Part shown: positions 1 to 64,000 of the stretch, piece after piece
Layout: every line of letters begins with the position of its first letter
How positions within the stretch are numbered: the first letter of the stretch is position 1
DNA from: Candidatus Woesebacteria bacterium
GTDB lineage: Bacteria; Patescibacteriota; Microgenomatia; UBA8517
Direction: 5' to 3'
Assembly: GCA_016700095.1 (NCBI GenBank)
Contig: CP065002.1
Coordinates: 368,463 to 432,462 of the forward strand
Length of the DNA: 64,000 bases
The notes under the pieces: generated by a model
Databases searched by the model: none
The model's input: only the letters and a program-made list of their open reading frames with translations
What the model was told of the DNA's origin: nothing
Made by a program: the position numbers and the translations under genes

Positions 1-2678
1 TAAATCAATACCTGTTGTTATCCCTCCTGCTTCACTTACAAAGGAGAGACCAGTTGCTACTGCCGTATCCGTATCTGAATTATCAAGGACAAGTAGAGCT
101 TCGGTTGCCCCACTACTTGCTGCATTATCAATTACCAATCCGTTTTGAGTACCACTTGAGCTGGCATTGGTTAAAGTAAGGGTAGTGGAGTTGGCATTTG
201 CTGTTCCACTAAGAGCCTGGTTTACTGCGAGTAAACTATCCGAATCAAGAGTAATTGTCAGGTCGTCGGTTCCAGCCGGTGTAAACCCTACATTACCTGT
301 AAAGGTAAAATCATAGTCCTGGTTAACAGCAACATCATCTGCATTAACGGTAATGCCATTACCTGCTCCAACGGTAAAGGTGGTATCACCATCTGCACCG
401 ACAAGGACATTATCTGCTCCACCTGTAAGGCCACTTCCTGCAACTGCGTCACCTAGTAGCCTTACTGTAAAGTCAAGGTTTTCATCACCATCATCACCGT
501 TAGTTAGATTGGTTAGTATATTGCCATCACTACTGGTGAACCTTAAGATGTTGGCATCCACAACAGAGTAGGTATCAGTATCATCATCGGCTATCGTCCA
601 GGAAGAGAAAGCACTTACACTGGTTGTCCATCCGCAGTTGGTTTCAGAAACATCGCAGACCAAATCATCTCCCCAGTACAGATCTCCCGATGCACTTCCT
701 GCTGAAGCTGCATTGAAGCTAAAGACATTGTCAGTATCTGCATCATCATTAAGGCCTAAGGTGGTGCCATCAACAGACAAATTGCCTGTGATATTAACAT
801 CACCCACATTGGCATTATCTGTAATGGTCATTAGATCATTACCCGAGGTATCTTCAAAGGTTAGAGTACCTGTTGTACTTTCAAACATCCTTACTCCATC
901 AAAGAGTAAAAAGTTTGCATCAAGGTCAAGTGCTGTAACAATATCAGTATCACTTAAATCAATACCTGTTGTTATCCCTCCTGCTTCACTTACAAAGGAG
1001 AGACCAGTTGCTACTGCCGTATCCGTATCTGAATTATCAAGGACAAGTAGAGCTTCGGTTGCCCCACTACTTGCTGCATTATCAATTACCAATCCGTTTT
1101 GAGTACCACTTGAGCTGGCATTGGTTAAAGTAAGGGTAGTGGAGTTGGCATTTGCTGTTCCACTAAGAGCCTGGTTTACTGCGAGTAAACTATCCGAATC
1201 AAGAGTAATTGTCAGGTCGTCGGTTCCAGCCGGTGTAAACCCTACATTACCTGTAAAGGTAAAATCATAGTCCTGGTTAACAGCAACATCATCTGCATTA
1301 ACGGTAATGCCATTACCTGCTCCAACGGTAAAGGTGGTATCACCATCTGCACCGACAAGGACATTATCTGCTCCACCTGTAAGGCCACTTCCTGCAACTG
1401 CGTCACCTAGTAGCCTTACTGTAAAGTCAAGGTTTTCATCACCATCATCACCGTTAGTTAGATTGGTTAGTATATTGCCATCACTACTGGTGAACCTTAA
1501 GATGTTGGCATCCACAACAGAGTAGGTATCAGTATCATCATCGGCTATCGTCCAGGAAGAGAAAGCACTTACACTGGTTGTCCATCCGCAGTTGGTTTCA
1601 GAAACATCGCAGACCAAATCATCTCCCCAGTACAGATCTCCCGATGCACTTCCTGCTGAAGCTGCATTGAAGCTAAAGACATTGTCAGTATCTGCATCAT
1701 CATTAAGGCCTAAGGTGGTGCCATCAACAGACAAATTGCCTGTGATATTAACATCACCCACATTGGCATTATCTGTAATGGTCATTAGATCATTACCCGA
1801 GGTATCTTCAAAGGTTAGAGTACCTGTTGTACTTTCAAACATCCTTACTCCATCAAAGAGTAAAAAGTTTGCATCAAGGTCAAGTGCTGTAACAATATCA
1901 GTATCACTTAAATCAATACCTGTTGTTATCCCTCCTGCTTCACTTACAAAGGAGAGACCAGTTGCTACTGCCGTATCCGTATCTGAATTATCAAGGACAA
2001 GTAGAGCTTCGGTTGCCCCACTACTTGCTGCATTATCAATTACCAATCCGTTTTGAGTACCACTTGAGCTGGCATTGGTTAAAGTAAGGGTAGTGGAGTT
2101 GGCATTTGCTGTTCCACTAAGAGCCTGGTTTACTGCGAGTAAACTATCCGAATCAAGAGTAATTGTCAGGTCGTCGGTTCCAGCCGGTGTAAACCCTACA
2201 TTACCTGTAAAGGTAAAATCATAGTCCTGGTTAACAGCAACATCATCTGCATTAACGGTAATGCCATTACCTGCTCCAACGGTAAAGGTGGTATCACCAT
2301 CTGCACCGACAAGGACATTATCTGCTCCACCTGTAAGGCCACTTCCTGCAACTGCGTCACCTAGTAGCCTTACTGTAAAGTCAAGGTTTTCATCACCATC
2401 ATCACCGTTAGTTAGATTGGTTAGTATATTGCCATCACTACTGGTGAACCTTAAGATGTTGGCATCCACAACAGAGTAGGTATCAGTATCATCATCGGCT
2501 ATCGTCCAGGAAGAGAAAGCACTTACACTGGTTGTCCATCCGCAGTTGGTTTCAGAAACATCGCAGACCAAATCATCTCCCCAGTACAGATCTCCCGATG
2601 CACTTCCTGCTGAAGCTGCATTGAAGCTAAAGACATTGTCAGTATCTGCATCACTGTTTAGGCCGAGAGTGTTTCCGT
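1..2678. repeat. Tandem 954-bp (318-aa) coding repeat, about 2.8 near-identical copies (1-954, 955-1908, 1909 to about 2678); first copy may extend left of the window
   Basis: Identical shadow ORFs at 353/1307/2261 and 638/1592/2546 give a period of 954. Exact sequence identity was seen at 1.., 955.. and 1909..; divergence begins near 2650-2680. Confidence 0.9.
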
Positions 2679-5600
2679 CAATAGCAACATTACCCGAGAA
2701 GGTGGTGAGGGCAACATTTACATCAAGATCGTTATCGCCAAAGTCCAGTGAGGGATCGGTGGCACCTGAGGTATTAAATGTCCATGTAAAATCTGAGCCT
2801 GCTCCAAATGTAGAGCCGGCGATTTCTGTAGTATCCAAATTAAGAGTAATTGTGTCTGTTGTATCACTAACATCAGTATTGATACCGTTTGTACCACCTT
2901 GGATTATAAGGGTTTCTCCAGAACCAATCGACCTTGTATCACTATCGTCACCATCAATGTTCCAACCGGTATAACCGCCTGAGCCGGCAGACACATCGAT
3001 CCACGAAAGAACCCCGTTACTATTTGTAGAAAGAACTTGTTGATTTCCACCGTCCGCTGTGGGTAATGTATAAATTACATTACCAGCTAATACATCGGGT
3101 GCCTTGAAACCCGTGTAGTTATCTCCGTTTGCTTCCAATTCTTGAAACCTTACTTCACCGGTATTTCCCGCAGACGCTCCAAAGGGATTTAGATTGAGGG
3201 CTGAAGCCGAAACGTCTATAAACAAGGGCGCTTCGCCATCTGATCCGCCGATTGCCAAATCATAAGCAGTTTCTGTTAAGTAAGTTACGTCAGGAGTGGG
3301 GGTGGTGTTCACCGACCATTTTGATGAACCGGATGAAGCTGTCCATCCGCAGTTGGTTTCAGAAACATCGCAGACCAAATCATCTCCCCAGTACAGATCT
3401 CCCGATGCACTTCCTGCTGAAGCTGCATTGAAGCTAAAGACATTGTCAGTATCTGCATCATCATTAAGGCCTAAGGTGGTGCCATCAACAGACAAATTGC
3501 CTGTGATATTAACATCACCCACATTGGCATTATCTGTAATGGTCATTAGATCATTACCTGAGGTATCTTCAAAGGTTAGAGTACCTGTTGTACTTTCAAA
3601 CATCCTTACTCCATCAAAGAGTAAAAAGTTTGCATCAAGGTCAAGTGCTGTAACAATATCAGTATCACTTAAATCAATACCTGTTGTTATCCCTCCTGCT
3701 TCACTTACAAAGGAGAGACCAGTTGCTACTGCCGTATCCGTATCTGAATTATCAAGGACAAGTAGAGCTTCGGTTGCCCCACTACTTGCTGCATTATCAA
3801 TTACCAATCCGTTTTGAGTACCACTTGAGCTGGCATTGGTTAAAGTAAGGGTAGTGGAGTTGGCATTTGCTGTTCCACTAAGAGCCTGGTTTACTGCGAG
3901 TAAACTATCCGAATCAAGAGTAATTGTCAGGTCGTCGGTTCCAGCCGGTGTAAACCCTACATTACCTGTAAAGGTAAAATCATAGTCCTGGTTAACAGCA
4001 ACATCATCTGCATTAACGGTAATGCCATTACCTGCTCCAACGGTAAAGGTGGTATCACCATCTGCACCGACAAGGACATTATCTGCTCCACCTGTAAGGC
4101 CACTTCCTGCAACTGCGTCACCTAGTAGCCTTACTGTAAAGTCAAGGTTTTCATCACCATCATCACCGTTAGTTAGATTGGTTAGTATATTGCCATCACT
4201 ACTGGTGAACCTTAAGATGTTGGCATCCACAACAGAGTAGGTATCAGTATCATCATCGGCTATCGTCCAGGAAGAGAAAGCACTTACACTGGTTGTCCAT
4301 CCGCAGTTGGTTTCAGAAACATCGCAGACCAAATCATCTCCCCAGTACAGATCTCCCGATGCACTTCCTGCTGAAGCTGCGTTAAAGCCAAAGACATTGT
4401 CAGTATCTGCATCACTGTTTAGGCCGAGAGTGTTTCCGTATGCTTCGAAAGTTCCATCTACCTGCATATTGCCTGCGGAAGTAAGACTAAGTACTTCAGT
4501 TGTCCCGTTAGTGAATGTTAAATCATTATCTGTAGCAACTGATGTAAGTGTCCATGTATCAGCTATATCGTCGCCTTCATCGGCATCGAGAATAAATGTT
4601 GCATCTTCCGCCTCATTACCCTTTATATCAAACAACGCTTCCGGATTAGAATTATTAATTCCGACATTACCATCAGCATCAGCAAATATAGTGTAATCAG
4701 TAGTATCAGGATCTCTTCTAATTGCAAAAATACCTCCGAAGTCCTCACCGTTGTAATCTATGAGAAAACTACCTTTTCCATGGAATGTATCGTCTGTGGG
4801 TTCGCTGACAAATTGCGCCAATTTAGCACCCGTGGAATCATGAAACTCAATACCTAAATAATTTGCTCCTGTTGATGCAGTTGTACTTATTATGATATTA
4901 CTTGTATCACTGTCAACTACATGTAAGTCGCCACTTGGTGTTCTCGTTCCAATGCCTACATTTCCACCGGGATTAAAAGTAAGATCAACACTTCCATTTG
5001 TAGTTAAATCGATGGCTGTTGCTGAATCCTCGTCGAAATCAAAGGTCAACGTATTTGTACCATCTGCAAGTGACACTTCTGAATTAATTGAATTTGATAT
5101 TGTTTCATCGTTTTGCAAGGTAATATTTCCACCTTGGATATCAATCGCTCCCGTAAAATTAAAATTGTTTGTGGTAGCTAATATTGTATTGTCACCAAAT
5201 CCGAGTGATGTGTCGACACCGCCTGAAGCATTATATGTCCAGGTTATAGCTGATCCGCTTCCGAAAGTTGTGGTTCCAATCTCCGTTGTATCAAGGTTTA
5301 TCGTCACTGTGTCAACAGTACTATCAACAGTATCTATTCCATTCGTTCCTCCGATGATACTTAAAGTGTTGCTGTCTGCTATTTCCTGGCCACCACCAGA
5401 ATCACCGGCAACCGTAAACGAAGAGAAAGCACTTACACTGGTTGTCCATCCGCAGTTGGTTTCAGAAACATCGCAGACCAAATCATCTCCCCAGTACAGA
5501 TCTCCCGATGCACTTCCTGCTGAAGCTGCATTGAAGCCAAAGACATTGTCAGTATCTGCATCATCATTAAGGCCTAAGGTGGTGCCATCAACAGACAAAT

Positions 5601-8600
5601 TGCCTGTGATATTAACATCACCCACATTGGCATTATCTGTAATGGTCATTAGATCATTACCCGAGGTATCTTCAAAGGTTAGAGTACCTGTTGTACTTTC
5701 AAACATCCTTACTCCATCAAAGAGTAAAAAGTTTGCATCAAGGTCAAGTGCTGTAACAATATCAGTATCACTTAAATCAATACCTGTTGTTATCCCTCCT
5801 GCTTCACTTACAAAGGAGAGACCAGTTGCTACTGCCGTATCCGTATCTGAATTATCAAGGACAAGTAGAGCTTCGGTTGCCCCACTACTTGCTGCATTAT
5901 CAATTACCAATCCGTTTTGAGTACCACTTGAGCTGGCATTGGTTAAAGTAAGGGTAGTGGAGTTGGCATTTGCTGTTCCACTAAGAGCCTGGTTTACTGC
6001 GAGTAAACTATCCGAATCAAGAGTAATTGTCAGGTCATCGGTTCCAGCCGGTGTAAACCCTACATTACCTGTAAAGGTAAAATCATAGTCCTGGTTAACA
6101 GCAACATCATCTGCATTAACGGTAATGCCATTACCTGCTCCAACGGTAAAGGTGGTATCACCATCTGCACCGACAAGGACATTATCTGCTCCACCTGTAA
6201 GGCCACTTCCTGCAACTGCGTCACCTAGTAGCCTTACTGTAAAGTCAAGGTTTTCATCACCATCATCACCGTTAGTTAGATTGGTTAGTATATTGCCATC
6301 ACTACTGGTGAACCTTAAGATGTTGGCATCCACAACAGAGTAGGTATCAGTATCATCATCGGCTATCGTCCAGGAAGAGAAAGCACTTACACTGGTTGTC
6401 CATCCGCAGTTGGTTTCAGAAACATCGCAGACCAAATCATCTCCCCAGTACAGATCTCCCGATGCACTTCCTGCTGAAGCTGCATTGAAGCCAAAGACAT
6501 TGTCAGTATCTGCATCACTGTTTAGGCCGAGGGTGGTTCCGTATACAGAAAGGGTTGAAGTAAAGACTCCCGAACCGTTTACGGTGAATAGATTGTCAGC
6601 AAATGAGAGAAGATCTAAATCTGAACTTAATCCAATATTTGTACCATCAACCGTTAAAGAATCAATATTTAACTGAGTTCCTGTTATAACCCCTGCTGTT
6701 GTGATAGTCGCATTTGTTCCACCGACAGTAAAAGAAGCGTTTGTAACGTCGAGGCCGTTTTCGGCATCTACGTTACCTGAAAAACTAACTTGACCGGTTG
6801 AATTAAAATCAAGCGCGCCTGTACCAAGCGTTGATAGTGTCAAAGCACCAAGATCAATACTTGTAGCACTATCAAGAGAAAGAGTATCCGACAGTTCAGT
6901 GAAATTTAAGATATCATCGGCGATTGTTACGTTGGCTTCGTTGGCAGGGGAAGCTGTGACTGAGAAATCGGATGAAAAATCTATAGTATCCACGTTTACA
7001 CCTACAGTGCTGTCATTGTTTTCTATATTGACGATTGCAAATGCTGCACCGGAATCAGTTGAACACTCCCATGAGTCGTTTGCCTCATTCCATTTTAGAA
7101 CTTCACCATTTGCACATCCTTGCAGTAATCCAATTCCTCCGGCAAATACTTCCAGTCCAGATCCATTACTTACAGTTGAAGAAAGTCCATTTGTGGCTGT
7201 AATAGTTTGTATGGTCAACGCATTCGCACTAAGCGTCAAACCATCACCGGTGAAATCTGAAATAGTTTCCGAGTTAATAGTGATATCTCCTGCGATTTCT
7301 AGATTTCCACTATTATCTACGTCAAACAAATTATTACCCAGACTGTCCTCAAAAACGACCAGATCGCTTGATTGGGTACTATTGCCTTGTACAAGTAATT
7401 GAATTTCGTTAGAATCGCCGTCGATCGCTAATTTTGACGATAGGGAAGAATTGCCACCAATAATTACTTCGTCTGTTGTATTGTTTAAATAAATGAAACC
7501 GGTTTGTTGTGACCATTTTGAACTTCCGGCGCCAATCGCGGCATCCAAGTCATCAAGCACATCTTGGACATTTGTGCCTGAAGAATTAGCGAATTCAGCA
7601 AAAACTCCCACAAGTGAAGCGCCTGACATGTCTTCGTCTGATCCGGTATCGTTCAAACCGATTAAACCAATAGTTACATCTTGTCCTGAAGCAATTGTAA
7701 CTCCACCGACATCGGTGGTTATGCTGTCTGCAGTCAGGCTGTCTTGGATATCCACATTGCCTCCGGCGTTTATTGTTAACGTGGCTCCGTCGGCGGTAAT
7801 CATATCTCCATTTACCGCAAGATTACCGGTGATCGTCAAATCTCCGGCACTCTCATCAAAAAACAAAGCGGCGGTCGAATCGAGACCACCTATTGCAAAG
7901 TCATCTGTGAGACTTGTAAGGTAAGTAACTGTACCTGCGTCAGTAAAAAGGGAACTGGTTCCGGTTTTATCCTCTGCCCATGTAAATGTGCCTGTTGCGG
8001 AATTGTATGTTAGCACCTGATTGTCGGATGGGGTATTGGTTACCGACAGATGTCTGACAGTTATAGCTTCATCAGATATTTCGGATGATTCGACAGTATC
8101 ACCTATAACAGTTTCCAGAACATTATTAATTACTTGTAAGCCTGTACCTGTAAAATCGGCGATTGTATCTTGAGATAGCGTAAGTGAAGCTCCAATTTCT
8201 AACTCCCCAGAAACAAAAAAATCGCCGTTGGCGAGGTCTATTGTTGGAATTCCTGTACCTATAGTGACACCTCCACCTCCTGGATCGATAATTATGTCAC
8301 TAACCGATGTAATTGTATTGCCGGATAGATTCAATACTCCACCGATATCTAAGTTGCCATCAACACTGGCATCATTTTTTAAATTTGTTTTTACATAAAC
8401 ATTGAAAGACTGATCTGCGATAGATTGACTAGTCAAAGCTAGTACTTTGCTTTCTTTGTTTATGCTTTGTTTATCCATGCTTGCAATACGCACGGGGAAA
8501 ACCCTTGTCATTGTTTCGTTTATGTTTTTCTTTACCGCATTTGGAGTGATATGGCTTATTATTTTTATAGAGCTTAATGTAAGAAGTAATACTCCGGCTA

Positions 8601-8910
8601 AATATAACATTTTTTTAATCACTCTTTTTTGGTCAATTTGTAGGCTTGAATATATTTGAGGCGATGCAAGAGTTGACGTTCTTGAAGCCATTGGGATATA
8701 TGAATTAACAATTCGCAATTTTTTGTTCTTCTTTGGCTTAATTGATAAAAGCTGAGCTTTTGAATAGCGTCTATGTTTTCCTGAAGTACGGGTGGGAATA
8801 AGTATGTTTCGTTGTTCCCACCTCCTTAAAGTTTTTTGAGAAACTTTTAGAAACTTAGCGGCTTCTTGGATTGTTAAATCAGATGAAAATTTAGAATCGG
8901 GCAGTGTCAT
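1..8910 (-). CDS. Giant repetitive cell-surface protein (at least 2970 aa in window; C-terminal end lies beyond window start). N-terminal HTH_17/excisionase-MerR-like motif, one TM helix, then a G/T/S/D/N-rich beta-solenoid-like repeat region
   Basis: Hand reverse-translation from ATG at 8910..8908 gives MTLPDSKFSSDLTIQEAAKFLKVSQKTLRRWEQRNILIPTRTSGKHRRYSKAQLLSIKPKK..., then MLYLAGVLLLTLSSIKII (TM, Met at 8610..8608), then NKESKVLALTSQSIADQSFN... An in-frame stop lies upstream at 8940..8938. Spot checks at 1-60, 3001-3060, 4441-4500, 7021-7080 and 8161-8220 found no minus-frame stops. No minus ORF appears in the track, consistent with a run-off ORF. Confidence 0.75.
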   Translation of the reverse strand, partial: MTLPDSKFSSDLTIQEAAKFLKVSQKTLRRWEQRNILIPTRTSGKHRRYSKAQLLSIKPKKNKKLRIVNSYIPMASRTSTLASPQIYSSLQIDQKRVIKKMLYLAGVLLLTLSSIKIISHITPNAVKKNINETMTRVFPVRIASMDKQSINKESKVLALTSQSIADQSFNVYVKTNLKNDASVDGNLDIGGVLNLSGNTITSVSDIIIDPGGGGVTIGTGIPTIDLANGDFFVSGELEIGASLTLSQDTIADFTGTGLQVINNVLETVIGDTVESSEISDEAITVRHLSVTNTPSDNQVLTYNSATGTFTWAEDKTGTSSLFTDAGTVTYLTSLTDDFAIGGLDSTAALFFDESAGDLTITGNLAVNGDMITADGATLTINAGGNVDIQDSLTADSITTDVGGVTIASGQDVTIGLIGLNDTGSDEDMSGASLVGVFAEFANSSGTNVQDVLDDLDAAIGAGSSKWSQQTGFIYLNNTTDEVIIGGNSSLSSKLAIDGDSNEIQLLVQGNSTQSSDLVVFEDSLGNNLFDVDNSGNLEIAGDITINSETISDFTGDGLTLSANALTIQTITATNGLSSTVSNGSGLEVFAGGIGLLQGCANGEVLKWNEANDSWECSTDSGAAFAIVNIENNDSTVGVNVDTIDFSSDFSVTASPANEANVTIADDILNFTELSDTLSLDSATSIDLGALTLSTLGTGALDFNSTGQVSFSGNVDAENGLDVTNASFTVGGTNATITTAGVITGTQLNIDSLTVDGTNIGLSSDLDLLSFADNLFTVNGSGVFTSTLSVYGTTLGLNSDADTDNVFGFNAASAGSASGDLYWGDDLVCDVSETNCGWTTSVSAFSSWTIADDDTDTYSVVDANILRFTSSDGNILTNLTNGDDGDENLDFTVRLLGDAVAGSGLTGGADNVLVGADGDTTFTVGAGNGITVNADDVAVNQDYDFTFTGNVGFTPAGTDDLTITLDSDSLLAVNQALSGTANANSTTLTLTNASSSGTQNGLVIDNAASSGATEALLVLDNSDTDTAVATGLSFVSEAGGITTGIDLSDTDIVTALDLDANFLLFDGVRMFESTTGTLTFEDTSGNDLMTITDNANVGDVNITGNLSVDGTTLGLNDDADTDNVFGFNAASAGSASGDLYWGDDLVCDVSETNCGWTTSVSAFSSFTVAGDSGGGQEIADSNTLSIIGGTNGIDTVDSTVDTVTINLDTTEIGTTTFGSGSAITWTYNASGGVDTSLGFGDNTILATTNNFNFTGAIDIQGGNITLQNDETISNSINSEVSLADGTNTLTFDFDEDSATAIDLTTNGSVDLTFNPGGNVGIGTRTPSGDLHVVDSDTSNIIISTTASTGANYLGIEFHDSTGAKLAQFVSEPTDDTFHGKGSFLIDYNGEDFGGIFAIRRDPDTTDYTIFADADGNVGINNSNPEALFDIKGNEAEDATFILDADEGDDIADTWTLTSVATDNDLTFTNGTTEVLSLTSAGNMQVDGTFEAYGNTLGLNSDADTDNVFGFNAASAGSASGDLYWGDDLVCDVSETNCGWTTSVSAFSSWTIADDDTDTYSVVDANILRFTSSDGNILTNLTNGDDGDENLDFTVRLLGDAVAGSGLTGGADNVLVGADGDTTFTVGAGNGITVNADDVAVNQDYDFTFTGNVGFTPAGTDDLTITLDSDSLLAVNQALSGTANANSTTLTLTNASSSGTQNGLVIDNAASSGATEALLVLDNSDTDTAVATGLSFVSEAGGITTGIDLSDTDIVTALDLDANFLLFDGVRMFESTTGTLTFEDTSGNDLMTITDNANVGDVNITGNLSVDGTTLGLNDDADTDNVFSFNAASAGSASGDLYWGDDLVCDVSETNCGWTASSGSSKWSVNTTPTPDVTYLTETAYDLAIGGSDGEAPLFIDVSASALNLNPFGASAGNTGEVRFQELEANGDNYTGFKAPDVLAGNVIYTLPTADGGNQQVLSTNSNGVLSWIDVSAGSGGYTGWNIDGDDSDTRSIGSGETLIIQGGTNGINTDVSDTTDTITLNLDTTEIAGSTFGAGSDFTWTFNTSGATDPSLDFGDNDLDVNVALTTFSGNVAIDGNTLGLNSDADTDNVFSFNAASAGSASGDLYWGDDLVCDVSETNCGWTTSVSAFSSWTIADDDTDTYSVVDANILRFTSSDGNILTNLTNGDDGDENLDFTVRLLGDAVAGSGLTGGADNVLVGADGDTTFTVGAGNGITVNADDVAVNQDYDFTFTGNVGFTPAGTDDLTITLDSDSLLAVNQALSGTANANSTTLTLTNASSSGTQNGLVIDNAASSGATEALLVLDNSDTDTAVATGLSFVSEAGGITTGIDLSDTDIVTALDLDANFLLFDGVRMFESTTGTLTFEDTSGNDLMTITDNANVGDVNITGNLSVDGTTLGLNDDADTDNVFSFNAASAGSASGDLYWGDDLVCDVSETNCGWTTSVSAFSSWTIADDDTDTYSVVDANILRFTSSDGNILTNLTNGDDGDENLDFTVRLLGDAVAGSGLTGGADNVLVGADGDTTFTVGAGNGITVNADDVAVNQDYDFTFTGNVGFTPAGTDDLTITLDSDSLLAVNQALSGTANANSTTLTLTNASSSGTQNGLVIDNAASSGATEALLVLDNSDTDTAVATGLSFVSEAGGITTGIDLSDTDIVTALDLDANFLLFDGVRMFESTTGTLTFEDTSGNDLMTITDNANVGDVNITGNLSVDGTTLGLNDDADTDNVFSFNAASAGSASGDLYWGDDLVCDVSETNCGWTTSVSAFSSWTIADDDTDTYSVVDANILRFTSSDGNILTNLTNGDDGDENLDFTVRLLGDAVAGSGLTGGADNVLVGADGDTTFTVGAGNGITVNADDVAVNQDYDFTFTGNVGFTPAGTDDLTITLDSDSLLAVNQALSGTANANSTTLTLTNASSSGTQNGLVIDNAASSGATEALLVLDNSDTDTAVATGLSFVSEAGGITTGIDL
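3341..4440. repeat. Dispersed copy (about 1.15 units) of the 954-bp module inside the giant gene
   Basis: Offset 2715 from copy 1: 3296..3817 matches 638..1102 and 4022..4240 matches 353..571. Similarity starts at gtccatccgcagttgg (3341) and diverges after the ...SASLFRPRVFP-equivalent near 4440. Confidence 0.85.
5419..6545. repeat. Dispersed copy (about 1.15 units) of the 954-bp module inside the giant gene
   Basis: Offset 4818 from copy 1: the tail of 4892..5920 matches 638..1102 and 6125..6343 matches 353..571. It diverges near 6545. Confidence 0.85.
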
Positions 8911-9756
8911 GATAATTTTTATACTATGAGATAATATTTATTTTTGTTATTTATAATTAATAAAACTTAGACAAATATATGTATATATAGCTTTAAATGT
9001 CTATATTTATTAAGACAGATAAGTAAATTATTGTCAAGCCTAAAGTGTCTACTAAAAATAGGATAATATAAACCGCAAAATACATACAGAAAATACGTGA
9101 TGACATTTGATGTATTTAGTAAGTATTGGATGAGGTGTTTTTAAAGGTTTTTATCAAAAATACTACATCTAACCAATAATTTAGTGCTGACATATCTTAG
9201 AAATCAAATTAGAGAACACTAAGATAGTGCGTGAATTAAAAATGCATATATAATTATTATGTTAAAAATAGGCATAAAAGGAGAGGTTTATTAACAATTA
9301 ATTATATAAAACGCATAATATAAGCACAATAAACGCAGTTATTGCCAGACTTTATGTAATGCGGTAATTATATTGCAGGCACATTATTATTTATTTAGAT
9401 ATATATACCGCGGATATTGCAGTAATAATATATATCGTGAAATACTTCTCTGCCTCATACGGTAATTTGTATATACACGACATAATAAATAGAATATAGG
9501 ATATTATAAGGCTAATATTATAAATATTTTAGTATGCGGAAATATTATTTTATAGTATTGATTGAAAATACATCCCATCAAACATGTATTAGATATTTGA
9601 CCTATCGGTAAAACTATTTAACAATAGAGTAGGATTTAAGTTATGGGAAATTCAAAATATATAGGCCGATTTGTTTTTATTTCTTTTTGAGTTAGATATA
9701 TAAATACATTGCAAGGAAAAACAAAATGCAATAAACGACATTTTGTTTTAGTATGA

Positions 9757-10542
<786 letters not shown>

Positions 10543-10544
10543 CA

Positions 10545-12257
10545 ATGATACGATTACCTTTTATAAAAAAGATCAATTCAAATACCCTTAGACCAGTGGT
10601 ATTGCTTGTTCTTGACGGTTTCGGTATTGCGCCCGATTCAGTGGGGAACGCAATATCGCAAAGTAAAATGCCCAATATGGACTTTTATAAAACCGCTTAT
10701 CCGTATGGATCCCTAATAGCATCTGGAGAATCTGTCGGACTGCCGGCAAATGAAGCAGGTAACTCGGAAGTTGGCCATCTAACAATAGGTGCAGGTAGGA
10801 CGGTAGATCAGAGTTTGGTGCACATAAATAAATCGATTAAGGATGAAACGTTTTTTGAAAACAAGGCTTTTATTGAAGCGGTTAACCATGTACGTACTAA
10901 TAACTCAAAATTACATATCATGGGGCTTGTAGGTTCGGGAAGTGTGCATTCGGATATTGAACACTTTTATGCCTTGATTGAATTTTGTTTAAGGCAAAAT
11001 ATACATAGTGCACGTTTTCATTTGTTTACGGACGGACGAGATGCACCACCCAAAGACGGAATTAACGTAATCGCCGAAATAGAATCAAGGCTCAATCAGA
11101 TGCCGGTTGGGCAGATAAAAACACTTGCGGGTAGGTATTATGCGATGGATAGAGATGCCAGATGGGATAGAACAAAACTTGTTTATGACGCGCTGGTTAT
11201 GGGTCATGGTCCCAGGTCGAGTACAGCACTCGAGGCGATGAAAAACAATTATGCCAATAATATTACCGACGAATTTATACCACCTACGGTTATCGGGGAA
11301 GCGGGTGCGGCAGATTTAATTAATGATAATGACGCTGTGATTTTTTTCAATTTCCGGATTGATCGTCCTCGCCAGCTTACAATGTCGTTTGTGCTTTCGA
11401 ATTTTGAAACAATAAAAAAGATTGAATTCGGACATGTACCTCACAATATCAAACTAGATAAAACTACTAGTGAAGGACCAACTTTTACCCGAGAAAAAGT
11501 TCCAGCAAATTTGTTTTTTGCAACCATGACGGAATACCAAAAAAACCTTCCGGTTTCCGCGATTGCATACCCGCCACCGATTGTTATTAATAGCATGCCC
11601 GAGGTGCTTTCAAAAGCCGGTTTAAGACAAATGCATATTGCCGAAAGTGAAAAAGAAAGAATGGTCACTTTCTACATGGATGGTTTGAAAGAAACGCCTT
11701 ATGAGAATGAGGAAGTCGTAATTGTACCGTCACCAAAAGTTCCGACATATGACAAAATGCCCGAAATGAACGTGGCGGGAATAGTACGGGAATTCAAAAA
11801 AGCTATCACAAAAGATATTTATCATTTTATTTGTATGAATTTTGCCAACCCTGACATGGTTGCGCATAGTGGAAATATTGATGCTACGAAAAAAGCTTTA
11901 TCGTTTACGGATAACGCGGTTGGAGAAGTGGTTGCGGAAACGTTACGAAGAAATGGCTATGTATTAATTACAGCTGACCACGGTAACTGCGAAGAAATGC
12001 TCACCTTTGACAAAACTTCATTTTATTACACGACCCAACAAGGACAAGTAAATACGGAACATTCAAACAATCCTGTACCTGTATATATTATTGGAAATGA
12101 TTTGAAAACAAATGTTGAAAACGGAGTAATTGTTAGCGACATTAAATTTAACATTAATGGATCTTTGTCGGATGTTGCTCCTACAATACTTGCTTTACTG
12201 AATCTTCCAAAGCCAGAGGTTATGACAGGAAAGAACTTGTTGGCCTCACAGTCCTGA
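10545..12257 (+). CDS. gpmI: 2,3-bisphosphoglycerate-independent phosphoglycerate mutase (iPGM)
   Basis: Motifs LVLDGFGIA, GNSEVGHLTIGAGR and the C-terminal metalloenzyme region (ITADHGN); 570 aa. Confidence 0.85.
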   Translation: MIRLPFIKKINSNTLRPVVLLVLDGFGIAPDSVGNAISQSKMPNMDFYKTAYPYGSLIASGESVGLPANEAGNSEVGHLTIGAGRTVDQSLVHINKSIKDETFFENKAFIEAVNHVRTNNSKLHIMGLVGSGSVHSDIEHFYALIEFCLRQNIHSARFHLFTDGRDAPPKDGINVIAEIESRLNQMPVGQIKTLAGRYYAMDRDARWDRTKLVYDALVMGHGPRSSTALEAMKNNYANNITDEFIPPTVIGEAGAADLINDNDAVIFFNFRIDRPRQLTMSFVLSNFETIKKIEFGHVPHNIKLDKTTSEGPTFTREKVPANLFFATMTEYQKNLPVSAIAYPPPIVINSMPEVLSKAGLRQMHIAESEKERMVTFYMDGLKETPYENEEVVIVPSPKVPTYDKMPEMNVAGIVREFKKAITKDIYHFICMNFANPDMVAHSGNIDATKKALSFTDNAVGEVVAETLRRNGYVLITADHGNCEEMLTFDKTSFYYTTQQGQVNTEHSNNPVPVYIIGNDLKTNVENGVIVSDIKFNINGSLSDVAPTILALLNLPKPEVMTGKNLLASQS

Positions 12258-12309
12258 TTCCCGGTAGTAAACTCTTGCTACTGAAGCTTAAGTCAACTAA
12301 AGTAGATAT

Positions 12310-13020
12310 ATGGCTGATACTGCTCTAACTTACGTTTTGTCATTTACGGTCTGTGCTTTTGCGTTATTACTCATCGCATTAATTAGTTTTTATATTAAAT
12401 TGACAAAAAAATACGTTGATTTATCAAGTAAAACAGGTGAGGATTCTTCAAAAGCGGTAGACATGCGTAATAAGATAATAAACGAAGCCAATATTAAAGC
12501 AATAAAGATATTGGATTCAGCAAATTCGAAAGCAAGTCAGATGATCGGTGATGCAAATGTCTTTAATAAAGTGCAATCTGATGTTTTGGAAAAACAATTA
12601 CAAATTGCCCTTGCAAATTATCAAAAGTTATTTGGTCAAGCTCTTGAGCAAGTTAAAAACTCGGCTGAGATAAGTATACAAAATATATCAAAAGATGTTA
12701 CTTCAGGTACAGACTTATCGCTGTCTAAATTTGACCAGAATGTAAATTCTCAAATAGAATCACTGAAAATAAACCTTGAAAATAAATTGCTTGAATTTCA
12801 GAACGTCATGCAAACCTTGGCAGCTTCGGAAAGGGAACGGATTCAGAAGGACTTTGAGGAAATCAAAGAATTAAAAATTACTAAACTTGATGAAAAAATA
12901 TTGGATGCTGTTTACCTGGTTTCCCGAGAATTTCTAGAAAAGGGATTGTCGCCCAGAGATCACGAAGAACTAATTACAAAAGCGCTCAAACAAGCCAAGG
13001 ACGAAGGGGTGCTTAAATAA
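12310..13020 (+). CDS. atpF: F-type ATP synthase subunit b (N-terminal TM helix plus long coiled coil)
   Basis: Single N-terminal TM followed by a long charged helical region; sits immediately upstream of delta/alpha/gamma/beta/epsilon. Confidence 0.6.
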   Translation: MADTALTYVLSFTVCAFALLLIALISFYIKLTKKYVDLSSKTGEDSSKAVDMRNKIINEANIKAIKILDSANSKASQMIGDANVFNKVQSDVLEKQLQIALANYQKLFGQALEQVKNSAEISIQNISKDVTSGTDLSLSKFDQNVNSQIESLKINLENKLLEFQNVMQTLAASERERIQKDFEEIKELKITKLDEKILDAVYLVSREFLEKGLSPRDHEELITKALKQAKDEGVLK

Positions 13021-13035
13021 TCATATTTTTCTACA

Positions 13036-13497
13036 ATGGACGAGTTTATTCAAAATTTAAAAACACAAGATGAAGTATTAATGCTTGAGGGTGAAATAGA
13101 TGTATTAATTGCCAGCTTGTTCAAAGCTCCGGGGTTTGAAGAAGCGCTCAAAAACTCTGTTAGAGAAAGTACTGCAAGGTTTGTTGAAAAATTGGCCCAG
13201 AACAAGGATAAAGAAAAACTGCTTAAAGATATCAAATTGAGATTGACGAAAGTTGAATCAATAGAATTAGGTTTAGCGCTTGAACCCAATGAGAAAACGT
13301 TAACTAGGCTCAAAAACTGGATAAACATTAATATCGGAACTAACATTGTCATGGATATCAAAGTAAATAGTGATTTAGTGGCAGGCGCTACAGTCTCTTA
13401 TAATGGTAATTACGGTGACTTTACTTTGGCTCAAAGCTTCAAAACAAAATTTGAAAACAAAAAGACGGATCTTATTAAACTGTTAAATTACAAATGA
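13036..13497 (+). CDS. atpH: F-type ATP synthase subunit delta (OSCP)
   Basis: Size, position and C-terminal pattern (...VMDIKVNSDLVAGATVSYNGNYGDFTLAQSF) are typical of delta; overlaps the atpA start. Confidence 0.6.
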   Translation: MDEFIQNLKTQDEVLMLEGEIDVLIASLFKAPGFEEALKNSVRESTARFVEKLAQNKDKEKLLKDIKLRLTKVESIELGLALEPNEKTLTRLKNWININIGTNIVMDIKVNSDLVAGATVSYNGNYGDFTLAQSFKTKFENKKTDLIKLLNYK

Positions 13498-14995
13498 CTG
13501 ACTTCGATACGTTTCTAAATAAAACTGGCGAGGTGGGATATGTGGAAAAAGTTTTTCAAATATTAGTTTACGTCAACGGTTTACCTGGTGCCAGTCCGTC
13601 GGAATTGGTATGTTTTGAAACTGGTGAAACAGGACAGGTATTAACTTTGGATACTGATTTTGTCGAAATTTTATTATTATCAAATAGTAGCGTGGATGTA
13701 GGCACTAAAGTTGCACGGACAGGCAAGCAGCTAAATATTTTGGTCAGTCCACATTTACTTGGAAAATCGATTGATCCGCTTGGAAGCCCAATTCGTTCTG
13801 TTGAAAGTGAGAACAAAAAAACAAAACTCGATCCTAAATTACTGGAGGCAAGAACTCTAAATCCAACGCCATATGGTATTAGTGGCCGCAAAAACATTGA
13901 TCAGAATTTTGAAACAGGGGTGTCGATTGTCGATTTGGTTGTTAGTCTGGGATTGGGGCAAAGGGAGCTAATTGTAGGGGATAGGAAAACAGGAAAAACA
14001 CCATTTCTTCTATCTTCGGCTTTGTCGGCAGCACGCAAGGGGATGATAATTATTTACGCGGCAATTGCCAAAAAAAGATCCGACATTGCTGAGATTGATA
14101 TATTTTTTAGGAAAATGAATATCGAAGACTCTGCCGTACTTGTTGCTTCTAGTTCGGCCGATCCCGCAAGTCTGATTTATCTTACTCCCTACACGGCCAT
14201 GACAATCGCTGAATATTTCAGGGATAAAGGCAAGAATGTGTTAATTATTCTAGATGATATGACGGCGCATGCGAAATGTTACCGTGAGATTACATTACTT
14301 GCCAGAAGATTTCCCGGACGAAGCTCTTATCCTGGTGATATTTTTTATATACATTCAAGACTGCTCGAGCGTGCGGGAAATTTTCAACTAGTACGAAAAA
14401 ACACGCAGGGAAAGCTCGATACGATAAACTCATCAATTACTTGCTTGCCTGTTGCAGAACTTGTTATGGGAGATTTATCGGGTTATATCCAGACAAATCT
14501 CATGTCAATGACAGATGGACACATATACTTTGATATAGATTTATATAATGAAGGAAGACGCCCCGCAATTAATCCATTTCTAAGTGTTACCCGTGTCGGT
14601 AGACAAGCGCAGAGTCCGTTAGTACGTGATTTATCGAGAATGGTGACTAGTTTTCTAATTCGTTTGCGTGACTTGGAGAGATTTATGCATTTTGGTACCG
14701 AACTTACCGACAAATCAAGAAAAGAGTTGATGCTCGGAGCACGGTTAAAAGAATTTTTTAACCAATCCAGTGAAGCGATTATTCCTCTTCCGGTTAGTAT
14801 TTTAATTGTTGCCGGTATTTGGATTGAAACTTGGAAAAGTGTCGAAACAGCTGAGTTCAAACATGCAATCGAAATTATACGGACAAAATACGCTAGTGAT
14901 CAAAAATACCGCAACGATATTGATACATTGATTAATAATAGTAGTACATTTGATACGCTTATGGAAGCGTTAAGACTGAAAGGAGAGTTGTTGAA

Positions 14996-14999
<4 letters not shown>
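13494..14999 (+). CDS. atpA: F-type ATP synthase subunit alpha
   Basis: P-loop GDRKTGKT; alpha-type N-terminal beta-barrel; 501 aa. Confidence 0.9.
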
Positions 15000-17500
<2,501 letters not shown>

Positions 17501-18235
17501 TAAATGAATTTCTGCATATACTAATATATATTTTGATATACTTTATCGAAGCCATGTTTGCGGTAAATTATTCAATTTTCTTAGATGGTTTGCGAGAGAA
17601 ATAGGTGTTCCAATAATTTTGTGAAAATATTAAGTGTTGTTGTTTGGGAATTCTACACCTTATAATTGAAGAGTATTGGCAGTATATACGAATAAGTGCT
17701 AAAAGATATCGAAGAAGATTTAGTCCGAATCCAGGGATTAAGAAATCAAGAAATCGGTTTAGGATTGTATTGAGCAAATTAATTATAATAAGCCAGTTCC
17801 CAGCTATTCATAATCCATATAAATTATTTTTCAGTGAAAAATGAAATCTATACTTTGTATTATCAAAGTGATAGTGGTTATGGGAAACCGAGGCGGAAAA
17901 AAAAAGACGAAAATATTTTGATGCAGTAAATAAATTTCCTATGTTTTCACAGATATGTATATTTTCTGCATTACGGTTAATTCTGATTAAATAGGCATAT
18001 TATGCGTTAATTATCATGCAGAAATAAATTATACGAATATTCCGAAAGGCTAAATATACCTTAAGTACTATAAGGGTAAAGTATATTTCAGTTAATAAAT
18101 GTCCTAAGTTGTAAATGTACGAAAATGAGAAATTCGAAAGTAGAGGCAGGAGGTGAGTATAGATTTTCATCGGGTAAATTGATTAAACTAAAGCATCTAG
18201 TACGGGATTGAACCCAATACTATAAGAGTTTATAC

Positions 18236-20857
18236 TTGAGCCGAAAAACAATAAAAATGTCTAGCAATAAACGTTCAACCCGCAATAGCTTTGATCATAT
18301 TGCCTGTGAATCCAAGTGGTGGAAAACATGGCTGGAAAAAAACATTTATACCCCAGATATTCTTAATGCCAAGAAACCTTTTTACAACCTAATGATGTTC
18401 CCTTATCCATCTGCAGAAGGTTTACATGTTGGGAATATGTATGCATTTACAGGCGCGGATATTTATGGTCGCTATAAAAGAATGTCGGGTTTTGATGTCT
18501 TTGAGCCAATCGGACTTGACGGTTTTGGAATTCATAGTGAGAATTATGCGATTAAAGTTGGTAGGCATCCCAAGGAAAATGCTCAGATTACTGAGGACAA
18601 GTTTTATGGTCAGCTGTCAAAGGTAGGTAATTCGTACGCTTGGGATATGCGATTAGAAACTTATGATAAAGAGTATTACAAATGGACTCAGTGGCTATTT
18701 ATAAAGCTATTTAAAAAGGGATTAGCATATAAAGGAAATGCGAAAGTTAATTGGTGTCCAAATTGCAAAACTGTGCTTGCGGATGAGCAAGTGGAGGACG
18801 AAGCTTGTGAACGCTGTAAATCTATAGTCGAAAGGCGAGAAATGAGCTCCTGGTATTTTAGAATTACCGAGTATGCCGACAGATTATTGGCCAATATTGA
18901 TACTCCACTTAAAGATAATGGTGAAAAGGTGAGTTTGTCAAAAGAAGGAAAATCGGGAAATGGTCTTAATTGGCCGGAAAAAATTAAGATTGCCCAAAGA
19001 AAATGGATTGGCAAAAAAGAGGGTATTAATATAAATTACCCAATCGAGAATACCGACAAGACGGTGGTTTGTTGGACTTCAAGGCCGGATACAAATTTTG
19101 GTGCAACCTTTATTGTCGTCTCGCCTGAGTACGCACAAAAAAATCTATTATCCGCAGTTTCTGCAGAAAACCAAATTAAACTATCAGAATATATCAATAC
19201 ATCTCTTAACAAATCAGAACAACAAAGACTACTAGACGGGAGAGAAAAGACGGGAGTTTTTACCGGTTTGTATGCGATTAACGGATTGAATGGTTACAAG
19301 ATGCCGATTTGGGTGGCCGATTTCGTCCTGTCGGGCGTCGGAACAGGAGCCGTTGTCGGAGTTCCCGGTCACGACAAAAGAGATTTCGAATTTGCTCAAG
19401 CTTTCCAAATCCCGATAATCAGGGTTGTTTCTAATTCAGGAGATAATTCTGATATTAGAAAAATTGACCAAGTCCAGGAAAACGAAGGTGTCATGATTAA
19501 TTCAGATTTTTTGAATGGTTTAGAAATTCATGAAGCCAAGGAGAAAATGATGGATTATCTTGAAAAAAACAAGATGGGAGAAAGAGAATATAACTACCAC
19601 CTTCGCGATTGGTTGATAAGTAGACAGCGATACTGGGGGCCTCCGATTCCGATGATTTATTGTGCAAAGTGTGCCGCAAAGGGAGTGGGAGAAAGGCAAG
19701 ACTTACCGGGGTGGTATTGTGTCAACGAAACAGATTTACCTGTTGTATTACCGGACATTAAAGATTTCAAACCCAAAGGCGATGGAACGTCCCCTTTATT
19801 TAACGCTCCAAAGTCGTGGAAAGAGGTTCGTTGTCCGAAGTGTAACAATATTGCCGTGCGTGAATTAGATGTGTCTGATACATTTTTAGATAGTTCGTGG
19901 TATTTCCTGCGCTATCCATCGTTGAAATCTGAAGCAAACGATTTGCCTTGGGACAATAAAATCACCGAGAAGTGGTTACCTGTTGATGCATATATCGGAG
20001 GAGCAGAACACGCTGTTTTGCATTTACTGTATTCACGCTTTATTGCGATGGCACTAAAAGACATGAAGTACTTAAATTTTGAAGAACCATTTCCGTTTCT
20101 TTTTGGTCATGGTTTGATAATAAAAGACGGAGCCAAAATGAGTAAGTCAAAAGGAAATGTAATTAATCCGGATGACTATATTGCCAAGTTCGGTGCTGAT
20201 ACGTTGCGATGTTATTTGATGTTTTTGGGTCCATTTGATTCTGGAGGTGATTTTCGTGATACGGGCATGGAGGGGATGCAAAGATTTCTGATGCGGGTTT
20301 GGGATCTTTTTTCCAACCACAGGGATGTTATTTTAAATACGAGTGATGGTGAGAAAGTGTTGGTTATGATGAACAAAACTATAAAAAGAGTGACCGGTGA
20401 TATGGATAGTTTTAAATTCAATACAGCTTTGTCGGCGATAATGGAATTTGTAAATCTCTTACGAGACACGGCAGACAATGCAAACGAAACTAAAGCGTCT
20501 TTGTCGACAAACGAATGGAATAGTGCACTTTGCGTTTTGACTAAGCTTATAGCGCCCTACGCGCCGTATATGAGTGAAGAATTGTGGGTTAATGTACTCG
20601 GTCAGGATTTTTCGATTCATACGAGCAAATGGCCAATGTTTGATGAGAAATATCTAGTTGAGGATACGCTTGATATCGTATTGCAGGTAAACGGAAAGTT
20701 GAGAGCAATGATGACGGTAGATAAAAATGTAGCAAACGACAAAGAAAAGTTGATTAAACTTGCACAGGCAAACGACAAGATTTCCCCATATCTCACGGGT
20801 GTTAGTTGTAAAAAGATAATTTATGTGCCTAACAAATTGGTAAACTTCGTTGTGTAA
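18236..20857 (+). CDS. leuS: Leucyl-tRNA synthetase
   Basis: Class I HIGH-region variant PYPSAEGLHVGNMYAFTGADIYGRYKRMSG, the KMSKS motif (AKMSKSKGN), and zinc/editing insertions; 873 aa. Confidence 0.9.
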   Translation: MSRKTIKMSSNKRSTRNSFDHIACESKWWKTWLEKNIYTPDILNAKKPFYNLMMFPYPSAEGLHVGNMYAFTGADIYGRYKRMSGFDVFEPIGLDGFGIHSENYAIKVGRHPKENAQITEDKFYGQLSKVGNSYAWDMRLETYDKEYYKWTQWLFIKLFKKGLAYKGNAKVNWCPNCKTVLADEQVEDEACERCKSIVERREMSSWYFRITEYADRLLANIDTPLKDNGEKVSLSKEGKSGNGLNWPEKIKIAQRKWIGKKEGININYPIENTDKTVVCWTSRPDTNFGATFIVVSPEYAQKNLLSAVSAENQIKLSEYINTSLNKSEQQRLLDGREKTGVFTGLYAINGLNGYKMPIWVADFVLSGVGTGAVVGVPGHDKRDFEFAQAFQIPIIRVVSNSGDNSDIRKIDQVQENEGVMINSDFLNGLEIHEAKEKMMDYLEKNKMGEREYNYHLRDWLISRQRYWGPPIPMIYCAKCAAKGVGERQDLPGWYCVNETDLPVVLPDIKDFKPKGDGTSPLFNAPKSWKEVRCPKCNNIAVRELDVSDTFLDSSWYFLRYPSLKSEANDLPWDNKITEKWLPVDAYIGGAEHAVLHLLYSRFIAMALKDMKYLNFEEPFPFLFGHGLIIKDGAKMSKSKGNVINPDDYIAKFGADTLRCYLMFLGPFDSGGDFRDTGMEGMQRFLMRVWDLFSNHRDVILNTSDGEKVLVMMNKTIKRVTGDMDSFKFNTALSAIMEFVNLLRDTADNANETKASLSTNEWNSALCVLTKLIAPYAPYMSEELWVNVLGQDFSIHTSKWPMFDEKYLVEDTLDIVLQVNGKLRAMMTVDKNVANDKEKLIKLAQANDKISPYLTGVSCKKIIYVPNKLVNFVV

Positions 20858-21050
20858 TCTCTTATTTTAGTTTTAAGATAGACGAGGGTTTTTATTAACA
20901 CAAGATAAATGCAATTAACTTTAGCTTAAGTATGCGAAGTTTTTGACGTAGTAAATGGATTTTAATATCCAACTTTTAAATTAACTAATTTAGCTTCAAT
21001 ACCAAAAATAGCTATTTGCAAATTAATATTTCTTGGACGTATTATAAAAT

Positions 21051-21734
21051 ATGACCAAAGAGAGCTCCCTTTACGTGGGGAAATTGTCTGATGACTTTGA
21101 CATCGATGACAACAAGATTTCTTCAAATGTCTCCGAATTAGTATTGAAATATAGGATGGTAATTATTGTTTTTATTTGCGGAGTATTGATACTTCTTATT
21201 GGAGTATTTTGGTTATTTAAAGATACGTCTAAATCTGAAGAAATAATTGTATTGGGAGCAAAACAAGAAGTTGGAAAAACACTGGTGGTTGAAGTGTCCG
21301 GAGCGGTCAATACACCCGGTGTCTATAAAGTAGACAGTGGACTACGGATTGCCGATACGATTGAAATAGCGGGGGGACTAAAGGAATCCGCCGATAATGA
21401 GTGGATAGACAAGGTGTTAAATAGAGCTAGCTTTGTGGAAGATGGGCAAAAAATCTATATACCATATGCTGGTAAGCAAACATCAAATGGGAGTGCTAAC
21501 AAAAGTGAAGACTATCAAAGTATATCAAGCGTTAATAATGCGGTAAACGAACAACTGGTGAATATTAATACTTCAAGCGCTAAAGAACTGGAAGCACTGT
21601 GGGGAATAGGCCAAGTAACAGCCCAAAATATCATTGAACAACGGCCTTACTCAAATGTCGAAGATTTACTAACCAGAAAAATAATCAAGTCAAATGTGTA
21701 TGAACGCAACAAAGATTTACTGACAGTTTACTGA
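21051..21734 (+). CDS. comEA: ComEA-like DNA-uptake protein (TM anchor + SLBB domain + helix-hairpin-helix)
   Basis: N-terminal TM; an SLBB-like segment (VVEVSGAVNTPGVYKV...IYIP); C-terminal HhH NINTSSAKELEALWGIGQVTAQNIIEQR. The stop TGA overlaps the comEC ATG by 1 nt. Confidence 0.75.
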   Translation: MTKESSLYVGKLSDDFDIDDNKISSNVSELVLKYRMVIIVFICGVLILLIGVFWLFKDTSKSEEIIVLGAKQEVGKTLVVEVSGAVNTPGVYKVDSGLRIADTIEIAGGLKESADNEWIDKVLNRASFVEDGQKIYIPYAGKQTSNGSANKSEDYQSISSVNNAVNEQLVNINTSSAKELEALWGIGQVTAQNIIEQRPYSNVEDLLTRKIIKSNVYERNKDLLTVY

Positions 21735-22849
21735 TGTTAACACTTGGAAAAATTACAACTCACAGACTAAAATGGAGCATCCCATTATTAAGGTATTTAG
21801 TTATTTGGCTAGTGCTTGTTCCGATTGCAATTATCCGTGTAGTCTCCTACAAAACTCCGTTTTCCGATGGAGATCGAGTGTTGTTGTCGGGTAAAGTTAA
21901 ATCGGAACCCGTACGCTATTCGAGTTCGCAAGGACTTAATTTCCATGAAGTGTATATTTATCTTCCTGCCTTTCCAGAAATTAATTACGGTGACGAGATT
22001 GTGGTTGAGGGGATTTACAAAGAGGGTAAATTGCAGAATCCCAAATTACACAAATTGACAAAGTCCACCAATGTAATTTACACAGTCCGAAATACAATTA
22101 TAGGTATATTTATCAGGTCGCTTCCGAAAGACGTTGCGGCGTTAACTTCAGGAATGGTAATCGGAACAAAAACGCTAATCAGTGAAAGTTTTTGGGAGAA
22201 ATTAAAGGCAACCGGAACCGCACATGTTGTTGTCGCTTCGGGCATGAACGTAACTCTCGTTGCAGGCTTTTTGGTGAGGTTGATGGTGATATTTGTCAGT
22301 AGAAAAAAAGCTGTCCTGATAGCACTTGTAGGAATATGGATTTACGCTGTAATGGCGGGTTTTGACGCACCAATCGTGCGTGCCGGAATCATGGGGTCGA
22401 TTGGATTAGCCGCGGTTATAGCCGGTAGGTTAAATCTAGCCTGGCGAAGTTTAATTTTGAGTGCAGTTGTGATGTTAATTATTTGGCCGTATTGGATTGG
22501 GGATCTGGGATTTATATTGTCTTTTATGGCCACCTTGTCAATAATGTTTTTTGAACGTCCCCTTGCAAGTAAACTTAAATTTATCCCCGGAATTGTGCGT
22601 CAGGATCTATCGACATCATTGGCGGCTCAGATTGGAGTTGCCCCAATTTTATTCTTCGAATTTGGACAGTTAAACGTGTTGTCTCCTTTGATTAACGTAT
22701 TTATCTTGTGGACGGTTGTGCCTATTACGATCATTGGAATACTGGGAGCTTTGGTCGGGCTTGTATTTGAGCAAGGAGGACAAGCGATACTTTATTTAAA
22801 TTACCCGCTTGCGACATGGTTTCTTTTTGTTGTCGATATATTTTCTTAA
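21734..22849 (+). CDS. comEC: ComEC/Rec2 membrane channel part (DUF4131 + competence domain)
   Basis: Polytopic membrane protein with the competence-domain motif TGTAHVVVASGMNV (cf. GLxHLLAISGLHV). Confidence 0.75.
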   Translation: MLTLGKITTHRLKWSIPLLRYLVIWLVLVPIAIIRVVSYKTPFSDGDRVLLSGKVKSEPVRYSSSQGLNFHEVYIYLPAFPEINYGDEIVVEGIYKEGKLQNPKLHKLTKSTNVIYTVRNTIIGIFIRSLPKDVAALTSGMVIGTKTLISESFWEKLKATGTAHVVVASGMNVTLVAGFLVRLMVIFVSRKKAVLIALVGIWIYAVMAGFDAPIVRAGIMGSIGLAAVIAGRLNLAWRSLILSAVVMLIIWPYWIGDLGFILSFMATLSIMFFERPLASKLKFIPGIVRQDLSTSLAAQIGVAPILFFEFGQLNVLSPLINVFILWTVVPITIIGILGALVGLVFEQGGQAILYLNYPLATWFLFVVDIFS

Positions 22850-22852
22850 TAC

Positions 22853-23746
22853 ATGCATAGATTGCTAATATTTGTCGGCGTCTTAGTTACTACAACTCTT
22901 TGTAGTACTTTAATTTTATTGCCCGATTCGAATTTGCATATTATTTCGTGTGATGTAGGGCAGGGAGATGCGACACTTGTGGTATATAAAGATAAACAAA
23001 TTGTTGTGGATGCAGGACCGGTTGGTGGGGGAGCCGTTGAGTGTTTAAACAAACACATGCCGTTTTGGGATAGAGAAATTGAGCTTGTAATTTTGACGCA
23101 TCCACAGATTGATCACTTTGGAGGACTGATTGAAATAGCCAAGATGTATAAAGTGGACAATTTCGTTTCATCCGGGCTCGGAAATAGCACTCCAGAATAT
23201 CAAGCGCTAATAAATGTCCTAGGGGGGTCAGAGGTTCGACTGATAATAGCGCAAGATACCGCAAGTATCGGTATAGGTGTGATGTATTTAGACATACTAC
23301 ATCCAAACGAGAATTTTATTCGCCAAAATTGCAATTTATTAAAACCCGACGATGATGGATTAATACATACAATGAAGTGTGACAGTGATCCTAATGATTA
23401 TTCTGTTGTGGTTAGATTAAGGCTGGAAGAATTTACTGCCTTGTTTACCGGCGACATGGGTCCAAAGGTTACCGATGAGATTTTGACGCGTTTTGACATA
23501 GGACATGTAAACTACATCAAAATACCTCATCATGGTAGCAAGAATGGATTAAGCAAAACTTTGCTTGAAGAAACACTTCCTGAAGTTGCAGTAATTAGTG
23601 TTGGGAAAAATAATAGCTATGGTCATCCACATAAGGAAATTCTAGATTTGCTTCATGAATTTAATGTTCAGATTCTAAGAACCGATTTGGAAGGTAATAT
23701 CGAAGTAGTAACAGACGGAATCGGTTATTGGATTAAAAAGCAGTAA
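22853..23746 (+). CDS. comEC: ComEC C-terminal metallo-beta-lactamase domain as a separate ORF
   Basis: MBL motifs HIISCDVGQGDATLV, ILTHPQIDHFGGL and HHGSKNG; starts 3 nt after the stop of the membrane part. Confidence 0.7.
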   Translation: MHRLLIFVGVLVTTTLCSTLILLPDSNLHIISCDVGQGDATLVVYKDKQIVVDAGPVGGGAVECLNKHMPFWDREIELVILTHPQIDHFGGLIEIAKMYKVDNFVSSGLGNSTPEYQALINVLGGSEVRLIIAQDTASIGIGVMYLDILHPNENFIRQNCNLLKPDDDGLIHTMKCDSDPNDYSVVVRLRLEEFTALFTGDMGPKVTDEILTRFDIGHVNYIKIPHHGSKNGLSKTLLEETLPEVAVISVGKNNSYGHPHKEILDLLHEFNVQILRTDLEGNIEVVTDGIGYWIKKQ

Positions 23747-23832
23747 TCACTAGATTATTTGTATACACGATTTATGCGATAGAGGTAAGTAATAAATTAT
23801 TTGGAACTATGTAAGTGTTGTAAAACTTATGA

Positions 23833-24114
23833 TTAACCCTCGGTAATGGTCTCAGAGATTCTACCGTTTTTTATAAACACTTGCATTTGTCTCGCTGGTT
23901 TGTTATTTGTATGTATTGTTTGATATCCCTGGAGTGCAAAACCGCGTGTCGGTGCAATGTCACGTCTTCCTTTGCTAGAATGATGGTCACTCACAAAAGC
24001 ATCGAGTATTTGACCAATCTTTAATCTTGCGTGGGGGCATGTATTACATCGTGCATTCGTGGGTTGATCACATTTTTTACCGGTTACATCACACTGTATT
24101 ATTTCTTTTGCCAT
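23833..24114 (-). CDS. Hypothetical small zinc-ribbon-like protein
   Basis: Cys pairs CDVTGKKC ... CNTCPH; 93 aa; no family recognised. Confidence 0.4.
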   Translation of the reverse strand: MAKEIIQCDVTGKKCDQPTNARCNTCPHARLKIGQILDAFVSDHHSSKGRRDIAPTRGFALQGYQTIHTNNKPARQMQVFIKNGRISETITEG

Positions 24115-24426
24115 GTTATTTAATATAATTTCCTAACTAAAATAATTATCAAATTAAGAAACAAAGGATTCTAGCATTTACATGGAGGAATGTAAAATAA
24201 TCACATATTGTGAGAAACTGATTGGTTGGTGGAAAGTATTTACCAGTTGTGAAATGGTATTCTGACATTTATCAAATAACTAGCTTTGGAGATACGTTGT
24301 TATGGGTTGTGGGCAAGATATTTGTGTAGTGTTGCAGATGATTCTAGCAATTTAAGCTACTTGGATAACATATGATAATCTTTAGGATATCAAAACAAAG
24401 ACCTTGATTTCCACCACGGGAATATA

Positions 24427-24822
24427 TTATTCAACTTGTGATTTGGTCGTTGTGTGAGGAGAGGAAGTTGGTTGTGTGATTGGCGTACCATCATTAGGTA
24501 ATTTATCATCAGTTGTGTCCATGTTTACATTACTATCGTTGTTGATTTCAGGTGTTTTGGTGATGATAATTGTTGGGGTTGTAACAGTTGTCTTAGAATG
24601 AGTAGATATTTGGGTTTCGCTTGTGTTGGTGCTTACATTCCGGGACGAAATGAAATCAGCGGCATTTGTTTGCGCATACAGCCTGATTGGACTTTGATGA
24701 TCAATAATCAAGGCTGTGGCCAGAGTTATAAGTAGAATTGAAAATCTCAGTAGTGTTCCTCTGGAAGGTGATTTGAAGTTGATCATAATAATATATACAA
24801 ACCATGACTTATTAATTGGCAA
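24427..24822 (-). CDS. Hypothetical secreted Thr-rich low-complexity protein
   Basis: N-terminal hydrophobic signal/anchor followed by a T/S/N-rich sequence. Confidence 0.4.
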   Translation of the reverse strand: MPINKSWFVYIIMINFKSPSRGTLLRFSILLITLATALIIDHQSPIRLYAQTNAADFISSRNVSTNTSETQISTHSKTTVTTPTIIITKTPEINNDSNVNMDTTDDKLPNDGTPITQPTSSPHTTTKSQVE

Positions 24823-24946
24823 TATATCATAGTACTATTCTTTGTACAATATATGGAATTATAGAAATTTGACTTATAACCCGACTCTTGCCGTTACTTT
24901 ACATGAAACCCGTGGTGTTTATCTTCTAATATGACAAACAGGCTCG

Positions 24947-25201
24947 CTAACTAGTTGAATGGTGTGTATTGGTAAAATCCTTTAGACATTTTTTCCCTCG
25001 GCGTTTTGCGATAGCAAATTCGGGAGAGTTACAGCTAGCTTGATCAACTTGTGTTTGGAGAACCGAAGATTCACCCTTAGCTAGACCGGTAGTAAGATTA
25101 TGAATCTCTTGATCAATAATAAGTGCTTTTTGACATCCTCCATAACCTATACAGGTATCAGGGAATGGACATTTAGGTCCGGGTTCAAATTCTGTTGTCA
25201 T
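24947..25201 (-). CDS. Hypothetical small Cys-containing protein (start taken at the internal Met MTTEF...)
   Basis: ORF 24947..25300 in the track; the longer start would overlap the argS 5' end on the opposite strand, so the internal ATG near 25201 is preferred. No family recognised. Confidence 0.3.
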   Translation of the reverse strand: MTTEFEPGPKCPFPDTCIGYGGCQKALIIDQEIHNLTTGLAKGESSVLQTQVDQASCNSPEFAIAKRRGKKCLKDFTNTHHSTS

Positions 25202-25277
25202 ATCAGAAGTGATTATATAGTGATTGTAGTTATATATCGAATATGTTCTTGAAAGAAGGATATAGTACAATTGGAAT

Positions 25278-27020
25278 ATGGTTGAAAAAATAATATACAT
25301 TGCGCTCCAAAAAATTGTCGGCGAAGTTGAGTTTGATCTTGAAATTCCAGCTAGAAGCGAAAATGGTGATTACTCAACAAATGTTGCCATGAAATTGTTT
25401 GCCAATCTGAAAAACAAGCAACAGGATCTGGAAATAATGGGCGAGAAATTCGAAGTCGTAAGTCCCCGGAGTATTGCTGAATTAATAAGAGATAAGCTAT
25501 CAAAAGACGAGGAACTATCTACTTATATATCAAAAATTGAAGTTGCGGGAAGTGGATTTGTAAATTTTTATTTAAACAATGCATATTTGATTAATGTAAT
25601 TAAAGAAGTACTAGCCAAAGGTAGTAACTACGGTAAGAAAGCTTCAAATAATGGGAAAAGGGCGATTGTCGAATATTCATCTCCCAATATAGCCAAGCCG
25701 TTTACGATAGGACATTTGCGTTCAACTGTAATTGGAGATGCTTATGCTAATATGTTGGAAATGGTTGGGTGGGAAGTTCTTCGGGATAATCATTTGGGTG
25801 ATTGGGGTACACAGTTTGGTAAACAAATATATGCAATTAAAGCTTGGGGAAGCGAAACGGAAATCGAAAAATCCGAAAATCCGGTTAAAGATTTGGTTGC
25901 CTTGTATGTTAGATTTCACAAAGAGGCTGAAACAAATCCTGAGCTCGAAGACAAAGCGAGAGAGTGGTTTAAAAAATTGGAAAGTGGCGATGAGGAAGTG
26001 AGAAGACTATGGTTAAAATGCATCGATTGGTCGTTTAGGGAGTTTAGTAAAATATACAACGAGCTTGGAGTTAAATTTAGTGAGAAATTTAATGGCGGAA
26101 GAGGCCTGGGGGAGAGCTTTTTTGAGGACAAAATGCATGCCGTTATTGAAGAATTAGACAATAAAAGTTTTCTTAAAGTAGGTGAAGGGGGGGCCAAGCT
26201 TGTTTTCTTTGACAATGACAAATATCCACCTGCGATGATACTCAAAAAAGACGGATCAACATTGTATCATACGAGAGATTTGGCTACCGACAAGTATAGG
26301 AAAGATAATTTTGATCCGGATTTAATTGTGAATGAAGTTGGAGCTGAGCAACAACTTTATTTTAAACAACTTTTTGAAATGGAGAAGATGTTGGGATGGT
26401 TTGATCTTTCACAAAGAGTTCATTTGTTTCATGGAATGTTCAGATTTAAAGATAGAAAAATGTCGACAAGAAAAGGAAATGTTATTTGGCTCGAAGAAGT
26501 TTTAGAGCAAGCTATTTCTCGAGCAAGAGAGATGGGATCAAAGGTCAGCGAAACTGCAAAAATAATTGGTATTGGAGCTATTAAATGGAACGATCTTAAA
26601 CACGATCCAAAAGCTGATGTCGTATTTGATTGGGATGAAATACTAAACATGCAAGGAAATTCCGGTCCTTACATGCAGTACACATATGCAAGGTGCATGA
26701 GTGTTTTAGAAAAATCGGGGAGTAAAAGTGTCGGTTTAAGTAGCGATGGCACTTATCAACTTAACGCCGATGAACGAGAGATAACGACCAAATTATCCCA
26801 ATATTCTGGTACGATACTAATTGGGGTGAAAAATTACTCACCCAGTGTAATTTGCACCTATCTTTATAATTTGGCAAGTACTTTTAATAAATTTTACAAC
26901 TCCAACAAAATTGTCGGATCTGATAATGAGGAACTACGACTTGCATTAACAAAAGCTACTGCGACAGTAATAAAGTCGGGGCTTGATATTCTGGGTATAC
27001 AGGCTCCTGAGAGGATGTAG
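25278..27020 (+). CDS. argS: Arginyl-tRNA synthetase
   Basis: N-terminal Arg-tRNA-binding domain; class I HIGH-like SSPNIAKPFTIGHLRSTVIGD; C-terminal DALR anticodon-binding region; 580 aa. Confidence 0.85.
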   Translation: MVEKIIYIALQKIVGEVEFDLEIPARSENGDYSTNVAMKLFANLKNKQQDLEIMGEKFEVVSPRSIAELIRDKLSKDEELSTYISKIEVAGSGFVNFYLNNAYLINVIKEVLAKGSNYGKKASNNGKRAIVEYSSPNIAKPFTIGHLRSTVIGDAYANMLEMVGWEVLRDNHLGDWGTQFGKQIYAIKAWGSETEIEKSENPVKDLVALYVRFHKEAETNPELEDKAREWFKKLESGDEEVRRLWLKCIDWSFREFSKIYNELGVKFSEKFNGGRGLGESFFEDKMHAVIEELDNKSFLKVGEGGAKLVFFDNDKYPPAMILKKDGSTLYHTRDLATDKYRKDNFDPDLIVNEVGAEQQLYFKQLFEMEKMLGWFDLSQRVHLFHGMFRFKDRKMSTRKGNVIWLEEVLEQAISRAREMGSKVSETAKIIGIGAIKWNDLKHDPKADVVFDWDEILNMQGNSGPYMQYTYARCMSVLEKSGSKSVGLSSDGTYQLNADEREITTKLSQYSGTILIGVKNYSPSVICTYLYNLASTFNKFYNSNKIVGSDNEELRLALTKATATVIKSGLDILGIQAPERM

Positions 27021-27026
27021 AAGTAT

Positions 27027-27236
27027 TTAAATATCATCTAGTGGATCACAGGTAACTGTTTTAGCCCCTTGATTGTGCATATCCCGTATTAAGTTATCGG
27101 TGGGGTGTATGTCACCTGTTGGACAAAAACCAGGCCCCTTAACTTGAGCCGGTGTTTCTAAGCCCGGTTCATTGGGGTAATTTTTCCCTACAACTTCAAA
27201 TATTTTTTCAGGTTCAACTGCCATGATTGTTCTCAT
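27027..27236 (-). CDS. Hypothetical small protein
   Basis: ORF 27027..27314; internal Met MRTIMAVEP taken as the start to avoid overlapping the divergent ORF; no family recognised. Confidence 0.25.
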   Translation of the reverse strand: MRTIMAVEPEKIFEVVGKNYPNEPGLETPAQVKGPGFCPTGDIHPTDNLIRDMHNQGAKTVTCDPLDDI

Positions 27237-27340
27237 CGCTAGTATACCTGTTTTGTGAAAAATAATAAACTTGTTTACAAAAAGAAGTTTTAGCTTTAAA
27301 ATTGCACGTATCAAAGCTTTTTTCCGATTTAGTAACTAAT

Positions 27341-27589
27341 ATGAGTGGACCAGAATTACGTGACCAGTTAATTGAAGATTATGGTGAAGATAGGGTTAAT
27401 GCTGCAGAAAAAGCGGGGATAACAATCGCACCAAGAACCAAGCCTGAGGATTTTAATAACGAGAAACGCCCAAGGGGACACAAAGGTGTAAGAACACGTG
27501 GTAATCGCAGAAGCCGCAATGATGTTCTAGCTACGCAAAGGAGCGGGAAAAGAAGAGATGGTTATCCCAGAGGCGGCCATGTTCAGTAA
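27341..27589 (+). CDS. Hypothetical small basic protein (Arg/Lys-rich C-terminus)
   Basis: ORF 27302..27589; MSGPELRDQLIEDYG... then RPRGHKGVRTRGNRRSRN. Confidence 0.3.
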   Translation: MSGPELRDQLIEDYGEDRVNAAEKAGITIAPRTKPEDFNNEKRPRGHKGVRTRGNRRSRNDVLATQRSGKRRDGYPRGGHVQ

Positions 27590-27670
27590 GAGCAAGGCAT
27601 ACGACGTCAGTTCAAACCTCATTGAGAATGCTTTCAATGAACCCCAGGCAATGCTAAAATACCTCAGATT

Positions 27671-28948
27671 ATGATTTTTGAAAAAGCACATCTCGAGAAC
27701 GGACTTCGGGTAATTACCACGCCTTTGCCAAATATGGAAAGTGCGACAGTCACAATTTGGGTAAATACGGGTTCAAGATATGAATCGCCCAAAGTAGCCG
27801 GCATCAGCCATTTTCTGGAGCATATGGTTGCCAAGGGTACGACAAAACGTCCAACGGCAAAAATAATTGCGGAAACAATTGATGCGTTTGGTGGTGAGTT
27901 TAATGCTGGAACCACCAAAGATTGGACAAATTTCTATATTAAAACAAGAAAAGCCAAGTTGTCTCTGGCGTTTGATTTAATTTCCGACATGGTATTGGAT
28001 CCGCTTTTGAAAGACGAAGATATCGAGCGGGAAAAAGGTGTGATAGTTGAGGAAATTGGGATGTACGAGGATACACCCATGATGCACATTGATGATGTTT
28101 TCGAGCGCTTGATATTTAAGGGTCATAATTTGGGATGTGACATTATCGGAACAAGGAAAAGCGTTAAGGATATGACAAGGAATGATTTCTTGCGATATAG
28201 AAAAGCATATTATTGTAGCGATAATATTTTGGTGACGGTGTCGGGTGGAGTTGACGCCAAGACGGTTAATAAATTAGCTCAGAAGCATTTAAGTTCTTTG
28301 CCCAAACTACATCCGTCAGTATACAAAAAGTTTGTGCCAACGCAGAAAAAACCAAGAGTACTTTTAGAAGACAAAAAAGCAGAACAAGCGCATTTCATGT
28401 TGGGCTTTTTGGGTAGAAAACGTGGAGAGAAAGACAGATTTGCAGAAGCTGTTTTAACAACAATTCTTGGCGGAGGAATGAGTTCTCGTCTGTTTTCGGA
28501 GGTCCGAGAAAAAAGGGGATTGGCATATAGCATACGTACCAGTTCCGATCATTATGACGATACGGGCTATGTGGAAACTTATGCGGGTGTAGATCCAAAG
28601 AGAATCGACGAAGCACTGAAAGTAATTTTAGACCAAACTTACGGGCTAAGTAGTGGTGAGTACAAAATTACATCAACTGAGATTAACAAAGCAAAAGAGT
28701 ATTTGAAAGGGCATATTGCGTTATCTTTGGAGGATACAAAAGTTATTAATCATTTTTTTGGAATTCGAGAACTCAAACTTGGTAAATTAGAAACACCGCA
28801 AGATGTTTATGAAGGAATTGATAAGGTATCTTATGACGAGATTCTTGCAGTAGCACAAAGTATATTTAATCCCGAAAAACTGAATCTGGCAATAATTGGA
28901 CCATATAAGGACGATAGTAAATTTAAGAAGATAATTACAGGCAAGTGA
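27671..28948 (+). CDS. M16-family (pitrilysin/insulinase-like) zinc peptidase
   Basis: Inverted zinc-binding motif HFLEH followed by a downstream E; 425 aa with the two-domain M16 layout. Confidence 0.8.
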   Translation: MIFEKAHLENGLRVITTPLPNMESATVTIWVNTGSRYESPKVAGISHFLEHMVAKGTTKRPTAKIIAETIDAFGGEFNAGTTKDWTNFYIKTRKAKLSLAFDLISDMVLDPLLKDEDIEREKGVIVEEIGMYEDTPMMHIDDVFERLIFKGHNLGCDIIGTRKSVKDMTRNDFLRYRKAYYCSDNILVTVSGGVDAKTVNKLAQKHLSSLPKLHPSVYKKFVPTQKKPRVLLEDKKAEQAHFMLGFLGRKRGEKDRFAEAVLTTILGGGMSSRLFSEVREKRGLAYSIRTSSDHYDDTGYVETYAGVDPKRIDEALKVILDQTYGLSSGEYKITSTEINKAKEYLKGHIALSLEDTKVINHFFGIRELKLGKLETPQDVYEGIDKVSYDEILAVAQSIFNPEKLNLAIIGPYKDDSKFKKIITGK

Positions 28949-29042
28949 TAGGCATCCTTTAAAGGACAGACCTTTAAAGTGGTGACTTGCCGATGCCAAT
29001 TACTGCCTTGTATCTAGTTTCAAACGAATATATAATTTTGCT

Positions 29043-29669
29043 ATGTCGATAAAAACCAATCATCATGAGAAAAGTCTGGTACTTATTAAACCAGATGGTG
29101 TACAAAGAGGGCTTATCGGTGAGGTTATTACCAGGTTTGAACGAAAAGGCTTGAAAGTTGTTGCCATGAAAATGATTTGGCCTGACAAAAAAAAGGCAAT
29201 GGATCATTATTTTTGGTCTGACGAAGAAAAAGAAGCATCTGGTGGAAGAACTATCGAAGCATACAAAGCGCAAGGTTATAAAATCACCAAGTCGGCCAAA
29301 GAGTATGCGGAAGACGTACAAAGAAGACTCTACAGCTATCTTCAGACAGGACCGATTGTCGCTATGGTAATTGAAGGTGCGCATGCAATTGAGCATGTGA
29401 GGAAAGTTGTCGGCCACGGCAATCCTTTATCAGCAGACGTAGGATCAATCAGAGCTGATTTTACTATTGATTCGTATGTTGTGGCGGATGATGTGGATCG
29501 GGCGGCTAGAAATCTAATTCACGCATCGGGTAATCCCAGTGAGGCAGCACGAGAGATGTCAGTTTGGTTTAAAGACAATGAAATTGTCGATTACGACCTT
29601 GCGATTGAAAAGATACTTTATTCAAAAGAATGGGAAGATGAGCGTAAGGATTTAGTAAAAGGAGATTAA
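29043..29669 (+). CDS. ndk: Nucleoside diphosphate kinase, elongated
   Basis: LVLIKPDGVQRGLIGEVITRFERKGLKVVAMKM and NLIHASGNPSEAAREMSVWF (active-site His region); 208 aa with an insertion. Confidence 0.8.
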   Translation: MSIKTNHHEKSLVLIKPDGVQRGLIGEVITRFERKGLKVVAMKMIWPDKKKAMDHYFWSDEEKEASGGRTIEAYKAQGYKITKSAKEYAEDVQRRLYSYLQTGPIVAMVIEGAHAIEHVRKVVGHGNPLSADVGSIRADFTIDSYVVADDVDRAARNLIHASGNPSEAAREMSVWFKDNEIVDYDLAIEKILYSKEWEDERKDLVKGD

Positions 29670-29938
29670 TAATTAGTCATGGTACACATGGGTTTTTTCG
29701 ATTTTTAACTTCGTATTGGAAATTTAATATTCAATAATACACAGAAAATATCATACGGTTTTTTGCGGTTACCGATTTATATAATTCCCAGTAGGGTTAT
29801 TAACTCCAATTGCCGCATTGCTTGGTAAGACGGAATTAACAAAAGACTTGGAGCTTCTTGAGAAACTACTGTTAAAGGCAAGAATGTGTCGCAAAAAAGC
29901 AAACGGTCAATCCTTAAACAACGATTTATTAGGAAGAA

Positions 29939-30439
29939 TTATCCTTTAGTGAAGATGAATGTATAACCTCCAAACCCAACTGCAACTAGTCCAAATACCA
30001 ATAGCGCGATTGTGTAGCCTCCAAACCCCGCATCGGGAAGCGTTTGCGGTAAAGTTGCCGAGGGAGTTGCAGATTGTGTTGCAGATGAAGCGGGAACATC
30101 GTTTCCAATAGCTAATTTAAACGAAACAGTTTCAGATCCTGACATAACAGTTACCAAATGTTCACCAGCAGTCAGAGTTGTCGGTGTCAATGACCAAACA
30201 CCTGATGCGTTAGCAGTTGTATTTGTGGCTTTTGTGTCAATGTCAACAGTAACAGTTGAACCTGCTACGGCAGTTCCCGAGAGAGTTGGATTTTCCTTCG
30301 TATACCACCATGATGGATAAAATGTCCCCGATGTATCAAGTGATCCGATTGAGGTTACGGTAAGACTGGCTGCGTGAGCCAAGGAAACATAAGTAACCAA
30401 GAAAAACGATGCCAAAACTAAAGACAAGAACTTTCGCAT
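29939..30439 (-). CDS. Secreted cell-surface protein with a C-terminal LPxAG-type sortase sorting signal
   Basis: Signal peptide MRKFLSLVLASFFLVTYVSLAHA. C-terminus is LPDAG, then a hydrophobic stretch (FGGYTIALLVFGLVAVGFGGYTFIFT), then a KG tail. Confidence 0.6.
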   Translation of the reverse strand: MRKFLSLVLASFFLVTYVSLAHAASLTVTSIGSLDTSGTFYPSWWYTKENPTLSGTAVAGSTVTVDIDTKATNTTANASGVWSLTPTTLTAGEHLVTVMSGSETVSFKLAIGNDVPASSATQSATPSATLPQTLPDAGFGGYTIALLVFGLVAVGFGGYTFIFTKG

Positions 30440-30690
30440 AATTCATATTGTCAACAATTGGATGGTGTGTCAAGGGGAGAGAGAAAAATTATTTTGTGCT
30501 ATTGGTAGCTCCAGGTATATATCTTTACTTATATTTTTAAGAAATTGAAATGCAGTAAATATCGGAATGCGGGTATTTGTATCCGTATTGGCATATTAAC
30601 TTTGGTTCAGTATTAATTTTAATTATGTCTTTTAATGAGCAATCTATGACTAAACTTTGTAAATTCCGGTTAATTGATTTATAATTAGCC

Positions 30691-30978
30691 ATGAGTGAAA
30701 GGAAAGATCATGTAGGAACAACTGCCTGTGGAGAAAAAAGGGGGTTTAGCACTCGTGAAGAATTAGATGAATGGTGGACGGGTCATACAGAAACTTGTGA
30801 TCGTTGTTATGACTACACAATGGTAACTGTTCGCGGAACGGGTCCATCTCATCATCTCGAACCTCACAATCATGATGTCCAGGCAGCAGCAGACTATGCC
30901 AATAAACCACCTGGAGAAAGACAATATATACCCGCAAAAAAGAAGAGGGGGGGGAAAGGACCTCAGTTTATTTGGTAG
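30691..30978 (+). CDS. Hypothetical small protein (Cys/His-rich)
   Basis: 95 aa; CDRCYDY and HHLEPHNHD; no family recognised. Confidence 0.35.
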   Translation: MSERKDHVGTTACGEKRGFSTREELDEWWTGHTETCDRCYDYTMVTVRGTGPSHHLEPHNHDVQAAADYANKPPGERQYIPAKKKRGGKGPQFIW

Positions 30979-30980
30979 CG

Positions 30981-31265
30981 TTAATAAATCCACTCATCAT
31001 CATTAGTCTTGGGACTTTTCCTTTTTTTCGTAAGAGGTTCTTCTGCCCTGTTTTGCAAAGTGTGGCAAGTAAGGTTAGTCTCACGAAGATTTCCCCAATC
31101 TCCTTTACACAAGTCATTTAATTTATCATTGTATGCCCTGTCGAAATCTGTTGGTATGCCTGTTGATGTATTTACATCAGGCACAGGAACACGTATAACT
31201 CCCTCGTGTGTTTTTCCATCTCTTGTTGTTACTTTTAATAAGCCTATTTTAATTTCTCTTGGCAT
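30981..31265 (-). CDS. Hypothetical small protein
   Basis: 94 aa, convergent with the previous ORF; no family recognised. Confidence 0.35.
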   Translation of the reverse strand: MPREIKIGLLKVTTRDGKTHEGVIRVPVPDVNTSTGIPTDFDRAYNDKLNDLCKGDWGNLRETNLTCHTLQNRAEEPLTKKRKSPKTNDDEWIY

Positions 31266-31571
31266 TCGTGTGTTTAATAATTAATAATTGTTGGAATCAT
31301 GCAATTCTTGATATGGCATTAAAATTTAAAGACTTTACCTGCGCTCATAAGTTAGTGTAAGAAAAATCTAAGTTTATGTTAATTTTGATCCTCTGTCTGA
31401 GACTTCTAAATACTAAGCGGAATTATATACTTTCGTACGACGTATGTAAAACATCATGGCAAAATCTAGCATAGGAATAAGTGATTCATTCCGTAATTAG
31501 TAATTTCCGTAGCGAAATAGCTAAACCTGGATAATTATTTTTTTTACAAGTGCTGAAAAACCGTATCGTTA

Positions 31572-32675
31572 ATGAAAGCTGAAATATCACTTGGTCTATG
31601 TTGCAGATATAAACGCATATATTGGACTTTCAAGGTAAAAATTGAATATGTTTCTTCACACAAAAACAAATTAATGTATACTAAAAATATGTCTATCGTA
31701 GACACTGCTCAATTTAAGGAATTCGAGGGTTTTCTAATGGAAAATATTAACCTTCGGTCAAACGGTTTGATCAAAACGCTACCCGGTCTTGGGGTATCGT
31801 ACTTTATTAACAACTTCATCCAAGCTCATCGTGATTTAGATGCCAGACGTATTACGTCTATCGATGAAGATTTGGGGAACGTAAACATTCTTGATATGGA
31901 TTTTAATAAGAATCGCTATGCCCTCAAAGACGCAGACCATATTTTCAGGTTGAGCCGTGACGAGAAATTGGTTTTCTTGGTCGTAAATACACCGAATGAT
32001 TTACATAGTGAAGATTTTCGAACTAGTTACACCTCGGAACGGGTGTTTAATACGTATACTTTTAAAGTATTTGATAACGACAGTGCCCGTACATTTGCCT
32101 GGGAGATTTTACCAAACCTTCAGGAAGAGCAGTTTTTAAAAGCATATGCCTATTCAGGGGGGATAGCCAGATTAATAAAATACTTCATGGTGAGCACAGA
32201 CAGACTTGGTAATAGTGTGGATGAATTATTAGTTAATCAGACGCTGACGCATTTGATTGATCCGATTGCAGAAATTGTTACAGATACGCCCGAGAGTACT
32301 TTGCGTGAAATCGGTATAAAAACAGACGAAGGATACAAGGGTGAGATATTAAAAGCGTTTCTGAAACTTAGACCGCACGAAACGGGAAATGCGATTACGA
32401 TTGAAACCGATCTGACCTTTTTTGAGAATGGCCATAGGTCTGATGAAACGTTAATTAAACTTGAAAAAGATGTTTTGGAACATTTGATGAAGGAAGGCGT
32501 AATAACGCGCGAAAAAATAGCGGAAATTAAATGGGGGGAGAATAGTTATGATGATTTTTCCGATCAAGCGATAAACAAAAGCATTCAACGGCTTAACAAG
32601 AAACTAAAATATCACCAACTTACGGCAATTCCGAAAGTGGGGTACAAGCTGGAGGCTATAGATACTTCAATTTAA
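31572..32675 (+). CDS. Protein with a C-terminal OmpR/PhoB-type winged-helix DNA-binding domain and an unrecognised ~270-aa N-terminal domain (no receiver domain)
   Basis: C-terminus ...REKIAEIKWGENSYDDFSDQAINKSIQRLNKKLKYHQLTAIPKVGYKLE matches the trans_reg_C pattern (W-G...RLR.K......TV.G.GY.L). The true start may be the internal Met near 31674/31689. Confidence 0.55.
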   Translation: MKAEISLGLCCRYKRIYWTFKVKIEYVSSHKNKLMYTKNMSIVDTAQFKEFEGFLMENINLRSNGLIKTLPGLGVSYFINNFIQAHRDLDARRITSIDEDLGNVNILDMDFNKNRYALKDADHIFRLSRDEKLVFLVVNTPNDLHSEDFRTSYTSERVFNTYTFKVFDNDSARTFAWEILPNLQEEQFLKAYAYSGGIARLIKYFMVSTDRLGNSVDELLVNQTLTHLIDPIAEIVTDTPESTLREIGIKTDEGYKGEILKAFLKLRPHETGNAITIETDLTFFENGHRSDETLIKLEKDVLEHLMKEGVITREKIAEIKWGENSYDDFSDQAINKSIQRLNKKLKYHQLTAIPKVGYKLEAIDTSI

Positions 32676-32704
32676 AAGATTAGCGGCGGGGCGGGATGCA
32701 GGGG

Positions 32705-33474
32705 TGCAGGGTCCAACCCTGCAGACACGTTATTAATCGATTGACAACTCTTTCGACAAAGCAGGTGGTTCAAGATCGTTCATGAAGTTTTGATACGTAT
32801 TGTTTGATTTAATTTCAGTGAGTTTGGATTTCGAGAATATAGATAACACAATCTCTGGTTTAATCCAACTTCTTTTGCTCATTCCCAGATAATCAGAACA
32901 TGAAGAGTGCCAATTCGAAATGTCGGTAACAATTCCACGAGGATTTAAATGAATATATTTGGTTAGGTGGAGCAAGTATATGTCATTTTCGACAAGTGAA
33001 GCTCGATAATTACTTTGAAATAAAGTACCAACACGACTATATTTTTTATTAAAATACATTGAGTATCTTGTGGTTATAGAATGCATGAATTTTTCCATCG
33101 AATTTCTTAATTCTTGTCTAATTAATAAATGAAAGTGATTGGGCATCAAACAATATGAGATTAAATCAATCTCTTTTTCAAAGTTTTGAGGAAGTCGTTT
33201 GGGCACATCAAAACCATCAATATGTTGATGATATGGGGGAGTTAATGCTTCGACAAGGAGACAAGTGAACTTTTTGTAATCACTCGGGTCTAAAAATATA
33301 CTTCTTTTTTCTACACCACGGTTGTATACATGGTAATAGCTGTGGTCAGCATAAACTTTGACTACATTTCTTCGCGGCATCTCTTTGGTACTTTCATGTT
33401 AAATCAATATGTTAAGTAGTGCAACATATTACGATGGGGTGCAGGGTCCAACCCTGGCAGGGTTGGACCCTGCA
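32705..33474 (-). mobile_element. REPtron-like unit: Y1 HUH transposase gene flanked by REP hairpins (single REP 3' of the gene, inverted REP doublet 5' of it)
   Basis: tgcagggtccaaccctgca at 32705..32723 (hairpin: stem gcagggt/accctgc, loop cca). Doublet tgcagggtccaaccctg + gcagggttggaccctgca at 33440..33474. Transposase CDS 32733..33380 lies in between. Confidence 0.7.
32733..33380 (-). CDS. Y1 HUH transposase, IS200/IS605 TnpA / REP-associated tyrosine transposase (RAYT)-like
   Basis: MPRRNVVKVYADHSYYHVYNRGVEKRSIFLDPSDYKKF...LISYCLMPNHFHLLIRQ (HuH motif)...FMHSITTRYSMYFNKKYSRVGTLFQSNYRASLVENDIYLLHLTKYIHLNP matches the Y1 transposase family pattern; 215 aa. Confidence 0.8.
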   Translation of the reverse strand: MPRRNVVKVYADHSYYHVYNRGVEKRSIFLDPSDYKKFTCLLVEALTPPYHQHIDGFDVPKRLPQNFEKEIDLISYCLMPNHFHLLIRQELRNSMEKFMHSITTRYSMYFNKKYSRVGTLFQSNYRASLVENDIYLLHLTKYIHLNPRGIVTDISNWHSSCSDYLGMSKRSWIKPEIVLSIFSKSKLTEIKSNNTYQNFMNDLEPPALSKELSID

Positions 33475-33715
33475 GACTGCAGACAAAATACATACTGTGA
33501 GGCGGCAAGAGTACTTGAGCCGGGAGGACTTCTTATCCTGAACCGTATCGGAACAGAAACTACACACGAAGCACTTGCTGCAATGAATGGACTAAAACTA
33601 GTTTGACAAGATACCAGACCAGATACGATGTCTCGTGATGCAGTATTTATCAAACCCCTCGAAACTTTTCCGCATGAGGTATAAATACTGTTAGTACTAT
33701 AGACTTTTGTAAAAT

Positions 33716-33988
33716 ATGTTAAATGTGTTAGAATATGATTCCCTCCTTAGAATAAAGTGCTTAACTAAAAACAATATGCCTGAAAGATTGACGGAAGAGG
33801 AGTTAGTGTCCTTAAGAGATAAAGCCACCAAAGCTGCGTGTGATAGTTGGCAAACTGCTGTGGTTGGTGGCGAAATTGTAGTTGGGTATGCGGTCCCGAC
33901 TACTAGGCAGTATTCATTGGAGAAAGAACGACAATATGGATTAAGAAGGAAAGTCCCGGAACCCGAACCTCCAATTTACACAGAGTAA
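33716..33988 (+). CDS. Hypothetical small protein
   Basis: 90 aa (likely start at the internal MPERLTEEEL); no family recognised. Confidence 0.3.
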   Translation: MLNVLEYDSLLRIKCLTKNNMPERLTEEELVSLRDKATKAACDSWQTAVVGGEIVVGYAVPTTRQYSLEKERQYGLRRKVPEPEPPIYTE

Positions 33989-34634
33989 GTGATTGAAAGC
34001 GTTTAAAATATAAAATAATTTAATATCATATATAATTCCTAATGACACTTATTGAGCCAATTCCTTTAGCCAATAAAACACGGCTAGCAACAAGCAAACA
34101 AAACACAAGATCCCTCGACTGTCGCTTGAGATGACAATCTAGTAATGTTTGAGACGAAAAACCAAAAACACTCGAGATGATATAGGTTGTTATATTGACC
34201 GTTCCTTTTGTCATTTCGACCAGCTTCATTTTGTTATTCTGAGGTTTCCTTTTGTCATTTCGGCCACAAATGGAGAAACTTAATTACATAACTTCCATTA
34301 ATTGCAAAAACATTGCTTACCTTCGTTTTACCTGTGGGTTTACTTGTTCTTCCTTAGGTGGATGGGAATTGTGATTTACCTGTTTATATCTTTCTATTGG
34401 AATAATCCGACTTCCTTCGTGTCCGCCATCTTGTCGTTTAATAGGATTTTTGCCACGTTTATCACAATACAATGGTTGTCTTGCTAAATCTAAATCTGGT
34501 GTCATATAACCCATAATATCAATTTATGGGAAATAATCAATTCTTGATTGGCTTGTAAAGGTGTAATAAAATCAATTTTTGGTAGCTTATAATATATTTA
34601 ATATTAGTGAGTGAAACGGAGCATTGGTTTGCAT

Positions 34635-34668
34635 GCAGGGTCCAACCCTGCCAGGGTTGGACCCTGCA
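34635..34668. repeat. REP-A inverted doublet (tgcagggtccaaccctg c cagggttggaccctgca)
   Basis: Same 17-nt hairpin unit as at 32705 and 33440, in head-to-head orientation; lies between small ORFs in an intergenic region. Confidence 0.85.
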
Positions 34669-34767
34669 CCCGCACCCCCAGCTTGTATATTTTGTACACT
34701 ATGCGTAATTTGCCTAATTCGTCGTTTGTTTGTAAAATACTGTTTATAAGTGTGAGGAGGTGATTAT

Positions 34768-34935
34768 ATGGAAAAAGATAAAAAAGGAAGAGAATTGACT
34801 CCCGCTCAAAAAGATTTGGCGGCAGTAGATAGACTAGCAGAAAAGGGAACAAAAGTAGTGGTTACCATAGAGACTGATAGTGGTGGTACTATTCACGTAA
34901 ATAGAAATAAAGATAAGGATGGTAACCCTGTCTAA
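34768..34935 (+). CDS. Hypothetical 55-aa protein MEKDKKGRELTPAQKDLAAVDRLAEKGTKVVVTIETDSGGTIHVNRNKDKDGNPV (below the ORF-track cutoff)
   Basis: Strong Shine-Dalgarno GAGGAGGTG 7 nt upstream of the ATG at 34768; clean ORF to TAA at 34933..34935; it follows the REP doublet. Confidence 0.4.
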   Translation: MEKDKKGRELTPAQKDLAAVDRLAEKGTKVVVTIETDSGGTIHVNRNKDKDGNPV

Positions 34936-35115
34936 ATTACTGGTGAATTGAATTATTATACGCTTGTGAAGATAGAGAACTTGCAAAATAATAGATATCA
35001 CGGCGAATTAATAATTAGGTTAATTACTAATGTAGTGTAATTGAAAATGGTGAGTAAGAGTATTCTATGTGATTTATAAGCAATTAAATATTATCTTAAA
35101 CTGTGTGATCTAGTT

Positions 35116-35826
35116 TCAATACCCCCCAAACTTATACGGGATTTTGTTAGCGACCCGTTTCATTTTTAAACAATGAAGCAGAGTGAGGATCGTGTATTGA
35201 CTCATTACCTTAATTACTCCTTCTTTCACAAATCTTCTATCCGAACCCTTGACGTAAGTTTTAAGTATCTTAAATTTGCCTTTTCTACCCAACCGTCGTA
35301 TAAACTCCCAGTCTTCGTATGCATTGTATGTCTCATCAAATCCACCGTGTTTAATTACATGGCTTTTCGTCGTGATGATACACATTCCGGCGCCTGAGGG
35401 TGCAAATTTTTGCGTCACAACAAAAATTGAATTTATAAAAGCAAAGCACAGTTTGATATCGGGGTGTTTTGAGTCCGCCCTGTAATTAGGGCAAGCGATA
35501 TGCAAATCGTGTTTATAAAATTGATGTAATGAATTTTCAATGAATTTTTCATTAATTCTGACATCTGCATCCATAAGAATAATAATTTCACCTGTTGATT
35601 GTGCAATTCCAAAATTCCTTTGGTGTACGACGCCCTTTTTGTGAATGTGGAATATTGGTTTTAGTTTGTGGGTGGTTACGACTTTCTTGGTTTTGTCTAC
35701 CGACTTGGCATCGACGACAATAACTTCATGGGGCAATAGTGTCTGGTTAGATAAATCATCAAGCAAGTTGCCAATATATTTTTCTTCATTCAAAGTGGGT
35801 ATTATGACTGAAATTTTGTGTTTCAT
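35116..35826 (-). CDS. Family 2 glycosyltransferase (CrtQ/CruC-like position in a carotenoid cluster)
   Basis: GT2 N-terminus KISVIIPTLNEEKYIGNLLDDL, VIVVDAKSVDKT and MDADV (DxD-type); overlaps the upstream prenyltransferase by 4 nt. Confidence 0.7.
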   Translation of the reverse strand: MKHKISVIIPTLNEEKYIGNLLDDLSNQTLLPHEVIVVDAKSVDKTKKVVTTHKLKPIFHIHKKGVVHQRNFGIAQSTGEIIILMDADVRINEKFIENSLHQFYKHDLHIACPNYRADSKHPDIKLCFAFINSIFVVTQKFAPSGAGMCIITTKSHVIKHGGFDETYNAYEDWEFIRRLGRKGKFKILKTYVKGSDRRFVKEGVIKVMSQYTILTLLHCLKMKRVANKIPYKFGGY

Positions 35827-36668
35827 AACAAATGCAGAGCGCTTACACTAAACAATAAGAATCCGACAATTAAATTTATGGCGGGGAAGTACCAATATAG
35901 TTTTATATAGTCTTTTTCACTTATCTTAAATGCAAGGAAAGCAATAGAAGGATACGTTAGGCTAACTAAGCTAAGTGTGACTGGCATATTTATATAAAAC
36001 AAAATGAAACTAGTAAGTGACCAGAATAAAACACACAAAATGATCGCGTTTTTTCTACCTAGAAATACAGCCGTTGTTTTTAATTGTGCATTTTTGTCTG
36101 CCTTGATGTCAGGAATTGCCGAGAATATATGCATAGCAAATGCCCAGAAAGAGGCTGCCAAAATTATTAGAAGTGGTGGATATGTATTTGTATTTTGGAA
36201 GTATCCGACAAGCCCCGGAGTGATATATAAAAAATTTGCACCAAAATCCAGAAACGGTCTTGCCTTTAGTCTAAATGGGGAAGCGGAATAAAGATAAGAA
36301 AGAGCTAGAAAAAGCGACAATGACATCATCGAAAGGAATGATGTTTGGATAATTAGTGTAACAATTCCAATCAAAAAACAGTACAAGGTAGCTCGAGAAA
36401 GTAATTTGTCTTTTTGGCTGGCGACAAATTCTTTGCCTTTCTTTTTTACCGAATATTTATCGGTATCCGAGTCGTATAAATCATTTATGCCATAGAGGAA
36501 TAAATTTGCGGGTAACGTAAAAAAAATAAATGTTAAAAGAAAAGTCAAACTTAGAAAATCAGCTTTGTTTGCGACAGATGTAAACCCCACAAGGTAAGTT
36601 CCCAGAAGATATGGATAAAAACGCGGACGAGAAATGTAGACTAACTTGCCGAATTTAGATTTTGCCAT
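35823..36668 (-). CDS. UbiA-family integral-membrane prenyltransferase (lycopene elongase / carotenoid-modifying type by context)
   Basis: Polytopic membrane protein with the aspartate-rich motif NDLYDSDTD (NDxxDxxxD); co-oriented and overlapping with crtB and GT2. Confidence 0.6.
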   Translation of the reverse strand: MAKSKFGKLVYISRPRFYPYLLGTYLVGFTSVANKADFLSLTFLLTFIFFTLPANLFLYGINDLYDSDTDKYSVKKKGKEFVASQKDKLLSRATLYCFLIGIVTLIIQTSFLSMMSLSLFLALSYLYSASPFRLKARPFLDFGANFLYITPGLVGYFQNTNTYPPLLIILAASFWAFAMHIFSAIPDIKADKNAQLKTTAVFLGRKNAIILCVLFWSLTSFILFYINMPVTLSLVSLTYPSIAFLAFKISEKDYIKLYWYFPAINLIVGFLLFSVSALHLL

Positions 36669-37629
36669 GTTTGATGGATACGTGTTTAATTCCGGCGCAC
36701 CAATAGCCGATTGCGGGTAACTGGCAAATAGTGTTTCTAATTAAACATAATATTACTTTAGAGGGTGACGGTTTTACTACTTTCTCAAAAACGATTAAAG
36801 GATTTTTGTAAATTACTTGTGCGGTCCAATCATACATATCTGATGATGTCATGATGGGAATAAGAAGCCGTGGTGGAATATAACGGTAACCTTCCTTTGC
36901 TTTGACCATCCATGTCTTGTAGATATCAATCTGCGCACGGATTAGGGTGACGAATTTTTGCTCGTCGGTAGTATTTGTAGGCCTAGTTAAATTACTAAGA
37001 CCGTATTTTTTTATTTCAGAAAGGGGAATGTAAATTCGCTTGAGTGAGTTATCAGTCGATACATCACGGATAATATTTAAATATTGATAAGCTCGTCCAA
37101 GCATTTTGGCCGATTCATGGCTAGATTGGGGTAGTGACATTATTTGTGCCATCATTAGACCGATTACTTCGGCTGAGCCGTACATATACTTTTTGATTTG
37201 AGGAAAGTCACTACACACGTTTCCATTAAAATCCGCTCTCATCGAATCAAGAAAAGCATCAACCCACCTCTTGTTGAAGTTTCTTCGTCGCGTGAGTTTA
37301 ATGAAATTGTCTATCACTAAGTCATTACAGATCTTCTGTGATTTGTAAGCTTTTTCAAATTTCTTTCTAAAGGAAGTAAAACCGTCTCTGTTTTGATTTT
37401 TACTATCAACAAAATTGTCGGCAATTCTTACAAAAGCATATAAATTAAATACATCTTCACGAACCGATTTGGGAAAAAATAAACTTGACCAATAATAAGT
37501 TACGCTTCCTTTTTTGAAAATACCCTTAATCCTTTTGTGTATCATATTTTTTAATTCTGTCGCGAACCAAGTGAGATGATACAATCGCCGGTGGAACTCC
37601 GATTCCGGGGACAGTGTTGGCTCCGGCAA
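36655..37629 (-). CDS. crtB: Phytoene/squalene synthase family (CrtB-like)
   Basis: Motif LYAFVRIADNFVDS (cf. YAFCRxADDxVD), and a second Asp-rich/conserved region (...YQYLNIIRDV...IYIP). The longest ORF overlaps crtI by about 100 nt, so the true start is probably the internal Met near 37545. Confidence 0.7.
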   Translation of the reverse strand: MPEPTLSPESEFHRRLYHLTWFATELKNMIHKRIKGIFKKGSVTYYWSSLFFPKSVREDVFNLYAFVRIADNFVDSKNQNRDGFTSFRKKFEKAYKSQKICNDLVIDNFIKLTRRRNFNKRWVDAFLDSMRADFNGNVCSDFPQIKKYMYGSAEVIGLMMAQIMSLPQSSHESAKMLGRAYQYLNIIRDVSTDNSLKRIYIPLSEIKKYGLSNLTRPTNTTDEQKFVTLIRAQIDIYKTWMVKAKEGYRYIPPRLLIPIMTSSDMYDWTAQVIYKNPLIVFEKVVKPSPSKVILCLIRNTICQLPAIGYWCAGIKHVSIKHGKI

Positions 37630-39022
37630 AGAATAGATTATTTAGCTTCTTGCTTTTGTTTGTTGGTCGAAATATGGAAGACTGGAAAAGAGTGTGTGCC
37701 AATCCACCAAGGGCATTTCCGCCAGTGCTATTGTACCTTGAAGTAAAATCACTTACAGAAAAGATTTTTTTGTAAACAATGTTTTTCGCAATGTTTGTGC
37801 CTATTTTGTCGTCTATAAAATTAACAATGTAATTTGAGTAACTTTCTTTCCACATCTTATTTTCTTCTAACCCCGCGGCAATTGGAACTAAGACCATCAG
37901 ATTTTCGTGTCCTTTGGGAGCTACCTTGTCATCGGTCGCCGAAGTTTTATTTATATAAAAACTTGGGTTAGTTGGCCAGGTGGGAGTATCAAATATTTCT
38001 CTAAAATGTGCCTTCCAGTCTGATCCGAAATACAAAGTGTGATGAATTAGCTGTGGAAGTTTTCCCTTAACGCCAAGATAGAGTAAAAAAGCTGAGGGAG
38101 TAAGTATTTTTTTATCCCAATATTTGTCAGAGTAGGTGCGATAATTTTCATTGTCGATTAGACTTTCCGTAAACTTGTAATCGGCATTTGAGATGACAAT
38201 GTCATAAGCGACTTTTTTACCGTTTGTTTTAATGTGTGTAACTAACCCTTCATGAGTAATGATTTCTGTGACAGGGGAGTTGTAATGGTAAGTTACATTG
38301 TATTTTTTGCCTAATTTCACTAGACTTCTGACAATTTCGTAAATTCCACCTTTCGGATAAAAAACCCCAAGACCAAAGTCGGCATGTGCCATCATGGAAA
38401 AAAGCGCAGGTGCGTTGTCGGGGGAGCATCCTAAAAACACGATGTTGTAAGTTAGTATTTGCTGTATTTTTGGATTCTTAAAATATTTTGCGATATGGTT
38501 TTTGATAGGGAGAAAGTTTTGTACACCAAATGACTTGTTTATCAAATCTTTACTGAAAAGATCAAGCGGATTATCAGCGTTTTTATAAAGTATCGAATTT
38601 AATGCAATTTCATACTTAATTTTTGAATCGGCTAAATATTCGTCAAACTTTTTTGCTGCCCCTTTTTCTAAATTCTCAAATATCTGTTTGGTTTTTCCGA
38701 TATTCTCGGACATGTCGTAAAATTCTTTGTTTTCAAAGTAGACGCGGTACTGCGGATCAAGCGGAGTGAGTTTGAGTACATCGGACAGTTTCAAGCCAAA
38801 CTCAGCGTAATATTTCTCAAAGACATCGGGCATCATAAACCAAGACGGACCCATGTCAAAAGTAAAGCCCTTTTCTTTGTACAAACTTGCTCTGCCGCCT
38901 AATTGTTCATTTTTTTCGTAGACGTCAACTTTGTAGCCATCTTTAGCTAGCAGTGCAGCTGAGGCTAGACCTCCAATTCCTGAACCGATTATTGCAATTG
39001 TTTTGTGTGTATTTTTCGACAT
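37526..39022 (-). CDS. crtI: Phytoene desaturase-family FAD-dependent oxidoreductase (CrtI-like)
   Basis: N-terminal FAD fold KTIAIIGSGIGGLASAALLAKDGYKVDVYEKNEQLGGRA, and a C-terminal GANTVPGIGVPPAIVSSHL typical of CrtI; 498 aa. Confidence 0.8.
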   Translation of the reverse strand: MSKNTHKTIAIIGSGIGGLASAALLAKDGYKVDVYEKNEQLGGRASLYKEKGFTFDMGPSWFMMPDVFEKYYAEFGLKLSDVLKLTPLDPQYRVYFENKEFYDMSENIGKTKQIFENLEKGAAKKFDEYLADSKIKYEIALNSILYKNADNPLDLFSKDLINKSFGVQNFLPIKNHIAKYFKNPKIQQILTYNIVFLGCSPDNAPALFSMMAHADFGLGVFYPKGGIYEIVRSLVKLGKKYNVTYHYNSPVTEIITHEGLVTHIKTNGKKVAYDIVISNADYKFTESLIDNENYRTYSDKYWDKKILTPSAFLLYLGVKGKLPQLIHHTLYFGSDWKAHFREIFDTPTWPTNPSFYINKTSATDDKVAPKGHENLMVLVPIAAGLEENKMWKESYSNYIVNFIDDKIGTNIAKNIVYKKIFSVSDFTSRYNSTGGNALGGLAHTLFQSSIFRPTNKSKKLNNLFFAGANTVPGIGVPPAIVSSHLVRDRIKKYDTQKD

Positions 39023-39208
39023 AGTTGCTAATTAAATTATTAATATATGTTACACCGAATGACCCGGACAAATAAACAGAGTTTGTAAGGTAGAGATGAC
39101 GTTTTAATATTGACCTTATTTTACTTCTCGCAAATTAATAGCATTATGGCTTAATTTACGATGTAAGTCTTTAATTTAAAAAATCCACGACGATTAAGCA
39201 GTGCGTAT

Positions 39209-39258
39209 TTCCAACCCCGGGGGTTGGAACAGCCTCAAAACAACCCCGGGGGTTGGAA
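39209..39258. repeat. REP-B element: palindrome ttccaaccccgggggttggaa + 11-nt spacer + caaccccgggggttggaa
   Basis: Near-perfect palindromic 21-mer (stem ttccaacccc/ggggttggaa) repeated after cagcctcaaaa. An almost identical 50-nt element is at 63662..63711. Its end lies 8 nt from the 3' end of tRNA-Pro. Confidence 0.85.
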
Positions 39259-39266
39259 ATTTTGTG

Positions 39267-39338
39267 TCGGGGACCCGGGAATCGAACCCGGAGTCTCTCG
39301 ATCCCGAACCGAGCGCTCTACCATTAAGCCAGTCCCCG
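39267..39338 (-). tRNA. tRNA-Pro (anticodon CGG)
   Basis: Manual fold of the reverse complement: acceptor CGGGGAC/GTCCCCG (C1:G72, A73, typical of bacterial tRNA-Pro); D stem GCTT/GAGC; anticodon stem CTCGG/TCGAG with loop TTCGGGA; T arm CCGGG-TTCGATT-CCCGG; 72 nt; CCA not encoded. Confidence 0.85.
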
Positions 39339-39419
39339 TACAACAACTAATTATACAGTAATTAGAAATTGGATTACTTATAATCTTTACTATTTGATTT
39401 TATTTGTTACAATTCTCAT

Positions 39420-39617
39420 ATGAGCGTTGCTTGTGAAAATAAAGACACTTGTACTTATTACGGGTCTCAGCGTGAACGGGCGCGTATACAAGCGAAGTAT
39501 CTATTTGACCGATCCGGAAAACCAGACGAACCAGTAACTGTTAACTTTAGATGTGCTAACTCGGAATACTGTAGTCAATCTGGATCAGTTACATATCCCA
39601 AGCCCGAGGCGCAATAA
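39420..39617 (+). CDS. Hypothetical small Cys-containing protein
   Basis: 65 aa, directly upstream of rsmI; no family recognised. Confidence 0.3.
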   Translation: MSVACENKDTCTYYGSQRERARIQAKYLFDRSGKPDEPVTVNFRCANSEYCSQSGSVTYPKPEAQ

Positions 39618-39646
39618 AAACACCTTCGATAATATTTTGATTAGTA

Positions 39647-40369
39647 ATGTTTGATATAATCTTCGTTATGAAAGATATTCCCGTTAACTTTGGCAAACTT
39701 TACATAGTCGCTACGCCGATAGGGAATTTGGCAGATATTTCAAACCGGGCAATTGATGTACTCAAAAACGTTAATTACATTTTGGCTGAGGACACGAGAG
39801 TGACGGCAAAACTTCTTAACCGCTTTGATATTGACCAAAGATTAGTTAGTTTTCACCAACATACACCAGAACAGAAATATCTATCAGTACTCAAAGATTT
39901 AATTGACGGCAAAAACATTGCCTTTGTTACCGATGCTGGTACTCCCGGAGTTAGTGATCCGGGCAATGAATTGATATCTTATTTAATAGAGAAGGAGTCT
40001 TTGATACAGATAACTGCAATACCTGGAGCATCTTCTTTGACTGCGGCATTGTCGATTTGTGGGTTTGATACCACGCACGTTGTTTTCGTAGGTTTTATGC
40101 CCAAAAAGCATCAGAAACAAATTTACGACACGGTGAAATTAAGTGGTTATGCACTTTGTTTTTATGAGACGTCAGGGAGAATAATCAAAACACTTGACAG
40201 AATGATGGCAGAGTTTGGAGAAGAAAGAAACGTCTTTGTGGGCAGGGAACTGACCAAAATGTACGAAGAGACGTATCGGGGAAGTCTGATGGAAGTTAAA
40301 TTGCAGATTGAAAAATCTGTACAAAAGGGAGAAATTGTGGTTGTTTTGGATAAAGGGAGGAAAATGTAG
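39647..40369 (+). CDS. rsmI: 16S rRNA (cytidine1402-2'-O)-methyltransferase RsmI (tetrapyrrole-methylase fold)
   Basis: LYIVATPIGNLADISNRAIDVLKNVNYILAEDTRVTAKLL...VTDAGTPGVSDPG; likely start at the internal Met (39668). Confidence 0.8.
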   Translation: MFDIIFVMKDIPVNFGKLYIVATPIGNLADISNRAIDVLKNVNYILAEDTRVTAKLLNRFDIDQRLVSFHQHTPEQKYLSVLKDLIDGKNIAFVTDAGTPGVSDPGNELISYLIEKESLIQITAIPGASSLTAALSICGFDTTHVVFVGFMPKKHQKQIYDTVKLSGYALCFYETSGRIIKTLDRMMAEFGEERNVFVGRELTKMYEETYRGSLMEVKLQIEKSVQKGEIVVVLDKGRKM

Positions 40370-40601
40370 AGTTTAGCAATTAGAATTTAGAGTTTGGGAA
40401 TTAGAAATTGAGAGTAAAATAGTGCAATTAGAGTAATTAGATACTATTAATCACAAAGGTGGTACCCTTTAGATAAATAATTTGGAGTACTGAATTTATA
40501 GCGGATTCAAAGAAGTTCTGGGGTCAGACAAAGTACTTAATTTCTTCCTTCTTGCAATAATGTTTCTGAGAAATTAGAATACAATCTTGTGACAAAATTA
40601 A

Positions 40602-40805
40602 ATGGTAAATATAGAATTATTGGCCAAACAAGGGCAAAAAGCTGATGAATATGCGCAAAGAGTAACAACCCGCAAAGGACCTGGTGACCCTGTTCCTGGA
40701 AAAGATTTCCTTAGATTATCTGATCGAGACGCACGCAGGAAAACCGGTTTAACTACGATAGAGAAAGTAGAACCTAATGTTATAATTTTTAGAAGCCCCA
40801 AGTAA
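40602..40805 (+). CDS. Hypothetical small basic protein
   Basis: 67 aa; a 67-aa minus-strand ORF overlaps the same span, so orientation is uncertain. Confidence 0.25.
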   Translation: MVNIELLAKQGQKADEYAQRVTTRKGPGDPVPGKDFLRLSDRDARRKTGLTTIEKVEPNVIIFRSPK

Positions 40806-40859
40806 TTCTTGTTAATAATTTACGACAATAATTATTCATTAATTGAATTTGCAATCTTA

Positions 40860-40875
40860 CCAGGGCTGGACCCTG
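40860..40875. repeat. Degenerate single REP-A copy (ccagggctggaccctg, 1 mismatch)
   Basis: Matches cagggttggaccctg except t->c; marks the left edge of the higher-GC island. Confidence 0.6.
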
Positions 40876-41143
40876 TAATTCTGCTATACCTGTAATCTTG
40901 AAAAACGCTAGAGATTTAATATTTGTTTATTTAAACTTCCCGAAAACCGTGGATGATTAGACCACGGATGAAGGGAAGCAGGAAACAAACTTTTCGAAGA
41001 AAATCGAGGGTTCTCAATTTGTTTATTATCGACTAGAAGGTCTAGATTACTTAGGCCAAGTGATGTCGCTAGTGATAGATATTAAAGCAGTAATAAATCT
41101 TGTGTAGTTACTAGCCACAAACGGGACTTGATTTTCGAGTTTC

Positions 41144-41362
41144 GTGTTTTGTATAATTCGCTTTATGACTATTTCAGAAAATGGTAGACAAGCCATTTTG
41201 GTTTATAAAGATGGGCGATTACCAAAAGTCAAAGGTGTCCCGCAGTTGAGATGGACACCTGAAGTAATAAAAAATTTTACAATCTCAACTGAATTTAACA
41301 TGGAAGATAGAGGTCCTAATAGTGATTTTCAACCTAGAATAAGTGGTGAAGAGAGATATTGA
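41144..41362 (+). CDS. Hypothetical small protein
   Basis: 72 aa; probably starts at the internal MTISENG; no family recognised. Confidence 0.3.
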   Translation: MFCIIRFMTISENGRQAILVYKDGRLPKVKGVPQLRWTPEVIKNFTISTEFNMEDRGPNSDFQPRISGEERY

Positions 41363-41384
41363 TTATTTGTAGTACAATAGATAT

Positions 41385-41564
41385 ATGGCACAAGAAACTA
41401 TAGAACCAGATGTTTGGACACCTGTTGTGAAGACAGCGCAACAAATAGGTGAAGCCATTAAAGATACATTGGAAATTAAACCGCATATTGGAACCGGTAA
41501 AGCCGGGAAAAGGAGTGAAAAAGTACCAGCCCCCGAGGTGAAATTACCTGGACAAAAGCAATAG
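41385..41564 (+). CDS. Hypothetical 59-aa protein (MAQETIEPDVWTPVVKTAQQIGEAIKDTLEIKPHIGTGKAGKRSEKVPAPEVKLPGQKQ)
   Basis: Hand-translated; co-oriented with its neighbours. The competing minus ORF 41363..41569 is probably a shadow. Confidence 0.2.
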   Translation: MAQETIEPDVWTPVVKTAQQIGEAIKDTLEIKPHIGTGKAGKRSEKVPAPEVKLPGQKQ

Positions 41565-41763
41565 ATCAATCTCGATTATTTGCACTAGGCTTCAAATTGG
41601 AAATTGTAATAATCAAGGTAAAGGTAAAAAAACTCCAACCACATCACGCTTGGGTCCCAAACCGCCAGAGAACCGACAACGTTGAGGTTGATGGAATTTA
41701 AAGCCTATTAGCGCTAAATTGTACTTCCAATAATTCTGATATATAATATGCTCCTATAGTAAT

Positions 41764-42240
41764 ATGATTGAAAGACCGGTACAGGATTTGCCAAATTATA
41801 ATCAGACACCCCCTTTTGAACCTATTGTAGTCGAAGTAGGAGTAACAGGTGGTGACTTAGTCAGATATGAACGCTTATGTGAACCTACACCTGATATGCG
41901 TGGACCGATATCCTATCTATCAAATGCACAACCCCATGCCACTGTTTCCATGGAGATGCATGACTTTTCGAGTCTGTCCGTGAAGGCTCCAACAGCAGGT
42001 TTTGTAAATATGGACTCACACGCAAGTCCTGTTTTACAGGATCAAGAACCCATGACAATGTGGGAATTTGCACAAGTGGTGGGGAAACTTGGCGTAAATG
42101 GATTAGTCAGACTTGTACAAAAGGGTATGGGTAGTTACGAAAAACACAAAGATATTTGGTTGACTGTGGGTGCGATTAGTGCTGGTAGTGTTGCCTTTAA
42201 ATGGTTCTTGAGAAAAATGCACGGCATGGCTTGGGAATAA
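41764..42240 (+). CDS. Hypothetical protein with a C-terminal hydrophobic segment
   Basis: 158 aa; C-terminus ...IWLTVGAISAGSVAFKWFL; GC noticeably higher than the flanking genome. Confidence 0.45.
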   Translation: MIERPVQDLPNYNQTPPFEPIVVEVGVTGGDLVRYERLCEPTPDMRGPISYLSNAQPHATVSMEMHDFSSLSVKAPTAGFVNMDSHASPVLQDQEPMTMWEFAQVVGKLGVNGLVRLVQKGMGSYEKHKDIWLTVGAISAGSVAFKWFLRKMHGMAWE

Positions 42241-42243
42241 TAT

Positions 42244-42777
42244 ATGAAAGATAGATCGCCTTTGATTAATTTTTTCGGAAATGTAACTGCGTTGGCAACA
42301 TACGGTGTTGGTGTTTTTTTTGGTACTGATACCCAAGTTTCCCAACAACCACCCTATGGAAGTGAACCACAAGTAACACACCAAGTGGGACAAGTAGAAC
42401 AATTGCAAGATTGCACGTTAGGGAATTTAAATCCTGGGGCTCAGTCGGTATTTCTGTCGTGGATGGACGTTGTTGGCAGAGATGGTATGCAACGTATTAT
42501 TCAAAATGGAGGGCTTCCGACAATGGGAGGCGATTCTGCCGAAAAATGTCCACGAGAAGAAACGATTGATTTGACCGTGGATGATTTTCTTGCGGGTGTG
42601 GATGATCGTGAGATGGCTGCATTACATAATCAGTTAGAACAAAACAAACCCATTGTGACAACAGATGGAAAACGGGAACCGTTATTCCCCCCTTTCTTTG
42701 GGTTGGGTATGGCATTTGCTTGTGGAGGATTAATATATATAGGACTAAAGGTCCGACAAAGTGAAGGAGATTATTAA
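42244..42777 (+). CDS. Novel tail-anchored protein, paralog 1 (FGTDxQVSQQPPYGSEPQ family)
   Basis: MKDR...YGVGVFFGTDTQVSQQPPYGSEPQ...IIQNGGLPTMGGDSAEKC...GLGMAFACGGLIYIGLKV (C-terminal TM); 177 aa. Confidence 0.55.
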   Translation: MKDRSPLINFFGNVTALATYGVGVFFGTDTQVSQQPPYGSEPQVTHQVGQVEQLQDCTLGNLNPGAQSVFLSWMDVVGRDGMQRIIQNGGLPTMGGDSAEKCPREETIDLTVDDFLAGVDDREMAALHNQLEQNKPIVTTDGKREPLFPPFFGLGMAFACGGLIYIGLKVRQSEGDY

Positions 42778-42781
42778 TAAT

Positions 42782-43516
42782 ATGAAAGATAGATTGGGAG
42801 AGTTAATAATATTTGCAAAGAATGTACCGACCTTTATTGCATATGGGTCTTCTGTTTATTTTGGTACTGATGCCCAAGTTTCCCAACAACCACCCTATGG
42901 AAGTGAACCACAAAATCCACACCATACAGTGCAAGTGGATGCGGGAGATGAAGATGGACAAAATATATCTGCGCAGGTAGAGCCGACTCCTAATCCAGAT
43001 AGATGCAGGGCAAGTAATTTAGACTCTGAGGCATTAAGAACTTATCTTGCATGGAGAACAACTGTGGGTGGGGATAAGGAGAAGATTCAGGAAATAATCG
43101 ACAATGGAGGTTTATCCACAATGGGAGGAAATTCTAGTGAAGTTTGTAAACCGGAAGTAGTGCCAGAAGTAACAGTATTTGAAAATATGACTTTGGAGGA
43201 AATGCAAGCCAGGGTTGCAAGAGATTTGCAACATCAGATGGATGAACATAAAGCACCTAATCCTTATATACTACCGGCAATATGTGGAGGAGCTGTGTCT
43301 GCTGTGGCGTTAGTTGCTGGGTATATTGTGATTAAAAAGGCATATAAGAACGCACCCAATATGACTCCGGGGGATGAGTATAGAGAACCTAAACATGGTG
43401 GTAGGGTTGCTAGAACTGATGTGACTGAGGCTCAAAGGACAGATACAGATCCGCTTGAATTATGGAGTAGTTTTATAAATTCAATAGGCAGAAGACCTTC
43501 AGATGAGAATGACTAA
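42782..43516 (+). CDS. Novel tail-anchored protein, paralog 2 (tandem duplicate of 42244..42777)
   Basis: Same ATGAAAGATAGAT start as paralog 1; YGSSVYFGTDAQVSQQPPYGSEPQ...IIDNGGLSTMGGNSSEVC...AICGGAVSAVALVAGYIVIKKAY. The track ORF starts at 42761, but the internal ATG at 42782 is preferred. Confidence 0.55.
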   Translation: MKDRLGELIIFAKNVPTFIAYGSSVYFGTDAQVSQQPPYGSEPQNPHHTVQVDAGDEDGQNISAQVEPTPNPDRCRASNLDSEALRTYLAWRTTVGGDKEKIQEIIDNGGLSTMGGNSSEVCKPEVVPEVTVFENMTLEEMQARVARDLQHQMDEHKAPNPYILPAICGGAVSAVALVAGYIVIKKAYKNAPNMTPGDEYREPKHGGRVARTDVTEAQRTDTDPLELWSSFINSIGRRPSDEND

Positions 43517-43847
43517 TACTTCTTGTTTAACGGGTCTCCTTCATTGATTCTGTTCTATTTGCGTGTCTATCTTCCGGGCTACCTGAATATGCTGATTGTG
43601 GCGCCTGTATTGATGTAGTGGAAGCAATAATAACATCGCTCCTATTACCGATAGCTACAACCCCTCCAGTATTAGTTGGCTCTACACCCATAAGATTTTC
43701 AACATATTGTTGTTTAGTTTCATTCGTTCTTGGGGGAAGATCGTGTTGTCTATCAGCTGTCATAGTGGAATTATAACTATCCTGAGGGAGAAATGCAAAA
43801 CAATAGTTAAGATTGTAATCAGGTTATGTTTTATATATCCTTAAACT

Positions 43848-44330
43848 ATGGACAAAGGAACAAATCTTGTCGATCAGCCTCAAGTACCGGATAAATTACA
43901 AACGGAAATACACGCCGAGGAAGATTCGGAAAAAAACGAATCACATACAATTGTAAATACCCAGCGGACTTACAAGTTACCTTTTGTCATCGTGACTTTA
44001 CTATTCGTACTTTTTTGTGCGTCAAGTGTTTATCTATTTATCCAGAACAACAATCTGACAAATCAGAGAGAATCTTTGGATGCAAAATTAACTAGTTACG
44101 ATACGGATGTTGTTGCCGCACAAAATGAAGCGGAGAAATATCAACTAGAATACGATGAATTGGTAGGAGAGGTAAATGGCTATTTGCGGGAAATGGGAGT
44201 AATTTGCTCGGGAGATAAAATTGATTGTCTGGCAAATTACAGCAAGGAAAACGTCGCGACAGGTTCTTCTAATTTAGATATGAACGAAGCAAATACGTCA
44301 ACTTCTTCAGGGAAATTAGATGGTAATTAA
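43848..44330 (+). CDS. Hypothetical membrane-anchored coiled-coil protein
   Basis: TM LPFVIVTLLFVLFCASSVYLFI followed by a helical region with a QNEAEKYQLEYDELVGE heptad-like pattern; 160 aa. Confidence 0.45.
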   Translation: MDKGTNLVDQPQVPDKLQTEIHAEEDSEKNESHTIVNTQRTYKLPFVIVTLLFVLFCASSVYLFIQNNNLTNQRESLDAKLTSYDTDVVAAQNEAEKYQLEYDELVGEVNGYLREMGVICSGDKIDCLANYSKENVATGSSNLDMNEANTSTSSGKLDGN

Positions 44331-44396
44331 ATAGTAATGATGGTAGGGGATGGGATTTATAATTTGGCTGTTGGGGTTAAGTAATTGGAGTAGGAA

Positions 44397-44456
44397 TGAT
44401 TGCAGGGTTGGACCCTGCAGTTGTGGAATTATTGATTGCAGGGTTGGACCCTGCAG
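44397..44456. repeat. REP-A direct doublet: tgattgcagggttggaccctgcag x2 separated by 12 nt
   Basis: Copies at 44397..44420 and 44433..44456, both in ttgg-loop orientation; 16 nt from the 3' end of tRNA-Arg. Confidence 0.85.
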
Positions 44457-44471
44457 CTGTGCTGCTAATAG

Positions 44472-44543
44472 TGCCCTCGGCAGGAATCGAACCTGCAGCT
44501 AGCCCTTAGGAGGGGCTTGTTTTATCCATTAAACTACGAGGGC
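44472..44543 (-). tRNA. tRNA-Arg (anticodon CCU)
   Basis: Manual fold of the reverse complement GCCCTCGTAGTTTAATGGATAAAACAAGCCCCTCCTAAGGGCTAGCTGCAGGTTCGATTCCTGCCGAGGGCA. Acceptor 7 bp; D stem GTTT/AAAC; anticodon stem AGCCC/GGGCT with loop CTCCTAA; T arm GCAGG-TTCGATT-CCTGC; 72 nt. Confidence 0.85.
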
Positions 44544-44594
44544 ATGAAATGCCAAGTGGTGATAGTAAATTCTGTGGCTTAAACAATTAGATTA

Positions 44595-44622
44595 AGCCCG
44601 TTTATCCATTAAACACGAGAGC
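44595..44622 (-). other. Partial duplicate of the 5' half (acceptor + D arm) of tRNA-Arg, located upstream of the intact gene
   Basis: gcccgtttatccattaaacacgagagca versus ggggcttgttttatccattaaactacgagggca at 44511..44543 (a few mismatches/indels). Confidence 0.5.
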
Positions 44623-44727
44623 ATTATGCCTAACATGTATTATAACAAGAATACATTGAGAATGGTTGTTTAAGGTTGTAAGAGATTATGAAATTCAGTG
44701 TTTTTACGTATGGGATTAGGAATAAAC

Positions 44728-45981
44728 CTACCTCAAACTCACGGAGTAGAGATTGGGGTAAGTATCTGTAGCGCCAAAGTTAGTAAGCAATATTAACCTG
44801 TCGTCGCTTACCGTCGGAAATGCGTAGGGCAAAATATAATTACCGGAATATACGGTTTGTCGATTGGTTCCGTCATAATCCATAATGACAACTTTGTCGC
44901 GGTCTGCGAGAATTATGTTTCTCGAGGTAGGAAACCAGCTTGCTCTTTTGGTATTGTTTGTATCACTATATCCACCTTCAATTATTAATCCTTCCGAGGT
45001 GTCATCGATCAGGTAATTCCGATCCTCTTCGATATCGTATACATATGTATGATTCGTTTTGATATTACGATCTTGTTTTTGGGTAGATGATCCCGGAAAT
45101 GGTTTTACTAAGTTGTCTTTTATGGTTGCTGACCCGCTCGCCAAATACATAACCATGTCGTTGTCGGGAGAAAACAAAACCTGACTTGCTTTGTCATTTA
45201 AGATTTCTGCCAGCTCGTCCGGTAACTCCTCTTTTTGTGAATTAATTATTTTCGCCCAATCGGTTTCCCATTCTTTCAGAATTAATTCTTTTTGGATGGT
45301 AATATTTATCCGTTCGTTTTGGGGCGTGAAGGATTGGGAATTGATTAAATATGCACCTTTGGGTGTCGTAAGCAAAATTTCCCGTCCGTCCGGTGACCAA
45401 ATCCAGGTTGAATTAGTTAAGTCACCGTCCGTAATTTTTCTCGGTTCTCTCGAAAAACCAACCGGTAAGTTAATCGTTTCGAAAATCCATAAACCGTTTT
45501 TGTCGTTTGCGGGATTAACAATGCTTGTTTGAGGTGGTATTGCATAAGCGATTTTGGTGAAATCGCGGGAGGGTGTCGGATTCAAAGCGCCGGTTAAGGT
45601 TGCGGCAGTTAGAGAAGGAGCCAGTTTGAAAAGCTGCGCTTTTACCTCAGTTACAATTTCTGCCTCCAGTGTAAGCCTTTTTGACCACGTCATGAAACCA
45701 TCTTTTCGAACTTCAATATCGTAATTGCCGGGTACAAGGGGAATCGTATCGTCTGTGGCCGATTTTACTTCACCGTTAACGAAAACCTGGGCGCCGGTGG
45801 GTTGTGATTTTATTGCCAGGAGTCCGTGTGGTGATAAACCCGTATCTTTGCTAAAACGGTATCCGCTGGCAAACAAGCCAAGTACTGTAGCGACACTGAT
45901 AACAATTATCCCGGTAATAGAAAAAAGCCCGAGTCTAATCAGATTAATCTTGGAAAACCCTTTGCTCTTTTTTGTCGACAT
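44728..45981 (-). CDS. Membrane-anchored PEGA-domain protein with a C-terminal beta-propeller-like region
   Basis: N-terminal TM; PEGA motif PTGAQVFVNGEVKSATDDTIPLVPGNYDIEVRKDGF; C-terminal TolB/WD-like repeats (DGREILLTT, DNDMVMYLASG); 417 aa. Confidence 0.55.
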   Translation of the reverse strand: MSTKKSKGFSKINLIRLGLFSITGIIVISVATVLGLFASGYRFSKDTGLSPHGLLAIKSQPTGAQVFVNGEVKSATDDTIPLVPGNYDIEVRKDGFMTWSKRLTLEAEIVTEVKAQLFKLAPSLTAATLTGALNPTPSRDFTKIAYAIPPQTSIVNPANDKNGLWIFETINLPVGFSREPRKITDGDLTNSTWIWSPDGREILLTTPKGAYLINSQSFTPQNERINITIQKELILKEWETDWAKIINSQKEELPDELAEILNDKASQVLFSPDNDMVMYLASGSATIKDNLVKPFPGSSTQKQDRNIKTNHTYVYDIEEDRNYLIDDTSEGLIIEGGYSDTNNTKRASWFPTSRNIILADRDKVVIMDYDGTNRQTVYSGNYILPYAFPTVSDDRLILLTNFGATDTYPNLYSVSLR

Positions 45982-46170
45982 AACTTATTATACAGACTAT
46001 TTGGGGGAGTTTTTCAACTCTATTTGATGTTCATGTACATTTAAGGTAAATTGCCTATTAATAATACCTACTTAAATGTCGTAAAATGAGATAATTAATC
46101 AGAAATAAATATTTCATATTACTTCCTTAGTAATACTATGTATATCACAGAGATTAATATAAGTAATTAG

Positions 46171-47283
46171 ATGTTTAGAAAACAAATAGCAATTGATTTG
46201 GGTACAGCAAATACTTTGGTGTGGGTAGTTGGTGAAGGATTAATATCCAATGAACCAACCGTCGTCGCGATTTCCGCAGACGATAGTGCGGTTGTTGCAG
46301 TTGGTAGGGAGGCAAAAAAGATGTTGGGACGGACACCTGAGGCATTGATAGCTTCTAAGCCGATGAGAGAAGGCGTAATCGCCGACTATCAGGTTACCAA
46401 AGCAATGCTGAGGTATTTTATCCAAAAAGCTTACGAATCGTCTGAGGTGATTGACAATCAAGGACGTGTTAAGTCAAGAAAAGATAAAAACAAAGCTAAA
46501 ACTGCACGTACATCAAACTACTTAAAGTATTTACCTTTAGCACGCGTTCAATTTTTCAAGCCCGATGTCATGATATGTGTGCCTGCCGGGTGTACTCAAG
46601 TGGAGAGAAGAGCGGCCTTAGACGCTACACTGGCAGCAGGCGCTGCACATGCGTATTTGATTGATGAACCACTGGCTGCCGCTATCGGTGCGGGAATTCC
46701 GGTATCCGCGCCTTCAGGACATATGATTTTGGATGTCGGTGGAGGTTCGGCAGAGGCTGCGGTTATTTCGCTAGGTGGAGTTGTGGTTCACAAAAGCGTT
46801 CGCGTAGCCGGAAATAAACTAGATGAGGCAATTCAGGAGTATCTAAAGAAAAAACACAATCTAATAGTTGGGGACCAAACAGCCGAGCGAATCAAAATTA
46901 AAATCGGGTCGGCAGTAACGCTTGACAAGGAACAGTCGATTGAAATTTCAGGTCGGGATTTGATTTTTGGTTTACCGCGGAGTGTTGTCATTGGATCAAC
47001 AGAAGTCACCGAGGCGATGAAGCCGGTTTTAATGCAGATTATAGGTGCTGTTAAAGGTGTTTTAGAAGATACGCCTCCCGAGCTTGCAGCAGATATTATT
47101 GATAAGGGTATTGTTATGAGTGGAGGGACAAGTAAACTGAGAAATTTCGATAAATTAATAACCGACGAAACGGGAGTTCCGTCGCATGTTGCCGAAGACG
47201 CTTTGTACTCAGTAGTCCGGGGAACAGGGGTTGTTCTGGAAAACATCGAATTATGGAAACGAAGTGTATCGACAAAACGTTAA
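46171..47283 (+). CDS. mreB: Rod-shape-determining actin homolog MreB (with an internal insertion)
   Basis: IAIDLGTANTLVWV (phosphate-1), LDVGGGSAEAAVISLGG (phosphate-2), GIVMSGGTSKL; 370 aa. Confidence 0.8.
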   Translation: MFRKQIAIDLGTANTLVWVVGEGLISNEPTVVAISADDSAVVAVGREAKKMLGRTPEALIASKPMREGVIADYQVTKAMLRYFIQKAYESSEVIDNQGRVKSRKDKNKAKTARTSNYLKYLPLARVQFFKPDVMICVPAGCTQVERRAALDATLAAGAAHAYLIDEPLAAAIGAGIPVSAPSGHMILDVGGGSAEAAVISLGGVVVHKSVRVAGNKLDEAIQEYLKKKHNLIVGDQTAERIKIKIGSAVTLDKEQSIEISGRDLIFGLPRSVVIGSTEVTEAMKPVLMQIIGAVKGVLEDTPPELAADIIDKGIVMSGGTSKLRNFDKLITDETGVPSHVAEDALYSVVRGTGVVLENIELWKRSVSTKR

Positions 47284-47747
47284 TAATATAAATACTATAT
47301 TGGATTGAAATATTACCGGTATGTATTTACCATTGTACAAATACGTCGTTTTGCTAGTAAACGAAAGATGGTCAATTAAGGTGTATACATACCTTATAGT
47401 ATGTATAATAAATTCAAAAGTCATTGAGGATCAATTGGGGATAAGTGGTAACAATACAAAGCTAAAAATTGCGTAATATTTGTATACAATATGTGTACAT
47501 AATTTATTCTAATATAAATATTAGTAACCTATAAATTAATTAAGTGAATTTTACATCTGCCACTTAATTAAAAGATGGATAAAACGATGAAAAATATATA
47601 TAGGATGTAAAATATCACTTTATATATCTAGTATAATACAGCTTTTACGAACCGTTTTAGTATGTAGGTCAAGGCAGGTTGTAGTTAAATGATAAATTTA
47701 CATTGTTTGTTTGAAAAGTTTGTAAGATAGTAAAGAATCATATAGGC

Positions 47748-48647
47748 ATGAATAGTAAAAATACCTTGATGTCAAAGTCTAAAATAAACCAACATATTGG
47801 GATATTAACTAACATCGGATGTGTTAGCATTACAAGACAAAAAGTGCTAAAAACGGTGCTTGAGCGTCTTACAATAAATAGTCGGCTGATAATCGTAACT
47901 CCAAATGCCGAAATTGCTCTACAAGCGATGCGTGACAAGCGTTTTTCCAACATACTGGAGTCTGCACATATCGTTTTACCTGACGGCATAGGACTAATTG
48001 CAGCAGTCAAATTTATAAGAATGTATTGTCCAAAAAGTAAGATTGCGAGGTTTCCTCTGTTTATCGTTCAAGGCATTGTTATAGGTCTATCAATTCTAAT
48101 TAATAAAAAATGGTTGACTAAAGATATTAATTTAATCAAGGGTCGAGAAATGTTTGTCGATTTAGTCAAACTCGCTAATGAGCGAAAGTGGAAAGTATAT
48201 TTTCTCGGCGGTTGCGGCAATGAGGCCAAAGAAGCCGTAGATGAACTGAAGAAAAAATATGTGCATGTAAGATTTATGTATAAAGAAGGACCACTACTCA
48301 CATTAAACGCACAACCGGCTACACCTGCTGATATAAAACTTAACGAAGCGGTAATTGAGAGTATAAAAAAATATAAACCGCACATGCTTTTTGTCGCATT
48401 TGGAGCTCCCAAGCAGGAAAAGTGGATAGCGGACAACCTTAACAAATTACCGGTGGGGTTAGCCATGACTGTCGGTGGGTCATTCAAGTTTATTTCCGGA
48501 AAATCCAAACTTCCACCCAGGTTGGTAGAAAATCTCGGATTGGAAGCTATGTGGAGGCTGGTTACGGAACCATGGAGGTTTAAGCGAGTATTTAACGCAT
48601 GTGTCGTATTTCCGTATGACATATTCAAAGCCAAATTAGCTCAATAA
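47748..48647 (+). CDS. WecG/TagA/CpsF-family (GT26) glycosyltransferase
   Basis: RLIIVTPNAEIALQAMRD...HIVLPDGIGL...KVYFLGGCGNEAKEAV...MLFVAFGAPKQEKWIADN. Confidence 0.75.
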   Translation: MNSKNTLMSKSKINQHIGILTNIGCVSITRQKVLKTVLERLTINSRLIIVTPNAEIALQAMRDKRFSNILESAHIVLPDGIGLIAAVKFIRMYCPKSKIARFPLFIVQGIVIGLSILINKKWLTKDINLIKGREMFVDLVKLANERKWKVYFLGGCGNEAKEAVDELKKKYVHVRFMYKEGPLLTLNAQPATPADIKLNEAVIESIKKYKPHMLFVAFGAPKQEKWIADNLNKLPVGLAMTVGGSFKFISGKSKLPPRLVENLGLEAMWRLVTEPWRFKRVFNACVVFPYDIFKAKLAQ

Positions 48648-48725
48648 TACTTTGTAGTATGCAAAAATATAAACACGTTAATTAACTAACTTTCTTAAGC
48701 TGATTACAGTAATACTTAGCGATGT

Positions 48726-49565
48726 TTGACTTTTTTTAATATGACAGTTGAAACTGTATCGTATTCTCAAGTGTTTCGTAATCTCCAGGCTGCAGTAAGA
48801 GGAGGTATAAATCATAAAACAAATCACATTGCTGCACATCCGCCCAAAAATGAAGTCTGGGTTCCCGGTGGAAATTTGGACATAATAGCACGGCAAATGT
48901 TAAACGACTTGGGATATAGGGCGCGTTTAGCGAAGTTCGATTTAACTAAACCACATTATTGGCAAAATGTACCCTGGAGTCATGGTAATATTCATCCTAG
49001 AAATTTGTTGGCGTCCTTTGCAGCTTTCTCAGATGACCCTGGGACATATGTTGATGAAAAGTATTTTCCTAGTGACATTGCACAATGCCTCGTGCAAAAT
49101 ATTTGCGACAATGCAGATCGCATGGGTAGACCACTTACCTTGAATGAGCAATTCGTGCTTGCACTGGAAAAGATCGGACCGTATCCAACGGCGTGTGCGA
49201 TTGCACTGCACGCAGGAATTAGAGGGATTGGAAGAAATATGGACAGTAGAATGGGTATTAAGTCAGGTCCGGATAAAATGCAAAAGTTAGCGCTTTCGCT
49301 TGCAGATGTGACTGACACAGGTGATCAGATAGGAGATACATATCACGTCTGGGGAGTAGTAGCAAGCGTATTGACGGGTAATAGTTACATGAATGGAAGA
49401 AGGCTAAACTTAGATGCGTATTTGCTTTTACACAGTGGTCGTTTTGCTGAGCCAATTGCTGTTGTAAGAAAGAAAGTATTTGGAACCGAAACAGCACATG
49501 ACCACAGGTTGGCAAATGCTTTGGGGCAATCGATAGCAAGTAAAATATGGAATGAATTTCATTAA
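48726..49565 (+). CDS. Hypothetical protein
   Basis: 279 aa; no family recognised. Confidence 0.4.
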   Translation: MTFFNMTVETVSYSQVFRNLQAAVRGGINHKTNHIAAHPPKNEVWVPGGNLDIIARQMLNDLGYRARLAKFDLTKPHYWQNVPWSHGNIHPRNLLASFAAFSDDPGTYVDEKYFPSDIAQCLVQNICDNADRMGRPLTLNEQFVLALEKIGPYPTACAIALHAGIRGIGRNMDSRMGIKSGPDKMQKLALSLADVTDTGDQIGDTYHVWGVVASVLTGNSYMNGRRLNLDAYLLLHSGRFAEPIAVVRKKVFGTETAHDHRLANALGQSIASKIWNEFH

Positions 49566-49928
49566 TTAGATAATGTCATTCAAGATACGCGAAAATCCTT
49601 TAGATATTAGCCTGCTGATGAGCAAAGCACTGAACAAGCTTGTTTAGTAATGTGAAGAAACCACAGACTAAACAGTGGTTGTTTGTCAAATGGTTGACTA
49701 GAGTAATAAACGTGCGGAACGACTAAATCAGATGGGAAAAATAATATAGAATGTTCTTTATAAACCCAATACGAAATGCATAATTGTTTTCACTTTTCGG
49801 CAATTCCGTATGATTTACTGCATGCATGTAAAATAGTCACAACAAAGATTTCAAAGGTTATCACACAATCTAGTCCGCGGAGTATTGTTTAATACAATAC
49901 TATTGTCAGGAGTTGGCTGGGGATAATC

Positions 49929-50153
49929 TTATTCGGTTGCGCTTTGCATACCAAGTAGCCACAAAACTGCTTCTTTTTTGTATCTTCTGTCTCCTCGGGA
50001 GTTGATTCTAATCGCGGGTAATTTACCACGTTTGCCCCATCGTTTGATGGTAAGTGGTGATACACGAAGAAGCTCTGCAACCTCGCGTACGGTAAGAAGA
50101 TCGGGAAGTTCACCTAGTTTCAAATTCTTCTTATTTAGTTTATCTGTCATCAT
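49929..50153 (-). CDS. Small HTH_17/excisionase-MerR-type DNA-binding protein
   Basis: LTVREVAELLRVSPLTIKRWGKRGKLPAIRINSRGDRRYKKE; same domain type as the N-terminus of the giant gene at 8910. Confidence 0.65.
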   Translation of the reverse strand: MMTDKLNKKNLKLGELPDLLTVREVAELLRVSPLTIKRWGKRGKLPAIRINSRGDRRYKKEAVLWLLGMQSATE

Positions 50154-50371
50154 TTTTATCCTTTGTATGCTATTTGTTCTAGTTGCGAGGCTAGGTACTT
50201 ACTTAAGTTATTCACAATGTATCAAAGAGGAGGTAAACGTGTCAAGATGGAATTGCAAAGTAAAACCACAAGATGCAATAATTTATACTTATCCGACAGG
50301 CTTTCTGGGGAAACAATCTATCGGATATCTACACAATAATTTACTTGTGCTAATATGAAATAACGAAAGTA

Positions 50372-51181
50372 ATGCCCATGTTTGACGATCAAGTACATGC
50401 CCAAAATAATGAGAATAATTATCCGCAACCTATTCAGCCCGAAGAGGTTAGTTCCAGCCAACATGTTTATCACGCGACTTCGAGTAAAAGACTTGCCCAA
50501 AGCCCGGTTCTATACCTTGCTTTAATTGTCACCTTTGGATCAATTGTGACTACGGGATTACTCGCAAGATCATTATTTACGAAAACACCTCAACAAGCGG
50601 CCAGTGCGAGCGACAGATTTCTCAACTTATCCTATTTATATAAAAGCGATATTCGAAAAGGTGAGGGTGCAAAGATTTTGTACAAACCGGCTTCTCTTTT
50701 GAACATGGAAGTTTTGTATGTTTTGACCTTCGACAATGATAAATATACCCTGAATGAGGAGATAAACGGCATCGTGCAGATATCGGGATCGAAAATTACC
50801 ACAACAAGTGATAATGGAAAATATACCAAGGATTACAAACTTGCGCCTGAAGCGATATTTTTCCTCGATGCGGGCAAGGGTTCACTTGCGACACTGGGAA
50901 GAGACTATGCGTCTGATTTTTTTAATACAGACCGCAAAGTCTATTACGATGTCCTGATTGATAAGGTAAGTGGCGAAGAAACGGTAGTTGTTGTTTATTT
51001 GACTGCCGGACCCGATTATAAACTGAATGTCGGATTTCTCACGGGGGCAGTGACGGAAAAAATTCCCGGAGATAGCGAGTTTACGCTCATGAATTCATCG
51101 GAGCGGGGAAGTGATTATTCACAGGTGTTAAATTTAAATATGGAGACAAAGATCATAAACCTCGAAGAACTTGTCAAGTGA
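50372..51181 (+). CDS. Hypothetical membrane-anchored protein
   Basis: N-terminal cytoplasmic segment then TM VLYLALIVTFGSIVTTGLLA; 269 aa. Confidence 0.45.
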   Translation: MPMFDDQVHAQNNENNYPQPIQPEEVSSSQHVYHATSSKRLAQSPVLYLALIVTFGSIVTTGLLARSLFTKTPQQAASASDRFLNLSYLYKSDIRKGEGAKILYKPASLLNMEVLYVLTFDNDKYTLNEEINGIVQISGSKITTTSDNGKYTKDYKLAPEAIFFLDAGKGSLATLGRDYASDFFNTDRKVYYDVLIDKVSGEETVVVVYLTAGPDYKLNVGFLTGAVTEKIPGDSEFTLMNSSERGSDYSQVLNLNMETKIINLEELVK

Positions 51182-51616
51182 TCTGGGGAATTTGTCTGAA
51201 GAAATGAAGTTTGTAAGTAATGCAGGCTGAATATGGAATATAGTATGTCGGATAGCGAATATTGAATACACTTGGCGAGGCGGGTGGGTTCCACTTCATC
51301 AGTTGTGTCTAAAGCGTAATGGACAGGTTCTACTTTATTAACTATATGTTTTGCATTGCAGGTAGATCCGTCCATAGAAGCTATACCGTAAGTATTGCAG
51401 GTAGGTAGGTTTCCCGTCTCCAGCAGAAAGGGTAAGATTTCTTGTTCCAATTTCTTTGATTAATTATGATGTTAATATTAGTCTAGTGATAATGTGCGAA
51501 ATGCAAATATTCCAATTGTGCTAGATAGAGGTATAGTTTATTATTATTGAAGAGTAACTATATTATCAGATGAGACCAAAATATAAACTCATCCGGCATG
51601 ATTTGTATAATCGTAT

Positions 51617-51639
51617 AACCCCCTACATGGGGGTTTTTT
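51617..51639 (+). terminator. Rho-independent terminator-like hairpin (aaccccc-tacat-gggggtt followed by tttttt)
   Basis: GC stem ccccc/ggggg with a 5-nt loop and a 6-T tract on the plus strand; no annotated plus-strand gene ends within 430 nt upstream. Confidence 0.4.
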
Positions 51640-51683
51640 GTGCTACACAAGATGTATGTAGACATATCCTATAACATGGAATT

Positions 51684-51694
51684 TGTGGTATAAT
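51684..51694 (+). promoter_or_regulatory. Candidate extended -10 promoter element (tgTGgTATAAT) upstream of the 51756 operon
   Basis: TGn + TATAAT consensus 62 nt upstream of the ATG at 51756; no clear -35. Confidence 0.3.
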
Positions 51695-51755
51695 ATTTCC
51701 AAATTTGTGATAGGTGTAATGGAGATAAGTTTTAGCTAAAAGTAATTGTTTTAAT

Positions 51756-54068
51756 ATGAAAGATAACGACAGACATTCAAGTATCGATGTAGCAATGCCA
51801 GATGGTGCAATGCGGCAAACTGCGTTTCCTGAATCGGTGATGGATCAGCCGACAATGTTTCGCTACCACATACCCGACCAGAGATCTAAAGCTATTGATG
51901 TACGCGGTAGAACTCCGACATTACCTCAACAACCGTTACCTTTTATGCAACCAAGATCTGATGTCGCCTTGGTGAATAAACATATGACTCCTGCGCCATT
52001 TGTGGCGGGTAACCGTGAAACAACTTCCTCACATACTATTCCCCCTGTCGATTCCGGACAAGCTGGTGCGATAAGGACAGATATGGCACCCAAAGTAGCA
52101 TTGTTTGGTGGTGCACTTTATTTAGCAACTCAAGTGATGGGATGTACGGTCAGTCCCCCAAATATTAATCAGCCGACAGATAATCCACGTCCGACCGGTA
52201 CGGGTGAGGTAGATAATACTATTCCTGCACCGGCGACGATTACATCGGTACCTACGTCACAGGTAGAAAATATGGATCAGCCCGAGGTGCCATCTTTACC
52301 CGCTGGTGAAGCGCAGTTTAGAGAAAAGTTTAATATTCCATCCGGTCCGCTTGGTACATTGAACAGTCAAGATCTAGGGGTTTATGTTGCCGGAAAAAAT
52401 GCGATTGGATATGACGCTAATGGAGGACTGGGAGACATAAATCAAAAATATGATGAAGGCACGGGGTATGGTGGAGCAGAGGCGTGGGTCGACAATGTTA
52501 AACCTTGGCGACCAGGATTGGATCAAAGTGTAAATCCGGGTCCTTTCAATTCAGAAAATGTGGGTGGCGTTATGGTGACTGACGGTGGTAGTGATCCCCG
52601 TAACCCAACAATTCGTGAAATACATATTTATAGAGGATCTCTTGATAGTATTGTCCAAGATGGTATTCCGCCAATCAAAAACAGTGTGGACGATCAAGCG
52701 GGTTTAAACGATTTTGTTGTTCATTATCGTGCTGGTGAAGGCCAGCATTTGATTGATAACTACTTGGTTCCCGCAACCGACCTGGACGGTAATGTTATAT
52801 CGGGTCAATCTGAACTTACGATCGCACGAGTGGATAGTGAAGGAAAAATTACTGGCTATGTCGATCCTTACGATCCTACGAAATGGATTACTTTGGTGCA
52901 ATTGCCCGTGACATATGGACCAGGTGTTGTGACACCGGTGCCCACACCAACTGTACCCGTGACGATGAGAACTGGGGTAGAAGACCCTGGAGAAAGAACC
53001 TTCCAGGCAGGTAATGGTACACCACTAAATGAAAGTGATCTAGGTGTACCGGCAGGGTTTATTTACTCAGGGGTCAATGGAGGTAATATTACATATACAA
53101 ATTCGGAAGGACAACAGTTTGTGGTTACTCTGTTGCCGGATGGTACATTTACTGGAGGATTGGTGGCACCAGTTGAAGCCAGGTTGGATGTAGATTTTGA
53201 GTCACAGATAGGATTACCGCATGAATATATGAATAATTTTAATCTGATAAACGTAAATATAGAAAGCTTCTTTGAACATCCAGATCAATGGAATGTTGAT
53301 TTGGGCAATGAGCAAGTTGGTCATTTTGAAGATAGGGATAGAGGAGGTATGCGATTTGGTATAGGAGATACATGGTTTAGTGGTGTTAATGAAGAAAGAT
53401 TGGGAGACTTAACCTATCAACAACAGTCGTTGACTGCAACACCTGTATATCTGGGGGGGTTTTTCGCACCGGCAGGCGAAACTGTTAACACACATGGTAA
53501 TGTTATTTATTCAGATGAGGAAGCATTTTATCTTGTACTTGGAGCAAAAGATAAGAATGGGGATCCATTTGTGTATCTTGTTACTACAGGATTTACCGAT
53601 ACAGATAAGCATCCGTTCTGGGGGAAAACAGATGTATTTGTTGCTGATAATACCAATATTCACCCACCGATTACCAACACAACTCGAGGAGGATTAGTTA
53701 CTTTACCGGCTGACAAATTTTATAATTTGCTAACTGAATCAAGTCAGAATAATCCAATTAGAGTATTGGTAATGTCAACGCAACTTCATGATATAAATCC
53801 TCTGGGTTCAGAAGCATACATTAGCGCGCTTAATAAGGCGGGTGTTGCCGCTATCGCTGAGTTATCTGATATTGCATTCCGCCTCGATCGGGAGGATAGA
53901 ATTCTTGTTAATCCGCTACTTGAACTAATGGATGAAGACAATATGGTCGACGGAACGTCTGGTGATCCGTCTTACGTGTTTCGAGGCGGAATCCCAACGG
54001 ATATTTATAGAAATCCACCCAAAGTGCCTATTGTTATAAACTTTGGTGTTTATGAGGGATCCCAGTGA
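51756..54068 (+). CDS. Hypothetical large membrane-anchored extracellular protein
   Basis: About 110-aa N-terminal cytoplasmic segment, TM VALFGGALYLATQVMGC, then about 640 aa of G/P/T/D-rich extracellular sequence; no family recognised. Confidence 0.5.
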   Translation: MKDNDRHSSIDVAMPDGAMRQTAFPESVMDQPTMFRYHIPDQRSKAIDVRGRTPTLPQQPLPFMQPRSDVALVNKHMTPAPFVAGNRETTSSHTIPPVDSGQAGAIRTDMAPKVALFGGALYLATQVMGCTVSPPNINQPTDNPRPTGTGEVDNTIPAPATITSVPTSQVENMDQPEVPSLPAGEAQFREKFNIPSGPLGTLNSQDLGVYVAGKNAIGYDANGGLGDINQKYDEGTGYGGAEAWVDNVKPWRPGLDQSVNPGPFNSENVGGVMVTDGGSDPRNPTIREIHIYRGSLDSIVQDGIPPIKNSVDDQAGLNDFVVHYRAGEGQHLIDNYLVPATDLDGNVISGQSELTIARVDSEGKITGYVDPYDPTKWITLVQLPVTYGPGVVTPVPTPTVPVTMRTGVEDPGERTFQAGNGTPLNESDLGVPAGFIYSGVNGGNITYTNSEGQQFVVTLLPDGTFTGGLVAPVEARLDVDFESQIGLPHEYMNNFNLINVNIESFFEHPDQWNVDLGNEQVGHFEDRDRGGMRFGIGDTWFSGVNEERLGDLTYQQQSLTATPVYLGGFFAPAGETVNTHGNVIYSDEEAFYLVLGAKDKNGDPFVYLVTTGFTDTDKHPFWGKTDVFVADNTNIHPPITNTTRGGLVTLPADKFYNLLTESSQNNPIRVLVMSTQLHDINPLGSEAYISALNKAGVAAIAELSDIAFRLDREDRILVNPLLELMDEDNMVDGTSGDPSYVFRGGIPTDIYRNPPKVPIVINFGVYEGSQ

Positions 54069-54126
54069 AAATAATAAGTGTTGTGAATGATTGTCAAGGA
54101 AGTCTTCTTTCTGATAATATGTATTC

Positions 54127-54813
54127 ATGAAGAGATTTGCCATCTTTATTATCCTGCTAACTGTTTTTTTGGCGGCTACTATTTTGATATATAGTTACAT
54201 TGTTTTTTCTTCAAATAAAAAAAATTGTCAGTTTTCATTTTCTTTGACAGATTTACCGAACAAACAAGTGATTTGTGGACTTCAAACAATCGGACATGAT
54301 GACTCTCTAACATATATCGTAAAAATAGTTGATGTTTTTGAACAAGATGAGAGAGTTTATGTTAAAGCTAATTTCGGTGATGATTTAAGGCTGTTTAGCT
54401 TGGGCAAGATTGACAGGGATGAAAGTTATATATGGTATGGGTCATATGGAAAGCTATACGAAGCTAAAGTTGATAGCAATCCTGTAGTTTCAGTACTCAA
54501 TTCAAGTTTAGTGGAAAAATTAAAATCAGATAAAAACAAATATGCTGAGATCGTTTTCTGGGGAGCAAATGACACAAATAAAGTAATTTCTGAAATTAAC
54601 GAGTCTTTGTTGGATAATGGAATTTCAGAGAAAAACAGAGAAAGTTTGTCTGAAAGGAAGAGTTATTTTGAAAATTGTAATAATTTCTATAATAATTATT
54701 TAACAGAAGCGTCAAATCGAAGTTTCTTTTATTACCTTAAACAAAAGGTTGGAGAATCCAGCAAAAAGTATACTTGTACACCTTTAATAACAGGAATGCT
54801 TATCTATGAATAA
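54127..54813 (+). CDS. Hypothetical secreted protein
   Basis: Signal/anchor MKRFAIFIILLTVFLAATILIY; 228 aa; its end overlaps the next gene's start. Confidence 0.45.
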   Translation: MKRFAIFIILLTVFLAATILIYSYIVFSSNKKNCQFSFSLTDLPNKQVICGLQTIGHDDSLTYIVKIVDVFEQDERVYVKANFGDDLRLFSLGKIDRDESYIWYGSYGKLYEAKVDSNPVVSVLNSSLVEKLKSDKNKYAEIVFWGANDTNKVISEINESLLDNGISEKNRESLSERKSYFENCNNFYNNYLTEASNRSFFYYLKQKVGESSKKYTCTPLITGMLIYE

Positions 54814-57202
54814 AATGCAACGATCTACAAAATTAATTATTGCGATATTTTTGGCATTTTTAATATGGAATATTTCACCATCCAGAGTAAATGCACAAGC
54901 TTGTTCAGGAAGTGGTTCGACTTCTTATACAAAATATAAATGTACCAGGAATATGGCGAATGCGTGGACATGTGTTGATGATGGTACTGTAACCAATTCA
55001 GGAGGATGTTCATGGATTCAAACAGGTGTTTGTGGATGGAATGAAGCAAACGAACCAAGATGTGTAGACGGTACAACAACAAATTATTGTACAATGAGTA
55101 ACCAGTGTGCAGGTTTCAATCAATGTATAACTACTGCTGGTTGTAGTGTTGGACCTGTCCCCACACTTCCTCCCGGAGTTACACCTGTTCCCACCGTTCC
55201 GTCAGGCGGAAGTGGTTGTGGTACGTCTTGCTCAAGTGATCAACAATGTCCGGCACAGCCATCAAAGTTATGCGTTGGGGCACCAAATGGCACATGTTTT
55301 TGTGATGACGGTGGAACACCGATTACGGGGTGTGGTGGAATTACGTTTGCTCCAGGATATAGCGAGGAAGATTTTTACGGTAGTGATCCTGTAAGGATGA
55401 TAGTGCGAGATGCCGGAAACAATAATATGTGGGATGCAGGAGTATCGATTGTGAGTTATTCAACAAATCAACCAAGTCCCTTTAGTACTTCATGTGAACC
55501 CTGGCCGGGCGGACCGGGAACTGAACCGGGAGCGAGATATGACCGTTACTGCAATATTAATCCTGCACAACTACAACCCTTAAATCCGGGAGATTATATT
55601 CACATGAGTGCTACGATCGAATTCAGTCCAGCTGATGACACCGATGAATGTCCTAACGATTTTCAGATGCCATACAATGGAACGATTATAGGGAGAGTGT
55701 ATAACGATGATAATGGGAACAGTGTATTGGATGATACGCTTGGAGAAGGCTACATAGTCAACAGAGCATTTTCAACTTGTACCGGTGCGAAGAAGTATCT
55801 TGACGGATTGTTTGTCCAAGCGGTAAACACGATTACGGGGCAAATCTACACAGTGAAAGTTAATGAAGATGGTGCAGGCGGGGAACTTTGTAATCCGGAG
55901 CCTTTATATCAATTTAGTGGACTACCCGATGGAATTTATAATGTTTCAATCAAGACTGATAGTCTGCCAGTGGGTTGGGGTGCACCGGTTGCATTACCAC
56001 CGGGTCCTGGTTGCGTAAATTCCGGGTTAGGAACGGTTAATTGTACTGTTGCCAGTGGTTCAATTAGCCACGCTTGGTTTACCGTAAAACAAGTTAGTTG
56101 TCAATTAACTTTATCGAGCCCTCTTAATATATCTATTGGAGGAATGGCAAATATAACAACATCTAGTTTGATTCAGACCAACGGTGATATAGATAGAATT
56201 CAATATATGGTAGATGATGCCTCGATTGCAGATTTCAACTCGGATTCGGGTACATATGTTGATCAATTTACCGATAGCAATAAAGCGGATGGGTTTAGTG
56301 CAACTTTGTATGGTAATGCGATTGGAGTAAGTAATATTTCTGCTTTTGGAGCAATGCTCGACGAGGGTAATATAATGTGTACACCAAATCCAGCATCGGC
56401 TACGGTGAACGTTACTAATCCTTCTGCTTGGTGGCAGTCGATTGGTGGAAGCATAATGGCGAAAGGGAATATATTGTCCATAATTTCACCCACAACATGT
56501 ACGCTTCCAGCTTGTAATCCGGTTTTAATTACAGATGGTGCTTCAATACCGGGAATTGCCGTTTCAACTAATACCATCAACCCCAATCCGCCTAATGTAA
56601 GTTCACACAACAGGCAGGTTGAGAATACGTTTCTTGCAAGTGATGAATATAATTATGCATTTTTCGAGAACAGACTATCCGGCGAGATAAAAAGCGGTCG
56701 AACCATTGTCACGAACACAGTTGCTGCAAATGGTTTAAATTCTGGAGCTTTAATTAATGGTTACAGATGGCTATATAGTGATGGACCGCTCTCAATTGAT
56801 GGAGTCCAAAATCTTGGAGACAACAAAGTCGTGCTGTTTGTTAACGGAAATCTAACACTTAGAGAGAAAATCAATTTTAATGATGGAAGTGGCTTTTTCA
56901 TGGCAGTTGTTAACGGAAACATTGTGATCGATACAGCGTTTGCAGGAGCAGCTTCGGAACCCGAATTGGAAGGTATTTTCTACGCAGAGGGTAATTTCAA
57001 TACGGATGCGACGTTGGGGACGCTTGACGAGCAGTTGTTGGTTCGCGGAACGGTTGTCGCAAACACATTTTCTCTAAACCGCGAGTTGTCGATTAATACT
57101 TTTACCCCGGCTGAAGTATTTGAATTTGCTCCCGATGTCATTATTAATTACCCTAGGAATTTAAGAGTAAAACAAGTTACTTGGCGCGAAGTGGCGCCGT
57201 GA
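54806..57202 (+). CDS. Hypothetical large secreted Cys-rich protein
   Basis: Signal peptide, then about 20 Cys in the first 200 aa (CSGSGS..CTRNMANAWTC..C..C), then a long G/N/T/S-rich region; 798 aa. Confidence 0.5.
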   Translation: MNKMQRSTKLIIAIFLAFLIWNISPSRVNAQACSGSGSTSYTKYKCTRNMANAWTCVDDGTVTNSGGCSWIQTGVCGWNEANEPRCVDGTTTNYCTMSNQCAGFNQCITTAGCSVGPVPTLPPGVTPVPTVPSGGSGCGTSCSSDQQCPAQPSKLCVGAPNGTCFCDDGGTPITGCGGITFAPGYSEEDFYGSDPVRMIVRDAGNNNMWDAGVSIVSYSTNQPSPFSTSCEPWPGGPGTEPGARYDRYCNINPAQLQPLNPGDYIHMSATIEFSPADDTDECPNDFQMPYNGTIIGRVYNDDNGNSVLDDTLGEGYIVNRAFSTCTGAKKYLDGLFVQAVNTITGQIYTVKVNEDGAGGELCNPEPLYQFSGLPDGIYNVSIKTDSLPVGWGAPVALPPGPGCVNSGLGTVNCTVASGSISHAWFTVKQVSCQLTLSSPLNISIGGMANITTSSLIQTNGDIDRIQYMVDDASIADFNSDSGTYVDQFTDSNKADGFSATLYGNAIGVSNISAFGAMLDEGNIMCTPNPASATVNVTNPSAWWQSIGGSIMAKGNILSIISPTTCTLPACNPVLITDGASIPGIAVSTNTINPNPPNVSSHNRQVENTFLASDEYNYAFFENRLSGEIKSGRTIVTNTVAANGLNSGALINGYRWLYSDGPLSIDGVQNLGDNKVVLFVNGNLTLREKINFNDGSGFFMAVVNGNIVIDTAFAGAASEPELEGIFYAEGNFNTDATLGTLDEQLLVRGTVVANTFSLNRELSINTFTPAEVFEFAPDVIINYPRNLRVKQVTWREVAP

Positions 57203-57303
57203 TGACAGCATGTAACAATACGTTTGTGCTACCATAAGAGAGTTTCTTTGATTATTTGCTAAAAAGTTAGTATGATAAGGGCGCTTTTAATAAATTTATT
57301 AAT

Positions 57304-57675
57304 ATGAATGATGATCCAAAAGAAATAGGCGAGCCAAGCGATCCTGTTGCCGCAATTCGTGAGAATTTGGGTGAGGTGAAAGAAAAACTTGATGATGCAA
57401 ACGAGGACGAGGAATCTGTTCTTGAAAAAATCGAGAATAGTTTGTCGGGCAATACTAGTTCTAATGTAAATACACAAGTTGATGATACCCAGAGTGTTGC
57501 AGACAGTACTTCGTTTGGGGGAGGGCAAGCAAATCAAAGCAATCCGTCGGGCATTGGCGGTGGACAAGTGGTAGACCCAAGCGATCCTATGGATACACAT
57601 GTTAGACAAGCGATAAACCCAAATAACTCGTTTGATAATCCAACTCCCGACGAAACAAATTCTTCGAGAGATTAG
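57304..57675 (+). CDS. Hypothetical acidic low-complexity protein
   Basis: 123 aa, D/E/S/N-rich; no family recognised. Confidence 0.35.
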   Translation: MNDDPKEIGEPSDPVAAIRENLGEVKEKLDDANEDEESVLEKIENSLSGNTSSNVNTQVDDTQSVADSTSFGGGQANQSNPSGIGGGQVVDPSDPMDTHVRQAINPNNSFDNPTPDETNSSRD

Positions 57676-57866
57676 ATTATAATTTTAAAATCTTCAAGTA
57701 ACAACTCGTGAGAAATTGTAAGATGCAAACTTATTGTGGTATATCAAATATTATCTTGTATTTAAGCGGTGGTTTTTTAGAAAGCTTACATGTTACCGTA
57801 TAATCCAACGAAAACACGAGTTACCTTTTTGACTTGGCTTACAAAAACGTTTTTGCGTTGACTGTG

Positions 57867-58334
57867 TTATTGCGGGATAGCCGATCCCGGAGATACTTGT
57901 GTAGGAGCTTTAGTGGCTGACGGAGGTGGAGCCCCGTGCGCATCAAGAGAAATTTGTGCCAATTCTGCACGGAGTTTTTCAAGTTGTTCTTGGGCTACAT
58001 TACTATGGCTTGTTAACTCTTCCTTTGTTATTTCTGTAGGTTCGACCATCATGGGGTTATTTGTCTCAATTTCTTTTGTGATTTCTTCCTTGGCTTTATT
58101 GGTAACGTCTTCAGACGGGGGATATTCACCTGCTTCGGCTTCGGCGTCGGCGATAATTTTTAGCGCTCTATCAATTGCAGCTTTTGCTGAGGCGATATCG
58201 ATTTTTACAGAAAGACTATGATGAAGTTGTTCCTTCTGGTCGTCTGTCAGCTTTGGAAGAATCAGTTTCCAATGTTCTTTGTCATCGGGAGAAAGTGGTG
58301 ATTTGTCGATCAAAGTAAGTAAAGAATTATCCAT
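57867..58334 (-). CDS. Hypothetical helical protein
   Basis: 155 aa, charged helical composition; the overlapping plus ORF 57913..58221 is probably a shadow. Confidence 0.4.
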   Translation of the reverse strand: MDNSLLTLIDKSPLSPDDKEHWKLILPKLTDDQKEQLHHSLSVKIDIASAKAAIDRALKIIADAEAEAGEYPPSEDVTNKAKEEITKEIETNNPMMVEPTEITKEELTSHSNVAQEQLEKLRAELAQISLDAHGAPPPSATKAPTQVSPGSAIPQ

Positions 58335-58806
58335 GAGATTATTTTAGCATGAAGACAGTTATTTCAGAAATTAAAAATGAAGATTGTGTTAACGCTTGAA
58401 GACCCCTGCTAAGACAATTTGAATTATATAAGTATTTGATTGTTTGGTACTACCTAGGCCTTTTAGTTCTTTTGAAAGCGTCGTCAGTTGCATTTTCAGA
58501 AAATTTATCGTCGTCAGAATTCCTACCCCAAGTACGATTATATTGCGCTTCTACTGATCGAGTATCGGCTTTTGAATCTGTATTTTTTCCTGCTCCTCCG
58601 GATTTATCTTTTTTACTAAATGGATTCCAGCTTCTAGTCCTTTCATTACCACCAACAGGACCAGTTGGTCGTGCTGGTTCTTCTAATGGGCTTATTTTGG
58701 ATTTACCTTCATCTTCCATATGCATAATTGTTTCATTAATACACCAACTTGTCAACCGATTAAGGTATTTCCTACAACAAAATCTTCATTCATAGTATAA
58801 TTAATC

Positions 58807-59760
58807 ATGTTTAGGAAAGTCGTATTATATACAGCCGCCCCGATATTTGTTGTTTTGTTTTTTTTCTTGTGTATACCTGTTAAAGCTCAGGATGTGACCA
58901 TTCCTCAGGCTAAATCTTTAAAAATTAGCCAGGCACCTGACCAAATCGAAACAAATGAGTTCGAGGCAACGAGTTCGGCGACACTAACGGTAACATCGGT
59001 ACCTATTCCTACTCCCAAACCCGACATAACGCAAAGAACCGAGGAAACAGCAAGCCCGTTTCATATAATTTTAGCTAATCAAAAACTGGGCAATATGTTT
59101 CCTTTTAATCCGGTTAAATATGCCATCCGTTCAGCGGTATCTGTTGGTGTACCGCCGAATACAATTGTTCTACTTTTATTGCTTCCTGCGGTTGCGGCTA
59201 TAATTGCCGGCGCGAGGCATTTGATCGGGATACGCGGATTTGGAATATTTTTGCCGGCAGCGCTTTCCGTTGTGTTTTTGGCAATCGGACCTGTTGCCGG
59301 AATCGGCTTGTTTTTAATTATTGTTGCGATATCGATGGGGGCGAGAATATTTTTGCATAAGTCGAAAATACAATTGCAATACTTACCGCGAATGGCGCTT
59401 ATTCTTTGGTTTGTCGTAATTGGCGTTTTGCTTGTTTTGTTTGCCGCTCCAATTCTAAGGCAACCCGATATAACAAGCGTTTCTATATTTCCGGTTTTGA
59501 TTCTCGTTCTTTTGGCTGAAGAATTTTCGAAAGTGCAATTGGGAAAAAGCGCCAGAACGGCTATAAACTTAACAACGGAAACTTTGATCCTTGCTTTGGT
59601 TTCTTTTATTTTTCTAACCTTAGAGGGTGTGAGAGCTTTTGCTTTGCTTAATCCCGAGATATTTTTGATATCGGTTGCCCTGATAGATATTCTCCTCGGG
59701 CGATTTGTGGGACTTAGATTTATTGAACTTTGGAGATTTAGGAAACTCATATCAGGATAG
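58807..59760 (+). CDS. Hypothetical polytopic membrane protein with a signal peptide
   Basis: MFRKVVLYTAAPIFVVLFFFLCIPVKAQD, then at least 6 hydrophobic helices; the minus ORF 59079..59750 is a low-complexity shadow. Confidence 0.5.
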   Translation: MFRKVVLYTAAPIFVVLFFFLCIPVKAQDVTIPQAKSLKISQAPDQIETNEFEATSSATLTVTSVPIPTPKPDITQRTEETASPFHIILANQKLGNMFPFNPVKYAIRSAVSVGVPPNTIVLLLLLPAVAAIIAGARHLIGIRGFGIFLPAALSVVFLAIGPVAGIGLFLIIVAISMGARIFLHKSKIQLQYLPRMALILWFVVIGVLLVLFAAPILRQPDITSVSIFPVLILVLLAEEFSKVQLGKSARTAINLTTETLILALVSFIFLTLEGVRAFALLNPEIFLISVALIDILLGRFVGLRFIELWRFRKLISG

Positions 59761-59950
59761 AATACAGATTAAAAATATAATATTAAAAATCAAATATCAA
59801 ATATTTATAATTTCTAAATTCTAATTTCTAATTAATCTAGTGAATGAACCAAATGCCAAATATCAAAAATATAATATTAAATATTAAAAAATTGACAGCA
59901 GAATTATTAATTGAAATCATAAATATTTTTGATGAAAATTTGTATTTAGC

Positions 59951-60328
59951 ATGGTGATTACGTCAAATGCAGGTAAGTTAAAGAAAAATTTTCAGGATCG
60001 TCTGTATAATTTTGTGTTGAAGCTAACCAATTTTATTGGTTCATTAAATGAGCGTGATATGATTACAAAAGTCATATCAAATCAATTAGCACGCAGCGGA
60101 ACAAGTATTCTGAGTAATTACGTTGAGGGAAAATCAGCAAGTAGCAGGAAAGATTATATAAATTACTTTAACCACTCTCTTAAAAGCGCAAATGAAAGCA
60201 AGATATGGATAAGCTTACTTAGAGATACAAATAAATGCGAGTCGAAAGAAGCTTTAATGTTAATGACAGAACTTGAAGAAATTTCAAAGATTTTTGCTTC
60301 AAGTATAATAACATTGAAAAGAAAATAA
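59951..60328 (+). CDS. Four-helix-bundle protein (23S rRNA-intervening-sequence protein family)
   Basis: ...NQLARSGTSILSNYVEGKSASSRKDYINYFNHSLKSANESKIWISLLRD matches the family pattern (DQL.RSA.SI.ANIAEG....S.KDF..FL.IA.GS..E...WL.L). Confidence 0.7.
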   Translation: MVITSNAGKLKKNFQDRLYNFVLKLTNFIGSLNERDMITKVISNQLARSGTSILSNYVEGKSASSRKDYINYFNHSLKSANESKIWISLLRDTNKCESKEALMLMTELEEISKIFASSIITLKRK

Positions 60329-60398
60329 GTGTATTTGATATATGATATATAGTTTTGAATTATTATTTGATCTTTGATATTTCATTTTTAATATTACC

Positions 60399-61724
60399 AT
60401 GATAAAAAGGTCTTCTATTTTAGGTTTAAACGCTAGAACAACATTATTTTCATATCCGTATAATTCGTTACGCGGAAAATCGATTGCTACATCAAAATTA
60501 AAAACAAAGCGTATTTTGGGAAAAGCGGGGATTCCCGTACCGGAAAGATATGCGATTTTCTCACAACCGCATAAGATTATTAACTATGATTGGTCAAAAC
60601 TTCCACATTCATTTGCATTAAAGCCCAACAAAGGTTTAGGGGGAGAAGGAATAATAATAGCTAAAAAGCGAACGAGCGACAAAACGGGATGGATTACAAC
60701 GGATAAAAAGAGGGTTACCCAGGAAGATTTGAAATTACATGTTCTTGATATTCTAGAGGGGGCATATAGTATACAAAACGTACCGGATTGGGCGTATATA
60801 GAGGAATTCGTAGGACGGCATAAAGCCTTTCGAAAGTATGCCTTTCGGGGAACTCCCGACATTCGTGTTATTGTTTTTAATAAAGTTCCGGTAATGGCAA
60901 TGCTTAGACTTCCAACGAAAGAATCCGGTGGAAGAGCAAACTTACATCAGGGAGCAATTGCGGTCGGAGTTGATATTGCAACAGGTATAACAACCAAAGC
61001 TTACTGGAAAGGTCATTTTATTAAATATAAACCGGGAACAAAGCGCAAACTGCATGGAATCAAAATTCCGAAATGGGATCAGATTCTTAAAATTGCGGTT
61101 ATGTGTCAGGATGTTGCGGGTCTTGGCTATATGGGAGCCGATTTGGTTCTGCATCCCAAAAAGGGGCCGATGGTTTTGGAGCTTAACTATCAACCGGGAT
61201 TACAAATACAGCTTGCCAATACGGCAGGTTTGAAAAAACGCCTCGAGAAAGTGGAAGATTTGGAAGTAAGAGACGCCGAGCATGGCGTAAAAATAGCCAA
61301 AGCGCTATTTGCTTCAGTTTTTGCCGATCGGGTAAAAGCAAGCGAGGGCATCAAAACAGTGAAAGCTATCGAAGAAATTAAAATCAAAGGGAGGCGTTTC
61401 AAAAAGCAGAGGAAAAAAGTATTAGCGAAACTTGATACCGGTGCTTGGAGAACGTCGATAAGTTTGTCACTTGCCAAAGAACTTGGTCTAATGACTGAAA
61501 CAAATATACTGTGGGACAAAAAAGTAAAAAGCTCACTTGGTGCTGAGCAGAGGCCTGTAATCGAACTAACATTCTTTCTTGCAGGCAAAAAAATTACAAC
61601 GCCAGCAAGTGTAGCAAAACGCATGGCTTTAAAGTATCCTGTTATAATTGGTAGAAAGAACTTGAAAGGAATGCTTGTTGATCCTGATATAATTGAACGC
61701 TTGAAGGAAATTAAAGAAGGATAA
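60399..61724 (+). CDS. ATP-grasp ligase (alpha-L-glutamate-ligase-related / RimK-like) fused to a C-terminal retropepsin-like (putative zinc-protease, DTGA) domain
   Basis: N-terminal ATP-grasp (...LGKAGIPVPERYAIF...ALKPNKGLGGEGIII...); C-terminal LAKLDTGAWRTSISLSLAKELGL...YPVIIGRKNLKGMLVDP, an aspartic-protease-like D-T-G-A motif. Confidence 0.65.
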   Translation: MIKRSSILGLNARTTLFSYPYNSLRGKSIATSKLKTKRILGKAGIPVPERYAIFSQPHKIINYDWSKLPHSFALKPNKGLGGEGIIIAKKRTSDKTGWITTDKKRVTQEDLKLHVLDILEGAYSIQNVPDWAYIEEFVGRHKAFRKYAFRGTPDIRVIVFNKVPVMAMLRLPTKESGGRANLHQGAIAVGVDIATGITTKAYWKGHFIKYKPGTKRKLHGIKIPKWDQILKIAVMCQDVAGLGYMGADLVLHPKKGPMVLELNYQPGLQIQLANTAGLKKRLEKVEDLEVRDAEHGVKIAKALFASVFADRVKASEGIKTVKAIEEIKIKGRRFKKQRKKVLAKLDTGAWRTSISLSLAKELGLMTETNILWDKKVKSSLGAEQRPVIELTFFLAGKKITTPASVAKRMALKYPVIIGRKNLKGMLVDPDIIERLKEIKEG

Positions 61725-61742
61725 ACAAACTTATTAATAATT

Positions 61743-62615
61743 ATGAAAGTTAAACTGATTACAACTTTGCAATCAATCGAGATGCAGAGACTAAAAGACG
61801 AAACGTGTGCGATGGGGCACGAATGTGACCTTGTTGATTTGAGCAAATTTACTTTTTCGATTCGAGACACTAAGTTGTCGATTGACAATCTGGGTAATCC
61901 TAATCCCGATGTGGTTGTCGTTAAAGGAGTGACAGTCAACAAAGCTCCGATTGTTGCTTTAATTCACGACTACAGAAAACGAGGAATAAAAGTATTCGAC
62001 AACAACTATTGTGAGCATCAATACACAATAAATAAGGTAACCGATCTAATTAAATTATCTTTGAATAATGTTCCTATACCCGATACTTTCCATTGTCACG
62101 ACTTTGATGAGTTTTACCGAGCATGCGAAATAGTGGGTTATCCGGCGATTGTTAAATTAGTTGGAGCCGGAAAGGGCGCCGGTGTTTTTAAGGCCGATAA
62201 TAAGGAAAGGTTGGCGGAAATCATTTCAAACGCACAAAACGACATGCTTAAATCAGCCTCAAGATTTATCGTCCAGCAATATATTCCTTACGAACACGAT
62301 TTGCGAGTCCTTATTATTGGCGAAAAATTATTTGTGATGAAGCGAATTCCGGGCGAAGGTGAATTTCGTGCTAATTTTTCACTCGGTGGATCGGTTGAAA
62401 CTTTCGAACTTGACGACGAGGGAAAGGAACTGGCGAAGCGAGGTTTGGCTGCGGTTGATATGTCTGTCGCCGGAGTAGATTTACTTATAACCAAAGACAA
62501 CAAGCGTTACGTCTTGGAGGTTAACCATACCCCCGGATTTGTCGGAATGGAAAAGGCAACGGGTGAAAACATTGCACGAATTTACATGGAGCATGCGATT
62601 GGTAATGCATATTAA
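61743..62615 (+). CDS. RimK-like ATP-grasp ligase, paralog 1
   Basis: GYPAIVKLVGAGKGAGVFKA...DLRVLIIGEKLFVMKRIPGEGEFRANFSLGGSVE...VDLLITKDNKRYVLEVNHTPGF. Confidence 0.75.
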   Translation: MKVKLITTLQSIEMQRLKDETCAMGHECDLVDLSKFTFSIRDTKLSIDNLGNPNPDVVVVKGVTVNKAPIVALIHDYRKRGIKVFDNNYCEHQYTINKVTDLIKLSLNNVPIPDTFHCHDFDEFYRACEIVGYPAIVKLVGAGKGAGVFKADNKERLAEIISNAQNDMLKSASRFIVQQYIPYEHDLRVLIIGEKLFVMKRIPGEGEFRANFSLGGSVETFELDDEGKELAKRGLAAVDMSVAGVDLLITKDNKRYVLEVNHTPGFVGMEKATGENIARIYMEHAIGNAY

Positions 62616-62620
62616 GTATT

Positions 62621-62726
62621 TGGTAGTTGGTAGATGGTAGATAGTAGATGGTAGTAGATAGTAGATGGTAGATGGTAGATGGTAGATGGTAGATGGTAGA
62701 TAGTAGATGGTAGATGGTAGGTAGGT
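62621..62726. repeat. Imperfect heptanucleotide microsatellite (TGGTAGA/TAGTAGA)n, about 15 units
   Basis: tggtagttggtagatggtagatagtagatggtagtagatagtagatggtagatggtagatggtagatggtagatagtagatggtagatggtaggtagg. It begins 6 nt after the stop of 61743..62615 and ends 40 nt before the ATG of 62767. Confidence 0.9.
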
Positions 62727-62766
62727 TCAAGTATTAAGTAATTAGTCCTTAGTCATTTGCAAATTT

Positions 62767-63657
62767 ATGAAAATTTTAATCGCAGGATTAGTTAATAATT
62801 CACAACTAACACGTCTTCAGGAAGAAGGGGAAAAACGCGGTCATCAAGTTGATGGATGTTATTCTACTGACTTAATACTTAATGCGCAAAACGACGAATT
62901 CAAAGTTCATTTAATCGGTAAAAATATTACTTCGTATGACCTTATCTATTTGTGGGCGGTAAGCAAGCGTCGCTGGGAATGGTACACGGCTTGTTATTAT
63001 TTATCTCAACAGGGAAAAAAAGTAATAAACGCCAAAGTGGTTGATCCTTCCTATATATACTATCTTTCACCAGCGATGGATTATCTGAGGCAAACAGAGA
63101 ATGCTATTCCCTTTCCCAAATCAGCAATTTTATTGACGGAATCTGCGGTTGATGAGATTGCGGGACAGTTCGAATTTCCCGTTATAGTAAAAACCGCTTC
63201 AGGCAGGCAGGGGAAAGGTGTGTTTAAAGCAGACTCTCCTGAAAAAGTAAAAGAAATTATCGGCAATCTAAAAAACGTGTCGATGTCGTTTGTTGTTCGG
63301 GAATTCATTCCAAACGATGGAGATATACGTGTTTTTACAATTGGATACAAAGCACTTGGAGCAATGAAGCGAACACCACAGAAGGCGGGGGAATTTCGAA
63401 GTAATATAAGCCAGGGAGGAATTGGAACTAAGTTTAACCTGGATAATTACCCGGAAATAAGATTATTGGCCGAGAAGTTAAGTAAAGTAACCAAGACAGA
63501 AATTGCAGGTGTCGACATCATGTTGCATCAAAACAGTCAAAAACCGTATGTACTTGAAATTAATCCTGGTCCGCAGTTTAGTGGATTTGAAAAGTATACA
63601 AACATAAATGCAGCAGAAGAAATTATTAAGTATTTTGAAGAGATTGTAGCAAAGTAA
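62767..63657 (+). CDS. RimK-like ATP-grasp ligase, paralog 2
   Basis: FEFPVIVKTASGRQGKGVFKA...DIRVFTIGYKALGAMKRTPQKAGEFRSNISQGG...VDIMLHQNSQKPYVLEINPGPQF. Confidence 0.75.
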   Translation: MKILIAGLVNNSQLTRLQEEGEKRGHQVDGCYSTDLILNAQNDEFKVHLIGKNITSYDLIYLWAVSKRRWEWYTACYYLSQQGKKVINAKVVDPSYIYYLSPAMDYLRQTENAIPFPKSAILLTESAVDEIAGQFEFPVIVKTASGRQGKGVFKADSPEKVKEIIGNLKNVSMSFVVREFIPNDGDIRVFTIGYKALGAMKRTPQKAGEFRSNISQGGIGTKFNLDNYPEIRLLAEKLSKVTKTEIAGVDIMLHQNSQKPYVLEINPGPQFSGFEKYTNINAAEEIIKYFEEIVAK

Positions 63658-63661
63658 GTAA

Positions 63662-63711
63662 TTCCAACCCCGGGGGTTGGAATAGCCTCAAAACAACCCC
63701 GGGGGTTGGAA
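63662..63711. repeat. REP-B element (ttccaaccccgggggttggaa + tagcctcaaaa + caaccccgggggttggaa)
   Basis: 49/50 identical to the element at 39209..39258. Starts 5 nt after the stop of 62767..63657 and lies 54 nt upstream of a Y1 transposase start. Confidence 0.85.
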
Positions 63712-63764
63712 GTGAGAAAATTCTTCATATTGGTGATTTGTTTTGCGTGATATATTATTTATTT

Positions 63765-64000
63765 ATGCCAAAGAGACAACAGCCGTTGGTAAGCGGTTAT
63801 TATTATCATGTCTTTAATCGTGAACCCAACAGAAAGGTTACGTTCACTTCGCCAGATGAGTATGAGCGTGCAAAAATAACACTCTGGTATTATCAATTTC
63901 AACATCTACCTGTTTGTCTTTCTACGCTTTTGAATAAAATGCCTGATTGTGACAGAAAACGAATTACAAACGAGCTAAATATTAAAGACGAAAGAAAAGT
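63765..64000 (+). CDS. Second Y1 HUH (IS200/RAYT-like) transposase, 5' part only (runs off the window end)
   Basis: Hand translation MPKRQQPLVSGYYYHVFNREPNRKVTFTSPDEYERAKITL... parallels MPRRNVVKVYADHSYYHVYNRGVEKRSIFLDPSDYKKF of 32733..33380. Confidence 0.6.
   Translation, partial: MPKRQQPLVSGYYYHVFNREPNRKVTFTSPDEYERAKITLWYYQFQHLPVCLSTLLNKMPDCDRKRITNELNIKDERK

What the first reader, a model, noticed from the sequence alone, without database searches (positions are those of the whole stretch)
62621..62726. About 15-unit imperfect heptanucleotide microsatellite (TGGTAGA/TAGTAGA)n filling the promoter gap between the two RimK-like paralogs
Tandem 7-mers are rare in bacterial intergenic DNA. When they sit between a promoter and a gene, or within a promoter, slipped-strand changes in unit number alter spacing and expression (phase variation). 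The array starts 6 nt after the upstream stop and ends 40 nt before the downstream ATG, so it occupies essentially the whole promoter region of 62767..63657. Unit sequence varies (TGG/TAG), suggesting it is old but still repetitive enough to slip.
Basis: partly seen in the sequence, partly recalled or inferred. Interest (0 to 1): 0.55.

Follow-up and report, generated by a model that had tools for sequence, protein, structure and literature searches.

The report
Heptamer microsatellite splitting a ligase operon
A real run of about 15 seven-base repeats lies between two related ligase genes of an uncultured groundwater-type bacterium, but it looks like an ordinary slippage-made microsatellite that grew inside an operon, with no sign that it is a promoter switch.

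Summary
Bases 62621-62721 hold 14 good heptamer units (8 TGGTAGA, 3 TAGTAGA, 3 variants, one with a 3-nt insertion). About six decayed units follow in the same register, almost to the ATG at 62767. It is the only strong tandem array in the 64 kb window and is far beyond chance.

The window comes from a Candidatus Woesebacteria (CPR) genome. In 21 related loci the four genes 7TM_transglut, ATPgrasp_ST, RimK-like 1 and RimK-like 2 are packed tightly. The two RimK-like genes overlap (ATGA) or lie at most 8 nt apart in 15 of the 21. The 151-nt gap is therefore a lineage-specific insertion into an operon, not a conserved promoter region.

The gap has no promoter-like or terminator-like site and no stable fold. 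This genome's recognisable promoters place a TATAAT-like box 5-8 nt before the ATG, and the second RimK-like gene has none.

Heptamers are reported as the commonest long simple repeats in prokaryotes. They are also the commonest period in the Woesebacteria loci examined, and this unit is not specially enriched. Copy-number variation could not be tested because no close strain is in the databases.

Verdict: a new member of a known kind, of low to moderate interest.

The parts
58796..58801 (+). TATAAT box 5 nt upstream of the ATG of the first operon gene. Likely the operon promoter, of leaderless type.
   Evidence: Sequence. The -10 scan gives TATAAT, 6/6, gap 5. Function is inferred, not shown.
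58807..59760 (+). 7TM_transglut membrane protein, first gene of the conserved four-gene cluster.
   Evidence: Pfam PF14402, E 2.3e-23. Conserved upstream of ATPgrasp_ST in relatives.
59761..60398 (+). Lineage-specific insertion carrying a 23S_rRNA_IVP (Avd-like four-helix-bundle) gene at 59951-60328, flanked by imperfect inverted repeats. Context only, not part of the array.
   Evidence: Pfam PF05635, E 4.7e-17. Inverted repeats 59778-59804 and 60370-60396 are 93% complementary. This junction is -7 to 26 nt in relatives.
60399..61724 (+). ATPgrasp_ST plus Zn_protease-like fusion protein, second conserved gene.
   Evidence: Pfam PF14397, E 5e-68, and PF05618, E 2e-9.
61743..62615 (+). RimK-like ATP-grasp ligase paralog 1 (R1).
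   Evidence: Pfam PF08443, E 3.9e-29. The orthologs end at the same residue.
62610..62631 (+). 5' copy of a roughly 22-28 nt direct repeat (TATTAAGTATTTGGTAGTTGGT) that brackets the array. It includes the R1 stop codon.
   Evidence: the repeat finder family D8, 77% identity to 62732-62753. 19 of 28 positions match, including 9 exact bases at the start.
62621..62721 (+). Core heptanucleotide array: 14 units (8 TGGTAGA, 3 TAGTAGA, TGGTAGT, TGGTAGG, and one TGGTAG[TAG]A). C-free.
62666..62700 (+). Longest uninterrupted run: five perfect TGGTAGA units. This is the part most able to slip.
   Evidence: Zero-mismatch 14-mers at 62666, 62673, 62680 and 62687. Unit table.
62722..62766 (+). Decayed heptamer tail in register with the array (TAGGTTC, AAGTATT, AAGTAAT, TAGTCCT, TAGTCAT, TTGCAAA), running to the R2 start. 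It contains the 3' copy of the flanking direct repeat (62732-62753). No -10-like box and no Shine-Dalgarno sequence.
62767..63657 (+). RimK-like ATP-grasp ligase paralog 2 (R2). It is intact and keeps all columns that are invariant in the family alignment.
   Evidence: Pfam PF08443, E 5.2e-33. 100% identical to QQS39371.1. Alignment A1.
63661..63711 (.). Two copies of a GC-rich palindrome (CAACCCCGGGGGTTGGAA) just after R2. These are the only strong hairpins at the 3' end of the cluster and probably mark the operon end.
   Evidence: D10, I13. One search lists a 10-pair stem at 63661-63683. A terminator role is inferred.

Best explanation
The array is a long heptanucleotide simple sequence repeat. 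It arose and grew by replication slippage in what was originally a very short, or overlapping, junction between two co-transcribed, translationally coupled RimK-like ligase genes in a Candidatus Woesebacteria genome.

It is most likely transcribed as part of the polycistronic mRNA of the cluster 7TM_transglut, (IVP insert), ATPgrasp_ST, RimK-like 1, RimK-like 2. That mRNA would start at a leaderless-type TATAAT promoter in front of the first gene, or at the TTTAAT box in front of ATPgrasp_ST.

Its mechanistic consequence would be at the RNA and translation level. It replaces the ATGA-type stop/start overlap seen in relatives with about 150 nt of unstructured, C-free RNA. That RNA carries UAG stops in all three frames and nine AUG-initiated 5-7 codon mini-ORFs. 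Ribosomes finishing R1 can then no longer pass directly into R2, and R2 must be initiated independently or after scanning or re-initiation. Because five units are perfect, the length could still change by slippage and so shift the R2:R1 ratio in a graded way.

Shown: the repeat itself, its uniqueness in the window, the operon context in relatives, and the absence of promoter, terminator and structure signals.

Inferred: co-transcription, loss of coupling, and any effect of length on expression. The most probable selective status is neutral or mildly tolerated.
For: - Real array, far beyond chance.
- Orthologous loci: the R1-R2 gap is -4 (ATGA) in 6 loci and 0-8 nt in 9 more of 21. The TM7-ST and ST-R1 junctions are likewise -7 to 26 nt. 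The nearest R2 relatives (63-65% identity: L001, L002, L003) have gaps of -4, 74 and 1, so the 151-nt gap is a recent, lineage-specific gain.
- The whole gap is in heptamer register, with perfect units in the middle and decayed units at the 3' side, and is bracketed by a short direct repeat. This is the typical life history of a slippage-grown microsatellite.
- No promoter-like or terminator-like site lies in 62616-62766. No -10-like hexamer lies within 45 nt of the R2 ATG, while 9 of 37 genes, including the first operon gene, have one 5-8 nt before the ATG.
- RNA fold z-score is +0.35, and the single-stranded DNA fold is 0 kcal/mol. Strong hairpins occur only after R2.
- The genome hardly uses Shine-Dalgarno sequences (2 of 37 genes), so tight coupling or overlap is the expected way to translate internal cistrons.
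- Mini-ORFs and TAG|ATG adjacency are listed.
- Heptamers are the commonest period in Woesebacteria loci (16 of 38 arrays). They are reported as the most abundant long simple repeats in prokaryotes, attributed to polymerase slippage (PMC4679880 introduction; PMC4692102 discussion).
- The unit is not special. The four-unit pattern gives 7 hits in viral contigs, against 9, 11 and 47 for three control heptamers of the same composition. It gives at least 120 metagenome hits, in contigs of 28-72% GC.
Against: - No transcript data exist, so co-transcription is inferred from gene order in relatives and from missing signals. CPR promoters are not characterised, and the promoter model here is my own reading of 37 genes.
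- R2 is intact and conserved, so it must still be expressed well enough. A cryptic promoter in the gap would also explain that.
- Two other lineages (L017, L025) have short heptamer arrays in the same junction next to -10-like boxes close to the ATG (read by eye). In those lineages an internal promoter may have evolved.
- Six of 21 relatives carry some insertion at this particular junction, against one or two at each of the other two junctions. This hints that uncoupling R2 may be favoured rather than neutral.
Confidence: 0.6

Rival explanations
1. One reading: the array lies in or just downstream of a promoter for R2. Slipped-strand changes of unit number switch or tune R2 transcription, as the (ATCTTTC)n tract does between the P2 and P1 promoters of Haemophilus influenzae hmw1A.
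For: - There is a heptamer precedent. In hmw1A, transcript and protein levels fall as the number of 7-bp repeats rises (PMC8262952).
- Five perfect units remain.
- The array is directly upstream of an intact gene.
- G-to-A variant units create weak GATAGT hexamers (sequence).
- L017 and L025 have short heptamer arrays next to -10-like boxes in the same junction.
Against: - No sigma-70-like site lies in the gap.
- No -10-like hexamer lies within 45 nt of the ATG, unlike this genome's recognisable promoters.
- The junction is an operon-internal overlap in most relatives.
- The target is a cytoplasmic ATP-grasp ligase, not the surface or restriction-modification type of gene usual for contingency loci (established knowledge).
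- Only one such array occurs in 64 kb.
- No polymorphism data exist.
Confidence: 0.13
2. The transcribed array is a platform for an oligomeric RNA-binding protein that reads UAG (or UGG/UAG) triplets spaced 7 nt apart. It would control R2 translation, like HutP or TRAP operators or the regulator proposed for the TAACTGA repeats of Beggiatoaceae.
For: - UAG recurs at exact 7-nt spacing in runs of 6 and 10.
- HutP recognises three XAG motifs separated by 4-nt spacers on each face (PMC2425495).
- The RNA is unstructured and therefore accessible.
- The genome lacks Shine-Dalgarno sequences, the situation in which MacGregor proposed that repeats bind a protein (PMC4679880).
Against: - There is no terminator or stem for such a protein to act on.
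- The unit is not found elsewhere in the window.
- The unit is no more frequent than control heptamers.
- Heptamer arrays in relatives have unrelated units, many without UAG.
- Fifteen or more sites is far beyond what a hexamer or 11-mer ring needs.
- HutP and TRAP are known from Bacillus-type Firmicutes (established knowledge), and no candidate gene was identified.
Confidence: 0.07
3. The gap is the remnant or a miniature form of a mobile intergenic element. Examples in related genomes occupy junctions of this same operon: IVP cassettes and palindromic hairpin elements.
For: - Other junction insertions are clearly mobile and multi-copy. L016 has IVP cassettes with 44-nt inverted repeats at two junctions.
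- L005 has a 74-nt hairpin in two copies, 73/74 identical to L002 although the flanking proteins are 78-81% identical.
- The window has its own IVP cassette one junction upstream, whose flanks are partly heptamer-periodic.
- A direct repeat brackets the array, which could be read as a target-site duplication (D8).
Against: - The array has no inverted partner, no hairpin and no second copy in the window on either strand.
- It encodes nothing.
- The bracketing repeat is itself in heptamer register, which fits slippage and decay better.
Confidence: 0.06
4. The array is coding on the opposite strand. The minus-strand ORF 62730..62521 (69 aa) would carry a 7-residue peptide repeat.
For: The complement (TCTACCA)n has no stop codon, so the ORF listing reports a 69-aa ORF with the repeat LPSTIYH.
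Against: - The ORF exists automatically for any stop-free unit.
- It starts with TTG and runs antisense into the 3' end of R1.
- It has no -10 box, and it lies opposite to all neighbouring genes.
- A heptamer array would shift frame with every slippage event.
Confidence: 0.02

Closest known systems
Long simple sequence repeats (LSSR) of heptanucleotide unit in prokaryotic intergenic DNA (Mrazek, Guo and Shah 2007, as cited in PMC4679880 and PMC4692102). Examples include GGGAATC in Xanthomonas and GGGGA(T/C)T in Nostoc PCC 7120, which has a 26-unit array between pecE and pecF.
   Same: Head-to-tail 7-nt units. Non-coding, and here intra-operon like the pecE/pecF case. Imperfect units. Length and sequence vary between relatives. 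Origin attributed to polymerase slippage.
   Different: The unit is not G4-forming and is not a genome-wide family, as far as the 64 kb window shows. The host is a CPR bacterium with SD-less, leaderless-type gene starts.
Haemophilus influenzae hmw1A/hmw2A (ATCTTTC)n phase-variable promoter repeat (PMC8262952).
   Same: A 7-bp unit with 13-24 copies directly upstream of a gene. Copy number tunes expression in a graded way.
   Different: There the tract sits between two mapped promoters and overlaps their -10 and -35 boxes, the gene is a surface adhesin, and copy number is known to vary. Here no promoter is detectable, the context is an operon-internal junction, the gene is a cytoplasmic ligase, and variation is unknown.
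TAACTGA direct repeats of marine Beggiatoaceae, Cyanobacteria and Bacteroidetes (PMC4679880), and the cyanobacterial heptanucleotide repeats of Calothrix PCC 7601 (mentioned in PMC4692102).
   Same: Heptamers carrying stop codons, in forward orientation upstream of start codons, in genomes or genes lacking Shine-Dalgarno sites. Function unknown, and a translational role has been proposed.
   Different: Those are one unit repeated at more than 100 loci per genome, usually 2-6 copies, within a few nucleotides of the ATG. Here a single locus is seen, with 14-20 units, and the intact part ends 45 nt before the ATG.
HutP operator of the Bacillus subtilis hut operon (PMC2425495).
   Same: XAG triplets with 4-nt spacers, which gives 7-nt periodicity, in single-stranded RNA.
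   Different: The HutP site is two clusters of three triplets flanking a terminator stem with a 12-17 nt linker. Here there are about 16 triplets, no terminator and no known cognate protein.

Membership tests
Long simple sequence repeat (heptanucleotide LSSR) | Head-to-tail copies of a 1-11 nt unit | tested here: met
   TRF: period 7, 13.9 copies, 86% matches. Unit table.
Long simple sequence repeat (heptanucleotide LSSR) | Longer than expected by chance for the genome's composition | tested here: met
   13 matches against 0.38 expected, and 0 of 100 shuffles reach 13. It is the only region with at least 80% lag identity.
Long simple sequence repeat (heptanucleotide LSSR) | A unit whose length is not a multiple of three lies outside coding sequence | tested here: met
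   It lies between the R1 stop (62615) and the R2 ATG (62767). Both ends agree with the orthologs.
SSR-mediated phase-variable (contingency) locus, hmw1A type | Repeat placed within a promoter, or between a promoter and the start codon of the regulated gene | tested here: inconclusive
   No sigma-70-like site in the gap. No -10-like hexamer within 45 nt of the ATG. The junction is operon-internal in relatives. However, CPR promoters are uncharacterised, and an upstream operon promoter would still place the repeat between a promoter and the gene.
SSR-mediated phase-variable (contingency) locus, hmw1A type | Unit number varies between cells, strains or samples | not testable with these tools
   The exact proteins are on record from one contig only. 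The nearest homologue is 64% identical.
SSR-mediated phase-variable (contingency) locus, hmw1A type | Expression of the adjacent gene changes with unit number | not testable with these tools
   Needs reporter assays or strain-resolved transcript data.
SSR-mediated phase-variable (contingency) locus, hmw1A type | Long uninterrupted tract | tested here: inconclusive
   The longest perfect run is five units (35 nt). The rest is interrupted by G-to-A variants and a 3-nt insertion. The threshold for 7-mers in this organism is unknown.
Genome-wide heptamer repeat family (TAACTGA type, cyanobacterial heptanucleotide repeats) | The same unit repeated at many loci of the genome | tested here: not met
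   No other match on either strand in the 64 kb window. The other 1.2 Mb of the genome could not be read.
HutP/TRAP-type triplet-repeat RNA operator | NAG triplets at regular short spacing (4-nt spacers for HutP) | tested here: met
   TAG at exact 7-nt spacing in runs of 6 and 10. The HutP motif is described in PMC2425495.
HutP/TRAP-type triplet-repeat RNA operator | Triplet clusters overlap or flank a terminator or anti-terminator structure, or a ribosome-binding site, that the protein controls | tested here: not met
   No terminator-like site in the gap. Fold z-score +0.35. The intact array ends 45 nt before the ATG.
HutP/TRAP-type triplet-repeat RNA operator | Cognate ring-shaped RNA-binding protein encoded in the genome | not testable with these tools
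   Only 64 kb of a 1.27 Mb genome is available, and none of the nine proteins scanned is such a protein.
Mobile intergenic elements seen at this operon's junctions in relatives (IVP cassettes, palindromic hairpin elements) | Terminal inverted repeats or a stable hairpin | tested here: not met
   No inverted partner. No stable fold as RNA or DNA.
Mobile intergenic elements seen at this operon's junctions in relatives (IVP cassettes, palindromic hairpin elements) | Several copies per genome | tested here: not met
   A single copy in the window. The whole genome was not available.

The most novel reading that the evidence does not exclude
In Woesebacteria, genes lack Shine-Dalgarno sites and many mRNAs appear leaderless. 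In that setting, heptamer arrays that repeatedly colonise operon junctions could be selected, tunable intercistronic spacers. In this reading the (UAG-AUG-G)n array acts as a stop/start relay of mini-ORFs in all three frames. It would set, and by slippage heritably re-set, how many ribosomes leaving RimK-like 1 reach RimK-like 2, and so the stoichiometry of two peptide-ligase paralogs.
Probability: 0.08. Interest if true: 0.55.

Novelty: new member of a known kind. Interest (0 to 1): 0.25.

Why it matters
If the array is only a slippage product, it matters little. It becomes one more example, from a CPR genome, of the known excess of heptanucleotide repeats in prokaryotic non-coding DNA.

It is a clean natural case in which a translationally coupled gene pair, overlapping in most relatives, has been pulled 151 nt apart while the downstream gene stays intact. 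In an organism without Shine-Dalgarno sites, that poses a concrete and testable question: how are internal cistrons initiated?

If copy number proved variable, it would be the first indication of contingency-type variation in a CPR bacterium, acting on a cytoplasmic peptide-ligase system and not on a surface antigen.

Tried and rejected
- **Exact-protein look-ups.** R1, R2 and P0001 were looked up to find other assemblies of the same strain.
The hits span 28-72% GC, are mostly intergenic, and share almost no genes with the window. In viral contigs the unit gives 7 hits against 9, 11 and 47 for three control heptamers of the same composition. The idea of a special motif was rejected.
- **Secondary structure.** No stable RNA or DNA fold was found. 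Two-tier G-quadruplexes (GG-N5-GG) were considered and rejected from the ViennaRNA energy rule; this was my own calculation and was not run. H-DNA was rejected because the mirror repeat is not homopurine.
- **Rfam.** Only two tRNAs are found in the window.
- **Global period-7 signal.** In intergenic DNA of 26 Woesebacteria sequences there is only a small excess at lag 7 (0.2905 against about 0.28-0.288 at neighbouring lags). Heptamer periodicity is therefore local, in arrays, and not pervasive.
- **Inverted partner array.** L005 has an inverted pair of 8-mer arrays 2 kb apart. No such partner exists for this array in the window. The window ends 343 nt after R2, so a downstream partner cannot be excluded.
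- **Strain comparison of a relative's junction element.** P0036 was read on 24 contigs, of which 2 distinct places were returned. The 74-nt hairpin is identical in both. This says nothing about heptamer slippage.
- **Minus-strand peptide-repeat ORF.** Rejected as an automatic by-product of a stop-free complement.
- **Assembly artefact.** Judged unlikely, because the array is 101 nt, imperfect, and inside a 1.27 Mb contig. The unit count of the dominant allele could still be slightly wrong.

Full report
**1. Observation**

- Tandem Repeats Finder gives 62621-62720, period 7, 13.9 copies, 86% matches, score 145. The next best score in the 64 kb window is 73.
- Read unit by unit, there are 14 recognisable units from 62621 to 62721. 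Eight are TGGTAGA and three are TAGTAGA. The others are TGGTAGT, TGGTAGG, and one unit with a duplicated TAG (TGGTAGTAGA).
- Five perfect units run from 62666 to 62700.
- Downstream, the same register continues through decayed units (TAGGTTC, AAGTATT, AAGTAAT, TAGTCCT, TAGTCAT) almost to the ATG at 62767. Nearly the whole 151-nt gap therefore derives from heptamers.
- A two-unit probe with up to 2 mismatches matches 13 times, all here and all on the + strand. Shuffles give 0.38 expected.
- No other region of the window reaches 80% self-identity at any lag from 4 to 15, apart from a weak period-7 patch at 59789-59833.
- The core array contains no C.
- The distances to the flanking stop and start codons are as stated.

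**2. Organism and genes**

- The downstream protein is 100% identical to QQS39371.1, a 'RimK family alpha-L-glutamate ligase' of a Candidatus Woesebacteria MAG, on a 1.27 Mb contig.
- The next best homologue is only 64% identical. Exact-sequence look-ups of both flanking proteins found no other contig. Strain-level comparison of unit number is therefore impossible with these data.
- Pfam assigns the local genes as follows:
  - 7TM_transglut: 58807-59760
  - a 23S_rRNA_IVP four-helix-bundle gene: 59951-60328
  - ATPgrasp_ST fused to a Zn_protease-like domain: 60399-61724
  - RimK-like R1: 61743-62615
  - RimK-like R2: 62767-63657

**3. Comparative context (the key result)**

- A scan of one genome per species returned 37 loci. 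Twenty-one of them carry R1 directly upstream of R2, mostly preceded by 7TM_transglut and ATPgrasp_ST.
- The R1-R2 junction is an ATGA overlap in 6 loci and a gap of 0-8 nt in 9 more.
- The 7TM-ST and ST-R1 junctions are equally tight, from -7 to 26 nt.
- This is a conserved four-gene operon with translational coupling. The 151-nt gap in the window is a lineage-specific insertion. So is the 638-nt IVP cassette one junction upstream, which has 27-nt inverted terminal repeats that are 93% complementary.
- Other lineages have different inserts at the R1-R2 junction:
  - a 74-nt stable hairpin in L002 and L005 (-18 kcal/mol, z -4.3). It is 73/74 identical although the flanking proteins are 78-81% identical, and L005 has a second copy;
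  - an IVP cassette with 44-nt inverted repeats in L016;
  - short heptamer arrays of unrelated units in L017 ((TTCTAAA)4) and L025.

**4. Promoter, terminator and structure**

- The consensus scan finds no promoter-like and no terminator-like site between 62616 and 62766.
- This genome almost never has a Shine-Dalgarno sequence (2 of 37 genes).
- Nine of 37 genes have a TATAAT-like box ending 5-8 nt before the ATG, which is a leaderless-type arrangement. These include the first operon gene (TATAAT at 58796-58801) and ATPgrasp_ST (TTTAAT at 60387-60392).
- R2 has no hexamer with at least 5/6 matches, or 4/6 with A2 and T6, within 45 nt upstream.
- The gap does not fold. The RNA z-score is +0.35, and the DNA minimum free energy is 0 kcal/mol.
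- The only strong hairpins are two copies of a GC-rich palindrome just after R2.
- Together these results favour read-through transcription from R1 into R2. The array would then be an intercistronic spacer, not a promoter. This step is inferred, not shown.

**5. What the array would do as RNA**

- (UGGUAGA)n places UAG in all three frames every 21 nt.
- Because the unit reads UAG-AUG-G, it also places nine AUGs. Each opens a 5-7 codon mini-ORF, and several of these end directly next to the following AUG.
- In relatives, ribosomes can pass from R1 to R2 through the ATGA overlap. Here they would have to re-initiate or scan across about 150 nt of decoy starts and stops.
- The expected effect is uncoupling of R2 from R1, probably with lower R2 output, and an effect that depends on length. 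This is a mechanistic inference and there are no data for it.

**6. Is the heptamer special?**

It is not.

These range from 28 to 72% GC, the arrays are mostly intergenic, and the contigs share almost no genes with the window.
- In viral contigs the pattern gives 7 hits. Three control heptamers of the same base composition give 9, 11 and 47.
- Within 289 kb of Woesebacteria DNA (25 loci plus the window), period 7 is the commonest period among arrays with at least 3 copies: 16 of 38, against 8 for period 6 and 5 for period 8.
- One genome (L014) has about 1.5 kb of non-coding DNA upstream of this same operon, built from at least seven different heptamer arrays.
- This agrees with the published observation that heptanucleotides are the most abundant long simple sequence repeats in most prokaryotic genomes. 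That excess has been tentatively ascribed to the length of DNA held by the polymerase (PMC4679880 introduction; PMC4692102 introduction and discussion).

**7. Comparison with known systems**

- The closest kind is the heptanucleotide long simple sequence repeat. One documented example lies inside an operon: GGGGATT, 26 units, between pecE and pecF of Nostoc PCC 7120 (PMC4692102).
There, more repeats give less transcript (PMC8262952). The defining features of that class are a promoter context, copy-number polymorphism and an expression effect. They are respectively inconclusive or unfavourable, untestable and untestable here.
- The 7-nt spacing of UAG formally matches the HutP recognition rule, which is XAG with 4-nt spacers (PMC2425495). 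But there is no terminator to act on and no sign of a cognate protein, and relatives' arrays have other units.
- The genome-wide TAACTGA-type families (PMC4679880) differ in being multi-locus and immediately adjacent to start codons.

**8. Verdict**

- The array is best explained as a slippage-generated heptanucleotide microsatellite that expanded inside a formerly overlapping gene junction of a conserved ATP-grasp ligase operon in a Woesebacteria genome.
- It is probably co-transcribed, and it uncouples translation of the second RimK-like paralog.
- The promoter and phase-variation reading is not supported by the available evidence. It cannot be excluded without read-level and transcript data.
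- The finding is a new member of a known kind, of low to moderate interest.

Noticed in passing
window 1-8937, minus strand: A giant open reading frame of at least 2979 aa that runs off the start of the window. It is built of 954-nt (318-aa) tandem repeats, with 50% self-identity at lag 954. It explains the higher GC content and the regularly spaced spurious + strand ORFs in the first 8 kb.
   Followed up: partly
window 59761-60398; L016 1500-2004, 2893-3398, 5451-5576: A 23S_rRNA_IVP (Avd-like four-helix-bundle) gene cassette with imperfect inverted terminal repeats is inserted between the 7TM and ATPgrasp_ST genes. In L016 (a Patescibacteria single-cell genome), similar cassettes with 44-nt inverted repeats sit at two other junctions of the same operon, and a third pair of ends lies further downstream. 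IVP genes seem to behave as mobile, stem-flanked cassettes that target operon junctions.
   Followed up: partly
window 63661-63711 and 63768-64000: Two copies of the GC-rich palindrome CAACCCCGGGGGTTGGAA lie right after R2. An ORF follows that begins MPKRQQPLVSGYYYHVFNRE and is cut by the window end. This looks like a REP-like palindrome pair next to a RAYT/IS200-like tyrosine transposase gene, but the 77-aa fragment gave no Pfam hit.
   Followed up: partly
window 40363-40441: A degenerate period-7 array (NNNNTAG: AGTTTAG CAATTAG AATTTAG AGTTTGG GAATTAG ...) starts at the stop codon of ORF 39647-40369. It is a second, weaker example of UAG at 7-nt spacing.
   Followed up: no
window, gene starts throughout (for example 29043, 44728, 58807): The genome is almost free of Shine-Dalgarno sequences (2 of 37 genes). 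Nine of 37 genes have a TATAAT-like box ending 5-8 nt before the ATG, which suggests widespread leaderless mRNAs.
   Followed up: partly
L005 3240-3317 and 5278-5354; L002 3328-3401; L232 and L233 1427-1500: A 74-nt hairpin element lies between R1 and R2 of another Woesebacteria clade. It folds to -18 kcal/mol (z -4.3). It is 73/74 identical between two genomes whose flanking proteins are only 78-81% identical, and it is present twice in L005. It is either a recently spread palindromic element or a conserved RNA.
   Followed up: partly
L014 318-1855: About 1.5 kb of non-coding DNA upstream of the same operon, in a complete Woesebacteria genome (CP055308.1). It is a patchwork of at least seven different heptamer arrays (TGATTTA, CTTTGTT, TCAATGG, GTTATTT, GTTAATT and others) around one GC-rich hairpin.
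   Followed up: partly
window 58450-58755, minus strand: A 101-aa highly charged ORF lies in the 470-nt 'non-coding' region upstream of the operon. It may be a real small gene and was not examined.
   Followed up: no

Follow-up and report, generated by a model that had tools for sequence, protein, structure and literature searches.

A 50-nt element that occurs twice in a 64-kb stretch (the window) of the Candidatus Woesebacteria (CPR/Microgenomates) genome, which is 1,274,238 bp long, is best explained as a REP-like tandem double hairpin. One of its copies (copy B, 63662..63711, plus strand) would flank a second, divergent RAYT-like Y1 transposase gene and form a REPtron-like unit with it, and the other (copy A, 39209..39258, plus strand) would be a dispersed copy. 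We assign this reading a probability of about 0.7.

Two copies of a double hairpin and their surroundings

Each copy of the element consists of two hairpin units in direct tandem. The first unit, TTCCAACCCCGGGGGTTGGAA, was found without mismatch at 63662-63682 and 39209-39229, and has 10-bp arms around a central G. In copy B it is followed by an 11-nt linker, TAGCCTCAAAA. The second unit, AAACAACCCCGGGGGTTGGAA, is truncated on its left and starts 29 nt after the start of the first (63691-63711 in copy B, with its core at 63694-63708, and 39238-39258 in copy A). The first-pass annotation of this DNA had described two near-perfect 21-nt palindromes; this was right for the first unit, whereas the second is an 18-nt palindrome with a 7-bp stem. 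The 49/50 identity that it had reported between the copies was confirmed, with 0 such matches expected by chance. The single difference (T/C) is at the first base of the linker, and the cores of all four hairpins (two loci, two hairpins each) are identical. To the left of the 50-mer a weak similarity continues for about 9 nt (59 nt at 93%), the right edge is abrupt, and the flanks are unrelated. Exact matches, the DNA fold and these sharp repeat boundaries support the element. Folded as DNA, it gave -19.8 kcal/mol with a z-score of -5.9 against shuffled controls, and the z-score as RNA was -4.4.

The 21-mer and the 15-nt core had no further site in the 64 kb at up to 3 mismatches, and 100 shuffles yielded 0 chance matches for the 21-mer and 0.7 for the core. 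These hairpins, which we call family 2, would be a dispersed family of minimal size: the window has four of them, at two loci that are both intergenic. When the two copies were compared for a target-site duplication or an insertion motif, only a loose AGTnnGTAnT was seen on the left. An Rfam scan of the window matched its two tRNAs and no model at the doublet. At their feet the hairpins read GTAAT/GTATT (plus strand) and CTCAC/AAAAT (minus strand). Family 2, like family 1, the other hairpin family of the window, lacks a GT[AG]G foot, and thus the hairpins would be atypical REPs.

Copy B begins 4 nt past the stop codon of a RimK-type ATP-grasp gene (62767..63657, plus strand; 100% identical to QQS39371.1) and ends upstream of an open reading frame with its ATG at 63765, as first described, except that the gap to the ATG is 53 nt and not 54. 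In this spacer (63712..63764, plus strand) a promoter-like TTGGTG...TGATATATT can be read by eye; a consensus scan made no call there. Copy A lies 7 nt past the 3' end of tRNA-Pro(CGG) (39266-39338, minus strand), which is the neighbor originally named for it, and it is the only other copy in the window. Read on the minus strand, copy A presents its first hairpin and then TTTT, and a scan called a terminator-like site on that strand.

Since both copies are 4-7 nt from a gene's end, and since a hairpin followed by TTTT suits tRNA-Pro, the elements might be ordinary terminator hairpins whose adjacency to a Y1 gene is coincidental. However, independent terminators would not share 49 of 50 nt including the 11-nt linker, and on the plus strand no T-run follows the copy B hairpin 3' of RimK. 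In 56 kb of the window, the only strong GC-rich palindromes are those of families 1 and 2; nearly all other genes lack GC-rich hairpins, and so do the RimK 3' regions of relatives. Moreover, an identical 21-mer lies next to a Y1 gene in a lineage that differs at the phylum level, as described below. This explanation is therefore very improbable. A terminator role is nevertheless compatible with the REP-like reading as a secondary use, and the inserted hairpins probably also serve their neighbors as 3'-end or terminator structures.

The window, which also encodes LeuRS, ArgRS and iPGM, contains two Y1 open reading frames. They are divergent, and there is neither a third copy nor a near-identical one. 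The first Y1 gene (32733..33380, minus strand; 215 aa, QQS39338.1, annotated as "transposase") encodes a RAYT-like protein with HFH and YIHLNP motifs. Its hairpins, family 1, have the foot TGCAGGG and were found at five loci plus one degenerate unit in the window. An inverted doublet lies upstream of the gene (33437..33474), a single unit lies directly downstream of it (32698..32723), and another inverted doublet is a dispersed copy (34634..34671). A direct doublet with a 36-nt period (44397..44456, minus strand) is located 14 nt 3' of tRNA-Arg(CCT) (44471..44543, minus strand), and the degenerate unit (40860..40876, minus strand) has 3 mismatches. This doublet is placed relative to tRNA-Arg much as copy A is relative to tRNA-Pro. 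Each of the two tRNA genes in the window has a direct doublet within 7-14 nt of its 3' end, one from each family. The order of hairpin doublet, spacer and ATG is common to both Y1 genes, with a spacer of 56 nt at the first and 53 nt at the second.

The two families had been regarded as distinct REP families, each with its own transposase. There are indeed two hairpin types at two Y1 genes, but the types are not independent, since their cores match. The inverted doublet of family 1 is TGCAGGG[TCCAACCCTGGCAGGGTTGGA]CCCTGCA, and its center corresponds to the palindrome of family 2, T[TCCAACCCCGG--GGGTTGGA]A. When the cores are aligned, 15 columns are invariant (CAACCC, G and GGGTTGGA, in this order), and the cores differ by one substitution and a gap of 2 nt. 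The 8-mer TCCAACCC, common to both families, occurs 13 times in the window, at these elements only, compared with 1.8 expected. The common core suggests that the two families probably diverged from one ancestral hairpin alongside two paralogous enzymes. Because the hairpin cores coincide, the first Y1 enzyme might also act on family 2.

The open reading frame at 63765 and its protein family

The open reading frame next to copy B (63765..64000, plus strand) begins MPKRQQPLVSGYYYHVFNRE and stays open to the end of the window, giving 78 codons. The window ends at residue 78, roughly 10-15 codons short of the predicted HUH motif; the HUH motif would fall near residues 88-92 and the Tyr motif near residues 148-153. 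The N-terminus parallels that of the first Y1 protein (32733-33380), as had been noticed, with 13 of 37 residues identical (E 2e-5). Over the comparable N-terminal stretch the two proteins are 29-35% identical, suggesting that the second Y1 gene is an old paralog and not a recent copy of the first.

The 78-aa fragment alone matched no Pfam or NCBIfam model, since those models start near the HUH strand, past the window end. With phmmer, the fragment found 52 homologs at E<=1e-3 among 1.84 billion representatives (best 8e-11). Nearly all of them align at or near residue 1, and the full-length ones are 219-230 aa. The top match, P0001 (2045 aa, 9 stretches), was rejected as a low-complexity tandem-repeat artifact. 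All 10 full-length homologs scanned passed the cut-off of PF01797 (Y1_Tnp). Homologs carry (L/M)PNH(F/Y)HL near residue 88 and RYIHLNP near residue 148; Y---NP is the class 2 signature (PMC6006769). A profile search retrieved more than 7,829 members at E<=1e-10. Members are about 224 aa long, and the few named ones are from Curtissbacteria, Gottesmanbacteria and Woesebacteria. The fragment scores 81 bits against a family profile that includes the fragment itself, so that this score is not independent.

When the family profile was compared with solved structures, the best match was 4ER8, E. coli TnpA-REP (E 1.2e-5), followed by ISDra2 TnpA. The NCBIfam model NF047646 (REP_Tyr_transpos) matched 32/32 members tested, and the IS200 model NF033573 matched 1/32. 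The 80-bit equivalog cut-off of NF047646 was not reached by the two members with scores shown (43 and 46.5 bits). Since the homologs that align from residue 1 all have PF01797, HUH and Y---NP, the cut open reading frame very probably encodes the N-terminal part of a Y1 transposase of the RAYT-like type, in agreement with the first-pass annotation.

The second Y1 gene could instead be truncated or dead, in which case the family-2 doublets would be leftovers of a REPtron or would be served by the first Y1 enzyme. The window cuts the gene before its HUH and Tyr motifs, stop codon and downstream flank, and truncated or frameshifted members that have lost the HUH exist in the family (P0003 and P0010). 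The fragment has NRE where most family members have NRG. The family-2 palindrome also matches the center of the family-1 doublet, so one enzyme could serve both, and a single E. coli TnpA-REP serves the Y, Z1 and Z2 REPs (PMC6006769). Several observations, however, make a relic unlikely. The 78 visible codons contain no stop, and the fragment retains the family-invariant Y14 and H15 and the nearly invariant M1, R4, N18 and Y43. The glycine of NRG varies in intact members too, since L001, which is intact, has NRS. The identical cores and the 49/50 doublets point to a recent copy or to constraint, and the geometry of doublet, spacer and ATG is preserved.

A word-index homolog search with the 78-aa fragment gave no match. 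This result is no sign of absence, because the search also missed P0006, a cluster representative of that collection with five consecutive 5-mers in common with the query. The idea that the empty search hinted at an unannotated product was rejected for the same reason. Among viral contigs no confirmed relative appeared when the fragment was the first sequence, and one weak relative appeared when a full-length sequence took that place.

Hairpins and Y1 genes in related genomes

In six of seven relatives (L001, L021, L023, L024, L025 and L027), the Y1 gene is flanked by similar GC-rich hairpins on both sides, and in L021, L023, L024, L025 and L027 the same genome-specific hairpin is found on either flank. 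In L026 the repeated palindrome was seen downstream only, and its 262-aa gene call may start too early. Within 20 kb, L021 has many more copies of the hairpin. The hairpins that flank the gene in several relatives share a direct orientation and lie within about 10-100 nt of it.

Nine flank hairpins were picked by eye for comparison, two from the family-2 doublet of the window and seven from relatives. Six positions are invariant, and the inner seven pairs are paired in 9/9; at three of these pairs the changes are compensatory, and at a fourth they are one-sided and of the wobble type. The pairing is by construction, because palindromes were chosen, but the shared sequence is not.

An exact scan for the 21-mer in 185,579 species genomes (one each, 596 Gb) gave a single match, with about 0.3 expected by chance. 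It is 13 nt past the stop codon of a family member (E 1e-74) in an Omnitrophota-labelled MAG, and upstream of the same Y1 gene, 36 nt from the ATG, there is a further copy that matches at 20/21 positions. The protein encoded beside this perfect palindrome match shares only 33% identity with the fragment, indicating that the link between hairpin and N-terminus is not a tight one. When metagenome contigs were scanned for an 18-mer, 19 single matches appeared, which is about the chance number. Two relatives share the 7TM-transglutaminase / ATP-grasp / RimK / RimK operon and have no Y1 gene after it; in these two, no GC-rich palindrome was found after RimK or elsewhere in 20 kb. The flanks of the relatives, the likeness of the hairpins, the match found from DNA only, and the absence of the hairpin where the gene is absent together indicate that the hairpin is tied to the Y1 gene.

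L023 and L024 have orthologous Y1 genes at one locus, between the mraZ cluster and cupin/GlyRS. Their Y1 proteins are 68% identical without gaps, while GlyRS is 91% identical. Between their hairpins, TCCACTTCGGGAGTGGA and TACACCTCGGGGGTGTA, two pairs have changed in a compensatory way, and this holds for both flanks. As judged from these sequences, this is vertical inheritance in which enzyme and hairpin change together in place. Thus, the suggestion of co-evolving transposase-REP pairs in the first-pass annotation is supported as far as the co-divergence of hairpin and protein in L023 and L024 goes, but the two families in the window share a core.

Divergence in place at one locus also argues against an ordinary insertion sequence. 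If the unit were an autonomous IS200/IS605-type element, the hairpins would be its subterminal ends and the copy at tRNA-Pro would be a solo end or a miniature derivative. The direct hairpins of the relatives, at about 10-100 nt from the gene, resemble IS200 ends in this respect, and the site after RimK varies among relatives. On the other hand, the family profile is closer to TnpA-REP than to IS200-type TnpA, the paralogs in the window have diverged to about 29-35% identity in their N-terminal stretch with no third copy, and all 12 of the 90%-identity clusters looked up in the family have only one or two members. We therefore consider such an element improbable, more so than a decayed gene, and return to the REP-like double hairpin.

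A half-site, TTGACACCTCGG, comes after the upstream hairpin in several relatives; it contains TTGACA, and a -10-like hexamer lies 16-17 nt downstream. The TTGACA of the half-site looks like part of the Y1 gene's own promoter and could provide a regulatory link.

Work on E. coli TnpA-REP and on IS608/ISDra2 has described hairpin recognition and tyrosine chemistry (PMC3333891, PMC3479197, PMC8266576). By analogy with E. coli TnpA-REP and IS200/IS605 TnpA, the Y1 enzyme would recognize the hairpin folded in single-stranded DNA, for example in the lagging-strand template, and its catalytic tyrosine would cleave and rejoin the DNA next to the hairpin. Through cleavage and rejoining, hairpin units might be copied or moved into other intergenic regions, giving copies or doublets. 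The Y1 gene itself would stay single-copy and be vertically inherited, and copy A would be a dispersed copy that is now at the 3' end of tRNA-Pro.

A more general proposal can be made only tentatively. It is possible that the RAYT-like enzymes of a very large clade, inherited vertically and found mostly in CPR, share a single conserved type of hairpin, roughly CA(C/A)C(C/T)(C/T)C-G-G(G/A)(G/A)G(T)TG, often with a half-site over the gene's -35 box. If so, this clade would differ from the species-specific, GTAG-tagged REPs of Proteobacteria, and a REP/RAYT-like system would persist in ultra-small genomes, regulate itself and supply hairpins to tRNA 3' ends.

Comparison with known systems

The E. 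coli REPtron (TnpA-REP, 4ER8; PMC3333891, PMC3479197, PMC8266576) is similar in having a single-copy Y1 HUH gene with GC-rich extragenic palindromes on its flanks and elsewhere, often as doublets after genes. The class 2 Y---NP motif is also present in our family (PMC6006769). Unlike in E. coli, the hairpin foot lacks a GT[AG]G guide. The residues that contact GTAG in 4ER8 are W94, E100, H101 and R104 (PMC6006769). In the consensus of the family these positions hold F, A, V and E, the last three having been located by counting in the alignment, and the lack of a GT[AG]G foot is consistent with their replacement. E. coli TnpA-REP is 165 aa, compared with about 224 aa here, and the NCBIfam equivalog cut-off is not reached here. 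The doublet is a direct tandem, whereas those of REPINs and BIMEs are inverted.

Pseudomonas fluorescens and Stenotrophomonas maltophilia (PMC3116915, PMC3686654, PMC6006769) likewise have divergent RAYT paralogs, each with its own palindrome type, and vertical inheritance. They differ in that the host here is a 1.27-Mb CPR genome and the two hairpin types share a core. In a 2018 survey, non-IS Y1 genes were found mostly in larger genomes (PMC6006769).

TIRtrons (PMC3733652) also combine RAYT-like genes with non-GTAG flanking repeats in moderately abundant families. Some of the inverted repeats of TIRYTs are self-complementary and are found as dimers, and genomes with two TIRYT genes and two repeat families have been described (PMC3733652). 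Compared by the repeats alone, however, our hairpins do not match GGGGWSAS; the closest sequences are GGGGTTGG in the window and GGGGTGTA in L024.

IS200/IS605 elements (IS608 and ISDra2 TnpA; 2XM3) belong to the same Y1 HUH fold family and likewise recognize subterminal hairpins in single-stranded DNA, and they provide the second-best structure match. They differ from our family in that the IS200 model hit 1/32 members, near-identical copies are lacking, and inheritance is vertical and syntenic.

It has already been established that a genome can have several cognate RAYT/REP pairs (PMC6006769, PMC3733652), and REPtrons, atypical non-GTAG flanks and TIRtrons have all been described (PMC3333891, PMC3686654, PMC3733652, PMC6006769). 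The first-pass annotation had noted that such pairs are described for Proteobacterial RAYTs and are not known in this kind of genome; multiple pairs are not new, but the CPR/Woesebacteria host appears to be unreported in the literature searched. A full-text literature search for RAYT/REP with CPR names found no study of RAYT/REP in CPR. The surveys of REP/RAYT consulted covered the complete genomes of their time, and CPR lineages are unmentioned in them. A 2026 preprint mentions a K07491 match in an archaeon only.

Nearly all studies of REP/RAYT systems have dealt with Proteobacteria and with a small number of other phyla for which there are complete genomes. Here, two such genes with related hairpins are found in a 1.27-Mb genome, and their relatives form a family of thousands. 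If the second gene is intact, the family would offer a compact, diverse set of enzymes and hairpins, with natural compensatory changes, for the reading of non-GTAG hairpins by Y1 enzymes. Streamlined genomes would then keep such elements, possibly because the hairpins double as 3'-end structures. No new mechanism is revealed. Compared with these systems, the unit appears to be of the known REP/RAYT kind. Its atypical hairpin is seen repeatedly within the family, and its host group and genome-size class appear not to have been discussed before in this respect.

REP-like units at tRNA genes and at segment edges

In the window, a direct doublet of family 1, the REP-like hairpin family present around the first Y1 transposase gene, lies 14 nt from the 3' end of tRNA-Arg(CCT) and has a period of 36 nt (44397-44543, tRNA gene included). 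The doublet of family 2, the 50-nt double hairpin, has the same layout and lies 7 nt 3' of tRNA-Pro. The doublet at tRNA-Arg mirrors that at tRNA-Pro, so both tRNA genes of the window precede a REP-like doublet.

We also compared the tRNA-Arg region (40370-44470) with a stretch of a relative carrying a related operon (L029, 1-520), in which the immediate neighbours of tRNA-Arg are the TP_methylase gene on one side and the PEGA gene on the other. Where L029 has tRNA-Arg alone, additional small genes take up about 4 kb in the window, including the paralogous ORFs 42244-42777 and 42761-43516, as well as repeat D13. The edges of this extra segment are family-1 units at 40860 and 44402/44438. Furthermore, two perfect family-1 inverted doublets of 38 nt each, 100% complementary to each other, were found within 33437-34671, and the 1,159 nt between them contain short ORFs only.

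Other repeats and additional genes in the window

A single open frame spans the left end of the window (1-8937, minus strand); it is 2,979 aa or longer and continues past that end. Its N-terminus is a MerR/excisionase-like helix-turn-helix, and it is made of tandem repeats of 954 nt (318 aa) each with identity up to 100%. The GC content of this region (~43%) and its GC skew are unlike those of the remainder of the window.

Upstream of the family-2 copy at 63662-63711, a four-helix-bundle protein gene (QQS39368.1, 59951-60328) lies within an otherwise conserved 7TM-transglutaminase/ATP-grasp/RimK/RimK operon. No four-helix-bundle gene was found at the equivalent operon position in the relatives' stretches L028 and L029. 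In these relatives the two RimK genes adjoin or overlap, while in the window the interval between them is filled with a run of a 7-nt GGTAGAT-like repeat (62602-62734).

Y1 genes and palindromes in other genomes

A word-index protein search with the visible 78-aa N-terminus of the second Y1 gene gave zero candidates having three 5-mers in common. However, its homologue P0006, a cluster representative of the same protein collection, has five consecutive 5-mers in common with the query and was still missed, and therefore negatives of this search for short queries do not mean absence.

Upstream of Y1 genes of relatives (L021, 9920-10000; L024, 9940-10000; L027, 9955-10000), the half-site TTGACACCTCGG follows the upstream hairpin after 4-5 nt, as judged by eye. 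The half-site contains TTGACA, and a TATTAT- or CATAAA-like hexamer was seen by eye 16-17 nt further downstream. Together they resemble a putative promoter of the Y1 gene itself, and such a motif in the half-site hints at possible autoregulation.

The family-2 palindrome, here with extended arms (ACCTTTCCAACCCCGGGGGTTGGAAAGGT), occurs in several unrelated metagenome contigs (L015, L016, L020, L002/L012/L018), one per contig and intergenic. No Y1 gene was found in the fetched stretches of these contigs, and the palindromes may represent either copies dispersed in further genomes or convergent terminators. A complete REPtron-like unit was identified in a MAG labelled Candidatus Omnitrophota (L001, JAMWCK010000080.1, 4100-4860). 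Its Y1 gene encodes 218 aa with the motifs HLH and RYIHLNP; TTCTAACCCCGGGGGTTGGAATTGGTTGAAAG precedes the gene and TTCCAACCCCGGGGGTTGGAAGTGGTTGAAAAG follows it. The flanking palindrome is the same as the family-2 palindrome of the window, while the Y1 protein is just 33% identical to the visible part of the second Y1 protein.
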